NCBI GenBank assembly: GCA_032718475.1
Contig: JAUCBJ010008213.1
Coordinates: 1-41,139, forward strand
Length of the DNA: 41,139 nucleotides
DNA from: Nemertoderma westbladi
Taxonomy: Eukaryota > Animalia > Xenacoelomorpha
Direction of reading: 5' to 3'
The notes below the pieces were generated by a model, which saw only the letters and a list, made by a program, of their open reading frames with translations, had not been told where the DNA came from and searched no databases. The position numbers were made by a program, and so were the translations under genes. Shown here one piece after another: positions 1 to 41,139 of the stretch. Positions within the stretch are counted from its first letter, which is position 1, and every line of letters starts with the position of its first letter.

Positions 1-43
1 CCAACAAGGCAAACGAATCAGTTATCCCACAAAAGCTTTTACA
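1..43 (-). mobile_element. 5' tip of an LTR of the same family as 13722-14872 and 35010-36142 (continues outside the window)
   Basis: Minus strand from 43 reads TGTAAAAGCTTTTGTGGGATAACTG, matching TGTAAAAGCTTCTGTGGGATATAACTG (14872, -) and TGTAAAAGCTTTTGCGGACATAAC (35010, +). Confidence 0.7.
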
Positions 44-1771
44 TACTGCATCAACCCCTTCAACCAGGCGTGCATATCATCCCTCATTCTTTTACCCGCC
101 CTCTCTCTCTCTCTCTGTCCTCTCTAACACTCTGATCGGCTAACTCTGTCTCCCTTGTCTCTCACTCTTTGCGCTCATTCACTTCTCTCTCAATCCTCTC
201 AGCTTTCCTCGCTTCTCGCTCTTTGCGCTCACTCATTTATTTCTCTCCCTGTTCTCTATGCTCACTCTTTTCCCTCTCCTCCCGTTCTCTATAGTTTCTC
301 GCCACCTTCTCTGCCCTCTCTTTACACTCTCTCGCTAGCTCCCTTTCCCTTTCTAATAACGCAGTCCCCTCGTCCAGCTGTCTCTCTAATTCCTTTTGGT
401 CCAATGCGACCATGTCTAGCTGACATGCCAGATCTATTGCTAACACCCTTCTTGCTTTCGCAGAGGGTGTAGTGGACTTTTCGGTTGCGATGGACTCCCG
501 TCACCTGTTCGTTCCACTAATTTTACCGTCTTACTGGTCTTACTAACCGACGACACCAAATCCTCGGGGTTAACCTCGGGTTCGGCGTCAGGCGGATCCG
601 CCCATCCCACTAACTTAATTCCCCACGGATCCACCAGATAAGGCCCTGTACACTGCACCACATGGCAATATCTCAGATCGCCACAATTCAAACAGTTCTG
701 TGGCGACCCCCCTCGCCCTCTCACTCGCCAGTTCCCCCTGCCCAAATCGGACTAGGTAGTGAAAATGTTTATTACACTCACCGAGTCTGCGGTACAACTT
801 GGGCTCGTCTACCTTTCCTCCAGTCTTAGCATCTTTGAGCATCTTCCATGTCGCGTTGTATCCGCTCTCTCTTCGCTCTTGTCCCATGCCGACTTGCGTC
901 TCTCCTCTCTTCTCCTCGTACTCAACCGCCCTCCTCCTTGACAACCAAACTGTCTCTCTTCGGCGAGTCTGGTGTGGTGGGCCGGTACCACCTCGTCACT
1001 GCCTCCCGAATCGTTGGGTCTCTATCGCTCGGGGTGCGCAGCGGGCTTTCTCCCTTCTCCGAACCTTGGGGCGTTCATTCACTCATCTCTTGTTGGCGTG
1101 TCGTTATCACAGTTCATTTTCGTCAAGTTTCGACTCGTAGAACCTAGTGGTTTTGACTCTGATGGGATCCCCGAGTTGGCGAGGGAATCCCGACCAGTGT
1201 GTGTGTATATTTTGGGATGTACGGGTCGCCGCGTCCACTGGCTGCTGAAAGGCTTGTGGTTTCTGAAAGGCCGGAGGCCGAAAGAATAACTGAGTTTTAT
1301 AGTTGCAGTTGTTTGTAATGTCAGAATATAATATAGCACAATCAGTTTACAATAATAGCGTGGTCAATGACGATGACGGTCAAAACCATCTTACTTCCAC
1401 ACTTGGTATAAGCCAACTAAACAACAGGTAATAAAGATAACGGTTATATTATTAACACACATGGAATATTGCTACCTACAGTTTGGCCTGGCCAATGAAT
1501 GCGCATTAATCAGATGGTAAGCTGCCCCACCATTGGCTAATCTATTTTCCCCTCTGGCAATCCCTAACTTCTGTGTGCACATGCTAGCTTTCTTTCACCC
1601 CGAAGATGGCTTGTAACCTGTCATCTCTCCCTAACCAATTGGCAATGTATGTTGCCCCATGCGTTGGTAGGTGACATTATATTGGTAATGTCGCCTAGCC
1701 AACTATAATTGGTAAATTTGCCACTTTCCCCATTTTCCGCTGGGTGGTGCAGCGAATTGGATCCGCTAACA
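44..1771 (-). mobile_element. Degenerate retroelement fragment: putative LTR (starts TGTTAGCGG at 1771) followed by broken gag-like ORFs
   Basis: TGT start and many CCAAT/ATTGG boxes at 1400-1771. Frameshifted ORF pieces include a zinc-knuckle-like CLNCGDLRYCHVVQC after an RG-rich tract (440-745) and an E/R-rich coiled-coil segment (237-446). No RT seen and family unassigned. Confidence 0.4.
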
Positions 1772-3619
1772 ATTACCAAATTTAAAATCAGTGCTGGCGC
1801 TGAGGTGATAATGTAAAATGCAGTGCTGGGGGTGTCGGGTGTCGTTATAATGCAGTGGTGCCCAAATAAACGTAGCTTTGTAGTACATTTGAGATATCAG
1901 AAATACAAAAAAAAACTTCACGTGGCTTGATTTTTTGTCACACACGTGACACTCGGTAAATGATTAATTTAATAGCATATAAATTGTCAAATAAGGGCCA
2001 TTACTGCATTAACCCGATGTGTTAACACTTCCACTCATATTCTTCCATGCGTTTCAATTAAATTGCCAATTTTTGGTGATTTAGCAGTTCATATGAATAA
2101 ATTGCGTGAGTGTTTCCAAAATGGTCCAAAAAAGAGTCCCATGCTGTACTTAACGGAGGCTTTTTTTTTATCAGAAAACGCGAACTCATAAAGATTTAGA
2201 TCACAACATCCATTTCTCAGATAGTTTATGGGTTGTACCGGTATCAGTGAGACTGCTACGTAAACATTTATTTGGCCAGGTTGAAAAACTGTCATGCTGC
2301 CATGTTCCATAACGTGACAGTATGTCCCATACTTGACATTGTGTTGGGGGCAGAAGTTAATCATGGTCTAAACAACTAAGTACTTACATTTAATTAATGG
2401 TTGGGGGCTTTCCAGTCACAGATAAACTGTAACCTGCTCCTTCCCCTTAATTGACAACAGACCAAATTAATTTATTACCAAATTAACTATTTGTGGAAAT
2501 GGTTATGAGATTGTGGCAGTAGTTAAGAGTGGGATATAAGTTGGGAATGGAACAGGAGTTGGCAGTGGGAATGGACGATAAACTGAATTTAAATTCTAGT
2601 ACGGAGTCGAGTTGTTTGAAGAATTTTATGATTTGTTTTTAATTTGAAAATAAATGTCAAAATTTATAATAATTGTTTCCATGTAAATTCCTTCCTATAC
2701 CATATCAATATATCCCATACATGACATCAAACAACTGTCTATTTACATTTTCAAATTAATTTTTTGATATAAAATAACTGTTTTCAGTTGACCATATGCA
2801 ACCAGTGTATCAACGTATTATATAGTTTATTAACAGGAAAAAAAACAATTAGCCTCACTTTTCACGGCAAAGTTTCCCAGAAAGTGAAAGTTTGTGTTGT
2901 CACTCTATGAAAAATTTATTTTTAGTGACAGCAATTTTTAATTTTTTCTCACCAGGAAACTTTCCCATTCGATCTGATATCTCTTGCCGGACACCTCAAT
3001 ACCACCATTAAACGACTGTTACTTAAAATTGTCAAGAATATGGACATAAAGTACGAAAAAAATATTTATAAATTTCCCATAAATAACACGAAATACGTGA
3101 CAAAATTATTTTTTCAATTTTTGCATTCCGGAACGTTTTTCTCAATAACGGCCAATAAATTTTTGGGGCACTTTCTGGTTTCATATGCAGAAATTATCGC
3201 TCTTTCTAACCATCACTATGGTAAATTCTCAAAGTTAATTTCAAAATTCAACAAATTTCAAAAATCACGTACGGGACATTGGTCAGATATGGTTGGCATT
3301 GACCCATATACTGCAGCAGTGCTGTATTCCTTTTACGTTTACCTGTTTTAGAAGTCAGGAAGTGTAGTAGTTTAGGTAGGCCTACAGTTTGCAGTTATAT
3401 GTTCTGATGTTCAGATGTTACTGTGTTAGGCCTACTGCCACAGTACCTACTGCTGTACTGATTCAGCCAGTCAGTCCGTGATTCATGAGTCAGTCAGTTG
3501 ATAGGCTACCGGTATTGTTGTTTGGTACGTTACGGTAACGGTGCGTACAGCGCTACAGACGACACCCTCCACCTTCAGCCCTTCTGCCCTTTGCAGCTTT
3601 GTATGGTAGCTACTGAAAG

Positions 3620-3647
3620 ATGTCTCTCAAAAAGCGAGTCGGGCAAA
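3620..3647 (+). CDS. STXBP1: Syntaxin-binding protein 1 / Munc18 (Sec1 family), coding exon 1
   Basis: ATG at 3620, MSLKKRVGQ plus 1 nt, then GTAAGT donor. Phase 1 joins exon 2 to give MSLKKRVGQRVLNDVI, like unc-18/Rop N-termini. Confidence 0.85.
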
Positions 3648-4199
3648 GTAAGTTCGGTACAGTCACGTTTCGGGCATCGGGTACCGGTACCTACCTGCCT
3701 ACAAACCTACAAATGCAATACTGGAATACAGTAGCAATCTGGCAATACAAATTTATACACATTTTTATTTATTTACGAGTTTGTACAGTGAATTTGTTCA
3801 GGCTATGGGTGATTGTATATTACCGGTAGGCCTACTGTATTTTTGGGTATATTTGGTTTATTATTTTGGTTACACTTGGCAGCTTTGTCAGTTTGTCAGG
3901 CTTTAACCCGGGCTCTATCACACTACAGACGCCACGTTTTATATGGAAAGCACAGTACCGGTAGCATACAGCGTTTTTACTCGGGTTAGGGGTTAGGCCT
4001 ACAATATGACTTGGTTTTTGGGATGTTTTATATGTCAGTATGTCAGTAGTACCGAAGGTACTGACTGACTGGGATTACTGGATTAGCTGATTAGTGGGAA
4101 ATTGGTTTGTTTTTTAGGTTAGGTTTGTTGGTCACTGGTCAGGCACAAACCATAATTAAATATGCCGAAATTCCACAAAATTTATTAGATTGGAGCCTC

Positions 4200-4495
4200 A
4201 TGACTGCATGGCTTATGGTTACTGGTAGGGTTAAATTTCTGCTTTAATTAGGGTTTGGACCTTGTAACCTGCGAGGCCCACGAGACCGTGAAAAAATTGC
4301 GCCTCTAGAGTGATATCCACAATCCACATTAACCCTAATTAAAACTGTCATGTAACCCTAACCATAAGTCATAATGTAAGAAATTTAGGGGAATTTCCGA
4401 CATTATCGCCATACTGCCATAAGCAGATAAGGCAGTAAGGCCCGATAATGGCAATAATGTCGGAAATTCCGCTAAATTCCTTAGATTATGACTTA
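4200..4495. repeat. Overlapping imperfect inverted repeats (MITE-like) in STXBP1 intron 1
   Basis: TAAGTCATAATGTAAGAAATTTAGGGGAATTTCCGACATTATCGCCAT (~4365-4412) pairs with ATGGCAATAATGTCGGAAATTCCGCTAAATTCCTTAGATTATGACTTA (~4448-4495); ~4200-4256 pairs with ~4331-4372. Confidence 0.6.
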
Positions 4496-4609
4496 GGACG
4501 TAGGTACCCCAATCGAAACATTCCTCCTATAAACGTTGTATCCTATACATTATAACCACTATCATATCCTATACGGTACAGCTTATAAATATAATATATA
4601 ATATTGTAG

Positions 4610-4741
4610 GAGTTCTAAATGATGTGATTCGGTCTGTAAAGAAACCAGGAGAATGGCGGGTACTCATCTGCGATCGGCTCAGTATGCGGATACTGTCCTC
4701 CTGTATAAAAATGCACGAAATACAATCTGAAGGAATCACTC
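4610..4741 (+). CDS. STXBP1: Munc18/STXBP1 coding exon 2
   Basis: TAG acceptor; [43 protein letters not shown]; GTTAGT donor. Confidence 0.95.
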
Positions 4742-5199
4742 GTTAGTTATTAGTTTTATTTATTTTTCTATATATTCACGGTACGGGTTACCGGTACCGG
4801 TATAAGTGCCGTCGATATTTATGCAGCAGTAGCGGTATTTAGTAACCGCATTATCTAGTTTGCATTTTGGTTCTCTCAACTACTTTCCTTTAGTTTAGTT
4901 TGTCAACTTGTAAAATTGACCTCTTTAATTTTCTATATTATTGCCTGAAGTTCAATTTACTTTGATTTATTTAGTTCATTAATGCATAGCAGCATAGCAC
5001 ATTATCTTGTTTGAATTTTTTTACAGCTATTAATCGGTATCTATTAAACTGATACAGCACCGCCAGTCTAGTCGGTATGAAATGTATTTATCTGACCAGA
5101 ACATTTTACACCTTCGTTCTATTATGCACAATCCATTTCTAACTCTATTGATTATCATTAAGGAAATTGAATTAACCATAATTTATTTATTTTATATAG

Positions 5200-5355
5200 T
5201 TGTTGAGGATTTGGATAAAGGCAGAGAACCTCTACCTTCTATCGAGGCTGTTTATATAATGGCGCCTTCTCAGTCGTCAGTTCGACGATTCATGGACGAC
5301 TTCCGGGATCCCCCGAACTTTATGTACCGAGCCGCCCACGTATTCTTTACTGAAG
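5200..5355 (+). CDS. STXBP1: Munc18/STXBP1 coding exon 3
   Basis: TAG acceptor; (L)[51 protein letters not shown]; GTTTGT donor. Confidence 0.95.
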
Positions 5356-5443
5356 GTTTGTAACTCAACACTTTATATACCGTCAGCCGACATGTTCTAA
5401 GGTACAGGCCTATATAATTATAATTAGTTACTTTATTTTACAG

Positions 5444-5547
5444 CTTGTCCGGACGAACTATTTAACGAGATTTCCCAGAATTCAGTCGTCTCCATAATTA
5501 AGACCCTCACAGAGATTAACATTGCATTTCTTCCATACGAATCGCAA
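5444..5547 (+). CDS. STXBP1: Munc18/STXBP1 coding exon 4
   Basis: CAG acceptor; (A)[34 protein letters not shown]; GTAAGT donor. Confidence 0.95.
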
Positions 5548-5782
5548 GTAAGTCTGCGCCACAACCCAAATACTAAAGTATATGTTAACAACAAAGAAGC
5601 ACCTAAATCAGTCCTAAAAGTTGCAGTGCACGCGATTAGTAAGCAGTAGTTGACTTGTCGGCACGGTAGCTCTCGCAACAAGCGGAGGTCATTTCATGCC
5701 AGAAAATGAGGCCAAAAGAGGCGACACAATAATAATGAACCTACATTATTCGGGATTAATTATGGTATATTTGCTATTTTAG

Positions 5783-5931
5783 ATATTTTCTTTGGATACA
5801 AAGGAGATGTTTCAGTCGTTCTACAGTCCCCACAAGATCAACCAACGTAGTGTCCATATCGAACGCATGGCTGAACAGATAGCCACAGTGTGTGCCACCT
5901 TGGGAGAATATCCTGCGATCAGATACAGAGC
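5783..5931 (+). CDS. STXBP1: Munc18/STXBP1 coding exon 5 (gene continues beyond, or is truncated)
   Basis: TAG acceptor; [49 protein letters not shown]; GTAAGT donor. All five exons splice in frame (569 nt). Confidence 0.95.
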
Positions 5932-5974
5932 GTAAGTCATCATTCTTAGAAATAATTAATTATATAGATTCGCT

Positions 5975-6825
5975 CGCGTTGCTCTTAAATAATAACTTAT
6001 AGAGCGCCTTTCTCCTTTCTGGACTTTATTTCAATGCGTTATAAAAGATTTCACAATAAAAAATTCACTGAATTAAAAACAAAGACAACGCAAAGCTAAT
6101 GGCGGAAATGAGGTAATAAAAAAGAGATGTTCTCTTAGAGTTAGATGACATATTCCAGTTTAAGAAGACGTGTTTTGACTTTTGAGACCCTTCTTGAAGG
6201 CATTTAATGTTGGCGTACCTCGTAGGTTGAGGGGTAGAGTGTTCCTTCCATTATTATTGTAGGAGCAGCGATGGAGAATGCCCGTTTCCCATAGTGTACA
6301 AGGTGATACCGCGGAACAGCTAGCAATCCCGCTTCACGGGATCGTAGCTGGCGAGGCGGAGGGGGGTTGTGAGGTGTCAGTAGGTCTACCGAATATGATG
6401 GTGCACAACCGTTTAATATATTTGTATGTTAGGAGAGCTATTTTGAACTGAATGCGGCGATTAATCGGAAGCCAATGCAGGTCTTTAAGGACTGGAGTAA
6501 TGTGATCTCTCTTCCTAGTACCAGCCCGCAATCGTGCCGCCGCATTCTGTACGTATTGCAATTTCTTTATAAACGTAGCTGGTAGACCATTAATAGAGGG
6601 AGTTGTTAATGTCCAGTTTGCTTGTAACTGTTAGGGCATGAATCAATATTTCGAGGTCGTGTCTTGACAAGTATATTACGTAATTGAAAAAATGAATCAC
6701 GTACTGTTGCTGCAATTTATTTAGAAAAGGTTAAGTGTGAGTCCATTACAAACCCAATATTGCGGGCATGCGCGCTAGTGACTATTGTTTCAGCACCACA
6801 CTGAACTGTCGGAGGGATGAAGGCG
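5975..6825 (-). mobile_element. 5'-truncated L2-clade LINE, degenerate ORF2 C-terminus and 3' UTR
   Basis: Translated pieces ARNIGFVMDSHLTF and LQYVQNAAARL..GTRKRDHITPVLKDLHWLPINRRIQFKIALLTYK are typical of L2 ORF2. Ends are approximate. Confidence 0.85.
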
Positions 6826-9800
6826 TCGATGTAATTGAGCGATTCTTTTCTCTGCCAAGGGTCTGTTATTTATAAATCTAGGTTCTCGTTTTCGAAATGG
6901 TAGGCCGATTTCATATCTACCTTGGTCCTTTAAAAAACGTGTAGTTGTTTCCTGGATTTGCTTGGCTCTTTCTTCTTCTATCGATAGGGCCTTATCATAT
7001 GAATTGGGCTCTACCAGTTCCTGAGTAAAGAATCGTACGGCTAGTTCGTCCCGAGTTCTAGCGTTGTAGCGCTCTATCTCATCGTTTAGTTCGTCATTGT
7101 AAGCAATGGGTTCCGATGGGCGAATCAGTTGACATAGGTTCACCTGATTTTTCCAAGTTTGGTTTTCTGTAAGTAGGTCGATTGTGTTCTCTTCATCGAA
7201 GAGTTGGTAGATGTCGTCATTATCTGAGGAGTATGGTGTTCCCTCAGTTAGTTCGTCCACCTCACTGCTCTCCACTTCCCAATCGTTTACCTGGCACACC
7301 TGCTCCTGTGGCATTCTCTCTTCGAGAGTCCTGCGAGAAGGGCCAGTAAAGTACCAACCTACTCTAGTTCTTACCGCATAGGTTTGCAGTGGCTGTGGTT
7401 GAGCAGGCCGTTTCTCCAATGTTTCGAGCGCCTCATGCGCGTTTTGGCCGATGAGTATTTGCACTCCAGGATAATCTGTCTGGAATCGAGGTATCTTAAG
7501 ATGTTGGATACTCTCATCTTCGTCCCAATTATAAAGGTCTGCCTGAGTAGTAGCGAAGTTCTTTATAGCCACCATTTTTACCGACCTTATACCTTGTGCT
7601 CCTAATTTATCCTGGGGGGTGGACAACACACCTACATAGTAATCTGCCGTTAGGGTAGATTTCCAAACCTGCATAATTCCTGACATATTCAATTTAGTCC
7701 GGAATTTGGGTTGTCCAGCAAAGATATCTTCGGCTAGTTCTTGATCGATGAATGTTCCTGTGCTGCCGGAGTCAAGGAGTGTGTTCACTATGTAACTGTG
7801 GTTAGGGCCGTGAACTCTTACCTGCACTACAGGAAATTCTCTGATTCCTACGTTGGAAGTTGGAGCTTTCCAAGATGGTTGTTTGGCAAAAGTAGTTGGG
7901 GGAAACTCATTGTTGGTGTCCTTTTCATAAGTAAGTGCTCGATACACTGCGGTATTGATTAGATAACAGGATTCGTTGGCGTCGGAGAATTCGTCAGTAT
8001 AGAATCCTTCCATCTCAGACTCCTGATCAGTGTCATTTACATCACTGAATTGGACATGTAGTTCGGGCTCACTTACCTGACTCTGTTTGTCTCGTTCGAA
8101 CTCGCTGTGTAACAAGATGTGATGTTTCGCGCCACACTTTATGTCGGAGTAACAGGTTCGCCGTTGGTGTCCTGGTCTGAGGCAATTATAGCATAACCGC
8201 TTGTCCCACACGACTGCACGTCTGTCTACAAGGGATTTCTTTAGAAATTCAGCACACGCACTCAAACGGTGGGTCCCGTCGCACAGCGCACAGTTAGGTT
8301 TTATGTTACTCACTTTACCTTGGGTAACTTGATGCACTCTCGTTTTTTCTTCGGGTTTTCTTCGGTGCATTTTGTTAGGAGACTGAGGAGGGGTCTTGGC
8401 AACCTGTTCTCTCCTATCGTTGTTTCGAGTCTTGTATTTACTTACGTCCTTTGAGGTTTTGTCAACATAGTAAGATCGATCGGTGTCTTTCCCGCTGTCC
8501 TCTTCTTGAGAAGCTTGGCTTTCGCCATCATCATTGTAACACACCGGTGTTACTCTTCTCCTAGAAGCGGGTTTCTCACTTACCTTATTTTCCGATGTTT
8601 TCTCTCTGGACTGCTTGATGAGTTGTAGTTTTACCTCACCATCTAAGAAGGACATGAGATCAGCCATGGTAGGGCTTCGTCGTTGTTGTTCATTCATGTA
8701 CAACACTTTCTTGTCCCAGCGTGTACATACTCCACCCTTGGGTAAAGTAGAGACTACGGCTCCAATAACCATGGAACTTTGATATTCATGAGACTTACCT
8801 AACCAGTCCAATTGTCTACAGATCTCCTGAATCTCATCGGAAAACTCTATAATCCCGCTACTAAGGAAGTTTCGGGGGGCTACTAATTTTGCATACAAAT
8901 ACTTAGCTATGTTATCCTTGTTACCATACCTGATGTTTAATGTATCCCAAACTTGTCTTAATCCTTCTGGATGTCCAATAAACGTTAACGCCATTAACTT
9001 GGGAGGTCCTTCCAAGCACTTTATGAGGAACCTAAGTTTCTCTCTGTTAGATAGCACAGAGTTCTGTATGCTGTCTTTGTAATATTCGTTGAAAGGTAAC
9101 CATTTCATCTCATCTCCATTGAATTTGACGATCTCTCCCACTTTGACCGCTTGGCGGGCTTCTGTTCTAGCCATCTGACGCGTAAAGCTTTCTTGGGCCA
9201 TCGTGTTATTTAATATCGAATTATCGGTATATAAATTTCTCGGATCATTGTCAGGTCTATAGGGAATATCATTAATAACAGGTCTATAATCACCCTTAAT
9301 AGGGTTTGCTATAGGAGTTTCTACTTCACTAGCAGTATAGATGCGTGTAGGCTCCACACCTTGCGCATGTAATACTTCAGACCTAACAGGTTGACACAAT
9401 GTTACAGGGGGTATTGGTATGCCCTTTTGTATATTGACTAATTTGTCGCGTTCCAGTGCGATACTTTGCTGCACTTCTTGCAATTCTGCCCTACTTTCCC
9501 TTACTGTTCCCTTAAGCTGGTGGACAGTCTCCTGCATCTGTCCGAGCAGGAGGTTCATCCCCCGCCGTCCCTCTTCTACCCACTCTACCGCCGCAGCGGG
9601 AGTCGCCAACATTGTAGCGGGCTGACGCGGGACGACGGGAGACAAGTCTTTGATTTCTCTCTCAGCTTCCAGGACAGGGATATTCTCATGGACTGTTCTA
9701 CCGGGTACAGGCAGTGTAGTACTGTGTAAAGGGAATTTAGAGTTAAGCTCTGGAAGTACAGGGGTCTCTAGCACAGAAGTGACTTTGGGAATGACAGGCC

Positions 9801-10407
9801 TAATTATTTCAGGCTCATCAACTATTGTAGGGAGTCTTTTGACCCGAATAATTTGTTCTGTGGGTTCTGTATTGCCTAAGTCTGCGCTAGTTAGTTGTCT
9901 TCTAACCGCCGGGGGCAAATTAGGCAATTTGTGGCGGTGAGATGTTTTTCTACGCCTGCTTAGACGAGATCTGTTTCCTCCGTCTTCAGGATCGGTCGTT
10001 TCGCTTTCCTCCGATGATGTGTATCCCTGGCGCTTGGGAGTAGATCGACTCCTCATCTGCATTTGACTAGCAGTTAACTGTTTATTTATGCAGTCTTGCG
10101 TCTCTTGAAGATTTTCCAACTCCAGTTGTGTGGTCTCTTCAGACGCTCTCTGTTCTGCTTCTGCCAATGCTATTGCTGCTGCTGCTTTGGCTGCTTCTAC
10201 TGTCGCTGCAGCTTTTGCTTCTGCTGCTGCCTCTGCTGCCTTTGCCGCTTCCACTGCCGCTGCCGCTTTTGCCTCTTCCACTGACGCTGCCGCTTTCGCC
10301 GCTGCTACTGCCTTTTTGTCCTCTATCCGCCTTTTCTTTACTTGTTCTTCTTGGACTCTAGCGAGGCGGAGTTTTTCATCAAATTCAGCTTGGTTAGCAG
10401 CTAACAT
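6790..10407 (-). CDS. BEL/Pao Gag-protease polyprotein, truncated just before RT
   Basis: KFNGDEMKWLPF..EKLRFLIKCLEGPPK (DUF1759-like Gag); CALCDGTHRLSAC / CYNCLRPGHQRRTC / CGAKHHILLH knuckles; LLDSGS protease; GRYEIGLPF..NRPLAEKRIAQLHRRL pre-RT motif. The last ~9 codons derive from the L2. Confidence 0.9.
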   Translation of the reverse strand: MLAANQAEFDEKLRLARVQEEQVKKRRIEDKKAVAAAKAAASVEEAKAAAAVEAAKAAEAAAEAKAAATVEAAKAAAAIALAEAEQRASEETTQLELENLQETQDCINKQLTASQMQMRSRSTPKRQGYTSSEESETTDPEDGGNRSRLSRRRKTSHRHKLPNLPPAVRRQLTSADLGNTEPTEQIIRVKRLPTIVDEPEIIRPVIPKVTSVLETPVLPELNSKFPLHSTTLPVPGRTVHENIPVLEAEREIKDLSPVVPRQPATMLATPAAAVEWVEEGRRGMNLLLGQMQETVHQLKGTVRESRAELQEVQQSIALERDKLVNIQKGIPIPPVTLCQPVRSEVLHAQGVEPTRIYTASEVETPIANPIKGDYRPVINDIPYRPDNDPRNLYTDNSILNNTMAQESFTRQMARTEARQAVKVGEIVKFNGDEMKWLPFNEYYKDSIQNSVLSNREKLRFLIKCLEGPPKLMALTFIGHPEGLRQVWDTLNIRYGNKDNIAKYLYAKLVAPRNFLSSGIIEFSDEIQEICRQLDWLGKSHEYQSSMVIGAVVSTLPKGGVCTRWDKKVLYMNEQQRRSPTMADLMSFLDGEVKLQLIKQSREKTSENKVSEKPASRRRVTPVCYNDDGESQASQEEDSGKDTDRSYYVDKTSKDVSKYKTRNNDRREQVAKTPPQSPNKMHRRKPEEKTRVHQVTQGKVSNIKPNCALCDGTHRLSACAEFLKKSLVDRRAVVWDKRLCYNCLRPGHQRRTCYSDIKCGAKHHILLHSEFERDKQSQVSEPELHVQFSDVNDTDQESEMEGFYTDEFSDANESCYLINTAVYRALTYEKDTNNEFPPTTFAKQPSWKAPTSNVGIREFPVVQVRVHGPNHSYIVNTLLDSGSTGTFIDQELAEDIFAGQPKFRTKLNMSGIMQVWKSTLTADYYVGVLSTPQDKLGAQGIRSVKMVAIKNFATTQADLYNWDEDESIQHLKIPRFQTDYPGVQILIGQNAHEALETLEKRPAQPQPLQTYAVRTRVGWYFTGPSRRTLEERMPQEQVCQVNDWEVESSEVDELTEGTPYSSDNDDIYQLFDEENTIDLLTENQTWKNQVNLCQLIRPSEPIAYNDELNDEIERYNARTRDELAVRFFTQELVEPNSYDKALSIEEERAKQIQETTTRFLKDQGRYEIGLPFRKREPRFINNRPLAEKRIAQLHRRLHPSDSSVWC

Positions 10408-10439
10408 TTCAGCATCGATTGAGTCTAACCACGCTGGGT

Positions 10440-11489
10440 TCCTTCACTATTAGGGGAAAGTCCAGACAGCCGTCTCCTCAACTCTTCGTCTCCTAGGAAT
10501 CGCTGATAGTCGGACAGATAAATGTCTATGGCGTCTCTCGTTCGTGGTCTCTCTGCGGTCTCTTCGCCTTCCACTTGAGAAAGGGTGGCATCGGTTGGTT
10601 CTTCATAGGTTAGTCTCTCAGACAGCTGGGATTTCCACTGGTCCGTTTCTTGTACTTTGAGACCTACCCGCTGGAACCAAGTTTTGACAGCAACCTGCAG
10701 CGACGTGTCCTGTCTTCTTTTGGAAGTTTCCTCAAAGGCTGATAGGATTAGTCGAATGCGTAGGGTTCTTTCGCGTACTTGATATAGCAGTTCTTCCTGC
10801 TCTTAAGGTCCTTGGGGTTGTCGAAACAGTTGTTCTTCTAATCGCTCTAAGGAGCCGAAGAATCCCGGCACATATCCTGCTGCCGACCTCTTCCAAACAG
10901 CTGGATCCATCGTATCTTTAGCCACTCCCATCCTGTGTATATCTTCCCAAGTAGCTTCGGACAAATCTAACGGGAGTCCGGGTCCGGGAAAGTTCCATTG
11001 TGACTCGACAATAGACATCAATTCTTCCCTGGCGTATCCCGCATAATTATCTTGGGTCGCTCGCTTACTTCTCGCCCAATCGGCTTGATGTTCCTCCACC
11101 GCAATCAATATAGTAGTTAGCACTGCGGCAGGAAGGGTGAGAAGGGGGTCCGAGTAGGCTTTAGCCGCCATCTGCAATCCGCGTTCGGGAGTCAGCTCTA
11201 CAGTATCCGAACTACTGGAGCTATCTGATCGCTGGGAACAAGTTTCTTGACTAGGATGTTGCTGCTGTTGGACAGCTGCTTCCTGGTTCCGCTTGACTTG
11301 GGCCCGAGTTCCGATGATAGACCTAGGGTGTTGGATTAGCTTAGGGTCTGATACTACTACTGGAGGGATGGCCTTTCTTTCAGTAGGAGGTGAGCTGAAC
11401 TCCTTTCTTAATCGCTCCACACTCCTATCTGTGTCACAGATGGTTGTATCGATTAGACTGTCTGACAGGTTTTGCTGGGTGTCAGACAT
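10440..11489 (-). pseudogene. Probable disrupted N-terminal part of the same BEL/Pao polyprotein
   Basis: The 228-aa ORF from ATG 11489 stops at 10803, but the same frame stays open afterwards (EQEELLYQVRERTLRIRLIL...RRRLSGLSP) to ~10430. A frameshift near 10445 joins it to ..WLDSIDAEMLAANQ. Confidence 0.6.
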
Positions 11490-12824
11490 GTTTAGCTATA
11501 CAGTTGAATGCTTACTGCTATAGTTACAGTTAAAGCAAGTCTAGTAATTCAGTATGACCGTGGGCCTAGTACTGGTAATTTATTGCAGTATATTAGAATA
11601 CCGGTATGCACTTATAATATATATAAGTATTGTAAACTAGTTTTGTCACAGAGTACCGGTATATAAATTTAGCACAAATATATATAAATATATAATAGGC
11701 CTATCGTGAATACCGGTATACAGCTTACACTTATAGTATATATAAGTATAATTATGGACTAGAATTAATTACCGAATACCGGTATGATTTCAGCTCAAAT
11801 TTATAGAAATAAATATAATAAGCCTATGGTAAATACCGGTATGTCAATTATTTTAGAATAATTGAATTTCTGAATATTTTAGGGTTACTTGGTTACTTTA
11901 ACTTACTTTATTACCGTTATTTAAGCAGTAGTCCAACTGATATTGAGACCTAGTTGTTGTATGGCAGGCCTACTATTTATAAATCGTTTGAGTTGATTTA
12001 TAATATATATATACCCGTTTAAAAGGGTTTTGTCAATATTTGAAATAAATGTTATTATTTCTGGGGGAGTCACTACACAGAAGCTGTGCGCTCTCAGTGA
12101 AGTGCTACCTATGGGACACTAAAACAGATAATTCTAATTTACCTAAGTTACTTAATACTACAAATTACTTACGATACGGGTGAGATTAAATCTCTAATTA
12201 AACACAACAAAAATATTACGTACGAAATTTTAGGGTAATTTTACAGGAAGTCTACAAACCAGCCTAACAAAGGGTTAGATTTCTGGTTATTACAACGGAC
12301 AGGGTACTACGGTATTTGAAAATAATAAGTAGTAGTAAATATATTGCACTGTCCAGATAGGAAAATACCACCGCCTGACGACCTATAGCCGTATCGCTAT
12401 AGGTACTACGTTATGTATCACGGAGTGTTCCTACCTGGAAGTTAATTACCGCGGACTACCAGATCCAACGTGCCTATTAACCACTTTACAACACAAATAT
12501 ACTGCCTACACTAATTACCCTCGGAAAGCACTGTACACTAAACCCTAAATTAGGTACAAGTACTGGTACAACAAATAATCAGTAGTTAAATATACTTGAA
12601 CAGTTAAAAGAACCACGGCATCTGCTGGAGTGACCGAAGCACAAAGTCACCAGTCTTTTCCTACGCCAAGCAGCCCGTGTAGTACCGGGGTTAATTTAAC
12701 TATAACGGTATGTGTAACAAGCACAATTACTGTAGGAATAAACTTGGGGACATGAATGTTGCGAATAATTGCATAAACTCTGAATAATAAATATTACGCT
12801 ACCCGTACAGAATACTCAAACAAA

Positions 12825-13360
12825 TACAAACCAAACGCTGGCAGACTACCACCAAGCCTAAATAAACTACCGTATGTGCAGATTCCGAAATGGTTAGTTA
12901 GTATGCGTTCTAACACGGTAGTACGACTTATTCTTTAAGAGGGGATTGACCTTACAGCTATGGCTGCCCCAACTTACTAACTGGCACTTTATCAGACAAA
13001 CTCTACACACGCAGCAATCTCTTCAGACCTAATAATAGCTAGACAACAATCCAGCCTACAAAATATCTGAGTAATAACTATTACGGTACCTGAACAGACC
13101 ACACAAACAAACACAGGCCAAAACGTTGGCAGAATACTGTCAAGCCTAAATAAACTACAGTATGTGCAGATTCCAAAATGGTTAGTTAGTATGCGTTCTA
13201 ACACGGTAGTACGACTTATTCTTTAAGAGGGGATTGACCTTACAGCTATGGCTGCCCCAACTTACTAACTGGCACTCTATCGGACAAACTCTACACACGC
13301 CGTAATCTCTCCAAACCCAACAACAATCTGACAACAGTCCGGCCTACAGTTATCTGAACA
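12825..13360. repeat. Tandem duplication (~288-bp period, 2 copies) in the BEL/Pao leader
   Basis: CAAGCCTAAATAAACTAC...GGCTGCCCCAACTTACTAACTGGCAC is near-identical at 12853 and 13141. Confidence 0.9.
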
Positions 13361-13529
13361 ATCTGAGCAGACTTACACGTCTTCAGCTCAATATTAACTT
13401 ACTAGGAAATAAAACTGACAGAAATAGACCTAAGTAAAATCCCAATAAAAACCAGGCGTCCCCGATTTAATATCGAGACCTACCGGTATACAATAATCAA
13501 AATCGAATAATACTAATGTACTTATACTG

Positions 13530-13658
13530 GAAGTACCGGTTAGGACAGTTGGGCCTACGGACCTACAGAAGTACCGGTTCTGGCAGTTGGACCTACGGAC
13601 CTACAGCAGTACCGGTTCTGGCAGTTGGGCCTACTGACCTACAGAAGTACCGGTTCAG
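13530..13658. repeat. 38-bp minisatellite, ~3.4 copies
   Basis: GAAGTACCGGTTCTGGCAGTTGGACCTACGGACCTACA-like units at 13530, 13568, 13606 and 13644. Confidence 0.9.
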
Positions 13659-13721
13659 GTTTACCGGTCGACCGGTACTTTCAACTTTATTGCTTACTGC
13701 AATAAAGACAATAACTGTTAT

Positions 13722-14872
13722 TGTACGCGCTTTTGAAGACCTTTAGCAGTTTAACCTGCCAAAATTTATATGTCTTTTCGTTTATAAATAGACTTTAGAA
13801 GTTGACAAATATTTAATACCAATAAACACAACATTAGCAGAAGCATTAGCTTTCGGGAAATATTAACAGTTCCTTTAGGACGTGGCGCTCTATCTAGGTA
13901 AACAGAGATATGACTTGTACTAAACACAACGGTAAGTCGGTAAGGCTTATGATTCACGTATGAGGCGCATTCTTTAGGAAATGCTTAGTTATCAGCCACA
14001 ATCATGCACACTACCGGTAACACACAATACTGCTCACTAATTTGCCGACCGTCAATGAATTTTATCATACATAAAGCGAACAGCAACTGACTCATGTAGT
14101 GCTTATCAAATAGCATTAAATTCACTACAAACCACAATAATATAAGTCGCAATCGCTATATATAACCCGTCTCTCTAACCTGTAGTGTATCAAGAAAATT
14201 GGGAAATTTGGGTTCTTTATAAATGTTCTCCAACTAATATTCAACTAACTGATACAAAATATGACAACAGTAAAAAGCATTAAGACGGTAGGTTAAGATA
14301 TGATATGTTATGAATTGAACTGATATGGACCGATATATGAGTTGTGTTATGATTGATATGATAACAGTTATACGCTCTATAATCTTAAGCCTACTAATGT
14401 TTCTTCTAAAGTATGAAAACGATTTGACTCTAGAGCCGGTGTTCCTGGCCTAGATACAAACAACACAACAGTATCAAGAAAAAACAGTAAGACTGAACAC
14501 TCCTAGTATCATCGGCCGAATATCTCCACATCGACAGAAAAAATCGCTCTGATTGGCTTAAGCTAAACAAAGAACCATGTGTCCAATGGCCGTTTCCATG
14601 TCAGCAACCAGCTGTTAGATGTCGCAATCTGAATCATCAAGGCTAAGCTGTGTAAGGGTATTTGTCGCATTGCAGGTTTTTTGCCTTACCTTGTCCTCCA
14701 AAGCACGTATATAGAAGAATGACTTTTATGTCCGTTAAAACACCTATAACGGTACCTTGCGGGCGAGGGGGACATATATATAGTTAGAGAGCCTTTTAGA
14801 GTATTCCAGCGCCTGGGGGGAAACTGGATTGCGAAGCAAAAGGGCCAGTTATATCCCACAGAAGCTTTTACA
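13722..14872 (-). mobile_element. 5' LTR (1151 bp) of the BEL/Pao element
   Basis: Minus strand TGTAAAAGCTT...GGCAGGTTAAACTGCTAAAGGTCTTCAAAAGCGCGTACA. Both ends and internal blocks are colinear with the TSD-flanked solo LTR at 35010-36142. No TSD around this copy alone. Confidence 0.85.
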
Positions 14873-14921
14873 CATAGCTAATCATACATAAACAAATTGT
14901 TCCAGAATATTGTGTATTTAT

Positions 14922-15051
14922 TAAATAGAGTAAATGGCCTGCAGTGAACAAAAATTCTTGCAATCTTGGAGTGCCTATTTCTCAGTTGTTTCTCAACGAA
15001 ATTCAGACATTGTTACATATTTGGAATCCTTGTAACGAAAGCTTTCTATTG
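14922..15051 (+). repeat. Dispersed repeat, second copy at ~33242-33370
   Basis: AAATAGA.TAAATGGCCTGCAG...TTACATATTTG.AATCCTTG...AGCTTTCTATTG is present in both places. Confidence 0.7.
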
Positions 15052-15717
15052 ATATAAAAAAATTACGAATGGCCACGATACGGAGGGTGCGATTTCGCAA
15101 AAGACACTTTTTTAAAACGCTTATAAAAAAAAGTTAAAGGCGAAATTGAAAATTCCGGCTTCATGGTAACAACCACGGTGAGTTAAACTAGATGTTTTTC
15201 AAATTTCAAGCAATATGATAAAAGATTTGTAGAAAACTTTGGGGGGGGGGGGGGGTCCGTGTCATCAGAAAATGACACTATATTACGGGTCATGGTGTAT
15301 AAATGTAATATATATATAATATATAACAGCCATCAATTCATATTTCAAGTGATTTCGTCAGTTTCCAAGTGTGGCTCGAAAAAACTTGGTCTTCAGGTGC
15401 CTGGAGAGGTCTCATTTCCAGATGGTGTCCATTTCCGATAGAGCTACCCAAGCCTTTCCTTTCCTAACTTCAATTTTGCTATTCTCTGTCCATGACCCCT
15501 CAAGGTACTGTAAGTCACCAAATTTCCTTTGTGGGTTATTCTCAATTGTCATGAAAAATCATGAATTCGGTCATGGTATCATTGAACTGCAATCCAACCT
15601 CATTGACATCGCTTTCCACTTTATTTAGTGGAAGTTTTCCATCTGATCTATTTGAAAGCCGGCCAATGTAGTTGTTACCATGTCTAGTCTGTAAAGTCGG
15701 TGTCTGTAACTTTCCAT

Positions 15718-17000
15718 TAGGGCTTAGAAACTGACAGATTCTTCGCGAATTTCGCAAACATCGTGAAATGCGTGATTTCGCAAACATCGGGAACTTTTCT
15801 ACATTGTTGACTACAATGTACAATGCAAAAGGGTCCCAAATGAGTTTTTTAATCTTTATTTTTTTTGTGTTTTTGAGAGCTTTTTTATTTTGATGAATGT
15901 TCTAGAACCTTAGTAGGCCTAGATATTTTTTTGTGGTAGCTAGTGTTATTTTTTAACTAGCTAGTATTTCAAGAAAATAATATTGTTTTTGAGTGCTTTT
16001 TTTATATTAGTGAATGTTCTACAACCTTAGTAGATTTGATATGGTAGATAGTGATTTTTTCTAGCTAGTAATTTTTGAAAATTATTTGGTCAATAATATA
16101 TTTTTTAACAGTTAAACAGGAAATATCATGCTTTCACATTTTTTTATAATTTCAAATAATACTATCTAGCAAAAAACACTAGCTATGATAAAAAGCATAT
16201 CAACTAATGTTCTAGGGTATTAGTATGCCTGTGACCCCACTTTTTGATGAAAAAAACTAACTAGATAGTCTATTTAGATAGAGTCTAACTAAACTGAAAA
16301 AAACTAACTAGATAGAATGATCTATTGCGATGTTCCAGAATGTTATTTGACAGTTGCCATGGTTACCATTTTGGAGAAAAAAGGCGTTTTAAGAATGTTA
16401 GTTTTGAAAATTTATACACCTGTTACCTGTTACAGAATCATCTCGCTGAATTTTGGTGGCGAAATTACAACAGGGAGGCCCCATTCAGCAAACTGATAAC
16501 ACTAATAAACAATAGCGAATTATAGAAATCTGTTTAATTCAGTTCAAAAACAAAAAACTAATCAATTTACATTGTTATATTCATTAAATAACATATTCGA
16601 TGAACCTTCAATAAATCATTATTTACAACACTTGGTTACCATAGCAACACATGAAAAATGTTACAGAATGTAGAACTTGAGTGGGGCAAACATAATACCA
16701 ACATATGTAGCTAGTATATCATAAATTACTAGCTAGTTTTTTCATCAAAAAGTGGGGTCACAGGCCATACTAATACCTGTTCTAGAACATTCACCAATAC
16801 CAAAACAATTAACAAACTCTAAAAAAAAGGTCTGGTGAAAAAATGGCTGGGGGGGGGGGGCGACAGGGCGAAGTAGGGACCCTTTTGCTTAAGGAGTGTC
16901 CATTTTACATAACATAAAATTCCCTTCCGACGTTTGCAAAATTCGGTAATTTCGTGACGTTTTCGAAATTCGCGAAGAATCCGTCTGTTTCTGTGCCCCA
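15718..17000. mobile_element. Non-autonomous DNA transposon with diverged ~120-bp TIRs
   Basis: TAGGGCTTAGAAACTGACAGATTCTTCGCGAATTTCGCAAAC at 15718 versus reverse complement TGGGGCACAGAAACAGACGGATTCTTCGCGAATTTCGAAAAC at 17000. No clear TSD. Confidence 0.75.
16216..16777. mobile_element. MITE (562 bp) with ~50-bp TIRs and 8-bp TSD, possibly Merlin-like, nested in the previous element
   Basis: TIR GGTATTAGTATG(G)CCTGTGACCCCACTTTTTGATGAAAAAA at both ends; TGTTCTAG duplicated at 16208-16215 and 16778-16785. Confidence 0.85.
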
Positions 17001-17399
17001 CTCTAACTGTCGGGGAAAACGTTGGATAAATATTTTATATATAATAATATTGCATTTGAATGGAAATACACAATGCTATCTTGTGTAAAATTAGAAGAAA
17101 GTGATCAAAGATAGGCAACAGTAACAAACACATTGAGGAATAATATCATTTGTGTAATAATTGATTAGAGTTTTATGGTCTTCGAAGTTACAATATACCA
17201 AATTAATTGCACTGCACCTTTACTTTAATAGGCCCACAGTACTACATAGCAGATACACTGAAAAAAGATAAACAGGCCAAACAAGAAAGAAAAGGCTAAC
17301 AAACAGTATAACAATATAAGCAATATAACACCAAAATATATCTCTAACCAAACTGACAAAAAAAAATACAAAAAATTTCAAAAGGGAATAAAGGAAAAA

Positions 17400-18502
17400 A
17401 AATATAAAAATAACCCACAGATATTAGTTATGTATTATTATGTAGCCAGATCCAAAAAATACCTAGATAATTATATTTTGTGCATTTCTTAGTTTTGTTA
17501 CTTCGAAACTATATCGAGCTAGCTTGATTAATTTGTCCTTGTTATTTCTAGTCATAATTGGTTGGTTGGGGTATTGGTGAAGAATCTTTCTATGTATTTA
17601 TTCCTAAGATCTCTAAAATATAAGCACTCAAGTAAAAAGTGGTATTCGTCCTCCACGCACCCTTTGCTACAAAGTTGGTATAAACGTTGATCGCGGGGAA
17701 TATTGTACCATCATCGGCCAATTTCAATTAATAAATTGTGTGAGCTACACCTAAAGCGACTTAAAACCCTACGAAGAGCAATGTGTTTATCGAAGTGATC
17801 AAAGTAAATTTCAAGATCGAAAGTATATTTACTATACAAATTCCATTTCGGTGAAAGATTAATAGATCCCCACCAAGATCGAATATATTGATCTTTAATC
17901 CTAGTTTGTACCTCGTTCAAAAATATACGTTCATTGCTAAACATACTCTTCTTCCCAAACATTAGAGAAACCTAAAGAGTCTAATAGTTGTTTCGTCCAT
18001 AATGCCCAGATTGAACAATTTGTTGAGTTAATAAGGTCTGATTGTCTTAGACAGTCATACAAGACTTTAGAAGTCTGTAGGTCGGAAGTTTAAGTATTTT
18101 TAACCAGTACTTCTTAATGATAATCAATTTTCGAACACAGTGGAAGAGTACCTGTTTCCCCAAAAACCATGAAGTTGGGCGGTGAAGTCTTGACAACAAG
18201 AAAGTATTTTAAGAATTTCAGATTTACTCGTTCTACTGACTATGCCTTGTGAATCCCCATATCACGCTTCCATAAAGTAGTATAGGTTAATTATAGAGTT
18301 GTAATGATATAAAACGATATCAAATGAAATGTGTGGTAAAGAGATAAAAAAATTTAATAGGGAAAAATAAGCTTTCTCGCCTTTGGATTGTGCTACAGAA
18401 AATTTCCCACTACTTGTAAAATAATCCCTAAATAGTTGTACTGGTTTACTATTTCAACTGGAGTACCATTAAAAATCCACATTAAATTACGAGGAATTTG
18501 AC
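17400..18502 (-). mobile_element. 3' part of a degenerate APE-RT LINE (RT thumb to C-terminal Cys/His motif)
   Basis: ..IPRNLMWIFNGTPVEIVNQYNYLG.., LSRFRCSSHNLLIEIGR, CVEDEYHFLLEC. Continuous with 25682 onward once the transposon is removed. Left boundary approximate. Confidence 0.85.
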
Positions 18503-18564
18503 TATGGCATACTTTTAGTATTTTTATTCGACATTTTATTTCCCCTTGATATTCTTCTGAATTT

Positions 18565-20010
18565 AGTCGCGAGATAAATGATTAAACTCGCGAGAAAATA
18601 ATTAATCTCGCGAGATAAATGATTAAACACGCGAGAAAATAATTAATCTCGCGAGATAAATGATTAAACACGCGAGAAAATAATTAATCTCGCGAGATAA
18701 ATGATTAAACTCGCGAGAAAATAATTAATCTCGCGAGATAAATGATTAAACTCGCGAGAAAATAATTAATCTCGCGAGATAAATGATTAAACTCGCGAGA
18801 AAATAATTAATCTCGCGAGATAAATGATTAAACTCGCGAGAAAATAATTAATCTCGCGAGATAAATGATTAAACTCGCGAGAAAATAATTAATCTCGCGA
18901 GATAAATGATTAAACTCGCGAGAAAATAATTAATCTCGCGAGATAAATGATTAAACTCGCGAGATAAATGATTAATCTCGCGAGAAAATAATTAATCTCG
19001 CGAGATAAATGATTAAACTCGCGAGAAAATAATTAATCTCGCGAGATAAATGATTAAACACGCGAGAAAATAATTAATCTCGCGAGATAAATGATTCAAC
19101 TCGCGAGAAAATAATTAATCTCGCGAGATAAATGATTAAACTCGCGAGAAAATAATTAATCTCGCGAGATAATTGATTAAACTCGCGAGAAAATAATTAA
19201 TCTCGCGAGATAAATGATTAAACTCGCGAGAAAATAATTAATCTCGCGAGAAAATAATTAATCTCGCGAGATAAATGATTAAACTCGCGAGAAAATAATT
19301 AATCTCGCGAGATAAATGATTAAACTCGCGAGAAAATAATTAATCTCGCGAGATAAATGATTAAACTCGCGAGAAAATAATTAATCTCGCGAGATAAATG
19401 ATTAAACTCGCGAGAAAATAATTAATCTCGCGAGATAAATGATTAAACTCGCGAGAAAATAATTAATCTCGCGAGATAAATGATTAAACTCGCGAGAAAA
19501 TAATTAATCTCGCGAGATAAATGATTAAACTCGCGAGATAGATGATTAATCTCGCGAGAAAATAATTAATCTCGCGAGATAAATGATTAAACTCGCGAGA
19601 AAATAATTAATTTCGCGAGATAAATGATTAAACACGCGAGAAAATAATTAATCGCGCGAGATAAATGATTCAACTCGCGAGAAAATAATTAATCTCGCGA
19701 GATAAATGATTAAACTCGCGAGAAAATAATTAATCTCGCGAGATAAATGATTAAACTCGCGAGAAAATAATTAATCTCACGAGAAAATAATTAATCTCGC
19801 GAGATAAATGATTAAACTCGCGAGAAAATAATTAAACTCGCGAGAAAATAATTAATCTCGCGAGAAAATAATTAATCTCGCGAGATAAATGATTAAACTC
19901 GCGAGAAAATAATTAATCTCGCGAGATAAATGATTAAACTCGCGAGAAAATAATTAATCTCGCGAGATAAATGATTAAACTCGCGAGAAAAATACACATC
20001 TCGCGAAAAA
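18565..20010 (+). repeat. Left subterminal array: 41-bp dimer (21+20 bp), roughly 70 CTCGCGAG monomers
   Basis: [CTCGCGAGATAAATGATTAAA CTCGCGAGAAAATAATTAAT]n; count estimated as length/20.5. Confidence 0.97.
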
Positions 20011-20110
20011 AATCGCGATTGGCTGTTAATTGGGACAGTAGGAAACGGCCATCCAATAGCAGCAGAGGAAATACCCTTATAGGTGCAATAGGGATATATA
20101 TAATAGGTAT
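20011..20110 (+). promoter_or_regulatory. Putative promoter of transposon ORF2: two opposed CCAAT boxes plus TATA-like sequence
   Basis: ATTGG 20018-20022, CATCCAAT 20050-20057, TATATATAA ~20095; layout mirrored at the other end of the element. Confidence 0.45.
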
Positions 20111-20794
20111 TAAATAGGCCTTCTTTCTATATCATTCATTTCAGCATACCGTAACATTATCTCTGCCTCCTGTCTGTATTAAGGGGCGTCGTGTCGAGTT
20201 TAGGGTAGCATGTTTGTTTATACAAGCCAGAGTTGCAATATTGTATTTGTACTTTGGTACAATAGCCGCTCGGCGCGGCGGTCCCTATTCTGGACTGAAT
20301 TTTTGTTTAGCAGTAGTCAGATGCATGATTTCTACTTAATGTGATTCTTTTAAATTCAATAAAAATTAATAATTCAACAAACCATTAAATTGATGTACTA
20401 TATTAAGTGTTACAGTTTATAATTAGCGCCCATACGCCCATGTGAAGAATACCAGGATTTCACTTTTCGGACGACCTTTTATTGGAATTTTATATTAAGA
20501 TTTTTAATTTTTTTTAAATTTATCTTTAATAAATGTTTTATATGCGTTTATTTCTGTCTTATAACCTGTACATACATATACTATTTCGTTTATTGTTTTG
20601 GTTAAATTCAGCCCTTCTGTAACCTGTGTTTTTGGTCAAAACCTGGTATTCTTTACATGGGGGGTAACCGCAAAGTGAAATATAACGGCAGAAAGTCTGG
20701 TATTCTTCACATGGGCCATTATTAGTATTATGCTGTTGATACGTTGGCTGAATTGGGCCAAAATTAATTATATTATGAATGGGAGAATCTTTTA

Positions 20795-21030
20795 GGCTCG
20801 TTAAGCGGTGTGGTCTCGTTACGGCTAATGTCTCGTTACGGCTAATTTTATGAGAGATTAGCCGTAACGCGACTTTCAAAGTCGCGGTACGGCTACTCTA
20901 AAAGTCGCGTTGCGGCTAATTGTCGCGTTACGGCTAATTGTCGCGTTACAGCTAAATTTTTGAGAGATTAGCCGTAACGCGACTTTCCGTAATGCGACAT
21001 TAGCCGTACTGCCACTGCGCCCGTTAAGCC
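20795..21030. repeat. Small foldback/MITE-like module of GTTACGGCTAAT repeats in both orientations
   Basis: CGTTACGGCTAAT-like units forward at ~20817, 20835 and 20885-20955; ATTAGCCGTAACGCGAC reverse at ~20857 and 20967, with ATTAGCCGTA at ~20999. Confidence 0.7.
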
Positions 21031-21223
21031 AAGGAATAATGCCTGTTCACCACCACATGTAAGTCACCATTTCATTCTAATAATTAATTTTGGAATTCAG
21101 CCACCGTATGTAGAAAGCCTACATACTTTACAATATAAAACATTTATTAGGAAAATATTATTGACAGATTGCATTTGTAGCTTGAAAAAATATTTGACAA
21201 TTTCCCGCCGTCAATGCAGAACT

Positions 21224-22492
21224 ATGATCTGCCAGAATTGCAGTAAAACTCTTAGTGCTGAGGATAAGTTTTGTTCACATTGTGGCACCAGTTGCGATAT
21301 TGCTTCAGTTCCTAGTTCAAATAGGCGTGAGTTAATAGCTGAACTAAATCGTCAATTTGCACCATATGCATCGGTTCCAACTGGGTCAGTAAGCCGACGA
21401 CGAATAACTCCATCTCGTGCACGTCTTTCTTCTCCCCGTGGAAGGCCAGCAGCAACGACTTTCAGTAAGGCAATGGTTGTAGTACGTGGGAAGCATTATA
21501 AAGATGAATTAATTACTATCAAACATTCTAACATAGTGAAGCATTGCATGCTCGATTTCTGTAGCATAGATACAGCTGAGGAAATTAGAAACAAAATCAT
21601 ATCTGTGCTTGAAACTCACCCGAGTTGCATTACTGAGTTTACTTATGTAAAGGCCCCCAACAGGGTAGTTACTCCCATATGTGTTAGCGAGAATTTCAAG
21701 TTTAATGGTGATGCCATTTCTTGTCTGTTTCCAGCGAAAAGAGCAATTTATGTTCAACTTAAAGAAGTTGATACTCTTGAAGAGGAAGATAGTCCATTTT
21801 CTACTTTGGATTTACCGTCTTTTATGAGCCCCAATGTGACTGGTGGAAATATTCAATCGGGCAATGTCATTGAACAAAGCACCGAAAGCTCAGGTATACA
21901 TGTAGGAATGCTGCAGGCTTGGGATGGGAGAGACATTCTTGAAGCTAGCCCGGATGATGTAATTGATTCCGATGTCGAGGTTATAGAAGAAGATTCTGTT
22001 GTTAAACAATATGATGTCAAGAAAATGACAAAATTTACTACTACAGAATTAAAGGAGATTGGTAAAGTCCAGATTCTTTATGATTACGATACATTATCCC
22101 CGAACTATGTAGAACCAAGCCAGTTACAAGACATATCAATACGCCGTACATCTGCTTTACAGGATTTAATACGGAAGATTGAAAAGATAGATATAACTCA
22201 GGGGATTATGGTTCACTACTACGATGAGTCTGGATGTGACAATGGAGGTCTCAGGCGAGATATGTTTAGTACGGTTATTGGAGCCTTGCTGAACTCGTCA
22301 ATGTTCCTAACAATTGATGATTACATTGTGCCTGCATTAGTAGATGTTGTTAAGGTGTCGAATGGGAGTTTTAAAGCAGTCGGTAAAATTATTGGTAGCA
22401 TTCTTCTACACGGCGAACAGTTGCTTAGCATCCTGCATCCTATTGTGAGCAGGTATATTGTGTTCGACGCAAATCCCATCTTGGCGAATTAA
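21224..22492 (+). CDS. Transposon ORF2: N-terminal zinc ribbon, central globular domain, acidic linker, N-terminal part of a HECT E3-ligase-like domain (no C-lobe)
   Basis: First ATG at 21224: MICQNC..DKFCSHCG. ISIRRTSALQD..IMVHYYDESGCDNGGLRRDMFS..FKAVGKIIGSILLHG resembles the HECT N-lobe signature (V.F.GE.G.D.GG..RE.F). Stop at 22490-22492. Confidence 0.75.
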   Translation: MICQNCSKTLSAEDKFCSHCGTSCDIASVPSSNRRELIAELNRQFAPYASVPTGSVSRRRITPSRARLSSPRGRPAATTFSKAMVVVRGKHYKDELITIKHSNIVKHCMLDFCSIDTAEEIRNKIISVLETHPSCITEFTYVKAPNRVVTPICVSENFKFNGDAISCLFPAKRAIYVQLKEVDTLEEEDSPFSTLDLPSFMSPNVTGGNIQSGNVIEQSTESSGIHVGMLQAWDGRDILEASPDDVIDSDVEVIEEDSVVKQYDVKKMTKFTTTELKEIGKVQILYDYDTLSPNYVEPSQLQDISIRRTSALQDLIRKIEKIDITQGIMVHYYDESGCDNGGLRRDMFSTVIGALLNSSMFLTIDDYIVPALVDVVKVSNGSFKAVGKIIGSILLHGEQLLSILHPIVSRYIVFDANPILAN

Positions 22493-22675
22493 TATCCCGC
22501 CTCAATGTTTAATTCTCAATTTAGGGAAAGGAGCAGGTTACAGTGGCACGTTATTTTAACCAAAACAATAAACTAAACACAATAGAACAGGTTACAGTGT
22601 CATTTTTGAGAGTAATCAGCTGTTATTTGCGTCGAATTTCCCCTGGAGAGGGATAAATTTTTATTGCGTCCAGTT

Positions 22676-22702
22676 CCCCCCCCCCCCCCCCCCCCCCCCC
22701 CC
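22676..22702. repeat. C27 homopolymer between the convergent ORFs
   Basis: Direct read. Confidence 0.95.
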
Positions 22703-22774
22703 TATCTGAACTTTTCTTAGGTTCTCGCATTATTATAAAGAAAATGGAAAGAAAATAAGGAGAACAATTATTGT

Positions 22775-24413
22775 TCAGTTAGAATCAAGAATTGTATTAT
22801 TAACCACAAATTCCTTGCAATATAGGTAGCAGTCAAGGCCATTGTTATGGTTATTACCATTGTTGTCAAACAGTTCTGCAATTTCGCCCAGTAAACGTTG
22901 TTCAGCTTCTACAGATAGGGGAATATTGATGGGTCACACCAACAACAGATTGTTGTTCGTCCACTACAGGACCCTCCCAGTCTATTCCATAATTACTTAC
23001 TTCACCTGGCTCGTCCTCTATGGAGGTATCTTGAAGTCGACTATTTACGAAAATCTTTCGCGGAGTCCAGTAGTGTTCAGTGCGCAAACCGTGATTATTC
23101 CACCCAATAACGAATTCATTCAGTGCTGTATTGATGCGCTGCTTGAATGCCGTATGTAAACAATATATGTCATGAACATTTGAGGGGTCTAAATATTGAT
23201 TATCTTCAAGCCAGTGAAACAGTTTATAGTACACAATAATAACCGTTCGAAAAACATCCCTCCATAAACGTTCGATTCGTTGGTTGTGTGTACTTCTACC
23301 AGCTATGAAACTTCCCCGGTTTGTACCTCGACGATTTATCATATACTCTGCAACACTTCTGTTTTCACCTCCTTTGTCTCCCCTAACTCTAGAGGGCAAA
23401 CCATATTTATCAACAGCCTCTAGAAACAGAGGCAACACTGTCGATGCACAATTGTTACCAGACATTTGTAAGTAAGTAATTAGTCTAGAATGTCCATCAA
23501 TTCCGCCATGCAGGACTAAATTCCATCGTATGAGACTATGGTGTCCATCTATATGCCAAAGTGAGTTGGCCGCCTTTACGCTGTACTTTCGACGAAAGAC
23601 AAGCGCTCCCCATCTAGATGCGGATGAAATTGGATCTACCTCCTTAAGGATTCTATGAACAGCATTTAGTCCAGCAAATACATTTCTGCTACGAAGTATC
23701 GAGTTAACAAATCTACACCCAGCATAAGGGTATTGTTGGTGAATTTCTCCAATTATTCGTTTTAAATCTTCTTCATTAGTGTCGTGATAACGACGACGCA
23801 CACCCAGTTCATATTCTCGCACTCGATCCATTATTGTCGATCTGCTTACACCATACATTTTTGAAATCTGGGTCCATCTAAATCCACTTTCATGTAAGAA
23901 CGTGAGGATTTCCTTTGATATATCAAATTTCGGTCTACCACATCTTGACTCTAGATGAGTATCGATCGAGTTAATAGTTGGTACTTGTACAGCGGCAGTA
24001 GCTAAGGTTGTGCAACACGGACTAACTGGTATGGGAGTAGCTATTACTGTCTCTGAAAGTTTATTCAGATAAGTTAGATAATTCTCTCCTGCAGTATTAT
24101 TGTTAGGCGCATTTAGCCCATTTATAATGGTTAAACTATGTGAACAGTTCTCCAGTCTCGCTAATAAATGTTCCTTTAAATCTTGATGCAAGCGCATAGA
24201 ACTCGAATCAGTACTGTTCTCGATAAAGCGTTCGCATTCTTTAATTACGTCTTCCAAATGGTTCACAAAGAATTCGACGGGATCGTTTCCACCATCCATA
24301 ACAGTTAACTGTATTAGTAGGCCTAATAGTTCTGAATTAGTGTTTCTATAGACCTCACATGAAACAGCAGTAGCAGTGGCCAGTAAAATATACAACAAGT
24401 GATACGAATACAT
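22775..24413 (-). CDS. DDE transposase (rve integrase-core, IS3/IS481-like) with HTH; probable frameshift near 22935 in the C-terminus
   Basis: [25 protein letters not shown] (HTH); catalytic [25 protein letters not shown]. The called ORF ends at 22902, but a shifted frame continues [28 protein letters not shown] to 22775. Alternative start at ATG 24299. Confidence 0.9.
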
Positions 24414-24469
24414 GCTTTTCTTACGATAAAATATAACATAATAGATTCAATTATGCTGAAATGGCGTTG

Positions 24470-24560
24470 TAATCGCTTTTAAATATAGCCCTTACTTAAA
24501 TAACTATTGTGATTGGATGTTTGTTTCGTGTTGTCATAGAGAGCGCCAATCACGATTGTT
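24470..24560 (-). promoter_or_regulatory. Putative transposase promoter: two opposed CCAAT boxes plus TATA-like sequence
   Basis: Minus strand ATTGG 24550-24546, CATCCAAT 24519-24512, TATATTTAAAAG ~24487-24476, 60-70 bp upstream of the ORF. Confidence 0.55.
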
Positions 24561-25619
24561 CTCGTGAGATTATTTATTTATCTCGCGAGATTAATTATTT
24601 TCTCGCGAGTTTAATCATTTATCTCACGAGATTAATCATTTATCTCGCGAGATTAATTATTTTCTCGCGAGTTTAATCATTTATCTCGCGAGATTAATTA
24701 TTTTCTCGCGAGTTTAATCATTTATCTCGCGAGATTAATTATTTTCTCGCGAGTTTAATCATTTATCTCTCGAGATTAATTATTTTCTCGCGAGTTTAAT
24801 CATTTATCTCGCGAGTTTAATCATTTATCTCGCGAGATTAATCATTTATCTCGCGAGTTTAATCATTTATCTCGCGAGATTAATTATTTTCTCGCGAGTT
24901 TAATCATTTATCTCGCGAGATTAATCATTTATCTCGCGAGATTAATTATTTTCTCGTGAGATTAATTATTTTCTCGCGAGTTTAATCATTTATCTCGCGA
25001 GATTAATTATTTTCTCGCGAGTTTAATCATTTATCTCGCGAGATTAATTATTTTCTCGCGAGTTTAATCATTTATCTCTCGAGATTAATTATTTTCTCGC
25101 GAGTTTAATCATTTATCTCGCGAGTTTAATCATTTATCTCGCGAGATTAATTATTTTCTCGCGAGTTTAATCATTTATCTCGCGAGATTAATTATTTTCT
25201 CGCGAGTTTAATCATTTATCTCGCGAGATTAATTATTTTCTCGCGAGTTTAATCATTTATCTCTCGAGATTAATTATTTTCTCGCGAGTTTAATCATTTA
25301 TCTCGCGAGTTTAATCATTTATCTCGCGAGATTAATTATTTTCTCGCGAGTTTAATCATTTATCTCGCGAGATTAATTATTTTCTCGCGAGTTTAATCAT
25401 TTATCTCGCGAGATTAATTATTTTCTCGCGAGTTTAATCATTTATCTCGCGAGATTAATTATTTTCTCGCGAGTTTAATCATTTATCTCGCGAGATTAAT
25501 TATTTTCTCGCGAGTTTAATCATTTATCTCGCGAGATTAATTATTTTCTCGCGAGTTTAATCATTTATCTCGCGAGATTAATTATTTTCTCGCGTGTTTA
25601 ATCATTTATCTCGCGACTA
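24560..25619 (-). repeat. Right subterminal array, inverted relative to the left, roughly 50 monomers
   Basis: [CTCGCGAGATTAATTATTTT CTCGCGAGTTTAATCATTTAT]n is the reverse complement of the left unit. Confidence 0.97.
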
Positions 25620-25681
25620 AATTCAGAAGAATATCAAGGGGGAAATAAAATGTCGAATAAAAATACTAAAAGTATGCCATA

Positions 25682-28600
25682 TTTGACCACCTTTTCTAAA
25701 AACAACTATTTTAGACTTATATTATCTAGGTTAACATTTAGACCCCAAAATTCACAATATGATTCTAGAACGCTGATTGAACTTTGTAAACGTTTGGGAA
25801 TTCTAAAATAAGGGGTTCTAAAATAACAATGTCATCAGCGTATAGTAGAAGAAACAGACGCACGTGATAAATAGTGATACCCTGTATCCCACTCCCACTA
25901 TTACGTAATTCGGACTCCAGGTCATTAACAATCAAGTTGAACAATAGCGGAGACAGACAGTCTCCTTGTCTGACTCCTATCAGACATTCGAAAGAACCAG
26001 ACAGTTTTCCAGCACTACGGCCGCACCATTTAATGCTACTGTATATAATACTTTTTATCAATTTAACTATTTTTCCTGAAAACCCGAGACCTGACAGTTT
26101 CATCCACAAAGCCGTCTAACAAAGGCATGATCTATATCTGATTTAATCACAAATATTTGATATGCGGTAACTGTAAACTGAATCTGAAACCAGCCTGACT
26201 TTCAATAAGCACACCAAAACAATCCGTCCAAAATGTTAATCTGTTATAAACACCAAATAATTTTTAAAACATACAACAATTTTTAATTTATAAAACATCA
26301 ATTCGATGTCAGAAGTTTGCCAATAGTGCTTAACATCGTGACTCCCCGGTACTTCCCTGGGTCTAATCTCGAGCCTTTATTTTTATATAATGGGGAAATA
26401 ATACCTACTGACCAGGCTGAAGGAAAACAACCGGTAAATAGCACTGCATTGAATAATAATGTGATAATCGGTACCAACTGGTTTTATCCCTCAATGAAAA
26501 ATTCTGAAATAAGACCATCCTCATCTGGGGCCTTAGTAGTATAGGTTTGCTCCTCTCCTATACTACTAGCCTTACCTCGTTTCATATTACCAATTGCTTC
26601 CGATATTTCATCTTCCACAAGTGGCTGTGAGACATGAATCGAAAAAGAGTTTACTTTCGGCTAAATCTATTCCTGTGTCTCCTGATGGTACAAAACCGAT
26701 GTATTCAAATTTATTCCCACTATTGGATTTACTAAATTTTTTAAAATATTTTTCAAACTCCGAGAGTTACAGGAGAGAGGTGGTTTCACTTTTCTTCTGT
26801 AGATCATTTAATTTTCGCCAGTATCTTTTAGAGTTAGTAGTTTTATAATAATTTCTTAAGCAATTAACTTGATCCTCCAAAAACGGATATCTAGTCCACC
26901 GCTGCGCCGCTTTATACTCTTTACGTTTTGTTTGTACAAGTACAGTAGATTCTACCGTTTGCCTAATGTTGTTCGACTTTCGAGCACTATTAAAAGATAA
27001 TTTCGCTTTCCTGCATTCATCATTAAACCCAATTGCACCAGGTAAAATATTTGCATCACCCTGACAATTAGAGCACGAAAAGTTATTTTCTGCGACATCT
27101 ATGATTGTTTTACATAAAATATCAGATGCGCGTGTTACAGTATTTCCAGAAATATCACCCTCACAAAGTAGGTTGGTAATTTAATTAAATCTTAATTGCA
27201 CCGAATTTGATTCTAGAGATTGCCTAAAAGCATCGGCATGGTTAGGATGCCAAACGTATCGTTTATTAATGGGACTTCATCATCATAGGCAATGTAATCA
27301 AGTAGATTAGCTGTTCTAGAATTCAAATCATCAACTAATAAAATATCAGCATTGCCTATATAGGAAGCAATTCCTTTCTCAATTATATCAAACATTGACG
27401 CTGTGTCTCCACTATAACTAGTCGAAGACTCCGGTGGGATGTAAACACAACATATAAATACATCATTAGGTAAACCTAGAGAACTACTAATTTTAATCCA
27501 ACATAAGTCCTCAGTATGGGTTTGTTGTTTTGGCACAGATAAAAATAATTTGTGAGAAAATCACGGTAATAAATCATCACAGCCCCACTATACCGCTTAG
27601 CATTTGGGTGTTTGTATTTCCTATAAATATTTATAGGTTCCACAAATCCTTCGATTTCAATATTTATCATTGAGTTTGGACCTAGAAAGGTCTAATTACA
27701 TATAAAAAAAATCATATTTCTGGATGAGAGAGTGAATATCTGGTCTTTCCACATTTAAGTGTCCAACTCGCAGAGTCTTGATCTGTGACTATGGGATTTA
27801 ACCCACTCCTTGTTGGAATCAGTCAGTTGGTGAGGGTACATGTCCAGGCGGGTAATGGGTCCCCTGAGTATTCTTGACCTTCCACTCAGCAGACCCACCC
27901 GCGGTTTCTCGTTGAAATACTATCATGTTGTTATAATTAGTTTGATCACCTATTCCACCATTTTGACCTCGGCCACTACCCCTAATTCCTGTTCCGATTG
28001 TAGTTGTACCTTAAAACCCGCTGTTATATACCCAAGTGGTACTCTGATGATCAGCCTTGTAGATAGAGCTGCTGTTTGTCGGTATAGTTTCAGCTCCTGC
28101 ATATTGAATACCATTTCTATTTGTTCAAATGCTCGATTCTTTCCTCTGATATTGACTGGGGTCGTAGGAATTCGTTGATAAGTTCTGTAGTTAAGTCCAT
28201 ATTTGTTATGAAGGGTCGGGGAGGGAAGTCGATCTTTATTTATGGGTTCACAGTTGTGATAATTAAAGACAAAGCGATGTAGTCCTCTTCTCCCTGTTGA
28301 CACAATATTCCACACAGATGCTTGCTTTGATTTGGTGTATTTCTCGCGCGGGGGAATTTCCTCGTAAGGATCGTCTTCCCATCATCCAGATCCATTCCTA
28401 AGTATGATTTAAACATAATCCTCTTCGTTTGTCACCTTAGGTACTGTTGCATCTCTTGTTGGCTGGACTAGAGCAGAACCGCAATCGCGAGATAAATCAT
28501 TTAGCTCAGAGTTAGCATCAATACCGATTCCGTTTGGTCCAAATATATATTCTCCATTTCCCCCTTCTGGTTAAAGGAGGAGGAGGAGTACCTGTTCTTG

Positions 28601-29600
28601 TGATCATTGTTAAATCTACTATCGTCATAGGTTGAGTTATGGTTACTGGAACCATACCCAGAACTTGGTGATCCCAGACTCGGTCCAAAGCCTGGGGGAT
28701 ATCTCCTCAAGTAGTGACCAGCATCATCAACTTCCTGTTGATGTTGAGTTGGAACCCATATATTAAGCTGATGTAGATCCTTATCCAGAGTAATATCCAA
28801 TTCGTTACTGATATCCCAACCTGAGACAGGAACATTATATATCTTCAAAATCGATCCTCGTATTTCTGTATGTAGCCCGATCAAAGTCGCCTCTAGCTAG
28901 TCTAAATAGGGAATTTCTTTGCACAGTCAATTCAGCTAGAAAGTTGTCCAAGATCTTATATTACGTTCCAATGAGCCTCTCTTTCCTATCGAGAATATAG
29001 AACTTGTCAGAGATGCAGAGGAATTCAACTCTCACAGGTCTAGTTTTGCTCCTTTTGAATTTACCTTGCCAGGAAACTCTTTCAATCTGAAGATCCCCAC
29101 TACTTCCAAGGGATGTATTGAATAAGTCATACTCAGCATCCTCCAAGCTTCTGTATCGTGATTCGTTGAGGTTTAAAATTATAATGTTGTGTCGAGATGA
29201 TTGACGTTGTTGTTGGACCTGTCGCATCAGCAGAAGTTCCACCTTCTCTTCAATCCGATTGCACCTATCTTCCAGTCTCTCATTTTCTCGTTTGAGTCCA
29301 GCCAGACGATCGCCATGATCATCTCTCAAAGTTTTGAGACCCACCACAATGATTGGCATCAACATAATATTGTCGAGGTGTTCTTGGGTGAAAGTACCAG
29401 CAGTACTGTTGATGGCACTCCGTTCACTACAACTGCTAACACGCGTTCGCTTCTTGTTGTTCCGACTGGTTGACCCATCGATCGCGCCGTTATTATTTGT
29501 TTCATCATCTTCCGCCATTCCATTCCATACAAAAAGATCTGTCTTGTTTGGTTCATCCTTGTTTGAGACAGCTACTCCTGCGGCCCCTTGTCGTTTTCAG
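25682..29600 (-). mobile_element. 5' part of the same degenerate LINE (ORF1, APE endonuclease, RT); RTEX/Crack-like, clade uncertain
   Basis: RT: GVRQGDCLSPLLFNL..LLYADDIV (25765-26109). APE: RYSGAVMIYYR, ICCVYIPPESS, LVDDLNSRT (27213-27670). ORF1: coiled coil plus RRM-like RHNIIILNLNE..KTRPVRVEF (28961-29518). Many stops and frameshifts. Confidence 0.85.
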
Positions 29601-30161
29601 ATGGACCAGCTTGCTTTCTACCTGATTGGTTAGACTGTTAGTCTGCCATAACTGAGGAGCAAAGATTCGAAGATGTAGCCAGGAATAATCAGATAATGTC
29701 CAGTATGTCTGAGTCTGTATTATTAACCATGTAGGCATATCAGGCGGTCTGTTAATGTTGTGAAGAGTAAGAATTTTTTTTTATTAATAATAATGAGAAG
29801 CATCTGATATTTTATGGTAATTATGAGGATCCCATACAGGTTTGTAAAATAAAATATTGATGTGCGGTAATAAATGAGAAAATGGATTTACAGACAGTAA
29901 GTAAATATGAATGACTGACACAGAGATCGAATAATCATTGTATGTATATTACTCTTGATTGGAATGAGTCCATCATCCTAGGGGAGAATTTCTCATGATA
30001 ATTATGTTTAATTTATTAACGACTTTTTAATGAAACTTTGCAAGCTGCATTGCAGCATGCTGATTGTGGATTATATGGAAGCAGCACAATTAAACCGGCA
30101 TAGCAATCTCTATGCAGCTGCAATGCGGCATGCCTATTATAAATATATAGATTTAAGAAAC

Positions 30162-30648
30162 TTACGCGTCATTATCACAAGCGTAATCGCAACATTGTCC
30201 AAAAACGCAATCAAACCGATCTGCATAACATCCCTCTACATATAATTGTCGTGGACATTCAGATCGAAATGTGTCACGGTCATAAGAGCATGCATATCCA
30301 TAAGAAGTTGAATCTGTCCTAGGATCTGGAATAACATCCTTGTAAGTGCTTATACTTTCATCATAGTCACAACATTTTTCACAGTACCAACACCATTCTT
30401 CAACTGTACTAAAGGTTATTTGTGATGTCCCTTTTAATTTTTTCTTATAACTAGAACAGTTTGGGAATTTATCTGTTAGAATACTTGGGTCTGGGCAATT
30501 TATTGGGCAGGAGCAGCAACCTTGTCGATATTCTATGGGTTTCGATGCAGAGATAGTTGGAGTAAATATCATCACGAACAGTATGGCTTTTCTGACGATA
30601 TAACGTGTCATTGTGGCATCATTGTAATTTAACATCACTGGCATTGTT
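30162..30648 (-). CDS. Putative secreted cysteine-rich protein (16 Cys), main exon; family unrecognised
   Basis: From ATG 30611: signal-peptide-like MTRYIVRKAILFVMIFTPTISA, then a ~127-aa mature region with 16 Cys. Polypyrimidine/TAG acceptor at 30649; AATAAA at 30017-30012. Confidence 0.7.
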
Positions 30649-30725
30649 CTATGGGAAAACAAAAATAATGTAATAGGAACAAAAATAGGCTTAATATTAA
30701 AAAAAAATTAATTTAATTTATCTAC

Positions 30726-30812
30726 CTCGTTAATGAAAAAGCGAGTATCATTAGTTATGCAATACAGTTCTAGGTGGACGACTTGTTTTCCAAAAGCCTG
30801 AAATGTTTTATA
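30726..30812 (-). promoter_or_regulatory. Putative TATA box and first exon of the cysteine-rich gene
   Basis: TATAAAA at ~30811-30805. GAG|GTAGAT donor at 30725 gives a 77-bp intron. ATG at 30751 splices in frame (MILAFSLTRTMPV..). Confidence 0.5.
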
Positions 30813-31044
30813 ATATGTACACCCTCAGGCAGGGTTAAAGGAGATACAGTGTAAGTATACAATGACACAAACAGGTAAATAAAGTTTTATAAAACAATTA
30901 TGAAGGTTAATACAGCTTAGTAATACTACTACAATAATCGGCCTGCCGCATTGAAGCTGCACATTGAGATGCTATGGTGACTCAACTAAAATATTTCTGC
31001 TTTGCAAAAATATTGTCTTTTATTATCTCTTATCTCTTATTGTA

Positions 31045-31088
31045 TTGATGACTGTCTTGCTTGTGCGTACAAGCAAGACAGTCATCAA
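31045..31088. repeat. Perfect 20-bp-stem hairpin with 4-nt loop
   Basis: TTGATGACTGTCTTGCTTGT-GCGT-ACAAGCAAGACAGTCATCAA. Confidence 0.9.
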
Positions 31089-33794
31089 CAAGCAGAAATA
31101 TGATCGGAGCAAGTTTGTGGTGCTGCTTCCCAGTGGTTACAGTCACTATATCGTGCGGTTCTAGTTCCATTTCACTCTTCCTTTGGGATTTCTCTCTAGT
31201 GACATTTGCTGGCTTGGCCTCTTGATAATAATGTATTCTGAAGCGGGGTGAGATTTCCCGATACGCAGACTGCTGTCAACTGATTGCATGCAATAACGTC
31301 GAGGTCAGTTGCATTTTACATTACTACTGAGGTAAAAAATTTTACTCAACGTCCTTGAATAATCAAATAAATAATTAATTGAAATATAATATTTAATCTA
31401 ACAATATCATTACAAAAATCTGCCATACATTGTAATCCTGATGTAAGCAGGTCATATTCATACAATGACCCTGTATGACGGAAAATTTAATAAATTAAGA
31501 TTAAAATAAAGTAATCCAACTTAGAAAAAGTAGTTTTCGCACTTCCGGTACCCGTTGTTACGATTTCCAATCGCTACTCTATTCTGGGGTTGGGAAAAAC
31601 TAGTTTCCCTCGATGATTAAAAATTATTTCATTTTGCACATCTTCTACAACATCGACAATGGTATACAACTATAGTGTCAATCGAATTCAATCCATCTCC
31701 ATGATTTCTCATCTCTTGTATAATCCAGTCCCTGGCCTTAAGTCATACGTCTTACGCCCTTACGTCATTTTATGACGTCATAAAAATGCAAATAATCATC
31801 TGTGTTCTCATCATTTTTCCAAATCAAGACACAAACAAAAAAACAACAAAAATGATATTATTATTTAGCTTTTGATACCAGAATTAACCAAGTATAACGG
31901 TTTTACGATGAATCCAATTAACCATAAACCGATCGAAGCGAGCTATAAAGAAAAGAGGGCACAGTAAAATAGTGATATTGGTATGAACACTGAGTTAATT
32001 TATTATTAAATGTTATATAATGTTAATTAAATGCTATGAACTAAATGTTGTAATTATGGAATATTCTCGCACTCAATTTCAAAATTGCATTTGCAAAATC
32101 ATGTGCAAGAAACGATATCTTTCCGGCATCTGCATCATCGCTTAGTATTGCACTTCTTGCTGAAACAAGTAATCGTCGCCCACAGGATAGAAAAGAAGTA
32201 CAGTTAACATTATTACATGAAATAATTGTGTCTTTTAACAATGTAATAAAAACAGCTATATATGGCGTATAACGCAAAAATACCCTGGTAATCTTTACCA
32301 CTTTCACCACAATCTATACAGTAAATTAGTATAAAATATGTATAATACTGTAGTTGCCGTGGAAACTGACGTAGTAAATACTCAAATCACCACAAATTCT
32401 TGAGATTGTGAACAGCTCACGGACACACAAAACAAATGGCTATAAAAAACTTATGCTCAGGGAGCAGAAAGTCTACCCAAGGATTTTTACACTCATATAT
32501 GTATGTCCTACTGGGATTCGGTGAGAAATCCCGTCCACCCCAAAATTCCTACCCGGTCTAAGACTGGAGTAGTAAGGGATATCTCGAATGGACTTCGGAT
32601 TCGAATGGTATCAACCTTAAGAAGAGAACTTAAAGGGGGGGGGGGGGGAGGGGGGGTAGCACTGCCCTATTTTGGAAATTGTAAAAACAATTTTAATCCT
32701 ATCATGTGCGGAATTTAATAGAGATTTCAATCCTCAAGCAGTTTTCTAATGTATTTTCTCAAACTCACTGGAGCTGAGCAACAGATATGGACCCTTGCAT
32801 CAGGGGCAGCAGATGACTGCGATGGCCATACTGCCTTCACAGACGTACTGAGGAAGTGCCGAGAGGCTCACAATGCGTAGAATGAGTACCGGTACTACAG
32901 TACAGCGGCCAAGAATGCAGTTAAGGCTGCATCTAGGTCCCCGAACAGGCATTACTCTGTTAATCTACAGGAGCTAATAAACCAACAGGTTGATGCCATC
33001 AATGATGCTGACGACAGCAGGCAATCATCCCAGGCATGGAAATCGATCAACTTACTTACTGGGCGGAAAAGCCAACCAACCACCACGGTTAAGGCAGAAT
33101 CACCAGATGATCGTGCCAGTAAAGTAGATAGTGTCCCCCATTGAGGTTTTTAATATGCCTAAATATTTGGTGCAAATTTGGTGCAAGCAATTATGAGATA
33201 AACAAAATGTTAAAAAAAATTTAAATTAAATTCAAACAATTAAATAGAATAAATGGCCTGCAGAGGAAGCAAATACACGTAACTTTTGAATGGCCAATTA
33301 TCAGCTATTTCCCAATCAAATTCAAATATGTTTACATATTTGTAATCCTTGCACTGCCAGCTTTCTATTGCCACCAACAAATTACTATAAAATTTAAGGA
33401 TAACTGCTGGAACGAACTGAATGACTGACTGTGGAAGAACGACTGGTGCAATATCGCTGGAGACTCTTTTTTCAATCCCTTGTAGCTAAACATTGAAAGC
33501 GAAAATATAAATTCTGGCTCACCCACTAAGGAGCAGGTAGGTGAAACTAACTCCGTTTCAAATTTCATGCAATTTATTACTTGCATTATATGGGATTCCT
33601 GAGGAAATTTTTGCGGGAATCGTCGATGGTTCGACGATATTTGCGTCTACCATTGATGGTGACACAAATTAATTCGAAGTATTATGGGGAGTTCTCCAGG
33701 GTGGCCTACTTGTACCATTATTATTCATAATTGTGGTTGTCTATGTTCTACGCATATCCTTAGACAACCATAATGATGATGGTAACACCCCCTA

Positions 33795-34856
33795 TGTTGC
33801 GATCCTAGATGGTTCGACAACATTTGTGTCTACTGTTGATGGTGACACAGAACCATTTGAAGTGTTATGGGGCATCCTTCAGGGAGACACACTTGCACCA
33901 TTCTTGTTCATAATTGTGGTTGACTATGTTCTACGCATGTCCTTAGATCATCATAATGATGATGGGGTGATGATAACTCCACCTACTGGCTCCAGAAGTC
34001 GAGGAAATCCTGCCAAGTACCTAACTGATCTAGACTTTGCTGATGACTTAGGAGTACTCTCAGAATCAATAGAGGGAGCCCAACGGCTCCTCTGCTCATT
34101 AGAACATGCTGCTTCTAGTGTTGGTCTTTTTATTAACTCCAGAAAGACCAAAATTTTTACAGTTAACTTTGAAAGTTCTCAGCAAGTCTCTGATCGGATG
34201 AGCATAAGCTCAAAGGATGGTATGCTTGAGCATGTGGGCGACTTCTGTTACCTGGGATCATGGATCCGGAAGTCAGGTGAGGACCTTCGAATACGTAAGG
34301 GAAAGGCATGGGCAGCCTTGAATAGGCTTTCCAGGATTTGGAAGTCACCGAGAATTAATCGGAAACTTAAGGTCCGATTATTTAGAGCAGCAGTAGTTCC
34401 AGTACTCCTCTATGGGAGCCCATGCTGGGCTCTAACTGCTGAGGACACCAAATCTCTGGATGGCACATTCACAAGAATGCTACGCCGGGTTCATTGTGTC
34501 AAATACAATGCACACATCTCCAACCAGACACTATATAACATTGGAGGTGTCTCATTGCTTCCCCCAAGCTTGACACTATAATAAAATCGCCTCCACTTTG
34601 CAGGAAATTGCTTTCGCCGTGAGGATCAGCCAGTGCATAATCTTGTACTTTGGCATCCTCATAGAGTGAATAAGCATGGTGGACAGCCCATGACTTTCTT
34701 GAGACGCATCTTAAAGGACACTGGCCTTGAAGATGCGGATGATCAAGCAATTGTCATGGGTGATAGGGAGTTGTGGCGGCGCAATTTTGTCGACAAGCCG
34801 GCACAGCATTCTTAAAAATGCAGCTGCAATGCAGCATGCCGATACTAGTAGTAGTA
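33795..34856 (+). mobile_element. Younger 5'-truncated RTE-clade LINE with (TAG)n tail and 13-bp TSD
   Basis: GILQGDTLAPFLF..DLDFADDL..FCYLGS..VLLYG; tail TAGTAGTAGTA; TSD GTAACACCCCCTA at 33782-33794 and 34857-34869; one in-frame stop at 34579-34581. Confidence 0.9.
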
Positions 34857-35009
34857 GTAACACCCCCTACCGGGTCAGCTCCAGAAGTCGAGGAAATCCA
34901 GCCAAGTACCTAACTGATCTAAACTTTGCTGATGACGTAGGATAACTCTCAGAATTAGGGAACCCAATGGTTCAGCAGCTCATTAGAAAAAAGGCAGCTT
35001 CTCGTGATG

Positions 35010-36142
35010 TGTAAAAGCTTTTGCGGACATAACAAGTCATTTTTACGCAATGCGCAGAATACTCTAAAATAGCCCTAAATTTATCCAACTACGCGACGGG
35101 AAGGAATTAGAACCAAGATGACGAAATCTGTCAGCTGATTCTTTGTGGACGTGGAGGTTATTTGTTCTGCATTATTCAGCCAATCAGAGCAATTTTACCT
35201 TTATGTCTAACAGAAACCTATGGAACTCGCGCAATGCATTACGGTCTTTGTTTACTATTTTCTGAGCATCAGAGCCAGCTCGGAATTTTCTGTGCTTCTG
35301 TGTGGAAGTTTCAGACTTTGGCCTAGGAACATCAGATGGCCTTGATTATAAGAACGTAAATCTATTAACTTAACTGACTGCATTTCATACTTGTCATACT
35401 TATTTGACGCACCACTGAACATTTCATAACTGCATAAGTAACACATACTGACATTTCACCGCATTATTTTACTTATGTTATTAATTGTTGTTATATTAAT
35501 GGATATTGCTGTTATATTTGGAGAATACCGATAAATAATCATAAACCCCTCAATCTTCTTGATTACTGAGGTAAGAGGAACAGGTTTACCGGTAGCAACT
35601 GCGACTTAAATTAAAGTGGTTTTGTGTGAATTAAATGCTATTTCATAATCCCTACGTGTGTCAGTTGCGATCCTCCTTATATATGATCAAATTCAGTGAC
35701 GGTCGGCAGATCAGTGTGCAGTAGTGTGAAGTAGTGTGAAGTCGTGTGAAGCAGTGTGAAGGTTAATAAAGCATCTCCTAAAGAATGCGCTATTTACGAA
35801 ACCCTGTGGCCATCTAGTTGTGATTAGTATAAGTCATAACTCTGTTTTTATACTTAAAGCGCCACGCCCTAAAGGAACTGTTAATATTTCCCCGAAAGTA
35901 AATATATTTGTCAGAGATTATATATTAACGATCAATCGAATAATACAGTAGGTCTACACTGCAATCACTCTCAAGGAATCCGAATCCAGTCTCCCACACC
36001 GTGGGTCATACGCCGCGCACGGACTGGCTTCGGCTTCAGTCTTCAGTACACTAGGTAATTGATATAGGCTAAAGTCGATTTATAAACAAGAGGACAACTA
36101 AAATTGGCAGGTTAAACTGCTAAAGGTCTAAAAGCGCGAACA
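35010..36142 (+). mobile_element. Solo LTR (1133 bp) related to the BEL/Pao LTR
   Basis: TGT...ACA termini; 5-bp TSD TGATG at 35005-35009 and 36143-36147; flanks rejoin as RTE sequence. Confidence 0.92.
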
Positions 36143-37949
36143 TGATGATCGTTTTGTTAACTCCAATAAGACAACAATTTTGAGAGATATTTTCGACAGT
36201 CCTCAGGAAATGTCTCATCGTATGAGCATAAGCCTGAAGATGGCGTGCTTGAGCATGTGGATGACTTCTGCAACATGGGATCATGGATTCGGAAGTTAGG
36301 TGAAAGCCTTCAAAATACATAAAGACGATGCATGTGCAGCTTTGAATGGGCTGTCTATCCACTGTCCAGTATTTATAATTCACATATAATATAGATATTG
36401 GGAAACTTAAGGTCCGATCATTTAGAGCAGCAGTAGTTCCAGTACTCCTCTAAGGCAGTCCATGCTGGGCTCCAACTGCCGAGGACACAAACTCTCTGGA
36501 AGGCACATTCCAAGAATGCTACGTCGGGTTCACAGTGTCAAAGACAATGAACACATCTCCAACCAGACACTATATAAAATTGTAGGTGTATCCTTGGTCC
36601 CCCCAAGCTTGACACATGAACAAAGCCGCCTCTGCATCGCAGTACATTTCTTTCGCCGTGAGTGCATAGAAATGGTCGGCAGCACATAAGTTCTTTGAGG
36701 CGCCTCTTAAAGGGCACTGGCCTTGAAGATGCGGATAATCTCGAGGAAGTCAAGATGCGTTTTGTGGCGGCGTTTTTAGCCGGCATAGCCATCCCATGCA
36801 GCAGCCTGTCGATTATAGATAGATAGAAATAACTATTGCTAAACGTTCTAGAAAAATGGAAACCTAATATGACTAAATTAAAAACTTTGAATGAATTCAG
36901 AAAGCAACGAGACACGTGAGTATAATGAGATTCCCTCGCATGCGGCACAACTACATGTAGTAATAGATGCACCGTACCTACCGTATGGCGTGTATCATTG
37001 CGCTAAACTAGCTCATCAACCTATAAGAGTTTCACCAGCAGAAACCTATTAACGGTACCCTAAAACGGCTGTCATTCAATTCATTGAGGGGAGCATTCTT
37101 AATACTGCAATAAATTACACAATAAATAATAGATTGAAATAAAAACTAATTATACGATATTTTCATGAGAACCAAGAATAATGTGCGTGAGTCAATGTAC
37201 CTGTTTTGCGAAGGATGAATGATTCAGCACCAACATAAATTATTATTAACACATATATCTCTAAGTGTACAGCACAAAAAGTAATTATTATTTAAATTTT
37301 ATTTTTTTTATCTGTTGAAGCAAGCAAGAAGTAAATACTTGGCAGGAATGTAAAAACAACACAAACTAAAAAAATGGCAACCTTTACAATATTAGATGCA
37401 TGCTGAAATCATTGATCAGTTGAGATCGGTAGTTCCAGAGGGAGAATAAACATGCACTATGAAACTAGGTGTAGTGAATTACTTACTGGGAGTACTACTG
37501 ACTACCTCACTAACTACTACTAACTAGTAACACCCTACTGGGAAGCAGCACCGCAAACAAGCGCCAATCACGTTTCCGATTATTGGTGATTGCCTTGGTG
37601 TAATTGCGGTAGTGGGGGATGTAATACAATTCAATATTTTATCTTGTTATTGCCCCCTTTTTGTTCCACGAAAAGGTCCGCAGAGGCACCAACTTATACA
37701 TTTTCATTTTTGTCTGACTATCTTAGTTCTGTGCATGTCGACAACACTAGTGGGGTGATTGAGCCCCAAATAACAGCTGATTACAATAACAATGTGACTC
37801 TATTGATTCTCGCTTATTATTATGGTTAGAATATCAAAAATAAAACAAAAAAGCCAAATGAATACGAAATTGTAGCATAATTATTGCTGCCACAGTAAGC
37901 TGTTCCTTTCCCTTGATTGATAAATAAACATTATTAATTCACCGAGAAG

Positions 37950-39350
37950 TGATATTAATTCACATAGATAAGACTTACGCCAAGTCAACCCTTGTATTAC
38001 ACTTGATACTAAAACATGTGGTTGACTTGTAGTTTATCTAAATGGTGAGTGTCAAACAGGTTACTGTAAACTAATATTTATTTAAAAAAATAATAAAAAC
38101 CTAAGAGATGGGCGGTTTGGGCAGATAAGAACGTGAAAGCGGTTCGAACAACAACTATTGCAGAACGAGCAGCAGCCGTTGGGGGAGAGGTTGTGGACCT
38201 GCTGTTTATTTTACAGAGTTTATGGTGGTACCCGTGGGCTGTTAACCGGGTGATAATATAGCGATTACATTGCCCCGGGCGTTTCCATGTTGAATTTGAG
38301 AACGCCGGCACAGCAGCGTAACCTTCCTCGACTAAGTTGTTCTCGCGGTCGCCGCGGAACAGTTTATATTGGTCCATTATGCGCTGGGTGATAACTGTTG
38401 GGGATTTATCCACTATAGTGTTAATAAATGTATTTACCTTAACGTGTTTAAAATGCTAGAGTAGATGAAGCAGTTATAAGAAGGCCTAACATGCGTTTAA
38501 TAAAGGTGGACTTTTCTTTGTCGATGTCTTTAAGGTGCGTTAAGTTTAGGAATGGGCCAAGTTCTGCAAGAGAATACGTTATAATTGGGGCAACTTTCGA
38601 ATAAAAAAAACAAGTAAAGTTTCAGTTGAGAGCAGATGTAGGTGAGAAAGGGAGCCAATTGCACCATAACATTTTCTTCTTTTTGGTTTTTATATGGTTG
38701 GTGAAGCACAGCGATGTTTGTAAGGTGTCACCGAGGTATTCATACTCATTAGAAATTGTAACGGGTTTGTGTGAAAGTGTCATTTTGAGCGAGACGCCGG
38801 TTATTTCTAAACTTAACTACTTTTGTTTTTACCATATTAACTTCCATTCCGTTATCTTTACACCAAGTTTGGAGGACGTTCAGACCACATTTAATTTCAT
38901 GGTTAGAACGCGAGCTCATCAGCTTAGAAAATATATTTAAGGAGGGCGATAGCGCGGTTAAAAGCTGAAGCTAGGTCCGCAATTAAGTTGATGAAGCACG
39001 TAGGTGAAAATATGTCTCCCTGTAATATTCCTCGCAGTTAAGTGATTGAACTGGATAAACGCAGGCCATCGAATATTTTAACCCTGTTGTTGTGAAGGTT
39101 TTTCATGATGTCATCTCGTAGTCTCCTAGTAGTTTCGACCGAACTACCATATCGAAAGCTTTGCGAAAATCGACAAAGGCAATGCACATTAACCTGTCTC
39201 GCTTGGTTGAACTATTTAAAGCCACTGATATGTCCGCTAGCAGCTTACGTAATGCACCAGCAGTAGACTTTCCAAATAGATAAACCAGATTTGTCGGCTG
39301 GAATCCCATTGGTGCTTAGGAGACATAACCGAACTCGTTTGTTTATTATA
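37950..39350 (-). mobile_element. Degenerate LINE RT fragment
   Basis: GKSTAGAL..AFVDFRKAFDMVVRSKLL (39103-39309), GILQGDIFSP (~39030), YEYLG (~38740); frameshifted. Confidence 0.75.
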
Positions 39351-39359
39351 CAGTAAATG

Positions 39360-39605
39360 TAATAACTATTTACATACTTGTGTGTAAAGTAGCACTTTAC
39401 AGTGTGATGATGCTATTTCTTTGTTACACGAACGAACGTTAGTGAGTGAGTGAAAATAAAGCCACGAGGATCAGAACACTGTAAAGTACTTCATTTCACT
39501 TAACTTTATTTTCACTAACTCACTAACGTTCGTTCGTGTAACAAAGCCACTCGGATCATCACACTGTAAAGTGCTATTTACATACAAGTATGTAAATAGT
39601 TATTA
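39360..39605. mobile_element. Palindromic MITE (~245 bp, ~100-bp arms), TA at both ends
   Basis: TAATAACTATTTACATACTTGT...GTTACACGAACGAACGTTAGTGAG..GAAAATAAAG is mirrored by CTTTATTTTCAC..CTAACGTTCGTTCGTGTAAC...ACAAGTATGTAAATAGTTATTA. Confidence 0.85.
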
Positions 39606-39979
39606 TTCCAAAATTGTAACATTGCCCAACGCTGTTAAATTCAAGGATACTTGCAAACAGTTAACAATTGTAAGTTCAATATTTCAAAAACCTATGGGGA
39701 ATGATAATGTTTCAGTGTCAACTATAACACCCACATCATCGTCCACATCTGGTTTTGCTATAGATGAATGTACAAAAAACGACTGTAATTCAGCAGCGCG
39801 CACTATAAAAGAAACATCACGCCCCAATTTGGATATTTGGCCAAACCGTTCTGATTGGCTGAATAATTTACCTAACAACACCAGCAATTTAAACTTTTGA
39901 ATGAAATTAACTGTAAAATATATAATATACAGCATTTATTAAATTGTATTTGATGATGCTAGAGAATTTAGGCCTATGT

Positions 39980-41139
39980 GTGGTGGTGAAAAAGTTGGAA
40001 CCCCAATGACAATAAGAATAACACTAAAACCAAATGCAGCAGTACCATATGCGCAGTTCATACTGCCCGTCAAATCCCTTATGCTTTAAGAGATAAAGTC
40101 AAACATAATTTAGATTATATGGTCAAAGAAAAATTATAGGACCTGTTGGCAATTTCCCAACTGTTTGGTGACATCCATTAGTTGTGGCCCCAAAACCAAA
40201 TGGCGATGTACGTCTCTGCGTAGACTTAACCAAATTAAATTGTCAGGTTTTACAAACTTCTTACCATACACAAAAACACCAAAATAAGCAATATCTGGTT
40301 TAACAATAGAAGACAACTTTTTTGCTAAGGTTGACTTAGTGAAAGGGTACTGGCTAATGCCGCTTGATACTAAATCACAAGAGTTAACTGTGTTTATAAC
40401 ACCATTTGGAAAATTTAAGTTTTTACGTTCCCCTATGGGATTTATTTCAACAGGTGATAGTTTTTCATACCGTGGTGATCAGGCTTTCATAGGATTAAAT
40501 GTACAGAAAGTTACAGATGACATTGCTATGGGATCTCCAACTATCAGAAAACTTGTGAGCATCGTTTGTGATGTCCTATAATGATGTGCATATTATAATT
40601 TTACTGTAAACCAAAATAAATCTATTCTTATATCCAAAGAGATTGATTTTTTTGGGTATAAAATATCACATGGAAACATATCAGCAGACCCTAACAAAGT
40701 GAATGCCATTTCAGACCTTCCAATACCTACCACTCGGACTGACCTCCGAAGCTTCCTAGGTCTCGTGAACCAATTGGGTTCTTTTAGTTCGGAAGTTGCA
40801 TCTGCAGCTAGTCCCCTTCGTGGATTATTAAGTCCGCGAAACGAATTCATATAGTTACCAGAACATAACCAGTCTTTCAAAAAAGTCAAAGCTGCTCTGC
40901 ATTACTAAGACCCCCTGTTCTTGGAATGTTTGACCCGAATGCAGATACCTGTTTGCAAACGGATGTTTCTCGCTTACATGGCATTGGTTTTGTTTTATTG
41001 CAAAAACAATTAGGATATTGGAAACTTATACAGTGTGGAAGCAGATTTTTAAAAGAAGCTGAAACCAGATATGCTATAGTTGAATTGGAAGCCTTGGCAA
41101 TCTTATGGTCGATTCGAAAATGTCATGTTTATTTATGTA
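39980..41139 (+). pseudogene. Ty3/Gypsy pol relic (RT-RNase H), continues beyond the window
   Basis: IPYALRDKV, KPNGDVRLCVDLTKLN, DLVKGYW..FITPFGKFKFLRSPMG, VTDD, FLGYKIS, LRSFLGLVN, QTDVS..GIGFVLLQ, ETRYAIVELEALAILW; stops and frameshifts present. Confidence 0.9.

Follow-up and report, generated by a model that had tools for sequence, protein, structure and literature searches.

IS3EU/GingerRoot transposons are defined by TAYGG..CCRTA ends and terminal inverted repeats (TIRs) of more than 30 bp in the accessible parts of two papers (PMC10045372, PMC12730594). IS3EU encodes two proteins, as cited in an excerpt of PMC8232023, and the available portions of four papers describe two oppositely oriented genes (PMC10045372, PMC6839031, PMC12730594, PMC8232023). 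For example, the partner gene of rust-fungal IS3EU is an alpha-kinase, as given in the accessible text of PMC12730594. IS3EU is widespread and its structural description is almost nil outside Repbase, according to excerpts of PMC8232023 and PMC11934779. In the IS3EU/GingerRoot literature searched, part of which was accessible as excerpts, a HECT partner and subterminal arrays were not described; Repbase entries and Kojima 2019 may have them. Here, we analyzed a stretch of 41,139 nucleotides (the window), which contains one such element. It agrees with IS3EU/GingerRoot (Repbase IS3EU-1_CVi, -1_SK, -3_DR, -4_DR, -3_CGi and -6_CGi) in ends, 6-bp target-site duplication (TSD) and transposase motif type, and also has two oppositely oriented genes. 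In contrast, the accessible publications give TIR lengths of more than 30 bp for fungi and of 100-150 bp for GingerRoot, whereas the inverted repeat in the window exceeds 1.1 kb. The IS3EU type is already known, and the element in the window differs from its relatives by much longer end arrays.

Boundaries and genes of the element

The element occupies 18503..25681 (7,179 bp, TATGG...CCATA) and contains two convergent ORFs. Both ends begin with TATGG, and the element is flanked by exact 6-bp copies of TTTGAC (18497..18502 and 25682..25687); alternative TSD lengths of 4, 5 and 7-11 bp gave mismatches. The unique TIRs at the left (18503..18566, plus strand, 64 bp) and right (25617..25681, minus strand, 65 bp) are 98.5% identical, and their sole difference is one C in a homopolymer. 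The host site is a decayed LINE. Its reverse-transcriptase region lies at 25688..26115 on the minus strand (Pfam RVT_1, E=2e-9), and it continues to the left of 18497; several stops and frame changes indicate that it is dead. When the two LINE flanks were translated separately, they ended and began with the peptides of the initial annotation and were in phase after one TSD copy was discounted, which supports the boundaries. The initial annotation had proposed the exact TSD, the TATGG termini, a near-identical outer TIR (given as 62 bp), convergent ORFs and a LINE frame restored by removal of the element, and all of these were confirmed.

The transposase gene is located at 22775..24299 on the minus strand. 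The protein possesses an rva_4 core (Pfam, E=1.6e-78) and N-terminal HTH domains (HTH_23 and HTH_21, both below the cut-off). The catalytic residues are D251, D308 and E343 (DD34E), and an HHCC motif is absent. The core motifs agree one by one with those of Repbase IS3EU-1_CVi, -1_SK, -3_DR and -4_DR in a comparison by eye with the text printed in the supplement of PMC10045372. This IS3-like DDE transposase, the TA..TA termini, the TIR of more than 30 bp and the 6-bp TSD support the IS3EU membership that had been suggested. The assembled ORF (24299-22902) encodes 465 amino acids; the conserved C-terminal tail is in another frame and runs to a stop codon at 22775-22777. Contigs from two of four short-read runs (X1-X4), namely X2 and X3, have two extra bases at 22931 as compared with the window. 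The frameshift could be an assembly error in the window because all three covering runs also differ from it by one base at 21114.

As in other IS3EU elements, two proteins are encoded; however, the second gene is truncated. ORF2 (21224..22492, plus strand, 422 aa) comprises a zinc ribbon (around aa 3-22), an unnamed domain common to relatives (around aa 76-185) and only the N-lobe of a HECT domain (around aa 296-414), and it spans positions 17-148 of the 324-position HECT profile. Its final residues derive from a nested MITE-like repeat (22466..22712), which marks the cut-off point. This high-copy repeat has poly-G/poly-C ends, lacks its left end and was recognized by loose ends at 22466 and 22573 (120-140 contigs per run in X1-X3). 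A further nested stretch at 20433..21092, in which summed contig depth is 10^4-10^5 versus about 10^2 in the genes, contains a MITE-like element with 26-bp inverted ends (about 20435-20717) and high-copy pieces with 17-18-bp repeats; these repeats likely belong to an intron or UTR on the 5' side of ORF2. Nested repeats occupy about 13% of the element. The reading of the element as an intact system is not supported: ORF2 is cut off, the transposase is frameshifted, and two interior stretches are nested repeats, all of which the initial annotation had missed.

The relationship of ORF2 to HECT proteins was examined in several ways. Its N-lobe region matches Pub2 (E=9e-5), and Atlas placement gave a nearest cluster in which 47% of members are HECT proteins (0.92) and a G2E3-like cluster as second (0.88). 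The unnamed N-terminal domain was grouped by Atlas with unnamed mollusc and cnidarian clusters only. A direct search of ORF2 gave no Pfam HECT match, and none of 3,759 candidates in a single-sequence word search reached E<=0.001. A profile search retrieved 25 proteins; most were of the L044 type, and G2E3 was not among their names. Two structure models had low pLDDT (41.6 and 46.0), and no hit of the fold search reached E<=0.001. The likeness to HECT E3 ligases and G2E3-like clusters lies in the N-lobe region. The N-terminus differs, with the zinc ribbon and unnamed domain rather than PHD/RING fingers. Because a profile search found no HECT C-lobe or catalytic cysteine anywhere in the window, the ORF2 product of the window copy cannot act as an E3 ligase. 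An intact E3 in the window copy was rejected. Of the HECT-like, E3-like partner originally proposed, the N-lobe similarity stands and the ligase does not.

Conservation of the gene pair in relatives

Related loci often carry a HECT gene. Among 49 loci whose flank was 1.5 kb or longer, 24 had a convergent HECT-like frame downstream of the transposase and none had one on the same strand, according to an HMM whose construction included four of these loci. An HMM built without any locus detected the HECT gene in 15 of 38 families (flank of 1.5 kb or longer) and in 11 of 18 (3 kb or longer), but not in the other seven of the 18. The catalytic cysteine (TC) motif is kept in 11 of the 12 C-lobes examined. 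The HECT frame lies upstream instead in 5/29 loci; thus, gene order varies. One locus (L017) has an AAA-ATPase frame in the place of the HECT gene.

Tandem repeats upstream of the transposase are also common: they were found in 25 of 46 families, as compared with 27 of the 119 windows that served as controls (P=1.6e-4), and their period was 19-24 bp in 17 of these 25 versus 5 of the 27 controls (P=6e-4). The control windows are not independent, since some 20 long loci supplied all of them and most belong to a single assembly. In 16 of the 25 families, TAYGG precedes the repeat by 160 nt or less. In four bounded relatives (L030, L031, L057 and L058), the TSDs are exact at 6 bp, and both ends carry inverted repeats of about 100-380 nt. 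No subterminal repeat was detected in 21 of the 46 families. Some, but perhaps not all, of the missing repeats and HECT genes are explained by short contigs, decay and introns. The repeats in relatives are 60-570 bp long, which may be an underestimate since short-read assemblies can collapse arrays. The window copy has the longest arrays in this sample. The transposase, convergent HECT gene and subterminal repeats are thus a common design, and the uniquely integrated system proposed in the initial annotation was rejected. What is special to the window element is the length of its arrays and a CCAAT/TATA-like module common to both ends.

Terminal arrays and promoter-like modules

The left array (18567..19991, plus strand) contains about 70 monomers of 20 or 21 bp (TRF: 34.8 x 41 bp, 96% matches) and the right array (24559..25616, minus strand) about 51 (TRF: 25.7 x 41 bp, 95% matches); each 41-bp unit consists of two monomers, one of 21 bp and one of 20 bp. 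The arrays are inverted, and their assembled lengths of 1.43 and 1.06 kb sum to 34.6% of the element, in agreement with the first estimates (about 1.45 kb, 1.05 kb and 35%). The long inverted arms built of tandem repeats also fit the foldback-like ends described. Each left-array monomer has a CGCG-centered palindrome, and the 10-mer TCTCGCGAGA is exact in 33 of them; it is exact in 20 right-array monomers, where variant monomers lie in duplicated blocks.

One promoter-like module lies inward of each array, as had been claimed. At the left (20008..20110, plus strand), an inverted CCAAT pair is followed by a TATA-like box, and a homologous putative promoter is located upstream of the transposase (24472..24560, minus strand). 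Alignment of the two modules scored 68, and the best of 300 shuffles scored 50. Because its pattern was picked after inspection of the sequence, the strict motif count does not serve as independent evidence. A looser pattern gave three matches, a number reached by 11 of 100 shuffles, and is not significant. The CCAAT pair was absent from all six bounded relatives checked.

All four short-read runs revealed TIR copies dispersed among different flanks: the TIR start was joined to other flanks in at least 5, 3, 6 and 2 contigs of X1, X2, X3 and X4, respectively. As rough values that do not give copy number, contig depth relative to the flank was about 13-fold at the TIR in X1 and about 23-fold in X2, and mostly about 1- to 4-fold in the genes. 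The site flank was covered by contigs of X1 and X2 but not of X3 and X4. The X1 and X2 contigs match 17300-18530 without difference and reach 28 nt into the TIR, below the 31 nt required to count as bridging. No empty-site allele was found among the loose ends listed. In a 1,004-nt X4 contig with the same species label, the TIR is found together with the inner left segment and about 0.2 kb of array. Because the array of this short derivative is only about 0.2 kb long, arrays of kilobase length are not a constant feature of the family.

Possible roles of the end repeats

We consider it probable that the element is an IS3EU/GingerRoot cut-and-paste transposon in the form of a damaged and likely non-autonomous copy, and that its arrays are ordinary subterminal repeats, likely transposase-binding sites, which have probably expanded in a minisatellite-like manner to about 70 and 51 units. 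An alternative is that the arrays form a methylation-sensitive enhancer or promoter block, so that one methylation switch would control both inward genes and possibly end binding. Each monomer contains TCTCGCGAGA or a one-base variant, that is, the vertebrate CGCG element or BANP motif (PMC6192621; accessible part of PMC10206803), with 53 exact copies in the arrays and none in the remaining 38.5 kb. These copies lie upstream of the TATA-like boxes, with the homologous modules directly inward of both arrays, and in human cells the motif activates transcription proportionally to its number of copies and loses this activity upon CpG methylation (accessible text of PMC6192621). Furthermore, repeat units contain CG in 18 of 25 relatives, and five bounded relatives have 4-10 CpG per 100 nt in their ends versus 0.5-1.1 in the interior. 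However, relatives keep the spacing and change the motif (TCGA, ATCGAT, GCGCGC or none with CG), and the repeats of L040 are AT-rich without CpG. Varied motifs with equal spacing are more readily explained by transposase sites than by a single host factor. Conservation of the motif is described for vertebrates, whereas in the window it forms the end repeats of a transposon whose host is probably an invertebrate (CpG observed/expected outside the arrays is mostly 0.6-1.1), and the match may be a coincidence. Thus, the enhancer explanation is unlikely.

It is somewhat less likely still that the kilobase length itself is selected, as in a true foldback transposon with cooperative, high-specificity synapsis or a large hairpin. 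The two arrays are 94-96% identical to each other, they fold well as single strands (z = -6.8 for 164 nt), and Galileo TIRs are 0.5-1.2 kb (PMC3688188). However, any palindrome array folds well automatically, the derivative with about 0.2 kb of array has the same species label, and no more than 4-15 units are present in relatives whose TSDs are perfect. Inflation of real repeats by the assembly is the least probable explanation, and we regard it as very improbable. The window differs from contigs by small indels at two positions (21114 and 22931) and by a single TIR base (18539); therefore, it may carry consensus errors. Against inflation, the TIR is continuous with the first monomer in contigs. 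Moreover, the arrays have nested block duplications and an order of monomers and variants that differs between left and right, which a collapsed or looped assembly would not readily produce.

If the repeats are transposase-binding sites, the HTH domains would bind a CG-centered palindrome once per two helical turns, which would aid end pairing. Cutting would occur at the TATGG tips, and insertion would yield the 6-bp duplication. The extra array length may be mostly the product of slippage and unequal exchange upon a small functional core, in line with the scattered variants and duplicated blocks in the arrays. Each gene would be transcribed inward from a CCAAT/TATA module duplicated along with the TIR. 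In intact relatives, the HECT protein may be an active ubiquitin ligase that serves the element, in the simplest form by control of the transposase or of a host silencing factor. A dual use of IS3EU ends is also conceivable but doubtful: the CpG palindrome would dock the transposase and, in the window family, act as a methylation-sensitive CGCG-type activator of the duplicated promoter. In that case, one methylation switch would govern end recognition, transposase and ubiquitin ligase, and array length would tune the switch.

A HECT partner that usually keeps its catalytic cysteine, together with end repeats spaced by two helical turns, gives testable ideas on IS3EU movement and the role of the second gene. 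It also suggests that many "G2E3-like" annotations in aquatic animals are transposon genes. Although the window copy is broken, its arrays, the longest found, make the candidate binding site obvious. Galileo/Foldback elements of the P superfamily likewise have a short conserved outer TIR and long, internally repeated inverted arms (PMC3688188). The likeness is in architecture only: Galileo has a THAP/P-type transposase and no HECT gene, whereas the window element has an HTH/IS3-type transposase. The first binding site in Galileo is about 70 bp from the end (PMC3688188), and the array of the window element starts at base 65.

Boundaries and gene content of the element

The element occupies positions 18503-25681 between exact copies of TTTGAC, and TATGG is the start of the element at each end. 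The host site is a decayed LINE, which is present on both flanks (RVT_1 match). As the initial annotation claimed, the LINE frame resumes when the element is removed: the two LINE sides share one reading phase. The left flank is identical over 1,231 bases to contigs of two short-read runs from two studies (X1 and X2), and these contigs enter the TIR by 28 bases. The unique TIR is 64 bp at one end and 65 bp at the other, with a single indel between them. Inward of the TIRs lie inverted arrays, which comprise 34.6% of the element and are built from a 41-bp dimer present in 34.8 and 25.7 copies. Every array monomer (20 or 21 bp) contains a CGCG-centred palindrome, and all 53 occurrences of TCTCGCGAGA in the window fall within the arrays. 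On its inner side, each array is followed by a diverged segment of 90-100 bp that carries an inverted pair of CCAAT boxes and a TATA-like box. The alignment of the two segments beats 300 of 300 shuffles, which supports reading the two putative promoters noted initially as homologous modules that were duplicated together with the TIR. This module is absent from the six bounded relatives compared.

The minus-strand transposase ORF (22902-24299) encodes HTH domains; D251, D308 and E343 mark its rva_4 core. Among 5,588 candidates, 1,934 homologues were obtained at E<=0.001; those with names come from molluscs, one cnidarian and one tardigrade. In a by-eye comparison with the accessible part of the supplement of PMC10045372, the core corresponds motif by motif to IS3EU-1_CVi, -1_SK, -3_DR and -4_DR. 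The ends and TSD also agree with the IS3EU definition in the portions available of PMC10045372 and PMC12730594. Judged by its sequence, the element is a real IS3EU copy, which is damaged.

The damage affects the second gene (ORF2) and perhaps the transposase gene. Two nested high-copy repeat stretches (20433-21092 and 22466-22712) have summed contig depths of 10^4 to 10^6, as against approximately 10^2 in the genes; the nested repeats are MITE-like and account for 12.6% of the element. The 22466-22712 repeat has lost its left end and is positioned exactly where the similarity of ORF2 stops. A small element at 20800-21040 contains repeats of 17-18 bp, both direct and inverted, and has an 8-bp direct repeat at its flanks. 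Contigs of three runs skip approximately 20806-21037, so this small element is a separate insertion within another high-copy repeat. A HECT profile made from relatives has 324 positions, of which ORF2 (21224-22492, plus strand) covers 17-148; this profile found no HECT C-lobe anywhere in the window. ORF2 has no direct HECT match in Pfam, and its assignment as HECT-type rests on a PDB match to Pub2 (E=9e-5), Atlas and the relatives. The conserved tail of the transposase sits in another frame (E=1e-5; profile of 87 homologue tails). Two extra bases are present at 22931 in contigs of X2 (all depth) and a further run, X3 (most depth), and no row of X1 has them. Therefore, either this copy carries a variant here or the assembly is in error.

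HECT genes and end repeats in related loci

A metagenome scan for relatives gave 491 loci, of which the best 80 were kept. Among these, 49 loci have 1.5 kb or more of flank. Downstream of the transposase, within a distance of 6 kb, 24 of them have a convergent HECT-like frame and 0 have one on the same strand. When a locus-free profile was used and loci were merged into families, the counts were 15/38 for flanks of at least 1.5 kb and 11/18 for flanks of at least 3 kb. An upstream HECT-like frame was found in 5 of 29 loci. In L020, L022, L028 and L054, the upstream frame is divergent or tandem, not convergent; thus, gene order differs among lineages. Pfam HECT exceeds the cut-off in L044, L067, L070 and L079, and 11 of the 12 C-lobes checked have the catalytic TC motif. 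The HECT gene of intact relatives looks catalytically competent. The unnamed N-terminal domain of ORF2 also occurs in L040, L054, L004, L064 and L066.

Upstream tandem repeats were counted in the loci whose upstream flank reaches 450 nt or more (57 loci, 46 families), the remaining loci being excluded. They occur in 25 of 46 families versus 27 of 119 control windows, which are mutually non-independent, and 17 of the 25 repeat-bearing families have a period of 19-24 bp, versus 5 of the 27 controls. In four relatives (L030, L031, L057 and L058), the element is complete: both termini have TATGG and inverted repeats, the 6-bp TSDs are exact, and a HECT frame is convergent with the transposase. Repeat tracts in these and other relatives are 60-570 bp. 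The arrays in the window are at least 2.5 times (left) and at least 1.9 times (right) as long as the longest of these tracts, some of which may have been collapsed in short-read assemblies. On this sequence comparison, the ends of the element are an extreme form of a structure common in the IS3EU superfamily.

Several other arrangements were observed. L062:9154-13367 and L049 have TATGG ends, which in L062 form nested pairs, and the HECT gene was undetected in both. Related transposases are accompanied by a Ulp1-like protease frame (L002:14216-15121; weak, below the cut-off) and an AAA ATPase frame (L017:2665-3741), and a CUE domain precedes the HECT-like region at L054:88-1149. The cargo of IS3EU may be rich in ubiquitin-system domains.

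According to the accessible text of PMC8232023, described IS3EU elements encode two proteins and are published in Repbase only, and that of PMC11934779 calls IS3EU structure largely unexplored. We found no paper linking IS3EU with HECT or with end arrays in the literature, as far as the texts were available; Repbase, Dfam and Kojima 2019 lay outside this search and may record the HECT gene. The term HECT occurs 0 times in PMC10045372, PMC6839031, PMC12730594, PMC6431247 and bioRxiv 2021.09.26.461848, and the available portions of PMC10853768, PMC13623101 and PMC2837046 contain nothing on either link.

Mobility of the family and possible roles of the arrays

The TIR start is joined to other flanks in at least 5, 3, 6 and 2 contigs of four runs (three studies), among the rows listed. 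The family is mobile and mixed. By contig depth, a rough measure, the TIR is far deeper than the genes, which suggests that many non-coding derivatives of the element exist. One X4 contig (1,004 nt; X4 is the fourth run) carries the TIR, approximately 0.2 kb of array, an oppositely oriented array piece and the segment 19995-20220. Thus, array length varies within the family.

By analogy with IS3-type and Galileo-type elements (PMC3688188, in its accessible part), the most likely role of the arrays is in transposition. The HTH domains would bind the palindrome every two helical turns, the element ends would then pair, the DDE core would cleave at the tips, and insertion would yield the 6-bp target duplication. 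We also considered that the array doubles as a methylation-sensitive activator. This idea is worth testing because the palindrome is identical to the CGCG element of human cells (PMC6192621, available portion), although the other motifs in the repeats of relatives favour coincidence. For the arrays as transposase-binding ends, the scattered variant monomers and duplicated blocks are consistent with minisatellite expansion, by which the arrays may have grown from a small functional core.

Other features of the window

A host gene of the Sec1/Munc18 family is represented by an exon-like frame at 5034-5363 on the plus strand (Pfam Sec1, E=1e-7). A second LINE fragment (33673-34581, plus strand; RVT_1, DUF6451) has a 183-bp internal duplication at 33625-33965. 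The minus-strand ORF at 6790-11495 (1,217 aa; DUF1759, E=2e-12) is Gag/protease-like and, from its sequence features, typical of a BEL/Pao LTR retrotransposon. It has a 230-aa upstream frame and stops short of any polymerase region. Upstream of these BEL-like ORFs, at 12800-13340, a segment of approximately 300 bp was seen by eye in two similar tandem copies.

Follow-up and report, generated by a model that had tools for sequence, protein, structure and literature searches.

Palindrome arrays at the inverted ends of an IS3EU/GingerRoot transposon

The two arrays of CGCG palindromes described here make up the subterminal portions of the inverted ends in a DNA transposon of the IS3EU/GingerRoot superfamily, of which the element is a new member. 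In the window, that is, the whole 41,139-nt stretch of DNA analysed, the transposon spans 7,179 bp (18503-25681), with TTTGAC on both sides as a 6-bp target site duplication (18497-18502 on the left and 25682-25687 on the right, both plus strand). The left terminal inverted repeat tip (18503-18564, plus strand) begins with the IS3EU-type end TATGG, the right tip (25619-25681, minus strand) ends with CCATA, and the two tips are identical except for one extra C. The arrays lie 62-63 bp from the termini, one at each end and inverted relative to each other. The palindromes plausibly act as multiplied transposase sites, their match to the motif of the vertebrate promoter factor BANP being probably incidental; we put the chance that this reading is right at about even.

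The TAYGG...CCRTA termini (TA...TA; here TATGG at 18503 and CCATA ending at 25681), the 6-bp duplication of TTTGAC, the integrase-like DDE core and the two opposite genes agree with IS3EU/GingerRoot elements as described in the available text of PMC10045372, PMC12730594 and PMC6839031. The same text gives terminal inverted repeats of >30 bp for fungal IS3EU and of 100-150 bp for GingerRoot, whereas the inverted ends in the window exceed 1 kb owing to the arrays. Subterminal arrays are not described in the accessible parts of these three papers, and Repbase reports or supplements may already contain them. The structure and function of IS3EU elements have been called largely unexplored (PMC11934779, available part). 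The present copy adds a clean new member to IS3EU, a superfamily in which ends built from repeat arrays are a family-wide trait. The terminal inverted repeats of this copy are made up of tandem subterminal repeats that can fold into secondary structure, as in type 2 foldback elements.

The flanks of the element read as two pieces of a single decayed LINE reverse-transcriptase region, which lies on the minus strand. This LINE, with ORF1-like, endonuclease-like and reverse-transcriptase pieces, extends over 17555-18502 and 25682-29596 (minus strand) and was split by the IS3EU insertion. Rfam gave no match over window positions 17000-27000. The tip pattern matched six viral contigs, and a relative was encoded in none of 18 candidate stretches of viral contigs.

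Genes of the element

Both genes point inward. The IS3EU-type DDE transposase, with a helix-turn-helix (HTH) domain and an integrase core, is encoded on the minus strand (22902-24413; PF24764, E 1.6e-78), and 1934 homologues were found among 5588 candidates. It is an integrase-like DDD/E transposase without HHCC, and its core motifs LWHIDG...HGGIDG...DKGGEN, followed by a motif of 10 residues, are by eye common to the IS3EU proteins IS3EU-1_CVi and IS3EU-1_SK. The last ~40 codons of this copy are in another frame; at the site of the frame change, contigs of sequencing runs X2 and X3 differ, and those of run X1 do not. A PDB search with the HTH domain gave nothing better than E 0.09.

ORF1 (21224-22492, plus strand) encodes a zinc ribbon, a conserved middle domain and the first part of a G2E3-like HECT N-lobe, and terminates where a nested high-copy repeat begins. 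The middle domain is common to the second gene of a relative (pairwise E 2e-5). For the HECT start, the best PDB match had E 4e-4 and all 19 matches were HECT ligases; in the Atlas, the first match was 0.92, with HECT in 47% of members. The second gene of this element is a broken HECT-like gene. No ORF1 homologue was found among 5118 candidates from longer proteins.

In the two-gene CACTA and Harbinger transposons, DNA binding involves a separate partner protein, and the arrays might similarly be bound by the second-gene product (zinc ribbon, middle domain and HECT-like part), or else be a sink for a host factor. Complete relatives do carry a homologous second gene arranged as in the window. 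However, ORF1 revealed no DNA-binding family besides the zinc ribbon, no BEN domain was present in the 8 + 17 frames scanned, and the sink, or factor sponge, gained support from none of the tests made. We consider both versions very improbable.

Composition and spacing of the arrays

The left array (18565-20008, plus strand) contains 71 cores in 41-bp dimers of 21- and 20-bp monomers, and the right array (24560-25618, minus strand) contains 52 cores in an inverted copy of the same 41-bp unit. TRF reported a period of 41, 34.8 copies and 96% matches for the left array, in which the core-to-core spacing averages 20.49 bp. Its cores comprise 33 exact TCTCGCGAGA, 29 ACTCGCGAGA and 9 variants, consistent with the sequence-only reading, in which one monomer of the dimer carried the former and the other the latter. 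That reading had also placed the palindrome in each monomer and had described a regular alternation of 21 and 20 bp. The first statement holds for most left-array cores and is slightly overstated, since CTCGCGAG is retained in 62 of 71; the alternation does run along the array, but it is interrupted at ~5 places (units 20-21, 34, 48-49, 60 and 63-64). The spacers are nearly pure A/T, as had been noted (AAATAATTAA all A/T; TAAATGATTAA 10 of 11).

In the right array, 20 cores are exact TCTCGCGAGA, 24 have the ACTC form and 44 contain CTCGCGAG. Both arrays together hold 123 cores, in line with the earlier count of roughly 120 sites. They include 53 exact TCTCGCGAGA and 53 ACTCGCGAGA; CTCGCGAG is present in 106 and CGCG is intact in 116. 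Outside the arrays, CTCGCGAG does not occur in the window (0.11 expected). CpG-type changes were seen in four cores (left unit 60 and right units 33, 49 and 52), which suggests that the arrays may sometimes be methylated.

The difference between 71 and 52 cores means that array copy number is not fixed. Unequal copy numbers and variants specific to each end would also be expected if nothing beyond the tip, and possibly a few cores next to it, mattered, the rest being a minisatellite that amplifies itself through hairpins, slippage and exchange between ends. The array has a strong single-strand hairpin tendency (z -9.2 against 200 shuffles), in keeping with such a process, but the retention of CGCG in 116 of the 123 cores speaks against it. 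We regard this explanation as unlikely, also in view of the relatives described below.

The mean period of 20.5 bp had been taken as about two helical turns. Arithmetically this is so (1.95 turns at 10.5 bp per turn), with a drift of 17.5 degrees per unit, so that only near neighbours would share a face of the helix; the sites remain in phase along the array only at ~10.25 bp per turn.

End arrays of related elements

Relatives were taken from two sources: metagenome loci, of which the best 80 of 518 confirmed were used, and genome contigs, which supplied 20 loci. They are 35-63% identical to the window transposase in the best segment, and a single assembly accounts for many of them. In seven, the transposase is flanked by both ends and a perfect 6-bp duplication. 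Nine complete or near-complete elements served to build an end profile, which recovered 40 ends; with three added by hand these formed 22 groups. One end per group was examined, and four of these 22 (L040, L054, L065 and L071) may be false termini.

An array was detected by autocorrelation in 14 of the 22 ends, with fundamental periods of 8, 13, 14, 15, 19, 20, 20, 21, 21, 22, 22, 24, 30 and 33 bp, and TRF found weaker arrays in three further ends. The eight ends that fail by autocorrelation would suit a self-amplifying minisatellite; the recurrence of arrays in a subterminal position at both ends in many families argues against it. Eight of the 14 periods fall within 19-24 bp. When the 14 arrays were compared with helical repeats of 10.2, 10.5 and 11 bp in a circular test with a uniform null, the mean cosine was 0.24-0.39 (p 0.06-0.16), against 0.19-0.23 for 51 background repeats, a control that is not clean as it includes ~7 probable IS3EU ends on truncated contigs. 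As a trait of the family, helical phasing did not reach significance. These 51 other tandem repeats of the related loci likewise peak at 20-21 bp, which is compatible with a minisatellite origin of the period.

The units of the related arrays are unrelated to the window's unit. Their commonest cores are of the TCGAT/CGAT type, and GGCGCGC, ACGCGCTCAG, GGCGGTG, AATTCC and ATTCA were also found. CTCGCGAG was absent from the 925,465 bases around the 100 related transposases (1.4 expected by chance); in this set, which is distant throughout and includes no ends of the window's clade, the motif is not conserved. The nearest approaches to the window's core were a TCTCGCA array at the edge of L011 and one 8/10 match ahead of the L084 transposase. 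These comparisons indicate that end arrays are a family trait and, since the related units differ and CTCGCGAG is missing around them, that the BANP-like core is particular to the window's family. The sequence-only reading had itself named unrelated cores in related elements as an outcome that would refute it, and the same two observations speak against the proposal that the core is a site for BANP or a similar host factor.

Within a single assembly (WLWD01 contigs), eight end families carry several unrelated cores, for example GATCGAT, GGCGGTG, AATTCC and GGCGCGC, which argues against one host factor. In a quick tree of the window transposase and its relatives, built without Repbase rows or an outgroup and restricted to loci whose best segment spans query residues 200-400, the window transposase groups with P0001 and bivalve proteins. 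In two loci of the window's clade, L001 and L006, neither a terminus nor an array was seen upstream; a host factor confined to the window's lineage may therefore still act on the arrays.

The core appears to track roughly the transposase clade and the recognition helix, with exceptions and with shared ancestry as a confounder. Most TCGAT/CGATT-type arrays belong to one 19-row transposase clade, and the two TTCAA-type arrays (L012 and L045) share a clade and the helix VSRWT. The window's helix, VSRSTIMDR, differs from those of 20 related loci, the helices having been taken from alignments in which 3 of 23 loci were lacking or partial. Among the exceptions, L068 and L053 belong to the TCGAT clade yet carry other cores, and the nearly identical helices of L005 and L070 go with different cores.

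Several observations were made on individual loci. L011:1-169 is a ATCTCGCA/TTTTTATCTCG array upstream of a related transposase, the closest among the relatives to the window's half-site. L084 is a complete element with an intron-split second gene. Loci L081-L100 include contigs labelled as bacterial or archaeal metagenome-assembled genomes (MAGs) that carry eukaryote-type IS3EU transposases, probably host DNA binned into MAGs. Five phage contigs that matched the array pattern (L101-L105) are unrelated to the element; their G+C-rich, 11-bp-spaced CTCGCGAG repeats are presumably iteron-like.

BANP motif, promoter-like boxes and CpG content

The statement that TCTCGCGAGA is a methylation-sensitive promoter motif bound by BANP in vertebrates is confirmed by the available text of 10.1101/2021.11.03.467208, PMC10206803 and PMC11472053. 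According to these sources, as far as accessible, TCTCGCGAGA motifs close to start sites are bound by BANP in mouse, human and zebrafish (10.1101/2021.11.03.467208, citing Grand et al. 2021), and the full-length protein is an oligomer whose oligomerisation is required to reject methylated CGCG sites (PMC11472053). In the available part of 10.64898/2026.05.04.722487, BANP, like NFYA, is a promoter factor that opens chromatin, and an inserted BANP motif shifts the start site in mouse cells. As in vertebrate CpG-island promoters, the window combines an identical 10-mer (53 of 123 cores), adjoining CCAAT and TATA-like boxes and a gene downstream. It differs from them in that a promoter in human, mouse or zebrafish has one or a few known sites, whereas here there are dozens, with A/T-rich spacers, in an invertebrate transposon.

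The boxes lie just inward of the arrays, where the two ends are still alignable over ~130 bases. The diverged inner part of the left end (20009-20124, plus strand) faces ORF1 and contains a reverse CCAAT at ~20018-20022, a CCAAT at 20053-20057 and a TATA-like box at ~20095-20103. That of the right end (24440-24559, minus strand) precedes the transposase start, with CCAAT boxes at 24546-24550 and 24512-24516 and a TATA-like box at 24476-24487, ~65-135 bp ahead of the first in-frame ATG. Both inner ends thus have a promoter-like, putatively functional layout: each retains a reverse CCAAT followed ~35 bp inward by a forward CCAAT, and a TATA-like box (GATTGGC...CATCCAAT plus the TATA-like box), and the sequence in between has diverged. 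In two relatives, L034 and L061, the transposase frame opens directly behind the array.

CpG content was compared between each related subterminal end and the transposase gene of the same element. The CpG observed/expected ratio was higher at the end in 17 of 22 cases (median 1.26 vs 0.58; Wilcoxon p 0.0008, with families that are not independent), and in all seven elements with a perfect duplication the excess was present at both ends. It may also be noted that the ends of the 22 related groups (L002-L084) are CpG-rich within CpG-poor loci, most often with a TCGAT/CGAT core. The persistence of CpG-rich arrays in such loci is a further point against a self-amplifying minisatellite, and the CpG enrichment of IS3EU ends offers a testable route to methylation control.

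From these features one could argue that the element amplified a host promoter motif and that a BANP-like BEN-domain factor, together with NF-Y, opens both ends, each driving one gene. An exact match over 10 bp to a widely known promoter motif, adjoining the CCAAT and TATA-like boxes of a predicted promoter, would fit this, as would the retention of those boxes at both inner ends amid diverged sequence, the frames that open directly behind arrays in L034 and L061, the CpG-rich ends of the relatives (17 of 22 ends; all seven validated elements) and the near match ahead of the L084 transposase start. A weak hint that the animal host is a deuterostome invertebrate, from the Munc18-1/STXBP1-like exons of the window, points the same way. 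The 53 ACTCGCGAGA cores need not count against it alongside the 53 exact TCTCGCGAGA, since the BEN domain of BANP contacts the inner TC in the accessible part of PMC10206803, and the ACTC form is therefore compatible.

We nevertheless regard this host-factor reading as rather unlikely. Full cores are absent from the 100 related loci. The two inner ends are homologous, so that their CCAAT arrangement counts as one event and not two, and four cores bear CpG-type changes. The cores of other families also resemble motifs of known factors (we take ATCGAT to resemble a CUX/DRE motif and GGAATTTTC a Rel motif), so that matching one well-known motif or another is no rare event.

Nothing relevant on BANP or its motif in invertebrate promoters or transposon ends was present in the accessible portions of the literature searched, and the subject is unmentioned in the available text of PMC4773876, PMC13317027 and PMC11618098. 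The idea that the motif had been reported in Amphimedon promoters was dropped, as neither Clus1 nor CGCGAG had a match in the available text of PMC4773876. If a BANP-like factor did act here, the transposon would have built an artificial CpG island by amplifying a chromatin-opening motif of its host, and BANP-type regulation would extend to an invertebrate. A broader version, in which IS3EU ends are generally CpG-island-like through amplified, family-swapped CpG motifs and the BANP motif was captured here, so that a kilobase of sites for an invertebrate BANP-like factor, together with neighbouring NF-Y and TATA elements, would keep the two ends free of methylation and drive both genes, seems to us doubtful.

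Candidate role of the palindromes in transposition

The sequence-only reading had offered three roles for the sites: recruitment of a host BEN-domain factor that keeps the element open and expressed, a factor sponge, or binding of the transposase HTH. The first has indirect support from the boxes inward of both arrays and from the CpG-rich ends of relatives. Among the three, transposase sites appear to fit the comparative data best, given the position of the arrays at both ends, their variable number, the unrelated cores within one assembly and the tracking of core with clade and helix. The HTH of the element's transposase would bind the palindrome as a dimer, and the palindromes may help to load and pair both transposon ends. 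Additional core copies would raise transposase occupancy, by analogy with Muta1, and copy number would drift through slippage or unequal exchange. Each gene begins directly inward of an array, with CCAAT and TATA-like boxes in front of it, so that array occupancy might also influence transcription of the element itself; CpG methylation of the cores could serve the host as an off switch.

Muta1, a MULE of Aedes aegypti, is a type 2 foldback element whose terminal inverted repeat likewise consists of a terminal motif and tandem subterminal repeats in variable number; more subterminal repeats lead to more transposase binding, cleavage and excision (PMC5499845, available text). It belongs to another transposase superfamily and has nine copies of a 12-bp repeat, against 71 and 52 palindromic cores here. 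Binding has been demonstrated for Muta1, whereas for the window arrays it is putative.

The transposase site may also be the tip alone. The ~26-bp tip is better conserved between families than the arrays, partly by construction of the profile, and contigs of runs X1, X2 and X4 share the tip and then continue into different inner sequence. A 1004-bp contig of run X4, probably one record met twice in view of equal length and depth, has just 269 bases between the left inner region and a right tip. Such a contig would be in keeping with arrays that are largely minisatellite.

Nested repeats and read depth

Three nested MITE-like repeats, all very high-copy, interrupt the element. The first has approximate limits of 20433-20717 (strand unassigned), drawn from loose ends and depth. 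The second (20806-21038, likewise without strand) has 17/18-bp units at inverted positions, and contigs join 20805 to 21038. The third (22466-22702, no strand given) ends in a C run and interrupts ORF1.

Summed contig depth, which is no copy number, was 72-3414 in the tip bin, 29-362 in the interior in runs X1-X3 outside the nested repeats and 31-35 in the flank in X1 and X2, with no flank depth in X3 or X4. These values hint at many ends and few full elements. Run X3 does not cover 17052-18431, a segment covered by X2 from the same sample.

Other features of the window

A cysteine-rich frame of 181 aa with a hydrophobic N-terminal stretch and without a Pfam family lies at 30165-30707 (minus strand). 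A BEL/Pao-like retroelement gag-protease frame, with DUF1759 and a weak aspartyl protease, was found at 6790-11495 (minus strand). At 4600-5932 (plus strand), at least four exons of a Munc18-1/STXBP1-like gene are followed by a BEL/Pao-like insertion. A homologue search with one of these exons found none. Two of the exons gave better scores with STXBP1 chains (61.6 and 66.2 bits) than with S-Sec1 (48.8 and 55.8 bits, respectively); we take these chains to be from mammal and squid.

Follow-up and report, generated by a model that had tools for sequence, protein, structure and literature searches.

What is a ubiquitin ligase gene that stops short of its catalytic lobe doing inside a DNA transposon? 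The gene in question is ORF2, an open reading frame in a contig of Nemertoderma westbladi (JAUCBJ010008213.1), the whole 41,139 nucleotides of which we refer to as the window. The first-pass annotation of this DNA offered two answers: either this copy has suffered an internal deletion of a transposon-borne HECT E3 ligase, or the transposon family encodes a catalytically dead decoy. To choose between them we examined the element, the reading frame, the junction at which it ends and the corresponding genes of related elements. It is highly probable, in our judgement, that ORF2 corresponds to the front half of the transposon's HECT ligase gene, likely truncated by a deletion, and that its product is inactive.

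The element and its transposase

Where does the transposon begin and end, and to which class does it belong? ORF2 lies within a DNA transposon of 7,179 bp (18503–25681), in which it is convergent with an integrase-type transposase. The features that define the element are as follows.

18497–18502, + strand: left target-site duplication, TTTGAC
18503–19991, + strand: left terminal inverted repeat; TATGG end and 64-bp unique tip, followed inward by 34.8 copies of a 41-bp unit
22775–24446, − strand: IS3EU transposase; Pfam rva_4 and HTH domains, putative D300–D357–E392; start codon not established
24559–25681, − strand: right terminal inverted repeat with a CCATA end; the 41-bp unit occurs 25.7 times
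25682–25687, + strand: right target-site duplication, TTTGAC

Both ends are fixed because the transposon interrupts the reverse-transcriptase frame of a LINE (− strand), which breaks off at the right flank and is taken up again at the left. The host LINE is itself decayed and occupies 17711–18500 and 25682–27691 of the minus strand. The terminal inverted repeats are 98.3% identical over the terminal 119 bp and 98–99% over the longer arms. Since end repeats so alike are accompanied by a reading frame that is still open over codons 1–414 of ORF2, we regard the copy as young.

The IS3EU/GingerRoot transposons are defined, in the main texts of three accounts (PMC10045372, PMC12730594, PMC6839031), by TA..TA ends of the form TAYGG..CCRTA and by 6-bp target-site duplications. 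The window element begins with TATGG at 18503, ends with CCATA at 25681 and is flanked on both sides by TTTGAC. The minus-strand frame 24446–22902 encodes an integrase-type transposase, which matches Pfam rva_4 at E 1.6e-78 and has HTH matches as well; Integrase_H2C2 (HHCC) was absent from it in the Pfam search. An N-terminal HTH, no HHCC and the acidic residues D300, D357 and E392 are what is expected of an IS3/IS481-like DDE enzyme. From the ends, the 6-bp duplication, the inverted repeats and the transposase domains, the element is an IS3EU/GingerRoot DNA transposon. It differs from the clubmoss GingerRoot elements, for which the published description gives ends of 100–150 bp, in having ends of 1.1–1.5 kb built of 41-bp arrays.

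These arrays (18567–19991, 34.8 copies; 24559–25616, 25.7 copies) have palindromic TCTCGCGAGA cores. The inverted ends are CpG-rich and foldback-like in build, and far exceed in length those described for GingerRoot.

The transposase gene is not intact. A frameshift near 22935, ahead of the last ~52 codons, moves the C-terminal tail into another frame, which stops at about 22775; by eye, the tail past the frameshift looks like those of the transposases of two related elements, L012 and L065. When contigs of four sequencing runs were aligned to 20000–24600, the X1 and X2 contigs over the tail (22713–23308) showed 3 and 2 gap letters, respectively, relative to the window, at positions that the alignment summary does not show. 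The frameshift may not be common to all copies.

Elsewhere in the window there is the gag-protease frame of a BEL/Pao-type retrotransposon, 1,217 aa long (6790–11495, − strand; DUF1759), a set of reverse-transcriptase fragments within a decayed duplication of ~2 kb (33673–37002) and what is probably an exon of a host gene of the Sec1 family (5034–5363, + strand).

ORF2 as the probable front half of a HECT ligase

How much of a HECT ligase does ORF2 encode? Its parts are listed below.

21224–22492, + strand: ORF2, in all likelihood a truncated HECT E3 ligase gene; 422 aa, of which codons 415–422 and the stop come from a nested repeat
21230–21289, + strand: zinc ribbon, aa 3–22 (Pfam PF13240)
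21449–21793, + strand: unnamed middle domain, aa 76–190, common to the HECT reading frames of related elements
22073–22465, + strand: first part of the HECT N-lobe, aa 284–414, from sequence and fold matches

The CxxC..CxxC motif that had been noticed at the N-terminus is a Pfam Zn_Ribbon_1 (aa 3–22), scoring 26.1 bits against a cut-off of 25 (E 7e-6). The middle domain has no significant match in Pfam or the PDB; it resembles a ubiquitin-like fold, though we offer this as an impression only.

The HECT N-lobe-like segment of the first-pass annotation escapes the Pfam HECT model, which finds no match in ORF2 at E≤1, and is borne out by more sensitive comparisons. All 11 matches of a phmmer search of the PDB with ORF2 are HECT ligases, the best being Pub2 (aa 284–400, E 3e-4), and a 30-sequence profile gives 57 PDB matches at E≤0.001, every one a HECT (best E 2e-18). 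An alignment-based model of aa 283–414 has a pLDDT of 84, and each structure listed among its matches is a HECT domain, with TM 0.57–0.69 over the query; modelled without an alignment, the HECT part reaches a pLDDT of only 34. An exhaustive protein search returned 21 matches, 17 to the HECT part, one to the middle domain and three, unrelated, to the zinc ribbon alone; its top match carries the source name ‘HECT domain-containing protein’. Word-indexed protein searches with the whole of ORF2 or with the HECT part found no match. A search of the Atlas, which we treat as a source of leads only, returned unnamed eukaryotic clusters at 0.95 and a HECT cluster at 0.89.

ORF2 thus resembles the HECT E3s Pub2, WWP2, NEDD4, HUWE1 and E6AP (PF00632; domain account in PMC6457168) in sequence and predicted fold over the first ~130 residues of the N-lobe. 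Unlike these host ligases, it is missing the remainder of the N-lobe along with the whole C-lobe, to which the catalytic Cys belongs; nor are its zinc ribbon and middle domain those of any of the five.

Might the remainder lie elsewhere in the window? A C-lobe profile run against all six frames of the whole window found no C-lobe (best E 1.7), in agreement with the earlier view that the protein stops ahead of the catalytic lobe. A hidden C-lobe exon within the window is ruled out by the same search. Even the N-lobe is incomplete: ORF2 ends 73 native residues past its GG motif, and its relatives run on for 203–259 residues from theirs. We take the E2-binding subdomain of the N-lobe to lie in the part that is missing. 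Since a HECT ligase has its E2 site on the N-lobe and its catalytic Cys on the C-lobe, according to the account of the domain in PMC6457168, the product of ORF2 could not be an active ligase.

The junction at codon 414

What happened at the end of ORF2? The distance from its stop to the end of the transposase tail (about 22775) is 282 bp, as the earlier figure of less than 300 bp implied. What had been missed is that the 237 bases after codon 414 (22466–22702) are a high-copy repeat, one of three nested in the element.

20433–20720 (approximate), no strand assigned: small high-copy repeat 1, inverted ends; depth 4e3–4e5, loose contig ends at 20433–20435 and 20717
20800–21030 (approximate), no strand assigned: palindromic high-copy repeat 2; CGTTAAGC on both sides
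22466–22702, no strand assigned: very high-copy repeat 3; G-run/C-run inverted ends, the right intact, the left tip missing

The summed depth of the X1–X3 contigs is 33–284 in the bins of ORF2 as against 5e5–1.2e6 in the bin that starts at 22464, and the depth of repeat 3 exceeds 5e5 in three runs. The loose letters of the contigs before 22466 read as a G-run followed by AACTG in 153, 165, 158 and 29 contigs of the four runs. On the other strand, 22667–22702 of the window reads as a G-run and then AACTGGACGCAA. The loose letters therefore mirror the intact right end of repeat 3, from which it follows that 22466–22702 is a repeat with inverted ends that has lost its left tip. The boundary with ORF2 falls exactly between codons 414 and 415, so that the last eight residues and the stop are repeat-derived, and only ~72 bp of native DNA separate repeat 3 from the end of the transposase.

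In homologues the conserved HECT sequence goes on beyond the codon-414 break point. In 23 relatives, 507–2,170 bp of DNA lie between the point where the N-lobe match ends and the point where the C-lobe ends, so that at least ~0.5 kb must be gone from ORF2. A deletion of at least that size, ending at the left end of repeat 3, would be the simplest account. Repeat 3 would first have inserted at a point ~72 bp past the transposase stop. The deletion, running from the left G-run of the repeat back to codon 414, would have come afterwards and removed both the rest of the HECT gene and the left tip of the repeat. The transposase frameshift and the two nested repeats upstream of ORF2 are further signs of decay in this copy. 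The core of repeat 3 (22504–22629) recurs at 20584–20626, inside repeat 1, and at 2426–2457 and 37767–37932.

Could a G-quadruplex have driven the deletion? We regard this as a lead. The polarity fits, with the junction just 3′ of the G-run and the deletion running 5′ from it; yet the junction lies 5–6 bases off the G-run, and the loss exceeds the 50–300 bp reported for such deletions in C. elegans (PMC4654259).

The HECT gene in related elements

If ORF2 is a remnant, what does the whole gene look like? A degenerate transposase motif yielded at least 120 related metagenome stretches, 80 of them with flanks, and all 120 match the window transposase; a search of viral contigs gave no transposase match. 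These relatives belong to other families, with at most 62% identity to the window transposase over the aligned core, and are not sibling copies from the N. westbladi genome. In a quick tree confined to metagenome loci (54 rows, being those of L001–L080 with at least 130 aligned residues) the window transposase joins no supported group.

Among 139 frames of 100 aa or more that lie downstream of the transposase and converge with it, 8 had a Pfam HECT match, in each case within the C-terminal third of the profile. These eight frames seeded our C-lobe profile, and an N-lobe profile was built from 17 homologues, the window protein excluded; both were run in six frames. For the eight seed loci a match to the profile is circular, though they were first called by Pfam. 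Across the 120 loci, 68 of 69 HECT profile matches are on the strand opposite to that of the transposase and downstream of it. A convergent match is present in 28 of the 38 loci with at least 2.5 kb of downstream sequence, compared with one of the 22 with as much upstream; the other 10 of the 38 have no HECT match.

The N-lobe was detected in 25 loci. The C-lobe accompanies it at E<1e-5 in 20 of these and, as a weaker match with the Cys motif, in three more (L005, L007 and L018); L069 retains a frameshifted trace of a C-lobe, and L027 has none of its own. L027 and L018 are 96–97% identical on either side of a 1,148-bp gap that contains the C-lobe (L027:9909–9918, L018:6959–8106). The loss in L027 is a private deletion, similar in kind to the loss in ORF2 and independent of it. 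The catalytic Cys motif, xx[T/A]C, is present in 32 of the 33 loci with a C-lobe match. Of the 28 loci that span 5 kb or more, six have complete TATGG..CCATA ends and 6-bp duplications enclosing both transposase and C-lobe; these six, together with L007, L018 and L027, share one accession prefix and are not independent genomes.

The N-terminal parts of these HECT genes vary. A CUE domain is present in L080 (958–1758; Pfam E 8e-6), and a weak C2HC zinc finger with a SAM-like start was recognized by eye at L065:3059–4468; in L018 a weak PHD finger lies in another reading frame (2004–2882). No zinc ribbon was found in the 120 loci. The full layout that we ascribe to ORF2's own family is deduced from relatives that lack this domain, and is to that extent provisional.

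What of the middle domain? It recurs in protein P0005 and in the HECT genes of L012 (E 5e-8) and L062 (E 0.03). A profile of it recovered 57 proteins of 409–2,000 aa from 7,992 scored candidates, mostly by way of the L012 and L062 rows, and these proteins are 13–19% identical to ORF2. An N-lobe is present in every one of the 57; 48 of them extend into the C-lobe, 15 contain the Cys motif, and none has a zinc ribbon. Many of those without the Cys motif end at the point where the gene of L012 is broken before a separate last piece, a break that is probably an intron.

One subfamily has short HECT domains (P0052–P0108; L012:2807–5185; L062:172–1978), its named members being from corals. The span from the GG motif to the Cys is 166–222 residues. 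Compared with P0003 and P0014, these domains lack ~75 residues just past the point at which ORF2 breaks off, and they keep the Cys motif. The part they lack is presumably the E2-binding subdomain.

Lesion, decoy or misjoin?

We may now return to the two original answers. That of a loss from a transposon-borne HECT ligase is upheld as regards the loss itself, by the fusion of ORF2 to a repeat without its tip and by the C-lobe and catalytic Cys motif that the relatives keep; that the ligase was active, and an anti-silencing effector, belongs to the predictions taken up below. The other, that the family encodes a dead decoy, is not supported: it runs against that same C-lobe and Cys motif in the relatives' HECT genes, the kind of observation by which the first-pass annotation had itself proposed to judge it, although these relatives are of other families and that annotation had named sibling copies.

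Suppose instead that the truncation was accidental, but that the shortened protein is expressed as a dominant-negative decoy, binding the ligase's substrate without ubiquitinating it and so damping the active copies of the family. Codons 1–414 are open, the zinc ribbon and middle domain are intact, and the X1–X3 contigs that end 30–44 letters past 22713, on the repeat side, give a weak hint that the insertion is common to two studies. On the other side, the seven single-base differences listed for ORF2 (from the best-supported 40 of 179 rows) comprise four that change a residue and three that are silent, which are too few to judge selection and show no sign of constraint. The adjoining transposase is frameshifted, moreover, and the parallel loss of the C-lobe in L027 looks like ordinary decay. 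We consider such a decoy quite improbable.

There is also little chance that 22465/22466 is an assembly misjoin, the real copy having a full HECT gene. The break does fall at one of the most abundant repeats of the sequencing runs, and no listed contig piece covers 22123–22465 or spans the junction. Against this, both ends of the element and its target duplication are consistent with one another across 7.2 kb, and if two repeat copies had collapsed, an entire repeat would be expected, not one without its left tip.

That the family natively has a HECT N-lobe without a C-lobe, the repeat having trimmed just the last few codons, is exceedingly improbable: no intact sibling came to light, none of the relatives matches the zinc-ribbon layout over its full length and some of their HECTs are unusually short, but 24 of the 25 N-lobe loci have a C-lobe or its trace, the exception is a private deletion and the short HECTs retain the Cys motif.

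Discussion

The superfamily to which this element belongs is already known; its HECT cargo we have not found in print. No pairing of IS3EU with a HECT or other ubiquitin ligase appeared in the literature searched, though Repbase entries and supplements may describe such a gene. In the described IS3EU/GingerRoot elements, as far as the main texts of PMC10045372, PMC12730594 and PMC6839031 go, the words ‘HECT’ and ‘ubiquitin’ are absent, and the window element differs from them in its convergent HECT gene. A parallel is the TET+ IS3EU of rust fungi, which PMC12730594 describes as having a gene for a protein-modifying enzyme, an alpha-kinase, opposite to the transposase; the window element has a HECT ligase in that role and no TET/JBP or kinase gene.

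As accessory proteins for protein modification or control of the host, HECT ligases would find counterparts in other transposons. Zisupton carries F-box and Ulp1 genes, Ginger1 carries OTU and Ulp1, and VANDAL carries VANC, cargo that acts on ubiquitin or SUMO or against silencing. These elements are of other superfamilies, and their products are proteases, adaptors or DNA-binding proteins, not HECT ligases.

What might the intact ligase do? The prediction is that a host E2 loads ubiquitin onto the catalytic Cys of the ligase, which hands it on to a substrate that its N-terminal domains would pick. As that substrate we tentatively place first the element's own transposase or transposition complex, because a pairing of HECT and transposase that is fixed across lineages suits the element's own cycle. 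A host silencing or chromatin factor is also possible, and somewhat less probable; it is ranked second because N-terminal domains that change from one element to another, a zinc ribbon in ORF2 and a CUE domain in L080, suit host targets. Other targets seem unlikely. The fuller proposal, that the IS3EU/GingerRoot HECT is an active E3 that ubiquitinates its own transposase and so dismantles or limits the transposition complex, the short-HECT subfamily keeping its Cys in spite of the ~75 N-lobe residues lost, is one we put forward as possible, though less likely than not. If it is true, a DNA transposon of eukaryotes would be supplying an E3 of its own.

The truncation of ORF2 is ordinary decay of a single copy and carries little weight; the interest lies in the convergent, Cys-bearing HECT gene of most of its relatives. 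For work on the ligase the window copy is a poor start, and intact relatives are better. The pattern suggests that many of the invertebrate gene models named ‘HECT domain-containing’, those of corals among them, belong to transposons. Were the ligase active, it would tie DNA transposition to ubiquitin, either through a transposon's control of its own transposase or through removal of a host restriction factor.

Follow-up and report, generated by a model that had tools for sequence, protein, structure and literature searches.

A predicted secreted 16-cysteine protein gene among mobile elements in Nemertoderma westbladi

The minus strand of a 41,139-nucleotide stretch of Nemertoderma westbladi DNA (assembly GCA_032718475.1, contig JAUCBJ010008213.1, positions 1 to 41,139; referred to below as the window) carries an intact coding exon for a protein with 16 cysteines, and its open frame is not a product of chance. 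The original prediction of a secreted, disulfide-rich orphan is supported: the protein is probably real and is predicted to be secreted. Judged by its sequence, it would be an acidic, tyrosine-rich product of about 127 residues, for which we tentatively favour, at somewhat under an even chance, an extracellular binding or matrix role over that of an antimicrobial that lyses membranes or of a toxin released by processing. Orphan genes of such kind are common, and established views are not challenged by this one; its 16-cysteine framework matches no family searched. Secreted orphans of small size and high cysteine content regularly yield new toxins, adhesives, matrix proteins and stable scaffolds, and they are often overlooked by gene predictors where they lie among transposons in the intron of another gene.

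The gene model comprises two exons. The first, 26 nt long from the first ATG (30726..30751, minus strand), has a weak start context (taactaATG) and may belong to the 5' untranslated region. It is followed by a predicted 77-nt GT-AG intron (GTAGATAA...TTTCCCATAG; 30649..30725, minus strand; phase 2 from ATG 30751) and by a stop-free second exon of 161 codons (30162..30648, minus strand), which carries the signal peptide and all 16 cysteines. Spliced from ATG 30751, the frame encodes 170 amino acids. The short first exon and the 77-bp intron are present as had been described, with a strong acceptor at 30649 (top 0.13% of 4,746 AG sites) and, at 30725, a donor of no more than moderate rank (top 3.9% of 4,558 GT sites), both by splice-site scores of our own. 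The two flanking motifs that had been put forward in favour of the gene, a TATA-like box (TATAAAA, 30806..30812, minus strand, 55-61 nt upstream of ATG 30751) and an AATAAA as candidate poly(A) signal (30012..30017, minus strand, 145 nt past the stop), do exist, but they are individually weak as support, given chance expectations of about 0.10 per 100 nt for TATAAA and 0.24-0.33 per 200 nt for AATAAA. Third codon positions have a GC content of 0.28, as low as the background, versus 0.47 in the exons of the Sec1/Munc18 gene described below, so that codon use bears no sign of long selection.

The signal-peptide-like start of the earlier model can be refined. A signal-like segment is present, but from ATG 30751 the hydrophobic stretch comes only after 31-39 residues, which is late for a signal peptide, and a better start at ATG 30611 (context gccacaATG) had been missed. 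The leader that begins there has a basic n-region, a hydrophobic core with a peak 9-residue hydropathy of 2.8, and small residues at -3/-1; a signal peptide of 21-23 residues is predicted from it (30546..30611, minus strand). It passes our simple n/h/c rule, as do 2 of 50 Met-started non-coding control frames. The signal peptide most likely starts at ATG 30611, and exon 1 may therefore be non-coding or, alternatively, provide an unusual N-terminal extension. A second hydrophobic segment was not found in the mature part, where the best 15-residue mean is 0.6.

It is very improbable that this frame is merely an accidental opening in AT-rich intron DNA. Such an origin would be compatible with the lack of any homologue in our searches and with promoter and poly(A) motifs that are common by chance, and stop-free frames of 149 or more codons arise 0.38 times per simulated window, 467 of 1,500 windows simulated with an order-4 Markov model having at least one. 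However, none of the 1,500 gave 16 cysteines in such a frame, the maximum being 13 per 128 codons, nor did any of 60 windows in a smaller simulation reach 16, and this does not yet count the signal peptide or the rank of the acceptor. Cysteine accounts for 3.5% of the sense codons in the frames of the window, and the probability of finding at least 16 in 128 codons is 1.2e-5. The five alternative frames across exon 2 contain 6-18 stops each; those on the plus strand contain 6-9, so the 16-cysteine frame is not the shadow of a plus-strand gene.

In the predicted 170 residues the cysteines occupy positions 53, 54, 56, 60, 73, 95, 98, 101, 102, 129, 140, 149, 156, 161, 162 and 166, which confirms the proposed framework as stated, with the spacing CC-1-C-3-C-12-C-21-C-2-C-2-CC-26-C-10-C-8-C-6-C-4-CC-3-C and three CC motifs that lie 48 and 60 residues apart. 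The predicted mature part has 127-128 residues, a mass of 14.7 kDa, a pI of 4.5 and a charge of about -7 (-7.3). It contains 12.5% Cys, 8.6% Tyr (11 residues) and 16.4% Asp plus Glu (14 Asp), neither His nor Met, one N-glycosylation sequon, and no KR, RR or RxxR propeptide site, its basic pairs being KK only. An N-terminal module with nine cysteines (30354..30545, minus strand) is near-neutral (pI 7.7) and bears the sequon, and a C-terminal module with seven (30165..30299, minus strand) lies within an acidic half of pI 4.05. Both halves end in CCDY, as had been noticed, and they also have PDP in common, but the internal duplication at which this seemed to hint finds no support: with two types of shuffling and six scoring schemes, local alignment of the halves gave p values of 0.16-0.33, and the corresponding values were 0.065 for the shared 4-mer (CCDY), 0.11 for 3-mers and 0.41 for alignment of the DNA. 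The halves may still descend from an old duplication, of which the sequence itself bears no trace.

The earlier remark that the framework could not be assigned to a known family holds for the searches run, as neither a family nor a fold was found. Pfam, NCBIfam and the PDB sequences returned nothing meaningful; at E values up to 10, the C-terminal module alone and the mature protein matched no Pfam family, with the filters of HMMER dropping most matches above about 0.1, and the ESM Atlas gave no usable match for the whole protein or the C-terminal module. A word search of 5.8 billion proteins, over lengths of 88-282 aa only, produced two candidates, none at E ≤0.01. When contigs were scanned with the protein, pattern matches numbered 174 for metagenomes, 6 for viruses and 45 for prokaryotes, and none of them was confirmed; a scan of viral contigs for the cysteine spacing gave at least 255 matches at no fewer than 121 loci, at least 152 of them with stops, and none among the matches listed was similar beyond the cysteines; a scan with an N-terminal motif gave two loci with an 11-residue match only. 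No paralogue was found within the window, in which the gene is present as one copy. AlphaFold models built without an alignment reached pLDDT values of 40.8 and 53.2, and the fold searches with them came back empty, which at that confidence is uninformative.

Two controls define how these blanks are to be read. An exon of the Sec1 gene likewise yielded two candidates in the word search, probably because the cut-off of 1e-12 is too strict for that database; given that this exon matches STXBP1 at an E value of 6.5e-17, its poor yield shows only that short queries retrieve little. The transposase encoded in the window, by contrast with these short queries, gave 1,862 matches, the named ones being from bivalves, a hydrozoan and a tardigrade. 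The best of them is 50% identical and none exceeds 50% among the best 120 of the 1,862, so the host lineage looks unsampled in a database that otherwise does hold invertebrate proteins. Consequently, a lineage-specific gene is indistinguishable here from a gene of a lineage that has not been sampled, and the blank searches carry limited weight.

The stop codon of the frame overlaps a GTAAGT (30160..30165, minus strand), a possible phase-2 splice donor: the frame ends GAC GC/G TAA GT, in which GC/GTAAGT (the slash marking the potential splice point) is a consensus donor context. No other donor-like site of exon 2 has a score above 1; this one outscores three of the five Sec1 donors as well as the gene's own first donor (30725), and its eight bases match the end of Sec1 exon 5 at 5931 (GCGTAAGT); GTAAGT itself occurs at three of the five Sec1 donors. 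Among the 4,431 stop triplets of the window, 89 (2.0%) stand in an equally good donor context and 31 (0.7%) in GTAAGT. From the sequence, it is quite conceivable, though somewhat less likely than not, that the real transcript splices at this site, giving either a short tail or a much longer protein. The stop being possibly a donor, the argument from the even number of cysteines, although 16 were indeed counted, is weakened, and so is that from the downstream AATAAA. The stronger version, in which exon 2 is an internal exon of 483 nt and the stop is spliced out in favour of a substantial C-terminal part, such as further modules, a stalk or a membrane anchor (or was so before a LINE inserted 400 nt downstream), is rather unlikely. 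It would explain the split into nine and seven cysteines and the absence of the last cysteine of the WAP and ICK patterns, and a truncated RTE tail 22 nt past the stop would be better tolerated in an intron. Against it, besides the even count and the AATAAA, stands the lack of a cysteine-rich next exon: from 5950 to 30100, 85 minus-strand acceptors score at least 4, and of the phase-2 frames of 12 or more codons that 40 of them open, not one contains over four cysteines. The site scores come from matrices of our own. The top-scoring downstream acceptor, at 17352, opens a hydrophobic frame of 43 codons (17352-17222, minus strand) where the LINE has its 3' end, which is rich in T; since such an end yields such peptides by composition, this 43-mer is probably compositional.

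It is improbable that the gene is the cargo of a transposon or else a fragment of a gene that was copied recently and has since died, an origin to which its position between decayed LINE and RTE fragments, its background-like third-position GC and an apparent inverted repeat on its flanks could point. The repeat, 84% identical over 44 nt, pairs a segment 22 nt past the stop (30099..30140, plus strand) with one upstream of the TATA box (30934..30976, minus strand). Both align with the 3' tails of two RTE copies (34795-34860 and about 36775-36815, in the 3' ends at 34760-34870 and 36745-36835), and a weaker, partial third copy lies at 30039-30064 (plus strand). Terminal inverted repeats of a DNA transposon are ruled out, because the alignment to RTE tails and the third partial copy identify the flanking repeats as independent, truncated retro-insertions. 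The flanks therefore lend no support to the cargo that the original prediction had named as a competing explanation. Moreover, the Pfam search detected no TE domain, and neither stops nor shifts interrupt the frame, whereas the neighbouring LINE is in pieces. That the frame is intact amid decayed transposon frames, as had been claimed, is true of the adjacent LINE and RTE, but mobile frames of 499, 514 and 1,217 aa are open elsewhere in the window. A scan of metagenomes with the RTE tail gave 0 matches.

The window, which has a GC content of about 30-50%, is animal-like DNA and, outside the Sec1 exons, consists for the most part of mobile DNA (BEL/Pao-like, a DNA transposon, a LINE and RTE-like elements), the labels BEL, CR1 and RTE being presumed from the look of the sequences. 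A BEL/Pao-like retroelement (6790-11495, minus strand) contains an open frame of 1,217 aa with DUF1759 and traces of a protease and a zinc knuckle; upstream of this frame lie frames of 125 and 230 aa with no convincing Pfam match. The LINE starts about 400 nt past the stop of the 16-cysteine gene, on the same strand, and its frames are broken into lengths of 115-211 aa. Between its ORF1-like and reverse-transcriptase parts, frames of 143 and 131 aa (27950-28896, minus strand) without a Pfam match are perhaps a decayed ORF1 extension. Inserted within the LINE is a DNA transposon (18412-25650) with long inverted ends formed by 41-bp tandem arrays of 34.8 and 25.7 copies; it has an open, integrase-type transposase frame (22902-24446, minus strand; Pfam rva_4, E 1.6e-78) and a convergent frame (20993-22492, plus strand) that contains a zinc ribbon and whose end resembles a HECT ligase (E 3e-4 to pub2). 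By its sequence, this element looks like IS3EU/GingerRoot (PMC10045372); a literature search found no paper on IS3EU combined with HECT. Two RTE-like LINE fragments (33619-34955 and 36120-36830, plus strand) have internal duplications and a short 3' tail, which is dispersed as pieces of 25-50 nt. A near-perfect DNA hairpin (31028-31103, z -7.75), with a flank related to 37537-37597, is probably a small repeat element. Some 0.7-1 kb upstream of the gene are located what we take to be an ETS-like site (CACTTCCGG, 31541-31550) and a palindrome with a presumed CRE core (TTTTATGACGTCATAAAA, 31768-31785), both of which may be part of a repeat.

The presumed host is a Sec1/Munc18 (STXBP1-like) gene on the plus strand, whose exons 1-5 lie at 3620-3647, 4610-4741, 5200-5355, 5444-5547 and 5783-5931. 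With lengths of 28, 132, 156, 104 and 149 nt, they splice into a stop-free frame of 189 aa; four of the five match Pfam Sec1, in order along the model, and exon 3 matches the solved STXBP1 structure (E 6.5e-17). Relative to what we take to be the human exon structure, exons 2 and 3 and exons 4 and 5 are fused here. Because the five exons splice without a stop, the intron that begins after 5931 is intron 5, and the number fits the proposed nesting in STXBP1 intron 5, but host exons were found on one side only. For a later exon (exon 6 onwards), nothing convincing was detected up to 41139 with nine motifs of the later exons, which means either an intron of more than 35 kb or a disrupted host gene. 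Nesting in intron 5 is plausible, and the 16-cysteine gene is likely no more than a passenger that the intron tolerates. Nested structures involve nearly 10% of Drosophila genes; of the nested genes, 71% lie on the opposite strand, and as a class they show faster evolution and narrow expression (PMC3814207). With opposite-strand nesting being frequent there, the arrangement is an ordinary one. The resemblance lies in a small antisense gene within what is presumed to be an intron of a conserved gene of neuronal/secretory function, whereas the animal lineage is another one and Sec1 exon 6 is outside the window, which makes the nesting here presumed. Among the texts accessible to a literature search, no relevant paper on a gene nested in an STXBP1 intron was found.

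As to function, the protein would be translated from ATG 30611, the signal peptide would be cleaved after residue 21-23, and oxidative folding could join the 16 cysteines into up to eight disulfides. With nine cysteines in one module and seven in the other, a bridge would be required from module to module or to a partner. The acidic, Tyr/Asp-rich C-terminal module may then bind a protein, mineral or matrix surface, possibly in mucus, egg coat, tube, shell or body wall, and a short additional exon might take the place of the last few residues. The sequence itself shows the open frame, the cysteine framework, the composition and the strong acceptor; composition, however, is weak evidence, and no homologue, family or fold backs any function. 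From the range proposed originally (toxin, antimicrobial, pheromone or matrix protein), a matrix or binding protein agrees best with the composition, because a pI of 4.5, the richness in Tyr and the lack of a KR/RR site would suit such a protein; cationic antimicrobials and processed toxins fit less well. Acidic toxins and pheromones exist. So do anionic antimicrobial peptides (PMC9680087). A complete gene for defence or signalling (a venom toxin, an anionic antimicrobial, a protease inhibitor or a pheromone) acting through a WAP/ICK-like C-terminal module is accordingly a recognisable alternative, to which we give a low probability. The signal peptide and small disulfide-rich body suit it, as does the fit of the C-terminal module to the first five ICK and the first seven WAP cysteines of the general patterns, and spider ICK toxin genes have TE-rich flanks and can have two modules per exon (PMC13172734). 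Yet the last cysteine of both frameworks is missing, neither module has a Pfam match at E values up to 10, there is no KR/RR propeptide site, the net charge is -7, and the window holds no paralogue, versus 42 ICK paralogues in one spider (PMC13172734). A bolder and rather unlikely reading is a new disulfide scaffold, the founder of an undescribed family of secreted proteins from an animal lineage that has hardly been sampled, in which unlike modules of nine and seven cysteines would be cross-bridged, the C-terminal one being an eroded WAP or knottin whose missing cysteine is supplied by the N-terminal one.

To the extent that sequence can tell, the 16-cysteine protein is a member of none of WAP, crustin, ICK and galaxin. 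Our comparisons used general cysteine patterns for WAP, ICK, Ly6, EGF, Kazal, Kunitz and defensin, and no such pattern of Ly6/three-finger, EGF, Kazal, Kunitz or CS-alpha-beta defensin was matched, nor any Pfam family. ICK/knottin peptides have six cysteines with the spacing C-C-CC-C-C, and the C-x6-C-x4-CC-x3-C of the C-terminal module fits the first five of the six, while the full pattern fails. The spacing of this module also fits the first seven of the eight WAP cysteines, and the full eight-cysteine pattern fails as well. As to the knotted topology, in which ICK peptides share three disulfides (bioRxiv 10.1101/2021.07.28.453581), the single-sequence model reached a pLDDT of 53 and gave no fold match.

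WAP domains have eight conserved cysteines, four disulfides and 40-50 aa (PMC11408880), and crustins a 12-cysteine signature, with four in a cysteine-rich region and eight in the WAP domain (PMC9680087). The protein resembles them in that a cysteine-rich region is followed by a C-terminal module, about 40 aa long, which shows C-C-C-C-CC-C and has a CxxD..DC core (PMC11408880, PMC9680087). Its module differs from WAP by having seven cysteines instead of eight, a 6/4 spacing around the fourth cysteine versus the usual 5/5, and no Pfam WAP match; from crustins, the whole differs by its 9 + 7 cysteines and its acidity (PMC9680087). With ICK and bivalent spider toxins it has in common C-x6-C-x4-CC-x3-C, two modules in one exon and TE-rich surroundings (PMC13172734), while the sixth ICK cysteine and a propeptide site are absent. 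Bivalent spider ICK toxins consist of homologous modules and have separate signal, pro and mature exons, unlike the present gene, in which the modules are not detectable duplicates and there is no such separation of exons (PMC13172734). Galaxins are proteins of about 300-660 aa, mostly made up of tandem repeats of 29-41 aa and with a dibasic site, in contrast to the 127 aa found here, with no significant repeat, no KR/RR site and no Pfam match (PMC2726143, PMC5604590). Nevertheless, Amgalaxin, a secreted matrix protein of corals, has 12.4% Cys overall, a mature pI of 4.52 and di-Cys motifs (PMC2726143), and the 16-cysteine protein is like the galaxins in its predicted signal peptide, its di-Cys motifs, its content of about 12.5% Cys and its mature pI of about 4.5, a likeness that extends to the low conservation of sequence outside the cysteines (PMC2726143, PMC5604590).
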